A stretch of DNA of 31,776 bases from Nitrospirota bacterium (lineage in GTDB: Bacteria > Nitrospirota > UBA9217), in assembly GCA_041495765.1 (NCBI GenBank), contig JBGQDI010000001.1, positions 1-31,776 of the forward strand. The letters run 5' to 3'. Below, piece after piece: positions 1 through 31,776 of the stretch. Numbering within the stretch: the first letter of the stretch is position 1; each line of letters opens with the position of its first letter. The notes below the pieces were generated by a model, which saw only the letters and a list, made by a program, of their open reading frames with translations, did no database searches and was not told the DNA's origin. The translations under genes were made by a program, and so were the position numbers.

Positions 1-99
1 CCCGTCTTTTATGCGTGCGGTATGAAAGTTTATGATTAATCCGACCTTAAGCCGGGAAAACTGATAAAGTCCGATTTTCTCCGTGCCTCCGTGGTTCAT
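1..99 (-). pseudogene. Truncated GxxExxY (PD-(D/E)xK-like) gene fragment, runs off the window edge
   Basis: Manual translation gives MNHGGTEKIGLYQFSRLKVGLIINFHTARIKDG. The part SRLKVGLIINFHTARIKDG resembles the GxxExxY C-terminus (xGLKxGLLINFNxxxLKDG, recalled consensus). It is joined directly to a CACGGAGG-type repeat, and the N-terminal GxxExxY motif is absent. Confidence 0.55.
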
Positions 100-116
100 T
101 CTGCATGGATTTGTCC

Positions 117-818
117 TCAGAACTCATGTGAGCTCTTCATCAAAAGCCCTACGCCTGCGTAGGTGAACAGCACGATCACGAATCCGATAATGCCCATCCA
201 GGTCACTTTCGGGCCAGACCATCCCCGCACCAGCCGGGCATGGAGGTAGAGGCTGTAGAAGAACCAGACGATGGTGGTCCAGAGCTCTTTCGGCGTCCAG
301 AGCCAGTAGGTGCCCCAGGCGAGAAAGGCCCATATGCCGCCGAAAATCATGGCGGTGGAAAAAAGAACATAACCGAGCAGCAGGCTCCGGTACTGGTTGG
401 TCTCTGCGCGGGCGTCCTGTCCATAGAGCGATAGCAGACCGAAGACCGCGCCGATGGCGAAGAGCGCATAGGAAACGAATGACAGGATAACGTGAAGCTC
501 GAACCAAATGGTCTTAAGTACCGGAGGCATCCCGCCCGTGACGGGCGCGGAGACCGCCGCGCCGGCGAGGAAGAGGAGAATGAGCGGAGTCGACAGGTAC
601 GTGAAGAGGTCGCGTTCGCGGCCCCACGCTGCGATGAGGAACGCAACGCCGATGGAAAATGCAAGGAACCCGAGCGTATCATGCATGCCGATCAGCGGGA
701 CCCTGCCGGACTGCAGCGCCGACGTCACGATGAGGAATGCATGCAGCACCAGCGCCGGAAGGATGAAACGGGGCCGTACGAGCGAGAGCGGATAGAGAAT
801 GAAAAGGAAGTAGTCCAT
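117..818 (-). CDS. ccsA: Cytochrome c biogenesis protein CcsA/ResC (System II heme lyase subunit), 233 aa
   Basis: Multi-TM protein with WWD-domain motif WAFLAWGTYWLWTPKELW and conserved His (ELHVILS, YLHARL). Start reassigned to ATG 818 (MDYFLF). Confidence 0.88.
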   Translation of the reverse strand: MDYFLFILYPLSLVRPRFILPALVLHAFLIVTSALQSGRVPLIGMHDTLGFLAFSIGVAFLIAAWGRERDLFTYLSTPLILLFLAGAAVSAPVTGGMPPVLKTIWFELHVILSFVSYALFAIGAVFGLLSLYGQDARAETNQYRSLLLGYVLFSTAMIFGGIWAFLAWGTYWLWTPKELWTTIVWFFYSLYLHARLVRGWSGPKVTWMGIIGFVIVLFTYAGVGLLMKSSHEF

Positions 819-932
819 AGTTTTCGCAACGGTCAGTGTCTTGGTCCTGTGCCGGGTAATGGATAAAGACGCAAAAGGCATTCCGGTTATCCGGAATGCC
901 TTTGGTTATTTTTTGTATGTATGCGGCAGAGC

Positions 933-1220
933 TTACTTCTTCCCGAGGATCGCTTCCTTTGCAGCCTTGGCTACACGGAACTTCACGACCTTCTTGGCAG
1001 GGATCTTGATGGCTGCGCCGGTCTGGGGGTTCCTTCCCATGCGTGCCTTGCGCTGTACGAGAACAAGCTTGCCGAGTCCGGGAAGCGTGAAGGAGTTCTT
1101 TGCTTCTTTGTAGGCGAGTGCTGCCATATCTTCAAGGATCTGCACTGCCAGCTTCTTCTTGATGTCCGCCTTCTTCGCGATGTGATCTGCAATCTGAGAC
1201 TTCGTCATTGCTTTTGCCAT
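933..1220 (-). CDS. hup: HU family DNA-binding protein
   Basis: MTKSQI...LPGLGKL...RKARMGRNPQTG...IKIPAKKVVKF signature; AGGAGG RBS. Confidence 0.95.
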   Translation of the reverse strand: MAKAMTKSQIADHIAKKADIKKKLAVQILEDMAALAYKEAKNSFTLPGLGKLVLVQRKARMGRNPQTGAAIKIPAKKVVKFRVAKAAKEAILGKK

Positions 1221-1298
1221 AAACTTCCTCCTTAAAATAAATTGGAAACGAGATATATTCCACTGCCCAGAGGCAGAGTGATCCTGTTTTTCGAGGGA

Positions 1299-1327
1299 AG
1301 TATAAACACTCTCCTATAAAATAGCAA
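1299..1327 (-). promoter_or_regulatory. sigma70 promoter of hup
   Basis: TTGCTA-N17-TATACT on the minus strand. Confidence 0.7.
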
Positions 1328-1501
1328 GAAAAATTTTAGCGATTTTGGGGTATTTTCGGGGTAATTTCAGGGTTAATGCCGCAAAGTCATCATGCCGGGC
1401 GGCAGCAAGGTTTTCGCTGTTGACTTGAACGTTTGGTTTGTGCTAATTTATTCCACTCAGCGAAACATCGCCGGGCAACCATCTTGATCAGGAGGCAGCG
1501 T

Positions 1502-1627
1502 ATGGCAACGAAATCAAATTTCATTCTGAAAGTGCAGGACGCGAAACTAGCCGATGTGCAAAAGGCGCTCAAGGATGCGAACATCAACGTAGTGAGCATT
1601 CTCGAGGTCCATAAGGAAGAAGTGTAA
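1502..1627 (+). CDS. Small hypothetical protein, 41 aa (MATKSNFILKVQDAKLADVQKALKDANINVVSILEVHKEEV)
   Basis: AGGAGG RBS before ATG 1502, upstream TTGACT/TG-TAATTT promoter-like motif, and a downstream hairpin terminator. Confidence 0.65.
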   Translation: MATKSNFILKVQDAKLADVQKALKDANINVVSILEVHKEEV

Positions 1628-1634
1628 ACATCCC

Positions 1635-1664
1635 GGACCGCCCTGGCGGCGGTCCTTCTTCATT
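1635..1664 (+). terminator. Intrinsic terminator
   Basis: GGACCGCC-ctggc-GGCGGTCC followed by TTCTTCATT. Confidence 0.6.
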
Positions 1665-1734
1665 CTGCTGCCGTGAGGCAGCACTTTCCGGCCGCGCCGG
1701 AGCGACGGTGATCGGCCGTACTCTTCCGGCAATC

Positions 1735-1743
1735 TGCTATACT
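1735..1743 (+). promoter_or_regulatory. Extended -10 promoter
   Basis: TG-C-TATACT, ending 12 nt before ATG 1756; no SD between. Confidence 0.5.
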
Positions 1744-1755
1744 AAAAACAACACT

Positions 1756-2013
1756 ATGAAAATTACGCTCGTGGATCTCGAAAACGTGGCCAAGGCCCTT
1801 TCCGTAAAGGTGACCTATGACGATCTGAAGACATCGAAAGGCGGGTCCTGCAGGGTGATGGAGACTCGCAGGATCATTATCAATAAATATCTTCAGAATG
1901 TCGACAAAATCAGTTTGCTGGCCCGGGAGCTGGCCAACTTTGATCTGGGCGGGATCGATATCCCCGATCACGTGCGTAAGAAGATCGAGAAGGAAGCTGA
2001 ACCGCAGGCCTGA
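1756..2013 (+). CDS. Hypothetical protein, 85 aa
   Basis: Protein-like composition (KGGSCRV..RIIINK..ARELANFDL). Start reassigned to ATG 1756. Confidence 0.7.
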   Translation: MKITLVDLENVAKALSVKVTYDDLKTSKGGSCRVMETRRIIINKYLQNVDKISLLARELANFDLGGIDIPDHVRKKIEKEAEPQA

Positions 2014-2082
2014 CGGTTCTCGTCACGGGTGTGTGGCCGGCCTGTACAGAGGGGCTCAACCTCGGGAAGGTGCGTGGCTGCC

Positions 2083-2589
2083 ATGAAGAATCTGATCCTC
2101 GCCTTAAGTATTGCCCTGTTCTTCCAGAGTTGTTCCTATGCCATCTCCCCTCAATATGCCCGCCAGGCCGATAAGACGGTCTCTTTTCATGAGGTCAGGC
2201 AGGACCCCGGGCCCTACCAGGGGAAGCTCCTGATCATCGGCGGAACCATCGACCAGGTCAAAAGTACGGACCGTGGCACCCTGCTCGAGATCGTAGAGCG
2301 CAGCCTTGATTACTGGGGACGGCCCGAGCGTACGAAGAGAACAGGCGGTCGGTTCATTTTGCTCTATCCGGCGCAGCTTAATACGCTTCTCTACGTCCCC
2401 GGCAGGGAGATCACCGCTGCCGCGACCGTTGAGGGCACAGAGGCCGCCGCGCTGGTGGATCAGGACCTCCGCCTTCCGCTCTTTCTGTCAAAGGAGCTGA
2501 AGCTGTGGGAGGACACGCGAAAAGCCGGGAGCGGGCCCCAATGGTTCGATCCGCTTTACGATCCCAACAGGTCAGTGCGAACGCAGTAG
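2083..2589 (+). CDS. Slp family outer-membrane lipoprotein
   Basis: Lipobox FQSC; motifs P..Y.GK..I.GG.I, LEI....LD..GRP, GGRFI, PGREIT. Confidence 0.85.
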   Translation: MKNLILALSIALFFQSCSYAISPQYARQADKTVSFHEVRQDPGPYQGKLLIIGGTIDQVKSTDRGTLLEIVERSLDYWGRPERTKRTGGRFILLYPAQLNTLLYVPGREITAAATVEGTEAAALVDQDLRLPLFLSKELKLWEDTRKAGSGPQWFDPLYDPNRSVRTQ

Positions 2590-2639
2590 AAGTGCCTGTC
2601 GGTCCGTCTGTCCTGAGCGTTGCAGAGGGGGGAGGAGAT

Positions 2640-3149
2640 ATGATCGTGTATGAAAATAAACGCCTGATATTTTTTACGGCACTGTTCGCCGCGCTGTTGA
2701 CCGCCGCCTGCACGCCGCCTTTTCCGCAGCAGATGCTGGACCGGGTGGACCGGAACCTCTCGTTCAAAGAACTACAGAAGAACCCCGATGCCTATAAGGG
2801 CACCTGGGTGCTGCTCGGCGGCACGATCGTGACGTCGAGGAACACAAAAGAGGGCACGATGATCGAACTGCTGCAGAGACCGCTGGGCAGGTCGGGACGG
2901 CCGCTCCAGACAGATGCCACGGAAGGACGGCTGCTCATCGTTACTGAAGAGTTCCTGGATGCCGCCATCTATCACGGGGGCAGGGAATTGTCCGTCATCG
3001 GCGAGGTGTCAGGCCAGAAGATGCAGCCGCTTGGCGAGACCGAGTATCGCTATCCACTGGTCTTGGCGAAAAGTCTGCACTTGTGGGACCCCTCCTCGGG
3101 GCCCCGCGTTTCTTTCGGCATCGGTATCGGGGTGTCGTCATATCACTAA
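2640..3149 (+). CDS. Slp family outer-membrane lipoprotein (tandem paralog)
   Basis: GGAGGAG RBS; lipobox TAAC; P..YKG..V.LGG.I, IELLQRPL...GRP, YRYP; C-terminal FGIGIG. Confidence 0.88.
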   Translation: MIVYENKRLIFFTALFAALLTAACTPPFPQQMLDRVDRNLSFKELQKNPDAYKGTWVLLGGTIVTSRNTKEGTMIELLQRPLGRSGRPLQTDATEGRLLIVTEEFLDAAIYHGGRELSVIGEVSGQKMQPLGETEYRYPLVLAKSLHLWDPSSGPRVSFGIGIGVSSYH

Positions 3150-3166
3150 GGCGCATGAAAACCGTT

Positions 3167-3283
3167 AGCCACAGAGAACGCATAAGTCGCACAGGTAAAA
3201 CGAGGAACTCGTTCTACTAAATCGGCAGGTATTCCCAAAACGGGCGCACGTTATTTTATGTGAGTTTTGTGCATTGTGTGGCT
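3167..3283. repeat. Imperfect inverted repeat with 9-nt periodic arms
   Basis: Left arm AGCCA-CAGAGAACG-CATAAGTCG-CACAGG. Right arm (reverse complement) AGCCA-CACAATGCA-CAAAACTCA-CATAAA. Confidence 0.55.
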
Positions 3284-3373
3284 TAATACAGGTTAGTACA
3301 AAGTCCTGAAAAAAATGCGGCGGAGCAATCGATATGATTGCACCGCCGTTCTTGTCAGAGCAAGGAACAGGTC

Positions 3374-5641
3374 TCAGGCGAAACGTATTGCCTTCACCGT
3401 TTTCAGACCGACCGCGCCGCGTGTCATGACGCCGTAAGCCTTCAGGTCGATCACCTTCTCTTTTTCCTTTTCATCGATGACCTTTACCTGTTCGTTCTTC
3501 CGGACCGCTCGGAACAGCACGACATCGCCGTTCTTCACGTTCACGAGCTTCACTCCCTTACCGGCGCCGGTGAGCGTGGGAATGTCCTTTGCCGCCAGGA
3601 CGACGGCCTTGCCTTCGGACGTGAGGAACAGCACGTTGGGGAGGTCGATGAGTTCCACTCCCAGGATGCTGTCGCCGTCCTTTACACCGGCAAACTTCTT
3701 GCCTGCACGGGTCGTGATGCTGTTGAACTGCGCGAGGTCGAATTGGAATCCGATGCCTTTAGCCGAGACGGTCAGGGCCAAAGCGCTTCCGCCGGTGAGC
3801 GTGAGCTCCGCCTGTTTTTCAGCAGTGCCTGCTTCGGCCGTGGCCGCACCACCGGACAGGACCGTGGCGAGGTTCATGGCCATGATCGGCCGTTCGCCGT
3901 CTCCGAACTTGTACAGATGCTGCACGGGCTCGCCGAACCCGGAGCCGGTCGGCAGATCAAAGGCCTTGCTCACGTAGACCTTGCCGGCCGAGGAAAAGAT
4001 AGCAATATTGTCACGAGTGTTCGCCGGCAGCAACGCGAGCAGCGAATCGCCTTCCTTGAACCGGAGATTCTCGCCCACGGTCTTGACGCGCCGGATCCAC
4101 CCCATCTTCGTCAGGATGACGGTGACATCCTCATGAACGACAAAGTCGTCCTGCGAGAATTCCACATCATCGGCCGCCTTCATGACCGACTTGCGCTTGT
4201 CGCCGTACTTTTGCTTGATCTCGAGCAGTTCGGTCCTGATCAGTGCCCAGATCTTCTTCTGGCTTGCCAGGATGGCCTCGATGTCCTTGCGGAGCTTGGT
4301 CTTCTCGGACTTTTCCGCGAGGATGCGGTCGATCTCGAGGCCCACGAGCTTGTAGAGCTGCATGTCGAGGATGGCCTTCACCTGTTCATCGTCAAGCTTG
4401 AAATGTTTTTTCAGTTTTTCTGCAGCGTCCTCGCGCGACTTTGCCTTACGGATGAGCCTGATCGCCGTATCGAGGTCGTCATAGAGCGCCTCAAAAGCCG
4501 CGAGGATGTGGAGCCGCGCTTTTAGGAGCCGGAGGTCGAAGTTGAGACGCTTGGTCGTGATCTCGTGCCGGAAATCCAGGAAGTAGCGCATGATCGCCTT
4601 GAGCGACAGGCGTTCCGGCTCCATGTTCGGTTTGAGCGCGGTGAAGTTGATGGGAAAGGTCGACTCCAGGTCCGTGTTTTTGAAGAGGTAGGCGGTCACG
4701 AGCTCGGCATTAGTCTCGGCCTTGAGCTCGAGCACGATGCGCACTTCGTGAGTGGACTCGTCACGGACCGTGGTGACCTGCGGCAGCTTTCGTTCTTCCA
4801 TGAGGCCGAAGAGTTTCTCCAGCAACCGCGCCTTGTTCACCAGATAGGGGATGGAGGTGAAGACGATGGCCTGTTTGCCGCGCGGAAGTTCCTCGACCTT
4901 GTACTCGCCGCGCGTTCTGATGCCGCCGGAACCTGCTTTGTAGATCTCGAGCAATTCCTTCTTCGTGTTCAGGATCTGGCCGCCCGTGGGGAAATCCGGA
5001 CCCTTGATGCACTTGAGGAGGTCCTTGGTATCGATGTCGGCATTGTCGATCATCGCGGCCAGGCCGTCGATGACCTCGCTGATATTGTGCGGGGGGAAGG
5101 AGCAGCTCATGCCCACGGCGATGCCCGAGGTGCCGTTCACCAGGAGCTGGGGGAACCGGGCGGGGAGCACCAGCGGTTCCTTGAGCGAGTTGTCATAGTT
5201 CGGCTTGAACGCGACGGTATCCTTGTCGATCTCGAACAGCAGTTCCTCGGCGATCTTCGAAAGGCGGGCTTCCGTGTAGCGCATGGCCGCTGCCGGATCG
5301 CCGTCAAGGCTGCCGAAATTCCCCGAGCCGTCCACCAGGGGGTAGCGAAGTGAGAAATCCTGTGCCATCCTGACCATGGCGTCGTAGGCTGCCTGGTCGC
5401 CGTGGGGATGGAACTTACCAAGGACCTCGCCGACGACGGCGGCGCTTTTTCTGAACCGCGTGGTCGGCCCGAGCCCCATCTCCCACATGGCAAAGAGGAT
5501 GCGGCGGTGGACCGGCTTGAGCCCGTCCCTGACATCGGGAAGCGAACGCGAAACAATGGTCGAGAGCGCATAGGTCAGGAACCGGTTCTCCACTTCCGAG
5601 TGGAGCGCTGTGGTGATAACGGAGTCTTCTGGTAATGCCAT
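3374..5641 (-). CDS. parC: Type IIA DNA topoisomerase subunit A, ParC-like (755 aa)
   Basis: [23 protein letters not shown] and catalytic [10 protein letters not shown]; C-terminal pinwheel with no canonical GyrA-box (QxRGGxG). Start reassigned to ATG 5641 (MALPED). Confidence 0.88.
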
Positions 5642-5741
5642 GGTGCAGAGCCCCTTTCCTGCAATGAGGAAGAATCGCACGTTACGGACAGTGGTACGGG
5701 ATGCCTGCGAGTGAACAGAAAAATGCTGATTTTCAGGCGGC

Positions 5742-5798
5742 ATTGTACCATAAACGAAGTAAATTACCAGAGTAAGATTATAAAAAGTGGTGTATAAT
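5742..5798. promoter_or_regulatory. Divergent promoters for parC (-) and the CpXC gene (+)
   Basis: Minus strand TG-G-TACAAT (5742-5750); plus strand TATAAT (5793-5798). Confidence 0.5.
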
Positions 5799-5803
5799 AA
5801 AAT

Positions 5804-6670
5804 ATGGTCAATTTGCTGAACAACCAGGCGGAAGCCTACAGCGTCGAGACCTTTCAATGCGGTCACTGTGACAGGGACTTTCAGGCGAAGATCATCACCT
5901 GGGTGGATGTGTCACGCGCGCCGCAGGCGAAGCCGGCGCTGCTCCGATGGGAATTCAACATCGTCGAATGCACGCACTGCGGATGCCGTCATTTCTCGGG
6001 GTCGCCCTTCTTTTACGAGGATTTCGAGAACGGGCTGCTGATCGCCGTCTACCCGCGCATTCCTGAGCAGCGGGGAGAGGTGGAGAAGAGCATCAGGGAA
6101 AAGTACGGGTACTATCCGGTGCTTGAATTTTTCTACGACATGACGCAGATATGGATGCTGATCTACTTCCAGGAACATTATAAGGCCAACAGGAACCTGC
6201 GCGCCCTCTCAAGGATCGGGACCGGCGATCAGCGGATGCGAAAGATACTGCGTTTCCTCAAAGAGGACGAGATGATGATCTCGATCCGCGAAAAGCTGAC
6301 CGAGTCCTTTTTCGGTGATGTGACCAACGACGAGCTCGTGGACCTTCTGGGGCAGGCCATTTATACGCTGGAAGAGATGATGCCCTGGCCGCTGGACCGG
6401 CGGTGCGTCTGCGGCACCGATCTTACCCATGACTTCAAATGCTGCGGCAAGCAGGTGGTCCTTGACGACCACGAGTATCTGCTTTCCAAACATTTCATCC
6501 TGTATTGTCCATCGTGCAAAGAGGCGTTGTCGGGAGCGTCCTGCGAATCCTGCGGAAGGGTCTATACCTGGAAGCTGGGTACGGTGGAAACCTACAAAGC
6601 CGGTGCGGGAACTAAAGACAGCTCTGCGGACGAAGATCTGCACCTGCGGGCCGAAGAAGGATTACCATAA
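5804..6670 (+). CDS. CpXC domain zinc-binding protein with C-terminal Cys clusters
   Basis: N-terminal FQCGHC...WVDV...[11 protein letters not shown]...FFYED (CpXC pattern); C-terminal CVCG, CCG, CPSC, CESCG. Confidence 0.8.
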
Positions 6671-6704
6671 AAATAAAAAAAGACGGCGAGTTGCTCGCCG
6701 CCTT
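6671..6704 (-). terminator. Intrinsic terminator for the minus-strand membrane-protein pair
   Basis: CGGCGAG-ttg-CTCGCCG stem with an A-run on its left (U-tract on the minus strand). Confidence 0.65.
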
Positions 6705-6721
6705 CTTGAAGATCATGTTTC

Positions 6722-6753
6722 AGGCAGCCGCCCAAGCGTGGCTGCCTTTTTTT
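6722..6753 (+). terminator. Intrinsic terminator for the CpXC gene
   Basis: AGGCAGCC-N10-GGCTGCCT followed by a T-run. Confidence 0.75.
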
Positions 6754-6781
6754 ATGCAGGTGACTAGCGTTCCCTTTCCCG

Positions 6782-7099
6782 TTATGCGTTCTGAGCAGCT
6801 TCCTTCTTTTCTTTCCGCGCTGTCGGAGCTGCAACGATATATCCCATCGCCGTTCCGAGCAATCCGCCGACCACGATGCAGACCGTTGCTGCACTGGCGA
6901 TCCCGACGGCGATGCCCATGACGATCGCGGCCCGCACAAAGAGCGTCGGTTCTACCGCTCCGCCCATGATCTTCTGGAGCAGGATCAGGGTACCGAAGCT
7001 GCCGAAGTAGAACCCCGGAACGATCCCTGCCACAATGAATACCAGCCCGCCCACCGTTGCCCCGATCTTCATTCCCGTTTTTATCGTCTCGTTCTTCAT
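6782..7099 (-). CDS. Small Gly/Ala-rich membrane protein, 105 aa
   Basis: AGGAG RBS 7 nt before ATG 7099; about 3 hydrophobic helices. Confidence 0.8.
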   Translation of the reverse strand: MKNETIKTGMKIGATVGGLVFIVAGIVPGFYFGSFGTLILLQKIMGGAVEPTLFVRAAIVMGIAVGIASAATVCIVVGGLLGTAMGYIVAAPTARKEKKEAAQNA

Positions 7100-7180
7100 G
7101 GCCATTCTCCTTTTCAGGTTATGGATCATCATTGTAATTCTCTTTGTTGTCTTATTTCCTAGTTCTGACTTCTGATCCTA

Positions 7181-7495
7181 TTACCGGTGCCCCATGGCCT
7201 TGTGGGTCTCTTCAGCATGGGAGCCTTCCAAGAGCTTGCCAATGACCCATCCGATCGTTGTACTTGCGGTCACGATAACGACGCCGGCAACCAGGACCCC
7301 GACGAGCATGGCGGCCAGAACAATAGCTCTCGAGATAAGGCCATGCTGGAGCGGAAGCCCGAACAGCCAGCCCGCAATATTGAGCCCCATGGCGCCGCCT
7401 AAGACACTACCAGGTAAAAGCCCGAACAGTGCGAACAACACCAAACCCACCCCTGCCCCTAAGTATGACGTTTTTCTTGCTGTCGTGGTCTTCAT
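7181..7495 (-). CDS. Small Gly/Ala-rich membrane protein, 104 aa
   Basis: AGGAGG RBS; SYLGAGVGLVLFALFGLLPGS.LGG.MGLNIAG hydrophobic pattern, similar in layout to the downstream neighbour. Confidence 0.82.
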   Translation of the reverse strand: MKTTTARKTSYLGAGVGLVLFALFGLLPGSVLGGAMGLNIAGWLFGLPLQHGLISRAIVLAAMLVGVLVAGVVIVTASTTIGWVIGKLLEGSHAEETHKAMGHR

Positions 7496-7535
7496 GGTAA
7501 TGTCCTCCTTTTTCGCTTTGTCTTGCCAGATAAGA

Positions 7536-7569
7536 TGCATCGGTCATGCCAGAACGCAAGTGATTGATT
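7536..7569 (-). promoter_or_regulatory. sigma54 promoter with adjacent IHF site
   Basis: TGGCATGACCGATGCA (-24/-12, 7536-7551); CAA-GTGA-TTGATT (7557-7569) fits the IHF consensus YAANNNNTTGATW. Confidence 0.7.
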
Positions 7570-7777
7570 TACTGTGATTCATGCGGCGAGACGATTTGCA
7601 TACCTGAGAAAAACAGGTTTCGATTGCTTAAATTGCAAAAAAGTTCAGAGGAAAATAACGATCGTTTGAAGGTACAGAACGCAGAGAGTGGAGGGCCTGG
7701 AAGAAATGCGTAACAATGTCAATCAGCAGGAAGAAGTTGGACAGGGTTATTGTGAAGAGCAAGGAGATCCCACCGAG

Positions 7778-8740
7778 TTATCCCCGCAAGTGACAATCCA
7801 CGAAATGGCCATTCCCCAGGTCCGTTGTTCTCGGCACGATCTTATCGCAGGGTTCGAACCGGTGGATGCAGCGGGTGTGGAACCGGCAACCCGGGGGTAT
7901 CTGTGTCGGGCTTGGGATATCGGCATTGAGCAGGATGTGCTTCCGCTTCACGGTCGGGTCAGCGACCGGAATATCCGCCAGGAGCGCTTCGGTGTACGGA
8001 TGCGACGGGTTGCGGTAGATGTCATCGGCGTTCGCGATCTCAACGATCCTGCCCAAATACATGACGGCCACGCGGTCAGAGAAATGGTGGACCAGGTTCA
8101 GGTCGTGGGCAACGAAAAGGAACGCCAGCCCCATCTCGGAGCGAAGGTCGTCGAGCAGGTTGATGATCTGCGCCTGCACCGACACATCGAGCGCCGAGAC
8201 CGGTTCATCGGCCACGATGAACGACGGATTGCTGGCGAGCGATCGTGCGATGCCGATGCGCTGGCGCTGGCCGCCGGAGAACTCATGGGGGTAGCGGCGG
8301 AGGGCATCGGCAGGAAGTCCCACTTTCCGGAGCAGGGCCGCAGCCCGGTCCGCCAATTCATTCTTGGGGGCGAGGCCATGGATCACGAGCGGCTCGATAA
8401 CGATATCCTGGACCCGCATGCGGGGATTGAGCGATGCAAAGGGGTCCTGAAAGATGATCTGCATCTCTTTGCGGAGCGACCGAAGTTCGTCCTTACCCAG
8501 CGTGTTCAGGACCTGTCCCTTGAAGGAGACCGTACCCGCTGAAGGTTCGATCAGATTCAGTGCGATCCTGCCGAGCGTTGATTTGCCGCAGCCGCTTTCG
8601 CCGACCAGCCCGACCACTTCACCGGCCGCCACGGACAAGGTCACGCCGTCGACGGCTCTGGCAACAACGGACCTGCCGAAACCCGCTTTTACGGGAAAAG
8701 TCTTGAAGACGCTATTGATGAAGAGAAGTTCGCTGTCCAT
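7778..8740 (-). CDS. oppF: Oligopeptide/dipeptide ABC transporter ATP-binding protein (OppF/AppF type)
   Basis: Walker A GESGCGKS, FSGGQRQR, DEPVSALD, HPYT, and C-terminal GCRFHTRC...C...C. Confidence 0.93.
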   Translation of the reverse strand: MDSELLFINSVFKTFPVKAGFGRSVVARAVDGVTLSVAAGEVVGLVGESGCGKSTLGRIALNLIEPSAGTVSFKGQVLNTLGKDELRSLRKEMQIIFQDPFASLNPRMRVQDIVIEPLVIHGLAPKNELADRAAALLRKVGLPADALRRYPHEFSGGQRQRIGIARSLASNPSFIVADEPVSALDVSVQAQIINLLDDLRSEMGLAFLFVAHDLNLVHHFSDRVAVMYLGRIVEIANADDIYRNPSHPYTEALLADIPVADPTVKRKHILLNADIPSPTQIPPGCRFHTRCIHRFEPCDKIVPRTTDLGNGHFVDCHLRG

Positions 8741-8770
8741 TATCTATAAGAATCTCTCGCAAAACAAAAT

Positions 8771-8802
8771 TTAGCCAAGGAGACATGGAGGCACAGAGAA
8801 AA
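8771..8802. repeat. CACRGAGG-type periodic repeat
   Basis: TTAGCCAAGGAGACATGGAGGCACAGAGAAAA; 8784-8802 matches the reverse complement of 76-94 at 17/19 positions. Confidence 0.6.
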
Positions 8803-8880
8803 GCAAGCAACGATGAGTATTGAGAAAATTTAGTTACGCTGATTAGCTTGTGGTACAAGAGGCTCAAGGGCCAGGATTTC

Positions 8881-8912
8881 CAATCCGCATTCCGCAATCC
8901 GAAATCCGCAAT
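8881..8912. repeat. Heptamer tandem repeat (CAATCCG)x4.5
   Basis: CAATCCG CATTCCG CAATCCG AAATCCG CAAT, immediately after the oppD stop. Confidence 0.85.
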
Positions 8913-8916
8913 AGCC

Positions 8917-9876
8917 TCACTTCGCTTCCCAGCAGCGCACGAGATGTCCCGGTGCGACCTCGACGAGGTCCGGATCTGTTTCACAGCGAACGGTTTTCCT
9001 GTCGCAGCGCGGCGCGAACTTGCATCCCAGCGGCAGGTCCTCGAGGCGCGGCACGGAGCCGGGGATGGTCTTCAGGCGCGCCCGGCCGGTCTGCCCCGGC
9101 TTCGGGATCGAGGCCATGAGCCCGCGCGTATAAGGGTGCAGGGGATGCTGGAACAGCTCCACGATATCCGCCTGCTCCACGATCCTGCCTGCATACATGA
9201 CCGCAACTTCGTCGGCCCGTTCGGCGATCAGGCCGAGATCGTGCGTGACCAGGACCAGCGCCATGCCCATTTCCTTCTGGATCCGCTCGAGCAGCTCCAG
9301 GATGTGTGCCTGGATCGTCACATCGAGTGCTGTGGTCGGTTCGTCCGCCAGGATGAGCGACGGCCTGCAGGCGATGGCAATGGCGATCATGACGCGTTGG
9401 CGCATGCCGCCGGAGAGCTGGTGCGGGTATTCATGGGCACGCTTGTCGGGCGCCGGAATGCCGACGGAGCGGAGGAGCTCCACGGCCTGGTCGAGGGCCT
9501 GCCGTTTCGAGATGGCCTGATGCGCGGTCAGGACCTCGGCGATCTGGTTGCCCACCGTGAAGACCGGATTGAGCGCGGTCATGGGTTCCTGAAAGATCAT
9601 GGAGATCTTTGCACCGCGAACGGCTCGCATTTCATCGGTCGATAGCGTTCTCAGGTCGCGGCCTTCGAACAGTATGGTGCCGGAAACGACCTTGCCGGGA
9701 TAGGGCACGAGGTCGAGGATGGACAGTGCGGTCATGGTCTTGCCGCAGCCCGATTCACCCACGAGACCGAGAACGCGGCCCCGCTGCAGGGTGAGATTCA
9801 GGCCGTTCACCGCCTTGATCACCCCGCCGCGGGTAAAAAAGTGGGTGGAGAGATCTTTGATCTGCAGAAGGTCCAA
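8917..9876 (-). CDS. oppD: Oligopeptide/dipeptide ABC transporter ATP-binding protein (OppD/AppD type)
   Basis: [28 protein letters not shown]. Start reassigned to TTG 9876 with GGAG RBS. Confidence 0.92.
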
Positions 9877-9890
9877 GCGCACAGCTCCGG

Positions 9891-10631
9891 TCAGGGTTTT
9901 TGAGGTCGAACGAAGTTGAGATAGGTCTTGATCGCGGAATTGTTGGGATTGATCTTGAGGGCCTTGCGCCATTCTTCCTCGGCCAGCCCGTAGAACCCCT
10001 GGGAGTAATAGGTGATCCCCAGGTGCAGCCGCGCCGGGATGAAGTTTGCATTTATCCCGATGGCCCGGTTGAACTCTTTGATCGCCTCATTGTGCTTGCC
10101 CTGGTCCCGCAGGACGATCCCGAGCTGCGTAATGATGTCGGCGAAAGTGGGGGCAAGGCGAAGAGCCTTCTGGTACTCGTCAATGGCTTCATCGAGGAGC
10201 CCCATATCATAATACAGTTTGCCGAGGCGCAGGTGCTCGTCAGCGAGCTTGCCCTTGACAAAGGGGTCGACCGCCGGTTTTGCGGCCTTCGATTTGTCGA
10301 CGGGCGCCGCAGCGGCTTTCTCGGTAAAATGAGCGGCTCTTTCAAAGACCTCGCGGGCCTGGTCATATTTCCCCCCGTCACTAAGGGTGACGGCTAGGTT
10401 CAGCGATGCTTCGGTATATTTCGGGTTCAGTTCAACGGCTTTTTTAAAGGCCTTGACCGCAAGTTCGAGCCTGTTCGTCTGATGGTAAATGATGCCCATC
10501 TTGTTCTGGATATCGGCGAAATCGGGCTTGGTGTCCAGGATCTGCCGGAAGGCCTGCTCAGCGATCGCGTACTCGTTTTTGTTGAATGCTTCCATACCCT
10601 GCTCGTACAGCTCATCCAGCTTTGGCGGCAT
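9891..10631 (-). CDS. Tetratricopeptide repeat protein
   Basis: Repeated A...F.KA....P.(Y/F)A.....LG helices; GGGAG RBS. Confidence 0.9.
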   Translation of the reverse strand: MPPKLDELYEQGMEAFNKNEYAIAEQAFRQILDTKPDFADIQNKMGIIYHQTNRLELAVKAFKKAVELNPKYTEASLNLAVTLSDGGKYDQAREVFERAAHFTEKAAAAPVDKSKAAKPAVDPFVKGKLADEHLRLGKLYYDMGLLDEAIDEYQKALRLAPTFADIITQLGIVLRDQGKHNEAIKEFNRAIGINANFIPARLHLGITYYSQGFYGLAEEEWRKALKINPNNSAIKTYLNFVRPQKP

Positions 10632-10681
10632 GATTTCTCCCTGATCGCCTGCTCACTTGAGATCGTTACGCCTGTGTAAAA

Positions 10682-10710
10682 AATCTAACATAGGACATCA
10701 CCCCTGTCAA
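10682..10710 (-). promoter_or_regulatory. sigma70 promoter of TPR-oppD-oppF
   Basis: TTGACA-N17-TAGATT with TG extension. Confidence 0.72.
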
Positions 10711-10932
10711 TTAAAAACCGGCCAAACCCCGATCCGGAAGAGAACTTTTTCAGTGGTGGACCAGCGGGAAAGAGCCCTCGGCCAGGGCATGTCGTGGTTG
10801 AGAAGCGGCAAGGTTCGGCCATGATGCCACGGTACCGCCCGCTGGAATCCCGGAGCCGGGACGTGTCCATGAAAAGCTAGGGCAGCAAAGCAGAGCGCAA
10901 TGACCGAGGGGAAGCAGTTCAGGAGAGAGTGG

Positions 10933-11943
10933 TCAGTGCTGGTGCTGTTCATCGATGTGTTGATAAACAAGCCGGGAGATGGCCGCTATGGTGTCATCCA
11001 GGTATTCGTAGTTGTTCCCCCGGGACATGATGCACAGCAAATAGGGGTGATTGGGATAATAGATGATGCCGCAGTCGTGAAGCTGGATCTCATCCGAGCC
11101 CACATACTCGCGTTCCCCGAATTTATGCGCCACCCGTATTCCCGCTGGAACGCCGGCCACGAGGCCGGTCCTGAATTCGGTCTGCGAAAGATACTGGAGG
11201 GCTTTTTCCGACATGGACCGGGTCAGGTAGGAGGAATTGTAGAGGACCCGGAAAAAAGAGGAGTAGGCGACAATGGTCATGTCGTTCTCTTCTGTTTCTA
11301 TGTTCGGATTCGTAAATCCGAGATCCTGATAGGTTTTGGAAAGAACACCGATATCAACGTGCGCCCGCAGAAGCTTGGCGGCATTATTGTCGGAATACAC
11401 GATAGAACGAAAGATCAGATCATCCACGGTGTATTCGTGGGACGGGATCAATACCTGCGAAGGTTTTACCAGCTGATAGGAGTTGTTATCGTCCCCTTTT
11501 GTGAATTTCAGTTTTCTGGTCAGGACGCTGCTATCGGACTCCGCTTTTTTGAAGTAGGCGAACATCAGGGGGACCTTCAGCAGGCTGGCAGGAGTGAAGT
11601 TGTCCACATCGCCTATGCTGAACCATAATCCGTCGTGAAGCTCGCGGAAGTAGATGGATACGCTCCGCGCCCAGGTTTTATCCAGTTTGTTCTCGATAAA
11701 AGCTTCAACATCTCTTTTGAACGGGAATAATTGCTTGTTGGTCAAATAGTCCTTTGCTGTGTCGCATTCCAGGAGGGGATTGATGAATGAATAGCCGTTT
11801 TCCCGCTGTATGGTGACAGGTGTGTTCTCCCGAGCCTTTTCTTCAACATGTCCGCGGAGCAGGAAGCCGGCGGTTCCTCCGGTCAAAAGAAGCAGTATCG
11901 CTGTGCAAACAAGCAAGATGGTGTTCTTGGGTAGGGACTTCAT
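10933..11943 (-). CDS. Class A beta-lactamase-fold serine hydrolase, membrane-anchored
   Basis: N-terminal TM; SxxK (ASLLKVP), SDN, HKFG in place of KTG, HDCGIIY...YLLCIM. Confidence 0.82.
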   Translation of the reverse strand: MKSLPKNTILLVCTAILLLLTGGTAGFLLRGHVEEKARENTPVTIQRENGYSFINPLLECDTAKDYLTNKQLFPFKRDVEAFIENKLDKTWARSVSIYFRELHDGLWFSIGDVDNFTPASLLKVPLMFAYFKKAESDSSVLTRKLKFTKGDDNNSYQLVKPSQVLIPSHEYTVDDLIFRSIVYSDNNAAKLLRAHVDIGVLSKTYQDLGFTNPNIETEENDMTIVAYSSFFRVLYNSSYLTRSMSEKALQYLSQTEFRTGLVAGVPAGIRVAHKFGEREYVGSDEIQLHDCGIIYYPNHPYLLCIMSRGNNYEYLDDTIAAISRLVYQHIDEQHQH

Positions 11944-12044
11944 TCAGCGGTCACCGCGAGAAGGCAGGGTCGTTATTCTGTTGCAACATTGTGCAATGTT
12001 AAGGCAAGAGCGTAATGAAATCAAGTCTTAAATAATGTCGTTGT

Positions 12045-12563
12045 TTAAGAAAGGTCGTTTACGAGCGAACTTACTTTCTCGAGGTCGAATGGTTTTGGAA
12101 GGAAAGGACATGCGCTCTTGTGAAGATAGCGTAACTGCTCCTCGTTCGGATCGACTGCCGACATCATGATGATTCTGGTTGCCGGAGATACTTGCTGTAT
12201 GGTCCTCATGAGGTCGTATCCGTTCGCGTCGGGAAGATTAACATCAAGAAAGCAGATATGGTATGGTAGCCGGCTGATTTCACTGAGCGCATCCCTCCCA
12301 TTCGCTACGGCCGTGACCTCGGAGCCGCCATGCCTGAGCGTCGTGGAGAGAGAGTATAGAATAAGATTTTCGTCGTCCACCAGCAGGATTTTTGCCATTC
12401 CCAGAATATCCCCGGTACCCGGAAGTTCATCGCTGCCAATGCAGTCAATGCTCGTTTCTGTGATCGTGTTCATAAAGTATTCAACGCCCGCATCGACGCG
12501 GAAGATATCGCGGCGATCTGACAACGGGTCGATGCCCGCGTCATCGCTCTCCGTCCACATCAT
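12045..12563 (-). CDS. Stand-alone response regulator receiver protein (start uncertain: 12563, 12473 or 12398)
   Basis: KILLVDDE, FLDVNLPD (phospho-Asp), MMSA, LPKPFD; no output domain. Confidence 0.85.
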   Translation of the reverse strand: MMWTESDDAGIDPLSDRRDIFRVDAGVEYFMNTITETSIDCIGSDELPGTGDILGMAKILLVDDENLILYSLSTTLRHGGSEVTAVANGRDALSEISRLPYHICFLDVNLPDANGYDLMRTIQQVSPATRIIMMSAVDPNEEQLRYLHKSACPFLPKPFDLEKVSSLVNDLS

Positions 12564-12596
12564 TCTTCCTGATAAACCGGCATCACCACGGGTCGA

Positions 12597-13931
12597 TTAA
12601 TTCTTCGTTTTTTCTTTGGCCTTATTCTTATCCGGTATCGCTTCCTTGCCCGGTTTTTTCCTGTCGTAAGAGTATTTTTGATGACAACCCGGAGCGCAGC
12701 TCCCGCCAGTGTCGGTCTTGACGAAATTCAAGGGCAGGTTCCATTTTCCGAAGAGGACCTTGTCCGCGATCAGCTTCTGGTTCTCGCCGGCATGGATCAC
12801 ATGACAGACCTTGCAGCGCTTGCCGCGGTCCTTCCGGTTCACATGAATATAGTGCAGGTTTCTATCGCCGTCCCGGAACCCCGTCGCATAGGAGGTTGTC
12901 GGGAACTTGAGCAGGTCGCGGTTATGACAGCTGAAACACAGCGGGAATTCCGTGTCGTTATAGGACACATAGAATTCCGTTGAGTATGGTTTGATCAGAA
13001 GCTTCTCATTCGGCGTTCCATGAGGATCGTGGCAGGCCGTGCACCTTCCGTCCTTAATGGGGCCGTGCAGAACGGTCTGGTTCTTCTTGATGAAATTCTT
13101 GTGGCAGTCGAGGCAGAAGTCCTTGCCGGCACTCGCCAGGAGCTTGGGTGCGTCGCTCGCATGAGGATTATGGCACGTTGCACAGCCCCGCTCTGTTTTT
13201 ATGGGCGGGTGGATGCTCTTCGCTTCCTTGAGCTTATCTTCGATCGCGGAATGGCACTGGTAGCAGAGGCCGGACCCTTCCGCGGCAAAGAACTTTTTTA
13301 CTGCCGAGCCGTGCGGATTGTGGCAGGAAGTGCAGCCCATATCAAGCGCCGGGTGCACGTACTTTTTCTTTATCTCTCCCTGCATGTCGCCGTGGCAGGT
13401 GAAGCACAGTTCAGGGCCTTCCTTTACGAGCAGCCGTGCGTTGTTCGACTCGTGCGGATTATGGCAGAACGTGCAGTCACCCGTAGCGGCGGGGCCATGG
13501 GGAAACTTGTAGCCCGTTTTGTCCGGATGGCATGATGTGCAGAGCTCTTTGGCCGGCTGCGTAAGGAGCTTCGGCTCTGCCGAATCATGAGGATTGTGGC
13601 AGGTCGTGCACATCCCGTCCTTGACCGGAGGATGGATATGTTTCATGGTGCCGAACTGGGTATGGCACTGAAAGCACAGCCCGGGGACCTCCTGGGAGAG
13701 CTTGAAGGTCTTGGTTTTCTTTTGCGGATGCGGCGTCAGGACCGGCTGATGACAGGACTCGCAGGGATCTGCCGCCGGATGGATATTCTTGGTCTTTAAC
13801 ATCCCCTGGTGGCATTGTGCAGTTACGCAGCCTTGCTCTGCTGAAGCGACAGGGGTGAATGCTCCAGCAACACCGAGGAGGACCACTGCAACCAGGGTCA
13901 GTGCGATCGGAAAGAACGGGATCTTTTTCAT
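12597..13931 (-). CDS. Periplasmic multiheme cytochrome c, about 15 hemes (paired CXXCH repeats)
   Basis: Signal peptide; 13 CXXCH plus CVTAQCH (CX4CH) and CAPGCH (CX3CH); repeated H.P....C..CH.PH units. Confidence 0.92.
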   Translation of the reverse strand: MKKIPFFPIALTLVAVVLLGVAGAFTPVASAEQGCVTAQCHQGMLKTKNIHPAADPCESCHQPVLTPHPQKKTKTFKLSQEVPGLCFQCHTQFGTMKHIHPPVKDGMCTTCHNPHDSAEPKLLTQPAKELCTSCHPDKTGYKFPHGPAATGDCTFCHNPHESNNARLLVKEGPELCFTCHGDMQGEIKKKYVHPALDMGCTSCHNPHGSAVKKFFAAEGSGLCYQCHSAIEDKLKEAKSIHPPIKTERGCATCHNPHASDAPKLLASAGKDFCLDCHKNFIKKNQTVLHGPIKDGRCTACHDPHGTPNEKLLIKPYSTEFYVSYNDTEFPLCFSCHNRDLLKFPTTSYATGFRDGDRNLHYIHVNRKDRGKRCKVCHVIHAGENQKLIADKVLFGKWNLPLNFVKTDTGGSCAPGCHQKYSYDRKKPGKEAIPDKNKAKEKTKN

Positions 13932-13968
13932 AAGCAGCGATTTTACCTCTTTTTGTTTTTATATTACA

Positions 13969-13984
13969 AGCAAAAACTAGACCA
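13969..13984 (-). promoter_or_regulatory. Candidate sigma54 promoter of the 15-heme cytochrome
   Basis: TGGTCTAGTTTTTGCT (GG-N10-GC). Confidence 0.55.
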
Positions 13985-14013
13985 GATGGCCGGAAAGATG
14001 GGGGATGCTTTTT

Positions 14014-14027
14014 GAAATAATTATTTC
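14014..14027. promoter_or_regulatory. Perfect 14-bp palindrome, candidate operator
   Basis: GAAATAATTATTTC in the divergent intergenic region. Confidence 0.45.
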
Positions 14028-14352
14028 TGTGGTCCGCAAGCCCCCTAGACGCCTGGTCAGTAAAAAAACGCCTGATATCATCAGCATTCTCCAGTTCCAG
14101 GAAAGTCTTACGTTGACGCCAGTCGCATTATTTTTGCATAGTATTGTGTCGGGAAAGCGGCTTGTAATGCACAGGAGTAACTTGCCGGTCATTGTGAAGG
14201 GATAAGCAGGAGCCCATGCTCACGCGCAGGTGAAATAGCGCCGCTGGAGAGCTATATCGCGCCAGTCTTGTGCCGCAGGTGCGCAATACTGCAATACTTT
14301 GCATGACCTTTCAAGCCGCGAACCATCGGCTGTACAAAAACGATCTTTCCAG

Positions 14353-14381
14353 TTGACTTTGTTCTCCACTCCCATTAGTGT
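14353..14381 (+). promoter_or_regulatory. Candidate sigma70 promoter
   Basis: TTGACT-N17-TAGTGT upstream of the Ig-repeat gene. Confidence 0.45.
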
Positions 14382-14471
14382 TTCTCGATATGGTTGCGAG
14401 TCCACACTCAAAAGTGGACCCGGTTCACCGCCGGCAGGAAAACGGACTGCCTCCGGAAAATGGGAACGCTC

Positions 14472-16949
14472 ATGAACCAACTTCGAAACCTGGTCTTTAC
14501 TGCGGTTCTTCTGGGTCTCACTTTTTTCGCGAGCTTCTGCCTGGCTCAAGTGAGTTCACCCGTGAGTCAGCCCGACATGACCGACCAGCGGCATACCAAA
14601 GAAACCAGCGCACACACGGTGGTCCCGCCATCGGCAGAAGCAACGGTCGTGGTAGAGATACCCCGGACCCAGTGGTGTCAATGCGTCCGGGGTATTCTCG
14701 GGGTCGAAGGCGGGGATGTTGCGGGGTGTGTCAAGAGCGGGGCTTCGGAAGAGAAGCTGAAGATCTTCCGGCAGCGCGGACAGGGCAGCGGGAGCTCGAC
14801 CACCGTAACGTCCCTTCTGGCTTTTGCAGGTTGCAGCGAAAGCGAGAACCGGAGGATAGGATCTCTCTCGTTCGAGCTGGAATGGAGGGACCGGCCCGCC
14901 AGTCCCCCAGGCGTAGCTGTATCCTCTTCTGCCAAGATACCGGCAGAAGAGGCGCTACCGGTCACCTGCGAATCTGGCGGGGTCAGCACCATTCAGGCAA
15001 CATTATACCGACATTCCAGGGTAAAACTCGCATCCGTTAACCCCTGGGATTGTGTCCACCCCGTCGGCACCCTCAACAATATCCCAACCGGTTCGGGGAT
15101 CAGGTTCGTCATAACCGGCAAGAACGCGTCCGGTGCGGTACTCTACCGCAAAGAACTGGATGAGGTGACGATCGAATATAATAAGAGGACAGCGCTCGGG
15201 ACCGTCACTGCCATGTCTTTCGTCCCCGTCCTTTCTCTGCCGGGAGATGCATCGCTGGTGGGAAGCGGACGCGTTCGTTTTGCCTGGACCGGCGCAGCCG
15301 GCTCGACCTCGTACCAGCTCCAGGTGTCGGAATCCCCGGGTTTCTCGCCGCTTGCTCTAGACGCTCCTTTGACGGCTACATCATATGAAACAACTGCCGC
15401 CCTGGAGTCCAAAACCTACTATTGGCGCGTAAAGGCCACGGACGGCTACAGCAACACCAGCGAGTGGTCTTCTGTCCGGAGTGTCACGGTCGATGCAGAG
15501 CCTCCAGTTAATACCACTGCCGATAACTTCATCAACAAGGGCGCTCCGGCGACGAACGCAGGCACGGTCGCACTGGTGATATCCGCTCAGAAAAGAACGG
15601 GCGTCACCGGCTACTCGATTTCAGAACGGTCAAAGAAGCCGGAGGCCGGCAAAACGGGATGGGTCGCTATTCCCTCCACGGCATCCTACGCAGCCGAGAT
15701 TCCCTTTACGCTGAGCAAAGGTGACGGGAACAAGAAGATATACGTCTGGTTCAAGGATGCTTGGGGGCATGTCTCCGCAGGGAAAAGTGGCTCGATCCTT
15801 CTGGATACTACGCTTCCCCAGACGATGATCACGAGCCATCCGTCTTCGTTGACCAATTCGACAGCAGCACAATTCTCCTATTCCTCCACAAAGCCCCGCT
15901 CGACACTTCATTGCGCTCTTGACGGCGGCGTGTTTTCGCCCTGCACCGGTACGACGACCTACGAGGGGCTTCCGGAGGGGCCGCACACTTTTTCGGTCAA
16001 GGCGATCGATGCCGCGGGCAATACGGACCTTGTCCCCGCACGCTTCGACTGGACCATCGACCTTACGCCGCCTCATACCACCATTACCATGCAGCCACCT
16101 GTTCGGACCGACTCGGCCTATGCCCGGTTCAGTTTTTCCTCATCCAAGCCGGGCTCGACCTTCCAGTGCCAGATCGACAGAAATGCCTCTGCAGCTTGCA
16201 CCGATCCCATGGAATATCCGGTGCTGACGGCGGGCCCGCATACCTTTCTGGTCATGGCGACAGATACGGTCGGCAATACCGATCCCGCCCCTGCCCGCTA
16301 CAGCTGGACCATCGCGCCGCCGTTCAAGACGGCCATCACGGACCACCCCTCCAATCCCTCATCATCGGTCAACGCCGGATTCAGCTTCGCTTCCACCTGG
16401 CCCGGAGCAACCTACCAGTGCCAACTAGATAGCGCCGGGTATTCCGTTTGTATTTCTCCAGTGACCTATACGGAACTTACCGAGGGCAGTCATACCTTCA
16501 GCGTCAAGGCCCTTGATCCCTCGGGCAATGAAGAAGTTACGCCTGCACAGTATGTCTGGCTGATAAGTCTGCCGCCGATCGCAAGATCACCGAAGCGCTT
16601 CATCAATAGAGGGATCAGATTTCCCGGTTATGTCACGGATAAGAACGTCGTCAAATTAACATTGGCAGCGGTAGGCACCAAGAACGTTACGGCGTACTAT
16701 ACATCGGAAGATCCCGAGAGGCCTGATCCCGCTGATCCGGCATGGATCGCGATCTCACGCCCCTCCCTGGAATTTTCCCGCGTGGTGCCCTTTACCATGA
16801 GCATAACCAAGGGCACCAAGACCGTATATGTTTGGTTTAGGGACGTGGAAGGGAACGTGTCCGAGGTGATCAGCGATAGCATCTACTATTACAATTCAAC
16901 GTACCTGTTGATCGCCTATATTGTGATCCAGGTGGCCCTTCTGCTGTAA
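14472..16949 (+). CDS. Secreted/surface protein with FN3/Ig-like repeats and a C-terminal hydrophobic tail (~825 aa)
   Basis: Signal peptide; FN3-like W..V.A.D segment; three ~85-aa repeats (T.IT..P...F.F.S......CxLD.....C......L..G.HTF.V.A.D..GN); two FIN.G...VWF(K/R)D..G.VS repeats; ends YLLIAYIVIQVALLL. Start may be 14460. Confidence 0.82.
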   Translation: MNQLRNLVFTAVLLGLTFFASFCLAQVSSPVSQPDMTDQRHTKETSAHTVVPPSAEATVVVEIPRTQWCQCVRGILGVEGGDVAGCVKSGASEEKLKIFRQRGQGSGSSTTVTSLLAFAGCSESENRRIGSLSFELEWRDRPASPPGVAVSSSAKIPAEEALPVTCESGGVSTIQATLYRHSRVKLASVNPWDCVHPVGTLNNIPTGSGIRFVITGKNASGAVLYRKELDEVTIEYNKRTALGTVTAMSFVPVLSLPGDASLVGSGRVRFAWTGAAGSTSYQLQVSESPGFSPLALDAPLTATSYETTAALESKTYYWRVKATDGYSNTSEWSSVRSVTVDAEPPVNTTADNFINKGAPATNAGTVALVISAQKRTGVTGYSISERSKKPEAGKTGWVAIPSTASYAAEIPFTLSKGDGNKKIYVWFKDAWGHVSAGKSGSILLDTTLPQTMITSHPSSLTNSTAAQFSYSSTKPRSTLHCALDGGVFSPCTGTTTYEGLPEGPHTFSVKAIDAAGNTDLVPARFDWTIDLTPPHTTITMQPPVRTDSAYARFSFSSSKPGSTFQCQIDRNASAACTDPMEYPVLTAGPHTFLVMATDTVGNTDPAPARYSWTIAPPFKTAITDHPSNPSSSVNAGFSFASTWPGATYQCQLDSAGYSVCISPVTYTELTEGSHTFSVKALDPSGNEEVTPAQYVWLISLPPIARSPKRFINRGIRFPGYVTDKNVVKLTLAAVGTKNVTAYYTSEDPERPDPADPAWIAISRPSLEFSRVVPFTMSITKGTKTVYVWFRDVEGNVSEVISDSIYYYNSTYLLIAYIVIQVALLL

Positions 16950-17414
16950 CAATTCTCCGCGTTTATGTTCTGCCTCTCATTTTAGTTATCAAAAAATTAA
17001 ACTGGTGAAATGACCAACACGCTCTGGTCATTACACCATTGGCGATTTTATTATAAAACAGCCGAAAAAGAACTGATTGAAATATTGGATTTTTTAATGT
17101 ACTATTCATCAGTTTTAGAATGGTACATCCATTGCAGTATATAGTAGTAAAGTAACAGTATGGTAACAAATATTCCCATTCAAAACTGCGAAGTCCTGCA
17201 TTTTAAATGACCTTTATTGTTTTTTGTAGTCTTGCCCTGGCGTCAAGGTTTACCAGCGATCTCGATTCCCTGTCCTTGCAGGAGTCGCGGTCTCGCTGAT
17301 GAACGGTTAAGACCGCTGCTCATTTTGCCGTAGCTTGATGTAAGCATTCTTACTGAAATACTGCGGCCCTTTTTTTGTCAGGGCCGTGTTTCTGAGACAG
17401 AAGAGCTTGAGAAA

Positions 17415-18854
17415 ATGAAAATGACCGACCTCTCCCCACTAGTGCTTTCCCCAGCCACGCCCTCGCATCAGAATAAGATGAAGGTTCTGCTTGTTGATGA
17501 TGAGGTCCTGATCAGATACTCATTACAGCGTCTGATCGAGCGGGAAGGTTTTAGCATCACAACCGCCGGTTCGGGACTTGAGGCGCTGCGGCAATTCGAT
17601 CAGGAAAAGCCCGATATCGTAATTCTTGATATCCGCCTTCCCGACACCAGCGGTTTGACTCTTCTGAAAACGATAAAAGAAATAAGCCCGTCGGTGACCG
17701 TTGTCATGGTAACTGCGTGCCCCGATATCCAAAGCAGCGTTGAAGCGATGAAAATGGGTGCCTATGACTATCTTGATAAGCCCATCGATCTCGAAAAGCT
17801 GTTGAATATCCTGCATACGCTGAAGCAGGAACGGCCCCAGGACAAGACCGTACAACTGCCGGGCAGCGTCGCGTTCCAAAGTGATGCCATGAACGAGGTG
17901 TTCAGGATCACCGAGCGGCTTGCAAATAAATCGGATGTAACGGTCCTGGTGCTGGGCGAAAGCGGAACGGGAAAGAGCTTCCTTTGCAAAGCGGTCCATG
18001 AACTAAGCCCGCGCAAGGGGAAGCCTTTTGTGGAGATCGGGTGCTCAACCATTCCCGATCATCTCATCGAGAGCGAGCTCTTCGGCTATGAAAAGGGCTC
18101 ATTTACCGACGCAAAGATGTCCAAAAAAGGACTCATCGAGACCGCCGAAGGAGGCACCCTTTTCCTTGATGAGATCGGGGATATGCCCTCGACGATGCAG
18201 TCAAAGCTGCTCAGTCTGATCGAAGAGCGGCGATTCAGGAGGATCGGAGGGCTTCAGCAGCTGAGCGCCGATGTCAGGATCCTCGCTGCTACGAACCGGA
18301 ACCTGCACGAACTCGTGCAGGAGGGTAAGTTCCGGCTCGATCTCTACTATCGCCTTCATGTGGTCACTATCGAAATGCCGCCACTCCGCGCCCGGAGGGA
18401 GGACATTCCCCTGCTGGTCGATCATTTTCTGCACCATTTCAGCGCGAAGCACGCCTGCCAGACCAACAGCCTGACTGCCGCGGCATTGGAAGCACTGCGG
18501 GAGTATTCCTGGCCCGGTAATTTGAGGGAATTAAAGAACCTTCTTGAAAAACTTGTTGTCATGTCCAAGGGCGACAAGATAGGTATTGACGATCTCCCGC
18601 CCTACATCCTGGCCAGGAAAGAGGTTGTCGCGCCGCCCGCGCCGCCGAAGAGCTCCGCGGCCCTTCCGGAACAGCCTTCAGAGAACGCTAATCGCAACCG
18701 CTTTTCGCTTAAAGTGCTCGAGGAAGAGTCCATTCGGGCGGCCTTAAAGACGGTAAAGGGGAACCAGCGTGAAGCGGCGAAACTGCTCGATATTACGCGG
18801 GACACCCTGCGCTACCGTATGAAAAGGCTGGGCATCAGCTCAATGCAGTATTAG
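17415..18854 (+). CDS. sigma54-dependent two-component response regulator (NtrC/AtoC family enhancer-binding protein)
   Basis: Receiver (VLLVDDE, LDIRLPD), AAA+ (GESGTGKS, GSFTDA, LFLDEIG, WPGNLREL) and Fis-type HTH (GNQREAAKLLDITRDTLRYR). Confidence 0.95.
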   Translation: MKMTDLSPLVLSPATPSHQNKMKVLLVDDEVLIRYSLQRLIEREGFSITTAGSGLEALRQFDQEKPDIVILDIRLPDTSGLTLLKTIKEISPSVTVVMVTACPDIQSSVEAMKMGAYDYLDKPIDLEKLLNILHTLKQERPQDKTVQLPGSVAFQSDAMNEVFRITERLANKSDVTVLVLGESGTGKSFLCKAVHELSPRKGKPFVEIGCSTIPDHLIESELFGYEKGSFTDAKMSKKGLIETAEGGTLFLDEIGDMPSTMQSKLLSLIEERRFRRIGGLQQLSADVRILAATNRNLHELVQEGKFRLDLYYRLHVVTIEMPPLRARREDIPLLVDHFLHHFSAKHACQTNSLTAAALEALREYSWPGNLRELKNLLEKLVVMSKGDKIGIDDLPPYILARKEVVAPPAPPKSSAALPEQPSENANRNRFSLKVLEEESIRAALKTVKGNQREAAKLLDITRDTLRYRMKRLGISSMQY

Positions 18855-18860
18855 ATCTAC

Positions 18861-19016
18861 CTATTCGTATTTCCCACTCGCCCAAAGACCTCCCTCTTCC
18901 CTTGCAGCGAATGCACCTTGCACTGCTTGCTCTCCGGAGGTTTCCCGGGACCTCGCAGAAGCCTTGATGATCGTCTCGCCCCGATGCTCCACCCTGGTCC
19001 GCAAAGGTTTCCCCAT
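18861..19016 (-). CDS. Possible small protein, 51 aa
   Basis: GGAGG RBS before ATG 19016; fills the gap between the cytochrome operon and the convergent regulator; no recognised homology. Confidence 0.3.
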   Translation of the reverse strand: MGKPLRTRVEHRGETIIKASARSRETSGEQAVQGAFAAREEGGLWASGKYE

Positions 19017-19106
19017 AATTCCTCCGGGCACCTCTGGTCCGTCAGTTCGGATGCAAATTGATCGTAGTGCGGAAATTGGGTCTAACAGCACCGTAATTTC
19101 TCCTGC

Positions 19107-20909
19107 TTAATAAGAATGCGTAGCGGCGTTATGCGTCACGCCGTGGCAGATCAGCGTACAGCTTCCGGCCCGTGACCCCGTGTCCGTAAAAAATGGATAC
19201 GTGTTGCCGGCTACGGGAGTGACGTAGCGCGTATCGAAATTGATCAGGTTGGTATGGGCGCCCGTCAACCCGTCGTCCGGGATCCCGTGCGGATCATGGC
19301 AGAGAGAACAGGGGGCATTGACCGTCCCCGTAATGTGGCCGCTGTGACCGCCCTTTCCGGCAAGGTTTTTCTTGAAGCTCATATCGCTCAGGATGCTGGT
19401 CCTGTTATGGCACCAATAACAGAGCTCATAGGTCGAAGGGCTTTCCATGATGTTGTCCCCGGTCTGGTACTGTTGCCTGATGAGCGGGCTGTACTGGGAA
19501 CCATGGGGGCCGCGGGGGCCCGATCCTCCGATCGCCTTGCTGTTGTCGGCGTCATGACAATCGGTGCAGGAGACCCTGCTTGACGTCGTCAAGGCGGGGG
19601 TGTTCGTTGAGGGGATGCTTGGCACGTCAAAATTCTTTCCCACGCCGGCCACGGGATGGTAGGAGGGGTTGATGGTCTGGAAAGCGACGCGGGTATTGAC
19701 GCTTTTCGCAACGCGCGGAATGGGCAGGAAGGTGGATTGCGCGGTCGAACTGGCGTGGCATTTGAAACAGATCTCGTATTCATAACTTGCATAATTGGGA
19801 GGCGTGATCCCGGCCCCGTTGATGTCAACGCCGCTCACCCCCTGCAGGCTGCCGCTTACCGCGGGCGTGGGCGCCGGTTGCCCGTTCGCGACATGGGGAT
19901 CATGGCAGTCGACGCATTCCACGTGTCCCGAGACCATAAGGGGAGATTCCTTCGCTTCATGATGGTTCGCCGTTACCCCGATGGTCGTGGCCTCCACCTG
20001 ATGGCGCGAGGATTTCTGGAACTCGGCCTGCACGTTCAGTGCAGCAACATTCCCGTTGTGGCAGGGATAGCAGTTGTTCTCTTCCTCAAGGTAATTAAGC
20101 AGCCGCTTTGGCCCTCCCGCGTTATGGGGAGCATGGCAGTTCTCGCATCCGTTCTGCTGAACGGTCGTCCGCCAGAAATCCGTGTTCACACCGGTCCGGG
20201 GCCAGGGGTTGGGCAGGGTGAGGTTCCAGGTGCTCTGCGAAGTTTTGTGCGGCGTATTGTCCCATCCTCGCATCACATGACACGATACGCACAGCTCCGA
20301 ACCGGTATTGTTCATGGCCAGGAACATCTTGTTGGAATTGTCATGAGGATCATGACAGGTCGTGCATTGCATGATCCCGTTCCCGTAGAACAGCAGGCCC
20401 GGCGGCGGTGAGGGCGAAAGCTCAGCGTTGGGGAGCGCATCATAATAGGAAAAAGAGACCGGATGGTGGGATGCGAGCGAGGTCCCGAAATAGGAAGGGC
20501 TTGTGGCGGGCATTCCTCCGGCAACGGTCATGGCGATCCGGTTCGACGGCTGCAGGGTCTGGCCCAGTGCGATCGTACCGTCATGGCAGCTCAGGCAGAG
20601 CCTGGTCGAGCCGGTCGGCCCTGCTGCTGACGCGGGGCTGCGCATGGTCTCGCTGGTATACGGCGTATACAGGGAATAGTTGATGCCCTCAATGTTCTTG
20701 TTCCAGAGGGGGGTCTGCGGGTTCGCATTATGCGGAGCATGACAGAATACGCAGATCCTGTCCTCGGTCAATGCCTTGATCGTTCCGGGTCCGGTCCTCG
20801 ACAGGTTATGCTTGGTATAGACAATGCTCATCTTTGCCTCGGTCCCGGAAACCCAAAGAACCGTTGCAACGGAGAGCAGGAGTGCCATGATCCGCGCGGG
20901 ACTGTTCAT
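19107..20909 (-). CDS. Multiheme cytochrome c, about 12 hemes, with N-terminal OmcE-like tetraheme module
   Basis: Signal peptide; 11 CXXCH plus CTLICH (CX3CH); N-terminus KHNLS..ICVFCHAPH..PLWN..LCLSCHDG..HHPV..CTTCHDPH..LCVSCH; ATGA overlap with the upstream NHL gene. Confidence 0.92.
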   Translation of the reverse strand: MNSPARIMALLLSVATVLWVSGTEAKMSIVYTKHNLSRTGPGTIKALTEDRICVFCHAPHNANPQTPLWNKNIEGINYSLYTPYTSETMRSPASAAGPTGSTRLCLSCHDGTIALGQTLQPSNRIAMTVAGGMPATSPSYFGTSLASHHPVSFSYYDALPNAELSPSPPPGLLFYGNGIMQCTTCHDPHDNSNKMFLAMNNTGSELCVSCHVMRGWDNTPHKTSQSTWNLTLPNPWPRTGVNTDFWRTTVQQNGCENCHAPHNAGGPKRLLNYLEEENNCYPCHNGNVAALNVQAEFQKSSRHQVEATTIGVTANHHEAKESPLMVSGHVECVDCHDPHVANGQPAPTPAVSGSLQGVSGVDINGAGITPPNYASYEYEICFKCHASSTAQSTFLPIPRVAKSVNTRVAFQTINPSYHPVAGVGKNFDVPSIPSTNTPALTTSSRVSCTDCHDADNSKAIGGSGPRGPHGSQYSPLIRQQYQTGDNIMESPSTYELCYWCHNRTSILSDMSFKKNLAGKGGHSGHITGTVNAPCSLCHDPHGIPDDGLTGAHTNLINFDTRYVTPVAGNTYPFFTDTGSRAGSCTLICHGVTHNAATHSY

Positions 20910-21961
20910 TTTTCGCCTCGTAACAGCTGAAAAATTTGGACACGTTGATTGTACGTATCACAGACATAGAGCCGCTCCCTGCGGTCCAGGAACAGACCTG
21001 ACGGCATCGAGAACTCGCCGGCGCCATACCCCCGTCCGCCTATCGTGAAAAGAAATGCGCCGGAGCGATCGAAGAGCTGGATGTTGTCGAACAGGGTATC
21101 AACGACGTAAATAACGCTTTGCCCGTCCACCACGAGGCCCTTGGGCATGGCGAAATCGCCGGACCCGTTCCCATGATGCCCGAAAGAGAACAAAAAGGCT
21201 CCCCCGGTACTGAAGACCTGGACGCGGAAGTTCATGGAGTCGATGACATAGAGGTTCCCGTCGGCTGCGGCAACGATATGGGTCGGGTAATTCAGCTGGC
21301 CCTTGTCACTTCCCGGTTCTCCGAAGGAAGAGAGAAATTCGCCTTGTGTCGTAAACGCATGCACCCGGTTCGCCACGGTGTCGACTGCATACAGGGCCTT
21401 TGTCCGCGGCGAAAATGCGAGGCCTGTGGGTCTCTGCAAGGGCTCGTTGCCCGCATTTTTGAGCGTGAAGAGGTACTCACCGGCCGGCCCGAACACATAG
21501 ATCGCGTGATTGGTAGAATCGGACACGTACAGCCTTGAGGCATCGTCGAAGGCAACGCCGACCGGGGTCAACAGGGTATCCTTTCCCGCCTGTGAGATCT
21601 TCACGTACCTATACTCGGACGGAATATACAAATGGACGCAGGGACCGCCCGTATCTGCTATGGCGATCCGGTCGTCATTGCCGACCGCCGTGGCGACCGG
21701 ACGGATGATGGCATTGTCTTCCGGTCGTCTGCCGAAGACGAGATACCTGAGGAGGTTCGACGTCGAGGTCCCTGTCTCTTTGAACCCTCTGATGGATTCG
21801 ACATATGCTGCACGGGACCGGTCGGAGTCGTCGCGCCACTGGGGCGCTGCATTCCCGGCCTCGAGGTACAGCGACCATTTCGACGCGCATCCGGCGCAGA
21901 GGATGGAGACGGCAGATAGGCCAGCAATAAGACAGGCGAACTTTTTAAGCATGCTAAGCAT
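20906..21961 (-). CDS. NHL-repeat six-bladed beta-propeller lipoprotein
   Basis: Lipobox CAGC; repeated P.G(V/L)A.D....YV.D..N.R(V/I)Q.F units. Confidence 0.9.
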   Translation of the reverse strand: MLSMLKKFACLIAGLSAVSILCAGCASKWSLYLEAGNAAPQWRDDSDRSRAAYVESIRGFKETGTSTSNLLRYLVFGRRPEDNAIIRPVATAVGNDDRIAIADTGGPCVHLYIPSEYRYVKISQAGKDTLLTPVGVAFDDASRLYVSDSTNHAIYVFGPAGEYLFTLKNAGNEPLQRPTGLAFSPRTKALYAVDTVANRVHAFTTQGEFLSSFGEPGSDKGQLNYPTHIVAAADGNLYVIDSMNFRVQVFSTGGAFLFSFGHHGNGSGDFAMPKGLVVDGQSVIYVVDTLFDNIQLFDRSGAFLFTIGGRGYGAGEFSMPSGLFLDRRERLYVCDTYNQRVQIFQLLRGEK

Positions 21962-21967
21962 GGTTAC

Positions 21968-22966
21968 TTATTGTGCCTTTTCCTGTCCGTCCAAGATCTC
22001 TATTCTTGCGTTCTGCTTCAGTTGCAGCTCCCATTCCGCTCGCCGTGTTTTCAGCGCAACAGCCCGAAGCCTGTTCTCAATGGCCGTGCTCACTTCCTGA
22101 TAGGCCTTCGGCTTTTCGGGGACATAATCGGTCAGTTTGATGATGTGGATGCTGTCGCGGGTCCTGATCACGCCGGAGAGCTCACCTACCTTGAGCTTCC
22201 GGGCAGCGTCATAGAGCAGGGGCTCCCGTTTCTTCTCCAGTTCATAGTTTTGAACAAGAAAGGTCCCGTCGGAGCGAAGGTTCGCCGGGTCTTTATCCTT
22301 GTCCTCCAGTATTCGAGCGAGGACCGCATTCGCCCGCTCAATCGATGCGGGATCGTCAAGCCCCAGAAAGAACGTTATGTCCGTTATGGTGATCTTTTCG
22401 GGATCCGTAAATTGGTCCTTGGTCCGTTCATACTCTTTTTTCCGTTCATCCTCGGGGATGACGATCTTCGCAACGGTTTCCGTAAAAAAGGCCTGCTGGA
22501 TGAGGAGATTGCGCTCGACGCGGGCGCGGAGGTCCGCATCGGTCAGGTGCTCTTTTTCCAGGAACTTCCCATACTCTTCTGCACTGCCTGCTTCCATCCT
22601 GAGCTTTTCCATTGCCTTGTCGAGGATGCCTGCTCTCAGGGTCAACCCCGTGCGCTTCGCCTCCTGGTACGCCAGCTCCTGGACGATCAGCAGGTCCATT
22701 GCCCGCTTTCTGGTCGCTGCCTCGGGTTCTGAAATCTTTTTGTTCGCGTTCGCCGTGCTGATCCGGTTCATCATTTCGATGAGCGCAAGCCTGGTGATAT
22801 TCGTTTCGTTGATCCGGGCAATAACAATGTTCTCATCACGGGGCGTCGCGGAAAGCGGTGCGGCCGGGACCGATGCGGCCGTCCGGTGGGTGACGCATGC
22901 GGCTGTGCTGACCGAGACAGCAAGGGTCAGAAGAACGAAGACGGAGCGGTGGTACAGTGGCTTCAT
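21968..22966 (-). CDS. SurA-N/parvulin-type peptidyl-prolyl isomerase/chaperone lipoprotein
   Basis: Lipobox TAAC; VIARINETNIT, L.....L.YQEAKR.GL, GELSGVIRT...IHIIKL. Confidence 0.85.
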   Translation of the reverse strand: MKPLYHRSVFVLLTLAVSVSTAACVTHRTAASVPAAPLSATPRDENIVIARINETNITRLALIEMMNRISTANANKKISEPEAATRKRAMDLLIVQELAYQEAKRTGLTLRAGILDKAMEKLRMEAGSAEEYGKFLEKEHLTDADLRARVERNLLIQQAFFTETVAKIVIPEDERKKEYERTKDQFTDPEKITITDITFFLGLDDPASIERANAVLARILEDKDKDPANLRSDGTFLVQNYELEKKREPLLYDAARKLKVGELSGVIRTRDSIHIIKLTDYVPEKPKAYQEVSTAIENRLRAVALKTRRAEWELQLKQNARIEILDGQEKAQ

Positions 22967-23018
22967 GATAGGTTACCTCACGGGAATAAGCGTTTAACGG
23001 TGCTGTCGTGTCTTAATT

Positions 23019-24017
23019 CTATTTATGCTGCGTCGGAGCGGTCAGGATCTCGATCCTTGCGTCCTTTTTCAGCTCCTGCTCCCACGCCTGCCGGCGTTTG
23101 ATGAGCGCAGCCGTCCTGAGCTTGCCGGTCAACACACCTTTCGCTTCTTCGTAGGTCATTGTCCTCGCGGGAGTGTACCCGGTCAGCTTCAGAATGTGTA
23201 CTGCCTCTTTGCCGGCAATGGTGCCCGAAAGTTCGCCGATCTTGAGTGTTCGGGCGGCCTCGTACAACACCGGGTCCTTTGCCTTTTCCATGACGACCAG
23301 ATGAACGCCGAATGTGGCATCACTGACCAGATGTGCCGGGTCCCGATCCTTGTCGGCGCTCAATGCCGATAGAAGTCCCTGGGCCCTCTTCATCGCCTCC
23401 TCCTTGCTCAGCTCAAAGGGAACGGCAATATCCACGACAGACACTTTCTCAGGGACCACATATTCGCCTTTGGTGCGGTCGTATTCGTTTCGCATCTCGT
23501 CATCGGTCACGTTGGCTTTTTTGATGACCTCATCCGTCAGCATCTGCTGGACGAGCTGGCTTCGCTCGACCTGGGCGCGAAATTCCACCGCAGTGATATG
23601 GTTCTTCGCCAAATACTCCCGATAGCCCTCTTCGTGGCCCAATTTGCTGATGAACTGCTCCATGGTCCTGTCAATGAGGGAGTCTTCCACGCGCATTCCC
23701 CGACGCGCTGCTTCCTGGAGTGCCAGCTCTTGAAGGATCAGGATGTCCAACACCCTGCTCCTGACGGCTTCTCCCGATTGTGTGCCGGAGCCCTGTCGAT
23801 CTACGGCATTGAGACGGCTCATCATGTCGAGAAGGGTATAGTTCGTAATCTCCGTTCCATTGACCTTTGCCACGACGATTGCTTTGTCCTCCTCCGTTAA
23901 TTCAATGGGGCGCATGGCGGCCGCCGGCTCCGGACCAGGATGTTTCGCGCATGATGCGCCGAGAAGGGTCGCGCCAAGCATGATCAGCATTGAAGCAGTA
24001 CGTACAGCGGATCTCAT
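23019..24017 (-). CDS. SurA-N/parvulin-type peptidyl-prolyl isomerase/chaperone lipoprotein (paralog)
   Basis: Lipobox GASC; VVAKVNGTEIT, LQELALQEA, GELSG.I....VHILKL; co-linear with 21968-22966. Confidence 0.85.
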   Translation of the reverse strand: MRSAVRTASMLIMLGATLLGASCAKHPGPEPAAAMRPIELTEEDKAIVVAKVNGTEITNYTLLDMMSRLNAVDRQGSGTQSGEAVRSRVLDILILQELALQEAARRGMRVEDSLIDRTMEQFISKLGHEEGYREYLAKNHITAVEFRAQVERSQLVQQMLTDEVIKKANVTDDEMRNEYDRTKGEYVVPEKVSVVDIAVPFELSKEEAMKRAQGLLSALSADKDRDPAHLVSDATFGVHLVVMEKAKDPVLYEAARTLKIGELSGTIAGKEAVHILKLTGYTPARTMTYEEAKGVLTGKLRTAALIKRRQAWEQELKKDARIEILTAPTQHK

Positions 24018-24056
24018 AAGGTTCCTCCAGGATAGTTGCGATCTGCGGGGCTGTCT

Positions 24057-26105
24057 TTAGAACAGCGACCTGCGCAGCGTCATATAGTAATATTGGGACA
24101 GCAGTGCATTGGTCTCTGTTCCGTTCTTGACATTTGATCCGCCCTTTGACGCTGAACGGCTTATTTGCATGCCGGTGTCCAGAAAAATGAGGCCGATCCT
24201 CCAGGTGAGAAAGGAGTTCAGCGCGAGCATTTCCGAGTCCACGAGCGATCTCGTGATCGCATAGGAGCCCGTAGCGAAAAAATTCAGTTTTTGAGCGGGG
24301 AACTTCATGTCCATTCTTACGTTCACGCCGAAGACCTTTTGCAGGTATGCCGAGCCGATGGGCACCGAAGCAGAGGGGAAAAATTCCGTGCGTAAATAGG
24401 AGATGTCCGCAAAGACATTGGTCCTGTCGGAAATGGGGGACAGGTACTGCGCCATTCCCTTCCAGGATTCGTAGGGGTTCGTTGAGGAGCGAAAGGTCAG
24501 GCGTTCCAGCATCCCGGAATACTGGTCGATGCGGCAGCTTAATCCGATGGTCTCGGACTCGGTCTTGTCCGCTCCGCCCGCGTAGGGTCCCGAAGGCATT
24601 TGCTGGTTCGAAGCAAAGTAGCTGTAATAAGCGCTCAGCAGATTGTGCAGAAAATCGACCCGGATCGAATATCCCTGCGATGTTGCATTGACCCGTGACT
24701 GCTGCGACAGGGAATAGTTGATATGGAACTCATAGACCGCCAAAGGATCGGGCAATGGCGTCATCGGGAACACGCTTACTACCGTGATCAGGACGCTGTT
24801 CCCCGAGTGGGCGATCGAATAGTCGGTCGGCGGCAATGTTATCAATACTCCGGTAAGCGGGTCTTTTACCTTGACGACGATGGTGCTATCGAGGACGTGC
24901 TGCTGGGCCAGGGGAAACTGCACGGTCAGCGCAAAACGCTGCACCTCGTCGAGAATGGAAGGCGTACCCAGACGCTCTGTACTCATTTCGCCGAACGATA
25001 CCGCAGCGGTGAGAAGGCCGGTGGGAATGATCTTCGTGTACGTGCTCCCCAGCGTCTCAGAACTGGTCGTGATCTCGCCCGAGACGGACCTGGCCGAGAG
25101 GTCGTTGACGGAAAGATTCGTTACCAGGCTCTGGTAAAGACGGTGGGTAAGGTTGAACGCGGTGCTCGAAGAGCGGTTGAATTCCTCATGTGCCGGGTTC
25201 GTACCATCGGCCGCTGTGCGGTCGTTCTCGTCCTGGTATGCGAACGACGCTGCGCCAAGAAGGTTCCCGGGGAGGGGGGCGGTCAATTGTTCCGTCCACA
25301 TGAGCGTATGGGTCTCAAGCCCCGGGGCAAGGAACCTGGTCTGAGCAGTGTCGGTGTTGTTAATGCGGCTGTCAAAAGCGATGTCGGCGTATCTGAACGC
25401 ATTGCTATACCCATATTGCAGGTGGGAGGAGTGGACCCCTGAGGACGATGACGATTCGCTGTGCGAATAATTGGCCAGGTTCGCCATCAGCGGCGTTACA
25501 TAACCGGCCTGCGCGTGGTAGGATCTTGAGTCGACCTGGTTGTCCACGGATTGCGTCTTGTTCTCGGAGTAGCCCGAGCTGAAGCTGAAGGGTCGCCCCC
25601 GGTAGGTGAAAGCGGCCCCTTTTTCGTCCAGGGTGGACGCCTGTCCCTGCATGAAGGTCATTGCGCGATTGGAGAACTCGGTGTGCTGCACGAAGAGATC
25701 GAGCGTGTAGGGGTGTTCTGGCAGGAGTGTTGTCCTTAGTTCATAGTCCATGGCGGACCCGGAACGCGAACCATTGCCCGGCCCTCCCACTTCCCGTTCC
25801 TGATTGAGCCCTTCCGAGAGGCCGGCTTTGAAGATCGCGAACCTCGGATGATACACAAAGCCATCGGCGCTCAGGTTGATCTTTTCGCTGAAGATCCTGT
25901 CGGAGGCATTCGTCACCTGGATGCCCTGCCGGTTCTCTGTTGTTTGCGACATCATAACGAGATCAAGATCTCCGTGAAATGATTCGAACGTGGGGACAAA
26001 AGTCAGTTCCTGGCCGAACAACGTCGCCGGCAGATTCAAGGCAAAAAAAAACAGAACAGTGCGGGTCATACCGTTGAGATGGGTCAGTCGCCTGGACACT
26101 AGCAT
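24057..26105 (-). CDS. Putative outer-membrane beta-barrel protein with internal insertion domain
   Basis: Signal peptide; S/T/Y/F-rich alternating strands; C-terminal YYYMTLRRSLF (terminal Phe, BAM-type); GGAG RBS. Confidence 0.72.
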   Translation of the reverse strand: MLVSRRLTHLNGMTRTVLFFFALNLPATLFGQELTFVPTFESFHGDLDLVMMSQTTENRQGIQVTNASDRIFSEKINLSADGFVYHPRFAIFKAGLSEGLNQEREVGGPGNGSRSGSAMDYELRTTLLPEHPYTLDLFVQHTEFSNRAMTFMQGQASTLDEKGAAFTYRGRPFSFSSGYSENKTQSVDNQVDSRSYHAQAGYVTPLMANLANYSHSESSSSSGVHSSHLQYGYSNAFRYADIAFDSRINNTDTAQTRFLAPGLETHTLMWTEQLTAPLPGNLLGAASFAYQDENDRTAADGTNPAHEEFNRSSSTAFNLTHRLYQSLVTNLSVNDLSARSVSGEITTSSETLGSTYTKIIPTGLLTAAVSFGEMSTERLGTPSILDEVQRFALTVQFPLAQQHVLDSTIVVKVKDPLTGVLITLPPTDYSIAHSGNSVLITVVSVFPMTPLPDPLAVYEFHINYSLSQQSRVNATSQGYSIRVDFLHNLLSAYYSYFASNQQMPSGPYAGGADKTESETIGLSCRIDQYSGMLERLTFRSSTNPYESWKGMAQYLSPISDRTNVFADISYLRTEFFPSASVPIGSAYLQKVFGVNVRMDMKFPAQKLNFFATGSYAITRSLVDSEMLALNSFLTWRIGLIFLDTGMQISRSASKGGSNVKNGTETNALLSQYYYMTLRRSLF

Positions 26106-26231
26106 GGGACTCCCTTACTATGCATCGATACCGCTCGATACCCGCTCGTCACTGTTCTGTCCTGGCTCCGTTCAGGTCAATCTCTCTTGCATGAACGCAA
26201 TGGGTTCTTTGCATGCCGAGGGCCGGGCCGG

Positions 26232-26762
26232 CTATTTCAGCATATAATCATTTTCCGAACTGTGCGGATCATGACAGTCCGTACAGGACAGATCACCCGC
26301 CGCCTTGTGGGTCTCCCGCGAGGAGACCTCGGCCTTGTCATGGCAGTAAAAACAGAACTCGGCAGGTTCCGAAACGAGGAGAAATGCCTTTCCTGAACCA
26401 TGAGGATGGTGGCAGATGCGGCACCCGCCCGTGGCCGCGGGTCCATGGACCTTCCTTTTCCGGAGATCCAGGGTATGACAGTTCAGGCAAAGCTCTTCCA
26501 CCGGCAGAATGAGGTCCCCGCCTCCCTGCCGATGGCATGCCTCGCATAATTTAGCTGCGTAGGGTCCATGATTTCTGACCTGAGGAGCATCGGAAGCCGT
26601 ATGGTTCGTTTCCTTCGTTCGTCGTCCTGGTTCGGCTTTCTTCATTCCGGGAGCAGGAACCCCGTCGAAAAAAAAGTTCAAGGTCTGGTATCGCGTCTCC
26701 GGCGAGCAACCCGGGACCAGCGCAACAATGCTCATCATGAGCAATAACTGCGAGAGCTTCAT
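26232..26762 (-). CDS. Pentaheme cytochrome c lipoprotein
   Basis: Lipobox VPGC; RYQTLNFFFDGVP; CEACH, CLNCH, CRICH, CFYCH, CTDCH. Confidence 0.92.
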   Translation of the reverse strand: MKLSQLLLMMSIVALVPGCSPETRYQTLNFFFDGVPAPGMKKAEPGRRTKETNHTASDAPQVRNHGPYAAKLCEACHRQGGGDLILPVEELCLNCHTLDLRKRKVHGPAATGGCRICHHPHGSGKAFLLVSEPAEFCFYCHDKAEVSSRETHKAAGDLSCTDCHDPHSSENDYMLK

Positions 26763-27931
26763 GGTTTTTCTTTGGCAGCCCCGCCCTTTTCTTCTGCTGA
26801 TTTTTTGCCTTGCTCGATCTTCTTCAGTTTTTCCTTGAGCTGTTCCAAAAGCTCGGCGTCGCTAGGATATTTTTTCCCGCGTTCCTCACCCATTGCATAG
26901 ATGTTCAGCGACCGGTCGCCATTCTGGTTGGTAACGATGATCAAGTTCTCGACGATAAAATTCGGGTCGATGAACTTTTGGAAGAACTGAATGTTGTCAT
27001 AATCGACCACGATCTGTGCGGGCAGGTTCAGGTCGCCCGGCCCCTCGCCCGTCGTTGCGAAGGGGAAGAGCAGATAGCTTTCCTTGTTGAATATCTGTAC
27101 ATTGCCGAAACCGGCATCAAGTGCGTAGATCCGGTCCTTGCGGTCCAGGGCGATACCTTTCGGACGGGCAAAAGTGCCGCTTTCCTTGCCCATGACTCCG
27201 ACCGTGCCGAGACGGTGGCCGTCACGGTCGTATTTGAAGATCTTGAACCTGCCGGCATCGGATACGAACAAGTGTCCCTCGGAGTCAAAAGCCAGGTTGG
27301 TGGGGCGATGAAGCCGTTCCGCCGCTTCTCCCTCCTGGCCGATCTTTCTCAGGACGTCGCCGGTCTTGCTGTCAAGGACAACGACCTGGCTGTTCTGGAT
27401 GTCGGCGACGAAGAGCTGGCCCTCATAGGGCACAGCGTCGACCGGTTTCCATCCATCGGGATAGCCGAAGGCATTGATGAAGAAATCGTTCTTATCAAAG
27501 ACAACGACCTGGCTTCTGACCGTATCGGTGACGTATTTGGTGCCGTCGGGCGCGATGCGTATGTTCAGGGGCAGAATGAGCTTGCCTCTGCCCTGGCTTC
27601 CCGTGAACGTACCGAAGGTCTTGTTCACCAGGTCGATGACGATGAGCCCCTGGTTCACATCGCAGACATATATCTTTCCCTTCGAGATGGCGACACCGTA
27701 GGGCTTGTCTATCCTGAGCCCGCTTTCCTTCTCACCGGTCACGAAGGTCTGGAACGAGGATTTTCTGGCGACGATGTCCTTTTCGCCGGTCAAGGACATG
27801 AGAAACTGGATCCGGGCAAGGTCCGGCGGAGGCGGATAGAAGACCTTGGGCGCTTCCACCGGTGCATGCGCAGCACAGGACGTAATGAGAAGGAAATGGA
27901 TAAGAACAAGGATCTTTTTTACACTCTTCAC
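26759..27931 (-). CDS. NHL-repeat beta-propeller lipoprotein
   Basis: GTG start with GGAG RBS; lipobox ITSC; repeats KPYGVAI, RPTNLAFD, RPKGIALD. Confidence 0.9.
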   Translation of the reverse strand: MKSVKKILVLIHFLLITSCAAHAPVEAPKVFYPPPPDLARIQFLMSLTGEKDIVARKSSFQTFVTGEKESGLRIDKPYGVAISKGKIYVCDVNQGLIVIDLVNKTFGTFTGSQGRGKLILPLNIRIAPDGTKYVTDTVRSQVVVFDKNDFFINAFGYPDGWKPVDAVPYEGQLFVADIQNSQVVVLDSKTGDVLRKIGQEGEAAERLHRPTNLAFDSEGHLFVSDAGRFKIFKYDRDGHRLGTVGVMGKESGTFARPKGIALDRKDRIYALDAGFGNVQIFNKESYLLFPFATTGEGPGDLNLPAQIVVDYDNIQFFQKFIDPNFIVENLIIVTNQNGDRSLNIYAMGEERGKKYPSDAELLEQLKEKLKKIEQGKKSAEEKGGAAKEKP

Positions 27932-28043
27932 CGGATGTTCTCCATTTCCCGGCACTTTTCCACGAAAAGTACCGGACATGTTGAAATTGCGCTGCTTTCT
28001 TCTGGCTGAGCTTGCAGCGCATACCTGATTACGAAGGTGTAAC

Positions 28044-28072
28044 TTTATAACATAGTGGCTTCAATATATCAA
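28044..28072 (-). promoter_or_regulatory. sigma70 promoter of the assembly operon
   Basis: TTGATA-N17-TATAAA with TG extension. Confidence 0.65.
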
Positions 28073-28174
28073 CAGCAGGATGTGCGCAGCTTTTGGCAAA
28101 ATCTTAAATAACGCCCAACATCGTGTGCGGGAAGTTTCCGGGTCGACCGTTTCCGGTCTTGAAAGGGCAACAAA

Positions 28175-28213
28175 CAAAACAAGAGGGGGACAAGGTCTCC
28201 CCCTCTTGTTTTG
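28175..28213 (-). terminator. Strong intrinsic terminator after the omcE-like gene
   Basis: Perfect 16-bp stem CAAAACAAGAGGGGGA / TCCCCCTCTTGTTTTG, 7-nt loop, U-rich on the minus strand. Confidence 0.85.
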
Positions 28214-28233
28214 ACTACAGATAGTAAGTGCTG

Positions 28234-28998
28234 TTACTTTGCGTGGCAGGTGAGGCAGAGCGCGCTCTGAAAGTCCTCGACCCAGGTGAACTTCGCGCCT
28301 TCGTTCTTGGTGTTATGAACGTCGTGGCAGGAAGAGCACTCCATCCGGTTGTTCCAGAGGAGGTCGGAGATGTAGAGGTTCCAAGTTCCGTTGCCGATGG
28401 GGCCCCAATCGGCAGTCCGGATCTCGTCGTCAAGGACGCCCGCTACTGCGGTGTAGTCGAACCCGATGGGGTGATGGTTCTGGAGGTTGCCGCCTGCGCC
28501 GATAGCATACTCGGTCGCGGCCAATTTGGCGCCTGCTGCATTGCCTTTCGAGGGGTTCAGTCCACCGCCCAGGTTGCCATAAGCGGCGACGGCGATAGAA
28601 CCGTCATGGCAGCTCAGGCAAAGGATGGAAACGCTGCCCGGCTTCGTCAGGATGGCATTCAGCTGATGCTGCGTGCCCGTCGGCTGACTGAGGCCGCTGG
28701 AATACAGTTTGTTCGTAAAGTCCACCTGGGTTACATCATGGTTCCATAACGGATAGTACGAAAGGGGGTTGACGCCGGCAGCAGCTTCGGTATCGAGTGC
28801 TGCGTGGTGCGGGGTATGGCAATAGATACAGATACGGTCCAGCGTGTCTGCGGCATTGCCGTAGGTTTTGCCGTCACCTGCCGAGCTCATGTCATGAGCT
28901 GTTCCTTTGATTCCGTTTCCCGCGACGTATGCAGCCTGTGCAGTTGTTCCTATTACGAGGAGCAAACTAATGGTAAAGCCAACGATTAATTTCTTCAT
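28234..28998 (-). CDS. omcE: OmcE-like extracellular tetraheme cytochrome c (candidate nanowire subunit)
   Basis: SPI signal; AHDMS, ICIYCHTPH, PLWN, LYSS, LCLSCHDG, NHHPIGF, MECSSCHDVH and SALCLTCH at the C-terminus. Motif order matches Geobacter OmcE as recalled; AGGAG RBS. Confidence 0.85.
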   Translation of the reverse strand: MKKLIVGFTISLLLVIGTTAQAAYVAGNGIKGTAHDMSSAGDGKTYGNAADTLDRICIYCHTPHHAALDTEAAAGVNPLSYYPLWNHDVTQVDFTNKLYSSGLSQPTGTQHQLNAILTKPGSVSILCLSCHDGSIAVAAYGNLGGGLNPSKGNAAGAKLAATEYAIGAGGNLQNHHPIGFDYTAVAGVLDDEIRTADWGPIGNGTWNLYISDLLWNNRMECSSCHDVHNTKNEGAKFTWVEDFQSALCLTCHAK

Positions 28999-29056
28999 TG
29001 CACGATCTCCTTTTTTCTTGTCTTCATCTCTTCATCAATAAAGACAATTAGTTGAC

Positions 29057-29084
29057 TGCAGGGTTGTCGTTCGACAACCCTGTA
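29057..29084. other. Stem-loop in the 5' UTR of the omcE-like gene
   Basis: CAGGGTTGTCG-tt-CGACAACCCTG, perfect 11-bp inverted repeat. Confidence 0.65.
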
Positions 29085-29176
29085 ATGCAGAATTCTGAAA
29101 TTTGTGTTGCCTCCGCCGGGATTCCCCCGAATTCCGAACGAAGGTACTACTAGATATGGCAGGCTGTTAAATACCT

Positions 29177-29210
29177 TGCAATTAGAGTGCCGAATAAAAA
29201 CACATTGATT
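29177..29210 (-). promoter_or_regulatory. sigma54 promoter of the omcE-like gene with candidate IHF site
   Basis: CGGCACTCTAATTGCA (29177-29192); AAA-CACA-TTGATT (29198-29210, one mismatch to the IHF consensus). Confidence 0.75.
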
Positions 29211-29568
29211 TTATAGTGAGTTAATAAAATAAGATAAAACGTGGCCAATAATAGCTCGTGAAATAACCCACTCTGCTACATTATGCTGCTGGTGATGGGA
29301 TTATTTTTAATACGACGGCACTGAAAAATAAAAACACTCTAAATGTCAAAGCGATACCTATAAAACAGGGAGAACGATAGCGACATTTATGATGCCTCGA
29401 TAGACCCTGCGCCAAGGATAAAACCTAATAACACAATTTACCAACCTTATGCGCAGCAAGCTCCAGTAGCTTTCTTGGGTAGAAAAAAATAATAAGAACA
29501 TAAACAAATCAATTGGTTTAATTGTAACAACTACTTGTGACGAGCTGTAAGGGTGAAATGCCCCCGGT

Positions 29569-29595
29569 TTTGGGTTAAATTAACGATAACCCAAA
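29569..29595. promoter_or_regulatory. Inverted repeat, candidate enhancer (UAS)
   Basis: TTTGGGTTA-N9-TAACCCAAA, about 105-130 bp upstream of the plus-strand sigma54 promoter. Confidence 0.45.
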
Positions 29596-29697
29596 CCTGA
29601 ATATTTATAGACATAACCATATCAATTCGCGTCTTATGAATTCATATGTTTATTATTTCAGCAGGTTGTGCGCATTCTTGGTTGTTGAAGGAAACGC

Positions 29698-29713
29698 TGG
29701 CATTCATTGTGCA
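29698..29713 (+). promoter_or_regulatory. sigma54 promoter of the large cytochrome
   Basis: TGGCATTCATTGTGCA (GG-N10-GC). Confidence 0.65.
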
Positions 29714-29852
29714 ATTAGGACTATCAAGAAATTATGCCATTTAGGTTTTTCCCCCAAGGTAAGGCATGTTTTTCGGTATGGCAGGATCAAGAGGGTGAGC
29801 GGGAACAGGAATCTGAATTAAGTCACGAAACAATCCGAAAAGGAGACGCAAC

Positions 29853-31776
29853 ATGCATGTTAAAAAAAGTTTAATGCTGTGGGTTGCCGTACTTGCCCTG
29901 GCACTTCCGATGATGCTTGCCGGGACCGCCAGTGCCAAGTACATGGGCGACGGCGCGGTACAGGACGGCGGGACCGGCGGCTGGACAACGCCCAACGATA
30001 TGATGTGCATCGTCGGCGTACACGCTGACGGTACCTTGGATATTGCTGACGGCGTGACAAACGCCAGGGACTGCATCTACCTCCAGACAGGGACCATGAA
30101 TGGCGGAACAGCCTTCGACCTGACGGGGATGACCACATCTGCTGCATGTAAAAACGCAGGCGGCACAGGAAACGACGGTGCAGCACATGCCTGGGCGACC
30201 ACCTACTGCTCCAAATCCTTGAAGGGTCTGGACAGGACCCAGAAAATGTGCGAAGGGATTGGCGGCACCTGGGTGACCTCCGGCAAGTGCGTCGCCTTCG
30301 GCAGGGCGTTTAAGGGCCAGGATGCCAGCGGCACGCCTCTGGCGATCGGGACGAAAGGCAATACTGCCGCGGGCTCGGGCTTCTGCTATGCGAAGATGAG
30401 AACGGGCCTTGCAGATGCCAGCTGCCCCTCTGTCGTTGGCAGCCTTTTCGGGACCAAAACTGCGACATCGACTGAAGCCTTCGCCTATTCGGCGCCGACT
30501 TCAACGAATTGTACCTATGATTTCGGCATCAACGGCGTTCTCGATGCTGCGCTCACGAAAGCCAATGGCACGACCTACGCGGCTGGCACGAGTCTTGATC
30601 TGAGCGCCGTCGCTACACAAGGCGACTGTCTTGCCAATGGTGGTAAATGGGAACCCTGGGTACCCATGGGCACGTCAGCTGTAATCGGCTCCATTACTGG
30701 CGTTACCTTCGATCTCACCCGGCAGGCGGTTAACGCCGATGAGGGTTGCCTCCATTGCCACAGCACCAAGACCGAGTATAACGGACCTGCAGAGAGAGAG
30801 AAAGACAGCTATCTCAAGACCGGCCATAAGAATATGCTCCGGAAAGTAACAGCCGGCAATAACTATGCAGGCGCTGATGGTGCACTGTATACTGCATATG
30901 CGGCCGGATCCTTAAACTTCGGCACCACCGGTAATAACGACGCAACCGCCACTGTCGCTGGTGTTGCCAAGCCGCTCCTTTACCTTTTCGGTGACTGGAT
31001 GGCGCCAGCGCCTGCCGGTCTCGATGTTGTTGTCAGTATGAGCGGAGCAGCAAAGTATAATGGCGGCAGCGACTATAGCTGCGCAGCCTGCCATACGGCA
31101 GGTTGGAGCGACACCAGAGCAACAGCCGGTCTTTGCTCTGCTTCTTCAAAGACCAATTCCGCTACTTGTACGGCAGCTGGCGGCACCTGGACCCCACTTT
31201 CCGGTGTACAGGCCATCGGTACCCCCGGCTACGCTGCAAAACAGCCGGGCGATCCCTTCGGGGGGATCACCTTCGGGGCAGCAGGCCAGTGGGATAGTGA
31301 CGGCATTACTTGCGGAAGGTGCCACAATGCAACCGTTCCGTCGGTATCAGCGGCACAGATCGCTGCATCAGCCTTCCCGGCAACCGCTCCCACGTCCGGC
31401 GGAATGGGCGCGCTTGCAGCGGGCGTAACAAGGAACAGCCTCTGCTTCGGTTGTCACCAGAGCATGGCCAAGACCAACAATGGCATCGGCGCGGATGCGG
31501 ACCTTGCGAATCCGACGGCTCTTATTGTCAAGAACACCGCAGTTGCACCGGCCTATGTCCCCGGATTCAGCGGCCATGTGCTCGGCAACTCGTTCCTGAA
31601 TAGCCCGCATGCACGGTTCACCGGGTCTGTCGTGCCGAACTCTCTCGGCAAGTATGATCTGGCAACCAATACGGCTGCGAACTACAACAGCACGTTCAAG
31701 GGCTACACCTGCTGGCAGTCACCTACTTCCAACAGCCCGGCAAAGACCAATGCCGATGGTACTGAAATAAAGACCA
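29853..31776 (+). CDS. Large secreted multiheme cytochrome c with Cys-rich CxxxGGxW modules (partial, at least 641 aa, open at the window end)
   Basis: Not in the ORF track; translated manually with no stop. AGGAG RBS; signal MHVKKSLMLWVAVLALALPMMLAGTASA; CLHCH (30747), CAACH (31080), CGRCH (31311), CFGCH (31443). Confidence 0.9.
   Translation, partial: MHVKKSLMLWVAVLALALPMMLAGTASAKYMGDGAVQDGGTGGWTTPNDMMCIVGVHADGTLDIADGVTNARDCIYLQTGTMNGGTAFDLTGMTTSAACKNAGGTGNDGAAHAWATTYCSKSLKGLDRTQKMCEGIGGTWVTSGKCVAFGRAFKGQDASGTPLAIGTKGNTAAGSGFCYAKMRTGLADASCPSVVGSLFGTKTATSTEAFAYSAPTSTNCTYDFGINGVLDAALTKANGTTYAAGTSLDLSAVATQGDCLANGGKWEPWVPMGTSAVIGSITGVTFDLTRQAVNADEGCLHCHSTKTEYNGPAEREKDSYLKTGHKNMLRKVTAGNNYAGADGALYTAYAAGSLNFGTTGNNDATATVAGVAKPLLYLFGDWMAPAPAGLDVVVSMSGAAKYNGGSDYSCAACHTAGWSDTRATAGLCSASSKTNSATCTAAGGTWTPLSGVQAIGTPGYAAKQPGDPFGGITFGAAGQWDSDGITCGRCHNATVPSVSAAQIAASAFPATAPTSGGMGALAAGVTRNSLCFGCHQSMAKTNNGIGADADLANPTALIVKNTAVAPAYVPGFSGHVLGNSFLNSPHARFTGSVVPNSLGKYDLATNTAANYNSTFKGYTCWQSPTSNSPAKTNADGTEIKT

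Follow-up and report, generated by a model that had tools for sequence, protein, structure and literature searches.

The question raised by this locus is whether an OmcE-like tetraheme cytochrome gene, standing ahead of genes for lipoproteins, an outer-membrane barrel and further multiheme cytochromes, encodes an extracellular filament, and whether the accompanying proteins would serve to conduct electrons or to secrete such a filament. We suggest, with moderate confidence, that the OmcE-type extracellular cytochrome system is represented here by a Nitrospirota version, in which a trans-membrane conduit and a filament would work together. Its relatedness to the Geobacter OmcE nanowire cluster makes it probable that the bacterium passes electrons across the outer membrane, be it outward to minerals or partner cells or inward by uptake. 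The host is an uncultured sediment Nitrospirota bacterium, in whose genome at least 45 ORFs contain three or more CXXCH motifs, even at 66% completeness.

An ORF check of the window (the whole stretch of 31,776 nucleotides that was analysed) placed all eight ORFs on the minus strand (Table 1), and the number of genes, the heme counts, the lipoboxes and the two ATGA overlaps, NHL1/c5 at 26759-26762 and NHL2/c600 at 20906-20909, were all as described in an earlier note on this DNA. NHL1, the pentaheme, PPI1 (GASC), PPI2 and NHL2 each have a lipobox Cys, which the orthologs of the two propellers and of the pentaheme keep. The remaining intergenic gaps in the operon measure 126, 39, 52 and 6 bp. 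The tight coupling that the note had described does not extend to the omcE-like gene, which is set apart from the seven-gene operon by a gap of 254 bp containing an intrinsic terminator. As far as sequence can tell, the subunit gene is a sigma-54 transcription unit of its own with a strong terminator. Of the 28 loci, 17 have a TGGCAC/T-N5-TTGCT site ahead of the orthologous subunit gene (background, 0.045 per 480 nt), and an ortholog of the sigma-54 response regulator occupies the same convergent position in ~10 Nitrospirota-type loci, making this protein a candidate regulator of the subunit promoter. The sigma-70-like candidate in front of the operon was missing from the output of a consensus scanner. 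No Shine-Dalgarno sequence precedes the first ATG of NHL1 (lipobox ITSC), and the real start may lie further downstream than annotated.

Table 1. Genes and predicted regulatory elements of the cluster, with positions in the window
Feature	Position	Strand	Description
OmcE-like tetraheme subunit gene	28234..28998	-	254 aa, Sec signal peptide, no lipobox; candidate filament subunit
NHL1, NHL-repeat beta-propeller lipoprotein	26759..27979	-	406-aa ORF; Pfam NHL E=2.3e-14
c5, pentaheme lipoprotein, MtrA/DmsE-like	26232..26762	-	176 aa, 5 CXXCH
Outer-membrane beta-barrel, uncharacterised family	24057..26105	-	682 aa, ~28 strands predicted (AF2 model)
PPI1, SurA-N + parvulin-like (Rotamase_2) lipoprotein	23019..24017	-	332 aa; Pfam
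PPI2, PPI1 paralog, lipoprotein	21968..22966	-	332 aa; Pfam
NHL2, distinct second NHL beta-propeller lipoprotein	20906..21961	-	351 aa; Pfam NHL 1.3e-24
c600, 12-heme cytochrome	19107..20909	-	600 aa, signal peptide, no lipobox
Putative sigma-54-type promoter, cGGCAC-N5-TTGCA	29177..29192	-	~180 nt upstream of omcE-like start codon; sequence reading
Intrinsic terminator, 16-bp stem + T-run	28175..28213	-	directly 3' of subunit gene; MFE -27.9 kcal/mol
Sigma-70-like promoter candidate for seven-gene operon, TTGATA-N17-TATAAA	28044..28072	-	sequence only, weak evidence
Sigma-54 enhancer-binding response regulator, convergent with operon	17415..18854	+	Pfam Sigma54_activat 3.3e-65, Response_reg, HTH_8

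The arrangement is not due to chance, since the same gene order (subunit, NHL, 5-heme, barrel, zero to two copies of the PPIase, NHL, 12-heme) recurs in ~40 independent loci from MAGs of Nitrospirota, Acidobacteriota, Binatia and Desulfobacterota. Heme counts and lipoboxes are kept across these collinear loci.

The tetraheme protein carries four CXXCH motifs (CIYCH, CLSCH, CSSCH and CLTCH) behind a signal peptide ending in AQA. Its phmmer matches in the PDB were the OmcE filament structures, namely the OmcE bundles of Desulfuromonas soudanensis (9YUQ, E=2.4e-20, full length) and the filament of G. sulfurreducens (7TFS, E=4e-19, residues 5-254 against 6-232). A profile of the subunit family (A1) recovered the same two entries with E=2.5e-26 and 1.2e-29, respectively, and matched no other fold or family in the PDB. 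In the alignment, His35, 64, 176 and 228 coincide with the non-CXXCH histidines of OmcE (TKH, TPH, NDH, KVH), and all four are invariant in 40 homologs. Agreeing with the earlier description, the 254-aa protein is a true OmcE homolog in which all eight heme-ligating histidines are kept; its fold is assigned by sequence homology, because an AF2 model computed without hemes (pLDDT 47.7) was unusable. At the same time, an unrooted, long-branched tree of 57 modules gathers the free-standing subunits of such clusters in a clade of their own (100/100) on a long branch and places canonical OmcE with the N-terminal modules of 12-heme proteins, not with this clade. The subunit belongs to a sister clade, separate from the canonical (Desulfuromonadia) OmcE, to which it is ~30% identical. 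Tetrahemes resembling OmcE are very common (2917 hits) and not every one of them need polymerise; filament formation by the subunit is a prediction. None of the RNA runs listed contained the subunit gene.

Clusters of this kind have already been published. Petersen et al. 2026 (mBio; PMC13712944) described a six-gene omcE core and named five phyla, Nitrospirota being one, whose OmcE homologs have a barrel and a propeller as neighbours; the notion that such filaments are undescribed in this lineage is hence correct in that no Nitrospirota filament has been imaged, and outdated as regards the genes. The composition of the minimal Desulfuromonadia omcE cluster (PMC13712944) is matched here. In each, a tetraheme subunit, homologous between the two and with its eight heme ligands in common, is accompanied by two multiheme cytochromes, a pair of beta-propeller lipoproteins and a single, very large outer-membrane barrel, and the same set was reproduced in the Geobacter-type genome L059. 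The order of the genes is different, running subunit-NHL-c5-barrel-PPI-PPI-NHL-c600 here and resB-ccsB-cyt-cyt-NHL-omcE-NHL-barrel-glycosyltransferases in L059. The SurA-like PPIases are an addition relative to the Desulfuromonadia cluster, no 12-heme protein bearing an OmcE-like module turned up in L059, and the glycosyltransferase block of L059 is absent here. The two NHL proteins and the pentaheme match L059 genes in tblastn (E 1e-35 and 1e-17), hits driven by repeats and heme motifs, whereas the 682-aa barrel gave no hit, and similarity between its sequence and that of the 807-aa barrel of L059 could not be detected (hhalign probability 1.8%). Unlike in Desulfuromonadia, for which alone this synteny is described (PMC13712944), the cluster does not lie between purHDE/resB-ccsB and tRNA(Val)-modification/ffh; the sole ccs-type gene of the window is ccsA-like (117-881) and located 18 kb away with unrelated genes between. 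The dissimilar barrel and the different gene order and genomic position count against the reading favoured here.

The remaining cytochromes and the barrel point in the direction of a porin-cytochrome complex. The pentaheme c5 was recognised by TIGR03508 (DmsE family; E=8e-12, 45 bits, below the cut-off of 192), and its best PDB match was chain A of the Mtr complex 6r2q (E=1.1e-9), a partial similarity over 84 residues. Its orthologs keep the five CXXCH motifs and the motif LSFFFDGVP with a Cys before it. The 682-aa protein reached no Pfam or NCBIfam cut-off. Modelled with AF2 from 60 homologs (pLDDT 89.4, pTM 0.75), it forms a predicted barrel of ~28 strands with a small beta domain inserted at ~residues 383-466, and its Foldseek matches in the PDB were only large outer-membrane barrels, with MtrB (6r2q_B) having the highest TM, 0.42, among the 50 listed. 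[quoted passage not shown] The family comprises 465 representatives, nearly all of 660-700 aa, with the signatures GYVYHPRF, LPEHPYNLEL and a C-terminal R-K-L-F.

The 12 hemes of c600 are accounted for by 11 CXXCH and one CX3CH (CTLICH), distributed over an N-terminal OmcE-like tetraheme module (~16-211) and an 8-heme extension. The N-terminus matches 7TFS with E=4.5e-27 and is the module nearest to OmcE, nearer than the 254-aa subunit. Further to that, the protein scores 59 bits against the MtrC/MtrF domain PF22113 (cut-off 30) and has a DmsE-like segment. No other protein of the cluster is as well conserved (40-74% identity); orthologs keep the 11+1 heme pattern and a TKHNLS motif, and no lipobox was found in c600 or in its orthologs.

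Like MtrCAB/Pcc (6R2Q), the cluster has a multiheme protein (lipoprotein or periplasmic), here partially similar to MtrA/DmsE, a barrel with 26 or more strands and a large multiheme cytochrome that bears a domain signature of the MtrC/MtrF type. It differs in that the pentaheme is a lipoprotein half as large as MtrA, the barrel lacks sequence similarity to MtrB and reaches only the TM value given above, and c600 has an OmcE-like module and lacks the lipobox of the Mtr/Pcc outer cytochrome; the two propellers, the PPIases and the separate tetraheme subunit are extra. Because c5 resembles MtrA/DmsE and the best match of the barrel is MtrB, electron conduction is no less likely a function of the machinery than secretion, and the complete folding-secretion-anchoring system previously read into the locus was an overstatement.

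These likenesses of c5, the barrel and c600, the last with a domain score above the Pfam cut-off, would also be expected if the three formed an Mtr/Pcc-like conduit and nothing more, the tetraheme being a non-polymerising soluble or surface-bound monomeric shuttle or a terminal reductase. The separation of the subunit clade from the proven filament formers, and the wide occurrence of OmcE-like modules, also inside larger cytochromes that are clearly not filament subunits, argue in the same direction. However, the invariance of the four distal histidines, including the N-terminal His of the T-x-H-D-L-S motif shared with OmcE, argues against a monomer, as in OmcE one distal histidine ligates the heme of the neighbouring subunit (PMC9473688). 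That a small secreted protein has a separate, strongly terminated and inducible unit fits the expectation for an abundant structural subunit, and published filament-forming clusters share the accessory gene classes (PMC13712944). We therefore consider a conduit without a filament unlikely.

The propellers and PPIases were said to be present twice. This is true of the PPIases, 39% identical to each other and both with SurA_N and Rotamase_2 domains (for PPI1, Pfam SurA_N_3 1.7e-13 and Rotamase_2 5.1e-13). Among 46 loci, the second copy occurs only here and in the related MAG L014; given the 39% identity and the pair held in common with L014, the duplication is old. It is not true of the propellers: NHL1 and NHL2 are 24-32% identical and are two separate orthogroups, with orthologs of 41-61% identity for NHL1 (lipobox kept) in almost all loci and of 40-63% for NHL2 in nearly all. 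Both are found in essentially every locus, excluding those cut by a contig end or frameshifted, and the pair is the conserved norm. This is reminiscent of Desulfovibrio ferrophilus IS5, in which genes for NHL beta-propellers and outer-membrane multiheme cytochromes lie together and are co-expressed, the propellers having been proposed to stabilise the cytochrome complex (Deng et al. 2018, PMC5815863), a likeness by description, no OmcE-like subunit or large barrel having been reported in the IS5 clusters. SurA-type chaperones usually serve barrel proteins. Neither the Acidobacteriota and Binatia versions nor the Geobacter-type omcE cluster has the PPIase, which is therefore inessential to the system.

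A parallel for folding and secretion is offered by the osc (OmcS-companion) cluster of G. sulfurreducens, in which, by the accounts of the work of Shen et al. 2025 in PMC13194489 and PMC13712944, accessory genes adjoin the filament cytochrome, with proposed roles in folding, porin-like mounting or secretion, and morphology, the folding role reportedly being that of OscH and secretion that of OscE, F and G (PMC13194489, a secondary source); OmcS is a hexaheme without sequence similarity to OmcE, and the two are likened by description only. That the locus encodes a dedicated secretion and assembly machine, with the barrel as pore or usher, PPIases folding the subunit, propellers aiding export and the other cytochromes as donors only, is in keeping with osc and with the usher FimD among the barrel's structural matches, but seems improbable given that the usher match is weak (TM 0.28, without usher plug or Ig domains) and inferior to MtrB, that the PPIase is dispensable, and that c5 and c600 are conserved as strictly as the barrel, fitting a conduit complex.

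According to the conduit-and-filament reading that we favour, c5, the barrel and c600 would form an outer-membrane porin-cytochrome conduit, like MtrA inside MtrB, with the OmcE-like module of c600 exposed on the surface as a base or adaptor. Abundant 254-aa subunit, its production turned on by the adjacent sigma-54 response regulator, would polymerise onto this module in the manner of OmcE, a histidine of each subunit ligating the heme of the next. The propeller lipoproteins may scaffold the complex at the outer membrane, and the SurA-like PPIases may act as periplasmic chaperones of either the large barrel or the coil-rich cytochromes; both roles are guesses.

More tentatively, and as a possibility on the doubtful side, c600 could be a natural fusion that reveals what anchors and charges a cytochrome nanowire: its 8-heme part, which is MtrA/DmsE-like, would run through the barrel and its OmcE-like N-terminus would be the fixed first subunit, a non-exchangeable surface module from which the free tetraheme polymerises. 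If so, the wire would be continuous with the trans-outer-membrane conduit and separate secretion would be unneeded. A propeller paired with an OmcE-module cytochrome recurs on contig C7 of the same genome; were c600 such a fusion, this recurrence would make the pair a modular surface socket.

The eight minus-strand reading frames of the cluster are present exactly as the earlier note had described them, and both ATGA overlaps were verified in the sequence. As a correction, the omcE-like gene does not belong to a tight operon; it is followed by a 254-bp gap with an intrinsic terminator and preceded by a near-consensus sigma-54 promoter. The motif TGGCAC/T-N5-TTGCT precedes the subunit gene in 17 of 28 loci, the expectation being 0.045 per 480 nt, and in the window and about 10 Nitrospirota-type loci a sigma-54 response regulator gene lies convergent to the operon, after its end. 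A search for RNA-seq runs holding the gene listed none. Pfam and NCBIfam searches identified NHL repeats in the 406- and 351-aa proteins (NHL1 and NHL2) and SurA_N plus Rotamase_2 domains in each of the two 332-aa PPIases (PPI1 and PPI2). A lipobox cysteine is found in all four of these proteins and in the pentaheme cytochrome, and we infer localisation from the lipoboxes and signal peptides. The annotated NHL1 start lacks a Shine-Dalgarno sequence, and orthologs begin about 15–20 residues further in, immediately ahead of the lipoprotein signal peptide; this internal site is probably the true start.

Features of the window and of compared loci, with coordinates
Feature	Sequence	Position	Strand	Details
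Gene cluster	window	19107-28998	-	eight genes
12-heme cytochrome	window	19107-20909	-	600 aa; 11 CXXCH and one CX3CH
Intrinsic terminator	window	28175-28213		16-bp stem; 3' of omcE-like gene
OmcE-like tetraheme subunit	window	28234-28998	-	254 aa; 4 CXXCH
Sigma-54 promoter	window	29177-29192		cGGCAC-N5-TTGCA; 5' of omcE-like gene
Annotated NHL1 start	window	27931-27979	-	ATG at 27979
13-heme cytochrome	window	12597-13931	-	444 aa; 13 CXXCH, six Paired_CXXCH_1 repeats
Big_13/Y_Y_Y protein	window	14394-16949	+	851 aa
Sigma-54-like site	window	29698-29712		TGGCATTCATTGTGC
Large divergent cytochrome	window	29853-31775	+	641 aa, open at window end
NHL propeller and 10-heme cytochrome	L012 (contig C7)	8003-11274		361 aa and 717 aa
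NHL1-pentaheme reading frame	L032	1485-3086		536 aa, 5 CXXCH
PPIase/NHL/cytochrome cluster	L065 (genome G370)	7788-12724

Searched with phmmer against all PDB chains, the subunit gave meaningful E-values for two OmcE filament subunits only, both over the full length (9YUQ of D. soudanensis, E=2.4e-20; 7TFS of G. sulfurreducens, E=4e-19), the other three rows having E≥0.8. A profile of 40 homologs strengthened the same two matches (E=1.2e-29 and 2.5e-26) and added no further one. Its four CXXCH motifs and four other histidines align with those that OmcE uses for bis-His ligation, and His35, 64, 176 and 228 are invariant among the 40 homologs. An AF2 model built from the 40-sequence alignment without hemes reached a pLDDT of only 47.7 and was discarded; low confidence is expected when a coil-rich cytochrome is modelled without its hemes. 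In OmcE and OmcS, polymerisation involves ligation of a heme of one subunit by a histidine of its neighbour (PMC9473688), and we infer that the present subunit would polymerise as well. A tree of 57 OmcE-like modules places the free-standing subunits of this cluster type in a clade of their own (support 100/100), and canonical Desulfobacterota OmcE together with the N-terminal modules from 12-heme proteins. The tetraheme is therefore homologous to OmcE but not an ortholog, and represents a sister subfamily. Binatia and Acidobacteriota sequences are nested among those of Nitrospirota in the subunit tree, and this nesting suggests transfer between phyla.

The OmcE match of the 12-heme cytochrome is stronger than that of the subunit: its residues 16–211 align to 7TFS with E=4.5e-27. 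The rest of the protein carries MtrC/MtrF-type and DmsE-type signatures (Pfam, NCBIfam), and a PDB search found no relative for the part beyond residues 16–211. Of all proteins in the cluster it shows the strongest conservation (40–74% identity), and its 11+1 heme pattern and an N-terminal TKHNLS motif are retained across phyla. The 176-aa pentaheme, with five CXXCH, has as its best PDB match 6R2Q chain A (E=1.1e-9), which we take to be MtrA, the molecule label for that chain being odd; the same Mtr complex entry provides the MtrB match of the barrel. The pentaheme's best NCBIfam match, to the DmsE decaheme family, was below cut-off.

Nothing in Pfam or NCBIfam scored above cut-off for the 682-aa protein. 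A phmmer search of the full library returned 465 representative homologs, nearly all of 660–700 aa, with GYVYHPRF, LPEHPYNLEL and a C-terminal R-K-L-F in common. The AF2 model from 60 homologs (pLDDT 89.4, pTM 0.75) shows about 28 long strands, with a small beta domain inserted at residues 383–466, and Foldseek against the PDB retrieved large outer-membrane barrels only, in agreement with the earlier assignment of the protein as a beta-barrel. The highest TM-score among the 50 rows listed, 0.42, belongs to MtrB of the Mtr complex, tenth by E-value; against AFDB clusters, only unnamed generic barrels were found, with TM-scores of at most 0.54.

The MtrA-like pentaheme lipoprotein, the MtrB-sized barrel and the 12-heme cytochrome read most naturally as a porin-cytochrome conduit, with the conserved trio predicted to pass through the outer membrane. 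The tetraheme, in its own inducible and strongly terminated transcription unit, would be an abundant structural subunit, and conduit and filament could plausibly be joined through the OmcE-like module that is fused to the 12-heme protein. The model builds on homology, the barrel fold, gene conservation, the promoter and terminator motifs, the lipoboxes and the signal peptides, all of which the analysis established. Polymerisation, the topology of the assembly, the parts that propellers and PPIases would play and the direction of electron flow belong to its predicted side. The observation behind the earlier note is confirmed, and its interpretation as a complete nanowire folding, secretion and anchoring system is supported in part.

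As contig 1, the window belongs to a MAG of 2.41 Mb that is 66% complete; its closest named homologs are Nitrospirota MAGs, and near-identical DNA is present in sediment metagenomes. A barrel-motif scan of the genome collection yielded 46 loci, MAGs throughout; the query, a subset of 25 barrel sequences with LPEHPYNL in common, is biased to carriers of that motif and misses the window's own LPEHPYTL. The Nitrospirota loci came from Thermodesulfovibrionales, Dissulfurispiraceae and Ca. Sulfobium, the others from Acidobacteriota/Thermoanaerobaculia, Ca. Binatia and 'Deltaproteobacteria'/Desulfobulbia. When the eight window proteins were mapped on, the order subunit, NHL1, pentaheme, barrel, PPIase, NHL2, 12-heme cytochrome was found in about 40 of the 46. 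Within the phylum the system is patchy and accessory, as the barrel occurs in 21 of 301 sampled genomes, among them 11 of 63 from the MAG's own family and one of five others from its genus. A single reading frame covers NHL1 and the pentaheme in one Ca. Sulfobium MAG (L032), which reflects either a natural gene fusion or a frameshift in the assembly.

The earlier note had propellers and chaperones present twice. For the propellers a duplication was rejected: NHL1 and NHL2 are only 24–32% identical and both are kept in essentially every untruncated, unframeshifted locus, so that two conserved orthogroups, and not a doubling, make up the ground plan. Two PPIases are indeed encoded in the window, and a recent tandem duplication was rejected because their identity is 39% and locus L014 has the pair as well, which makes the duplication old. 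Nitrospirota-type loci have the PPIase usually in one copy, with two only in the window and L014. It is missing from the Acidobacteriota and Binatia versions, where another multiheme gene lies downstream. Eleven PPIase-less loci of Acidobacteriota, Binatia and 'Deltaproteobacteria' (L021, L027, L029, L035, L042, L043, L045, L047, L049, L050 and L056) carry, at about 14–15.4 kb, an additional multiheme gene in which pentaheme-like segments are repeated; it lies directly behind the 12-heme gene or opposite to it.

OmcE homologs with such accompanying genes occur in five phyla, Nitrospirota among them (Petersen et al., PMC13712944). The core of the cluster is published and not new in kind, and we regard the cluster as a somewhat distinct architectural form of that system. 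The Geobacter-type omcE locus L059 (resB, ccsB, two cytochromes, NHL, OmcE, NHL, an 807-aa protein, glycosyltransferases; OmcE vs 7TFS, E=3.4e-37) contains the same component classes but differs in gene order and genomic position. It lacks the PPIase, and its cytochromes have no OmcE-like module, unlike the 12-heme protein of the window. The Geobacter-type cluster likewise lacks the combination of MtrA-like pentaheme and adjacent MtrB-sized barrel. The 807-aa protein has no Pfam domains and no detectable similarity to the barrel family (hhalign probability 1.8%). The barrel-family profile gave no match in four Geobacter-type genomes; genome G306 alone matched. On these two results the claim of homology between the 807-aa protein and the barrel was dropped. 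In the Geobacter-type genome G370, a SurA-like PPIase, a GT2 glycosyltransferase, an NHL propeller and two multiheme cytochromes are followed by one small ORF and a T2SS-F gene (L065), so that in Desulfuromonadia, too, PPIase, NHL and cytochrome genes are found together away from the omcE locus.

To our knowledge, few organisms have cytochrome nanowires that were demonstrated by experiment. Polymerisation in this clade, if it occurs, would widen the known range of long-range extracellular electron transfer to uncultured Nitrospirota, Thermoanaerobaculia (Acidobacteriota) and Binatia of sediments and groundwater, which have a bearing on the iron, sulfur and carbon cycles. A conduit-like cytochrome with an OmcE-like module, together with the MtrA-like pentaheme and MtrB-sized barrel, provides a concrete, testable model for a question from the 2026 literature, namely how filaments are mounted on the outer membrane and electrically connected to it. 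The main value lies in this anchor/conduit hypothesis, which can be tested through the 12-heme fusion protein.

On contig C7 of the same genome, an NHL propeller gene is directly followed by that of a 10-heme cytochrome with an OmcE-like N-terminus, about 3.7 kb upstream of pilB/pilT/pilC-like (T2SSE/T2SSF) genes; propeller and OmcE-module cytochrome appear to be a reusable unit. The 13-heme cytochrome, encoded about 5 kb upstream of the cluster, could serve the same pathway as a relay in the periplasm. Between it and the sigma-54 regulator lies the gene for a protein with Big_13 Ig-like and Y_Y_Y domain matches, which may act at the surface or as a sensor; the 20 largest ORFs of the window, scanned against Pfam, contained no histidine kinase. 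In the large divergent cytochrome, near the sigma-54-like site, the CXXCH motifs number only four and lie far apart, and the N-terminal part is Cys-rich and heme-free. For a Nitrospirota genome this one is very rich in cytochromes: although the MAG is only 66% complete, at least 45 reading frames have three or more CXXCH (up to 19).

Follow-up and report, generated by a model that had tools for sequence, protein, structure and literature searches.

The window analysed here, a 31,776-nt stretch, is the whole contig C1 of a 264-contig MAG (65.7% complete). Its last forward-strand gene encodes a multiheme c-type cytochrome and is divergent from a gene cluster of the OmcE type (Table 1). The gene begins with an ATG 7 nt downstream of AAGGAG (29840-29845), and its frame runs without a stop through 641 codons to the end of the window. 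Because this end is also that of the whole contig, the gene was truncated by the assembly and is not a pseudogene; the complete gene is expected to comprise ~1,030 codons, with a product of ~1,030 residues. Residues A28 and Y30 are conserved among family members. The signal peptide has no lipobox Cys, so the protein is not a lipoprotein. The missing lipobox and the lack of a recognised outer-membrane secretion signal speak against a location at the surface.

The encoded part of the protein is rich in Ala (15.3%), Gly (13.4%) and Thr (11.5%) and has few charged residues. None of its CXXCH motifs precedes residue 299, and ten non-heme Cys lie before heme 1 (residues 52, 74, 99, 119, 133, 146, 178, 191, 220 and 259). 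Further Cys are present at positions 428, 439 and 620. The partner of C620 likely belongs to a fifth copy of the module described below (KxDCExLYGAGxW), past the contig end. The open frame, the signal peptide, the heme-free stretch of ~270 residues with ten Cys and the CXXCH positions had been recorded in a preliminary description of this DNA, and all of them are confirmed on the sequence.

Table 1. Features of the octaheme cytochrome gene and its surroundings in the window.
Feature	Coordinates	Strand	Evidence or remark
NtrC-type sigma54 activator (receiver + Sigma54_activat + HTH_8)	17415..18854	+	PF00158 E 3e-65
Rest of omcE-type cluster	19107..27979	-	same order in G016, L018
Divergent neighbour, tetraheme OmcE-like cytochrome P0115, 254 aa	28234..28998	-	PDB 7TFS E 4e-19, 9YUQ E 2.4e-20
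Sigma54-type -24/-12 element GGCAC-N5-TTGCA, faces OmcE-like gene	29177..29191	-	
Sigma54-type -24/-12 element (T)GGCAT-N5-TGTGCA, 140 nt upstream of ATG	29699..29713	+	conserved in G016, G113, G203, G287
Octaheme cytochrome gene, 5' 641 codons	29853..31776	+	cut by contig end; full-length homologues
Sec-type signal peptide, residues 1-28, ...TASA|KY	29853..29936	+	read from translation
Heme-free N-terminal domain, residues 29-290, 10 conserved Cys	29937..30722	+	
Module copy C99, TTSAAC-KNAGG, W not kept	30129..30170	+	
Module copy C133, LDRTxxMC-x3-GGTW ... C146	30216..30290	+	
Module copy C259, DLSxxxTxGxC-LANGG-x-W	30594..30650	+	
Heme site 1, CLHCH, residues 299-303, directly after N-domain	30747..30761	+	
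Heme site 2, CAACH, residues 410-414	31080..31094	+	
Module copy between hemes 2 and 3, C428 ... C439-x3-GGTW	31134..31190	+	
Heme site 3, CGRCH, residues 487-491	31311..31325	+	
Heme site 4, CFGCH, residues 531-535	31443..31457	+	
Invariant C620	31710..31712	+	family alignment

Homologues of the protein are 38-66% identical to it and about 900-1,100 aa long, and 64 of the 73 full-length ones contain exactly 8 CXXCH motifs. The four hemes of the preliminary description are thus a truncation artefact, four being what fits on the contig. Each heme site (4 on the contig, 8 in full-length homologues) is invariant or 98% conserved; 7 His and 3 Met outside the motifs are conserved across the family as ligand candidates. 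Together with the Sec signal peptide, these conserved motifs and distal ligand candidates identify a c-type multiheme cytochrome. For the complete protein, whose recovery had been suggested, eight hemes are expected from the homologues. Within the MAG, the window protein as query matched the window only, with neither a second copy nor the gene remainder. The C-terminus of a homologue as query gave one candidate 3' fragment at the start of another contig (G000 C6:3-353), which is 31-32% identical across the Ig-like tail and whose continuity with the window gene cannot be proven.

The C-terminal tail is described here from homologues, as the window gene stops before that region. In homologues (P0002, P0004) the heme sites are followed by PKD and/or CarboxypepD_reg domains (Pfam PF18911/PF00801, PF13620), which are typical of surface or secreted proteins. 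The family profile matches solved PKD and prealbumin-like domains in the PDB together with marginal c-type fragments; OcwA, MccA, MtrC and OmcE are absent from its PDB matches. In some members the Ig-like tail is replaced by extra C-terminal hemes, up to 26 in total, which indicates selection on electron transfer.

The family forms 112 clusters in the 90% database, and in NCBI its members are named only 'PKD domain-containing' or 'carboxypeptidase regulatory-like' proteins. No literature on the combination of multiheme, PKD and carboxypeptidase-regulatory regions was found. The sequence is present only in sediment metagenomes, no RNA run contains it, and the carrier genomes encode dsrA and/or dsrB. 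This is an unstudied, rare family of sediment Nitrospirota. The view of the protein as a large, divergent multiheme cytochrome is supported, with a conserved heme-free Cys-rich head that has no curated family.

The ten Cys of this head are 97-100% conserved in 74 family members and presumably form disulfides, the predicted pairs being 52-74, 99-119, 133-146, 178-191 and 220-259; a further pair, 428-439, is predicted for the module between hemes 2 and 3. Neither Pfam nor NCBIfam gives a match covering residues 1-270. The N-domain was found in just 121 of 1.84 billion protein representatives, and all its long carriers are multiheme cytochromes. Among the weak matches of the N-domain profile, P0210, P0213, P0214 and P0216 share this architecture as distant family members; another one, P0208, is an unrelated repetitive eukaryote-like protein matched by chance. 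The N-domain model is confident (pLDDT 88, pTM 0.85) and consists mostly of beta strands with short Cys-bearing helices. Its fold, as modelled, is without a known structural relative in the PDB, AFDB or ESM Atlas: the best Foldseek E value was 1.1 against the PDB and 0.36 against AFDB clusters, the Atlas shape search remained at TM <=0.30, and the Atlas feature search returned no usable match. The wide VIA-align search found no chain with Z >=2, an unusually empty result that the elongated shape of the model may partly explain.

Part of the head is made of a repeated unit of ~20 residues with the signature C-x3-GG-x-W. This signature occurs three times (C133, C259, C439) against 0.0065 expected from composition, and at least three occurrences were obtained in 0 of 20,000 shuffles; the C99 copy keeps GG and lacks the W. 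Pairwise hhalign comparisons of the module profiles relate C133 to C259 (E 1e-5), C439 to C259 (E 3e-5) and C99 to C259 (E 5e-5). The C428/C439 module, located between heme sites, is found in 52 of 74 members and is replaced by a clean gap in the others; this copy is an indel. The recurring module noticed earlier, with one copy between heme sites, is consequently a real repeated unit by shuffling, conservation and profile alignment.

The reverse-strand cluster downstream of the OmcE-like gene encodes an NHL propeller, a 176-aa multiheme cytochrome, a 682-aa barrel, two SurA-like proteins, a second NHL propeller and a 600-aa multiheme cytochrome. It contains the published parts of the Desulfuromonadia omcE cluster (7TFS, 9YUQ; PMC13712944), namely the OmcE-like subunit, two NHL propellers, two multihemes and a large barrel. 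The published clusters lack the octaheme gene, whose product is not OmcE-like (PMC13712944); this gene, like the SurA-like genes, is an extra component that has so far been met with in clusters of the Nitrospirota type. The octaheme gene is divergent from the OmcE-like/NHL/barrel/SurA cluster in five genomes (G000, G016, G113, G203, G287), all carrying dsrAB and representing four genera and two families of Nitrospirota. In L018 (38% identity) it is co-directional and the first gene of the OmcE-type cluster. Linkage to omcE-type clusters, the absence of which would have counted against the earlier proposal, therefore recurs.

Other members have different neighbours. In L016 and L017 the octaheme gene directly follows genes for MtrA-like and MtrB_PioB proteins, with no OmcE nearby, and in G265 it adjoins MtrB while the OmcE-like gene is on another contig. 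The L019 member lies beside a c7-like cytochrome and a Mo-pterin/FeS/NrfD (ACIII-like) module. In 2 of the 9 contexts examined there are no neighbours related to extracellular electron transfer (EET), which speaks against an EET role. Association with OmcE is thus not obligatory for the family, as some members adjoin MtrA and MtrB or the ACIII-like module, or stand alone.

The intergenic region between the octaheme and OmcE-like genes contains the only two -24/-12 matches of the 31.8-kb window, each facing its gene, and the same pair occurs in all five genomes with the divergent arrangement. The divergent sigma54 control region shared with omcE, as proposed previously, is thus real and conserved. 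Sigma54-dependence is predicted from the GG-N10-GC element upstream of the gene and from the enhancer-binding protein encoded in the window; this NtrC-type activator is a candidate regulator of both promoters.

The heme core was modelled with pLDDT 78 and pTM 0.80. Full-length matches were MccA (4RKM, Z 6.7, 308 aa), OcwA (6I5B, Z 6.0, 293 aa), an S-layer undecaheme cytochrome (6QVM, Z 4.4, 288 aa) and ONR (8RV0, Z 3.0), the remaining chains giving Z <=2.4 over about 50 aa. Superposition on NrfA/c554/MccA/OcwA members is weak (Z <8, Foldseek E >=0.1, model without hemes). Among Swiss-Prot models, SirA and MccA were the top matches. In the Atlas, the neighbours of the core (TM by row 0.42-0.66) belong to the c554/c7-type multihemes, and several of them bear T9SS tails or Ig/cadherin domains. 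The modelled core thus appears weakly similar to MccA, OcwA and OmhA-type cytochromes (Z 6.7-4.4). This weakness speaks against the reading favoured below, as does the fact that MccA, the best structural match, is a periplasmic enzyme.

OcwA has relatives in MccA and NrfA and acts as a terminal reductase at the cell surface (PMC6703420). OcwA of Thermincola potens and 6QVM of Carboxydothermus ferrireducens are large surface terminal multihemes on an NrfA/c554/MccA-type scaffold and not on that of MtrC, a type to which the octaheme protein may belong; its combination of conserved His and Met ligands is compatible with them. They have 9 or 11 hemes, whereas the family has 8, and show no significant sequence similarity to it; they also lack its 270-aa disulfide-rich head and PKD/CarboxypepD_reg tails. 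In contrast to both, the octaheme protein belongs to a diderm organism, its genes are associated with outer-membrane barrels, and its model has no C-terminal bundle of three long helices, only short helices past heme 8, where PKD-type domains follow in homologues. A 2026 preprint (10.64898/2026.05.27.727921) reports porin clusters containing OcwA-like cytochromes with 8-13 hemes.

Some members occupy the position of MtrC after MtrA-like and MtrB_PioB, and weak PF22113 matches exist. However, the MtrC/OmcA/UndA lipoproteins possess 10-11 hemes, an LXXC and two beta-barrel domains, as opposed to the 8 hemes and ASA|K of the octaheme protein, and fold searches with the core gave no match to an MtrC-type fold. 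The number of hemes, the signal peptide and the missing similarity thus rule out an MtrC-type decaheme. An OmcE paralogue was rejected as well, OmcE being a tetraheme of ~230 aa that the family profile does not find in the PDB.

Except in Geobacter and Shewanella, EET is known chiefly by inference from gene clusters. On balance the octaheme protein probably works at or beyond the outer membrane as a terminal electron-transfer protein of EET in anaerobic sediment Nitrospirota. Its location at the cell surface and its function in electron transfer are probable because its regulatory region is shared with the OmcE-type cluster. According to sequence and models, the product is a Sec-exported c-type cytochrome of ~1,030 residues. 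It consists of a signal peptide, a 270-residue beta-rich head with about five predicted disulfides, partly built from the repeat (short Cys-helix, GG turn, Trp strand), an eight-heme core, apparently on a c554/NrfA-type scaffold like that of MccA and of two surface reductases, OcwA and OmhA, and C-terminal Ig-like PKD and CarboxypepD_reg domains. Electrons could arrive via a porin-cytochrome conduit, represented here by the barrel, the 176-aa cytochrome and the OmcE-like filament of the divergent cluster and in other lineages by MtrAB. The eight hemes would exchange them with an insoluble or extracellular partner, whether in the reduction of minerals or in uptake from solids. Docking, surface attachment or substrate contact could be the task of the heme-free head and the Ig-like tail. 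Transcription would be sigma54-dependent and coordinated with that of the OmcE-like subunit through the shared enhancer region and the local NtrC-type activator. The adhesin role, mineral contact, extracellular location, disulfides and status of second substrate of the barrel are inferences of the preliminary description.

Alternatively, the protein could be a catalytic octaheme cytochrome like MccA, SirA, OTR or ONR that resides in the periplasm, reducing a soluble sulfur or nitrogen oxyanion there and using the N-domain and Ig-like domains for oligomerisation or partner binding. MccA/SirA sulfite reductase has the same eight hemes besides being the top match, and the beta-sheet region between hemes 1 and 2 of the core model resembles the extra beta-sheet domain common to MccA and OcwA (PMC6703420). 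An enzyme would also agree with ~70 residues per heme, with the sulfur metabolism of the dsrAB carriers, with the quinol module beside the L019 member and with the seven conserved non-motif His for eight hemes, which may leave one heme with Met or an open distal site. However, CX15CH is found in 0 of 66 members, heme 8 being a plain CGQCH, and CXXCK occurs neither in the window protein nor in these 66 members, in which all conserved sites are CXXCH. Moreover, the three-helix bundle of the NrfA family (PMC6703420) is missing from the core model, a Cu-site signature was not identified, no mccBCD-like accessory genes were seen near the family genes, and the surface reductases OcwA and 6QVM score nearly as high as MccA. 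The outer membrane, and not the periplasm, is also suggested by the head, the surface-type tails and the repeated proximity to conduits of that membrane (MtrAB, OmcE-type barrel). A periplasmic enzyme is unlikely.

The protein could instead belong specifically to the OmcE-type nanowire apparatus, either as the cytochrome at its tip, cap or base or as a second cargo for the 682-aa barrel, and its head would then dock on the filament or pore. This would explain the conserved divergent layout with paired promoters and the position at the cluster start in L018. A SurA-like gene follows both the octaheme gene of G016 and the candidate 3' fragment on C6, and when the head is left out, the model is poor around heme 1 (pLDDT <50, core residues 16-43), which hints at a head-heme-1 unit. 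In addition, Desulfuromonadia OmcE operons are stated to encode no tip candidate (PMC13712944). The proposal is nevertheless improbable, since members of the family accompany MtrAB where OmcE is not close by (L016, L017, G265) or stand alone, have no sequence or structural similarity to OmcE, and are absent from the published minimal omcE clusters (PMC13712944). Its most specific form, in which the fold-orphan N-domain is a new docking head mounting an eight-heme terminal cytochrome on the OmcE-type nanowire or barrel as tip, cap or base, is quite speculative; if true, this head would be the first genetic handle on nanowire termination and on contact with minerals or partner cells. A chiefly attachment or structural protein of the cell surface (adhesin or S-layer-like), with hemes as a secondary feature or redox sensor, would fit the Gly/Ala/Thr-rich composition, the disulfide-rich head, the Ig-like domains and the 1,265-aa CarboxypepD_reg protein encoded next to the G016 gene, but is hardly credible given the strong constraint on eight heme sites and distal His and the replacement of the Ig-like tail by additional hemes.

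As a probable terminal electron-transfer protein, the octaheme cytochrome represents a family that, in sediment Nitrospirota of the sulfur cycle, is tied genetically and by regulation to nanowire clusters of the OmcE type. Known OmcE operons are stated to encode no candidate for the tip or for mineral contact (PMC13712944), and the co-regulated eight-heme neighbour is a concrete candidate for this role. With this family, large terminal cytochromes gain a class that had not been annotated, and its recognition would allow EET potential in sediment metagenomes to be annotated better.

The window is the whole of contig C1 (31,776 bp), one of 264 contigs of a 2.41-Mb Nitrospirota metagenome-assembled genome (MAG G000), the completeness of which is estimated at 65.7%. 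The octaheme cytochrome gene at its end is cut by the contig boundary. Its product (P0001) has at its N-terminus a Sec-type signal peptide (…TASA|KY) in which no lipobox Cys occurs. Within residues 29–290 there are ten Cys (52, 74, 99, 119, 133, 146, 178, 191, 220 and 259) and no CXXCH; CXXCH motifs are found at 299, 410, 487 and 531, additional Cys at 428, 439 and 620, and Ala, Gly and Thr account for 40% of the residues. Translation and motif positions reproduce all coordinates and counts of the preliminary description for this frame. The four hemes reported there for the protein are an effect of truncation, since exactly eight CXXCH are present in 64 of 73 full-length relatives (7 to 15 in the rest; 74-sequence alignment).

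A search with P0001 revealed no second copy in MAG G000. Full-length relatives are encoded by genomes of sister genera, G016 (two paralogues of 1,073 and 1,059 aa, 60% and 53% identical to the window protein) and G012 (1,029 aa, 50% identical). The missing 3' end may be located at the start of contig C6 of the same MAG (locus L020), where a 116-residue fragment comprising a PKD end and CarboxypepD_reg, 31% identical to residues 899–1005 of the homologue P0006, is encoded. It is followed by a SurA-like gene, and a SurA_N-like gene likewise follows the octaheme gene in G016. The SurA-like product in L020 is a lipoprotein of 331 aa, which may be a downstream chaperone of the octaheme gene, as in G016.

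The family comprises 112 clusters in a large protein database (top identity 66%); the few named clusters are Nitrospirota MAG proteins labelled 'PKD domain-containing' or 'carboxypeptidase regulatory-like'. Past heme 8, the homologues carry PKD and/or CarboxypepD_reg (prealbumin-like) domains. Distribution is patchy: of 301 genomes sampled across the phylum, 8 yielded the gene, and the five from its own genus, three of which are at least 90% complete, yielded none. Among metagenomes, those holding the sequence are exclusively from sediment. Carriers encode dsrA and/or dsrB. The carriers G016, G113, G203 and G287 contribute dsrA and dsrB-like genes (with one in-frame stop inside the dsrA match of G113 and of G203), G000 having a dsrB-like match only; these Nitrospirota therefore possess dissimilatory sulfur metabolism. 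In locus L013 of G016, the paralogues are arranged in tandem; a SurA_N-like gene of about 248 aa comes after each, a histidine kinase lies in between, and a third related cytochrome (824 aa, CarboxypepD_reg tail) is encoded farther along. Locus L014 of G012 contains four large PKD-tailed proteins in series on one strand (a 1,073-aa ORF containing P0004, then 1,098, 795 and 1,200 aa), at least three of which match cytochrome families; a 444-aa paired-CXXCH multiheme protein nearby shares a Pfam profile (multiple paired-CXXCH repeats) with a window ORF.

All ten Cys of the heme-free N-terminal head are 97–100% conserved in 74 sequences. The head model (AlphaFold2 with the family alignment; pLDDT 88.4, pTM 0.85) consists mainly of beta strands with five short helices. 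In it, strands (Cys 52, 119, 146, 178, 220) alternate with short helices (Cys 74, 99, 133, 259) as carriers of the Cys, an order compatible with a putative sequential disulfide pairing: 52–74, 99–119, 133–146, 178–191 and 220–259. The fold is an orphan. Foldseek against the PDB gave no match (best E 1.1), VIA-align found zero of 48,161 chains with Z ≥ 2, the best E against AFDB clusters was 0.36, TM in the ESM Atlas did not exceed 0.30, and Pfam and NCBIfam yielded no match. When all 1.84 billion representatives were searched exhaustively with a profile, only 121 proteins were retrieved, the head starting near residue 27 in most; every carrier of at least 800 aa has 5–26 CXXCH, and the short matches resemble fragments. 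This makes the head a rare domain, confined to this family. Six of its carriers (P0117, P0128, P0133, P0140, P0141, P0157; 1,364–1,840 aa) have 20–26 CXXCH, 26 being the highest count among the more distant carriers; the head is therefore also used on far longer heme chains.

The exact sequence C-x3-GG-x-W occurs three times in the window protein versus 0.0065 expected from composition, and 0 of 20,000 shuffles reach three. Profile–profile comparison relates the segments at C99, C133, C259, C439 and one past C620: C133 and C259 (probability 83%, E 1e-5), C439 and C259 (74%, E 3e-5), C99 and C259 (68%, E 5e-5), C439 and the C620 module (49%, E 2e-4). The consensus is approximately (D)L(S/T)-x2-T-T-x3-C-x3-G-G-x-W, modelled as a short N-capped helix on which the Cys sits, a turn at GG and a strand led by Trp. 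These matches bear out the recurring module proposed earlier, including its insertion between heme sites: 52 of the 74 members carry the copy that separates hemes 2 and 3, which behaves as a clean indel. Distant members, e.g., P0216, have extra copies, some in tandem.

Sequence profiles identified no solved multiheme relative. The core was modelled on residues 278–850 of P0005, the closest full-length homologue (pLDDT 78, pTM 0.80). In an all-against-all structural search, four multiheme cytochromes align over the whole core: MccA (4RKM; Z 6.7, 308 aa), OcwA (6I5B; Z 6.0, 293 aa), the S-layer undecaheme protein (6QVM; Z 4.4, 288 aa) and ONR (8RV0; Z 3.0, 191 aa); remaining chains have Z ≤ 2.4 over about 50 residues each. 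MccA is also the top Foldseek match (E 0.1) and, with SirA, the best among Swiss-Prot models. A periplasmic MccA-like enzyme could account for this similarity, yet it is an improbable reading: the family has neither CX15CH nor CXXCK, and the core model lacks the C-terminal three-helix bundle of the NrfA family (PMC6703420), features that count against MccA or NrfA membership. The modest scores are read as the same broad scaffold, not family membership. Atlas neighbours are c554/c7-type multihemes (TM by row 0.42–0.66, about 290–345 aligned residues), some with T9SS sorting tails or Ig/cadherin domains and so surface-targeted. For eight hemes, seven non-motif His and three Met are conserved; one of the hemes may therefore have His/Met ligation or an open site, for which OcwA is a precedent (PMC6703420). 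Without the head, the heme-1 segment is poorly modelled (pLDDT <50 at core residues 16–43), a hint that heme 1 might pack against the N-domain.

The divergent tetraheme neighbour matches the OmcE filament structures 7TFS (E 4e-19) and 9YUQ (E 2.4e-20). Beyond it are an NHL propeller, a 176-aa multiheme protein, a 682-aa barrel, two SurA-like proteins, a second NHL propeller and a 600-aa multiheme protein. All these are parts of the published omcE cluster (PMC13712944) except the SurA-like genes, which are additional here. The divergent pair is found in G000, G016, G113, G203 and G287, representing four genera and two families. Exactly two sites in the window match the motif GGCAY-N5-KTGCW, versus 0.58 expected; both fall within the 854 bp that separate the divergent genes, each oriented towards its own gene.

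Features of the window and of related contigs and loci
Feature	Location	Strand	Remarks
Octaheme gene	29853-31776	+	ATG 7 nt past AAGGAG; 641 codons, open up to contig end
Sigma54-type element	29699-29713	+	faces octaheme gene
Sigma54-type element	29177-29191	-	faces OmcE-like gene
OmcE-like gene	28234-28998	-	tetraheme
NtrC-type sigma54 activator	17415-18854		
851-aa ORF	14394-16949	+	Big_13, Y_Y_Y, Ig-like matches
Paired-CXXCH ORF	12597-13931	-	
Candidate 3' end	C6:3-353		G000, L020
SurA-like gene	C6:460-1455		G000, L020
dsrB-like match	C165:4803-5669		G000
1,265-aa protein	L012:3977-7774		G016
Tandem paralogues	C3:300000-319999		G016, L013
PKD-tailed array	C161:1-19000		G012, L014

Both elements are kept in 5/5 genomes with the divergent arrangement, with spacers differing by genome (TGGCAT-N5-TGTGCA on the octaheme side, GGCAC/T-N5-TTGC(A/T) on the OmcE-like side), so that the divergent control region shared with the omcE gene, suggested in the preliminary description, holds across these five genomes. 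Coordinated sigma54-dependent expression of the two genes is a well-supported prediction from these promoter sequences, and an NtrC-type activator is encoded in the window. The 851-aa ORF, situated between a 444-aa multiheme gene and the activator gene, possibly encodes another surface protein of the regulon. In G016, the omcE-type cluster is flanked at its far end by a 1,265-aa protein composed of several CarboxypepD_reg/SdrD_B-like domains.

The pairing with the OmcE-like gene could mean that the octaheme protein is dedicated to the OmcE apparatus, as its tip, cap, base or cargo. A member of only 38% identity heads the same omcE-type cluster, on the same strand, in metagenomic contig L018. 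In loci L016 and L017, the octaheme gene immediately follows MtrA-like and MtrB_PioB genes; in G265 it adjoins MtrB_PioB, and that intergenic region contains no sigma54-type element. The family is therefore linked to more than one type of outer-membrane electron conduit, not only OmcE, and a dedicated OmcE component is unlikely. On the P0051 contig (L019, labelled Verrucomicrobiae), the member is followed by a 186-aa c7-like cytochrome, Mo-pterin, 4Fe-4S and NrfD-type membrane subunits and mono/dihaem cytochromes c, a putative ACIII-like quinol module that could feed electrons to it. The gene lies within a multiheme island in L022 and alone in L021 and on the P0023 contig.

The best-supported reading is that the octaheme protein is probably an outer-surface terminal cytochrome of extracellular electron transfer. 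Electrons would pass in or out via a porin–cytochrome conduit, the OmcE-type cluster here and MtrAB in other lineages, while docking or contact would fall to the Ig-like tail and to the head, fold-orphan and disulfide-rich. The computations establish the gene, its family and heme count, the conservation of the Cys and of the module, the rare and fold-orphan nature of the head, the synteny and the conserved promoters, and on these rest inferences on localisation, disulfides, partners, substrate and direction of electron flow. A chiefly structural adhesin, to which head and tail might also be suited, is very improbable for a family with eight hemes in most members.

Large surface multihemes adjoining porin conduits are an established kind, and OcwA-like proteins with 8–13 hemes in porin clusters are described in a 2026 preprint (10.64898/2026.05.27.727921). 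The literature searched contains no description of the octaheme family, its head domain, the repeated mini-module or the conserved, sigma54-coupled omcE-type pairing in Nitrospirota.
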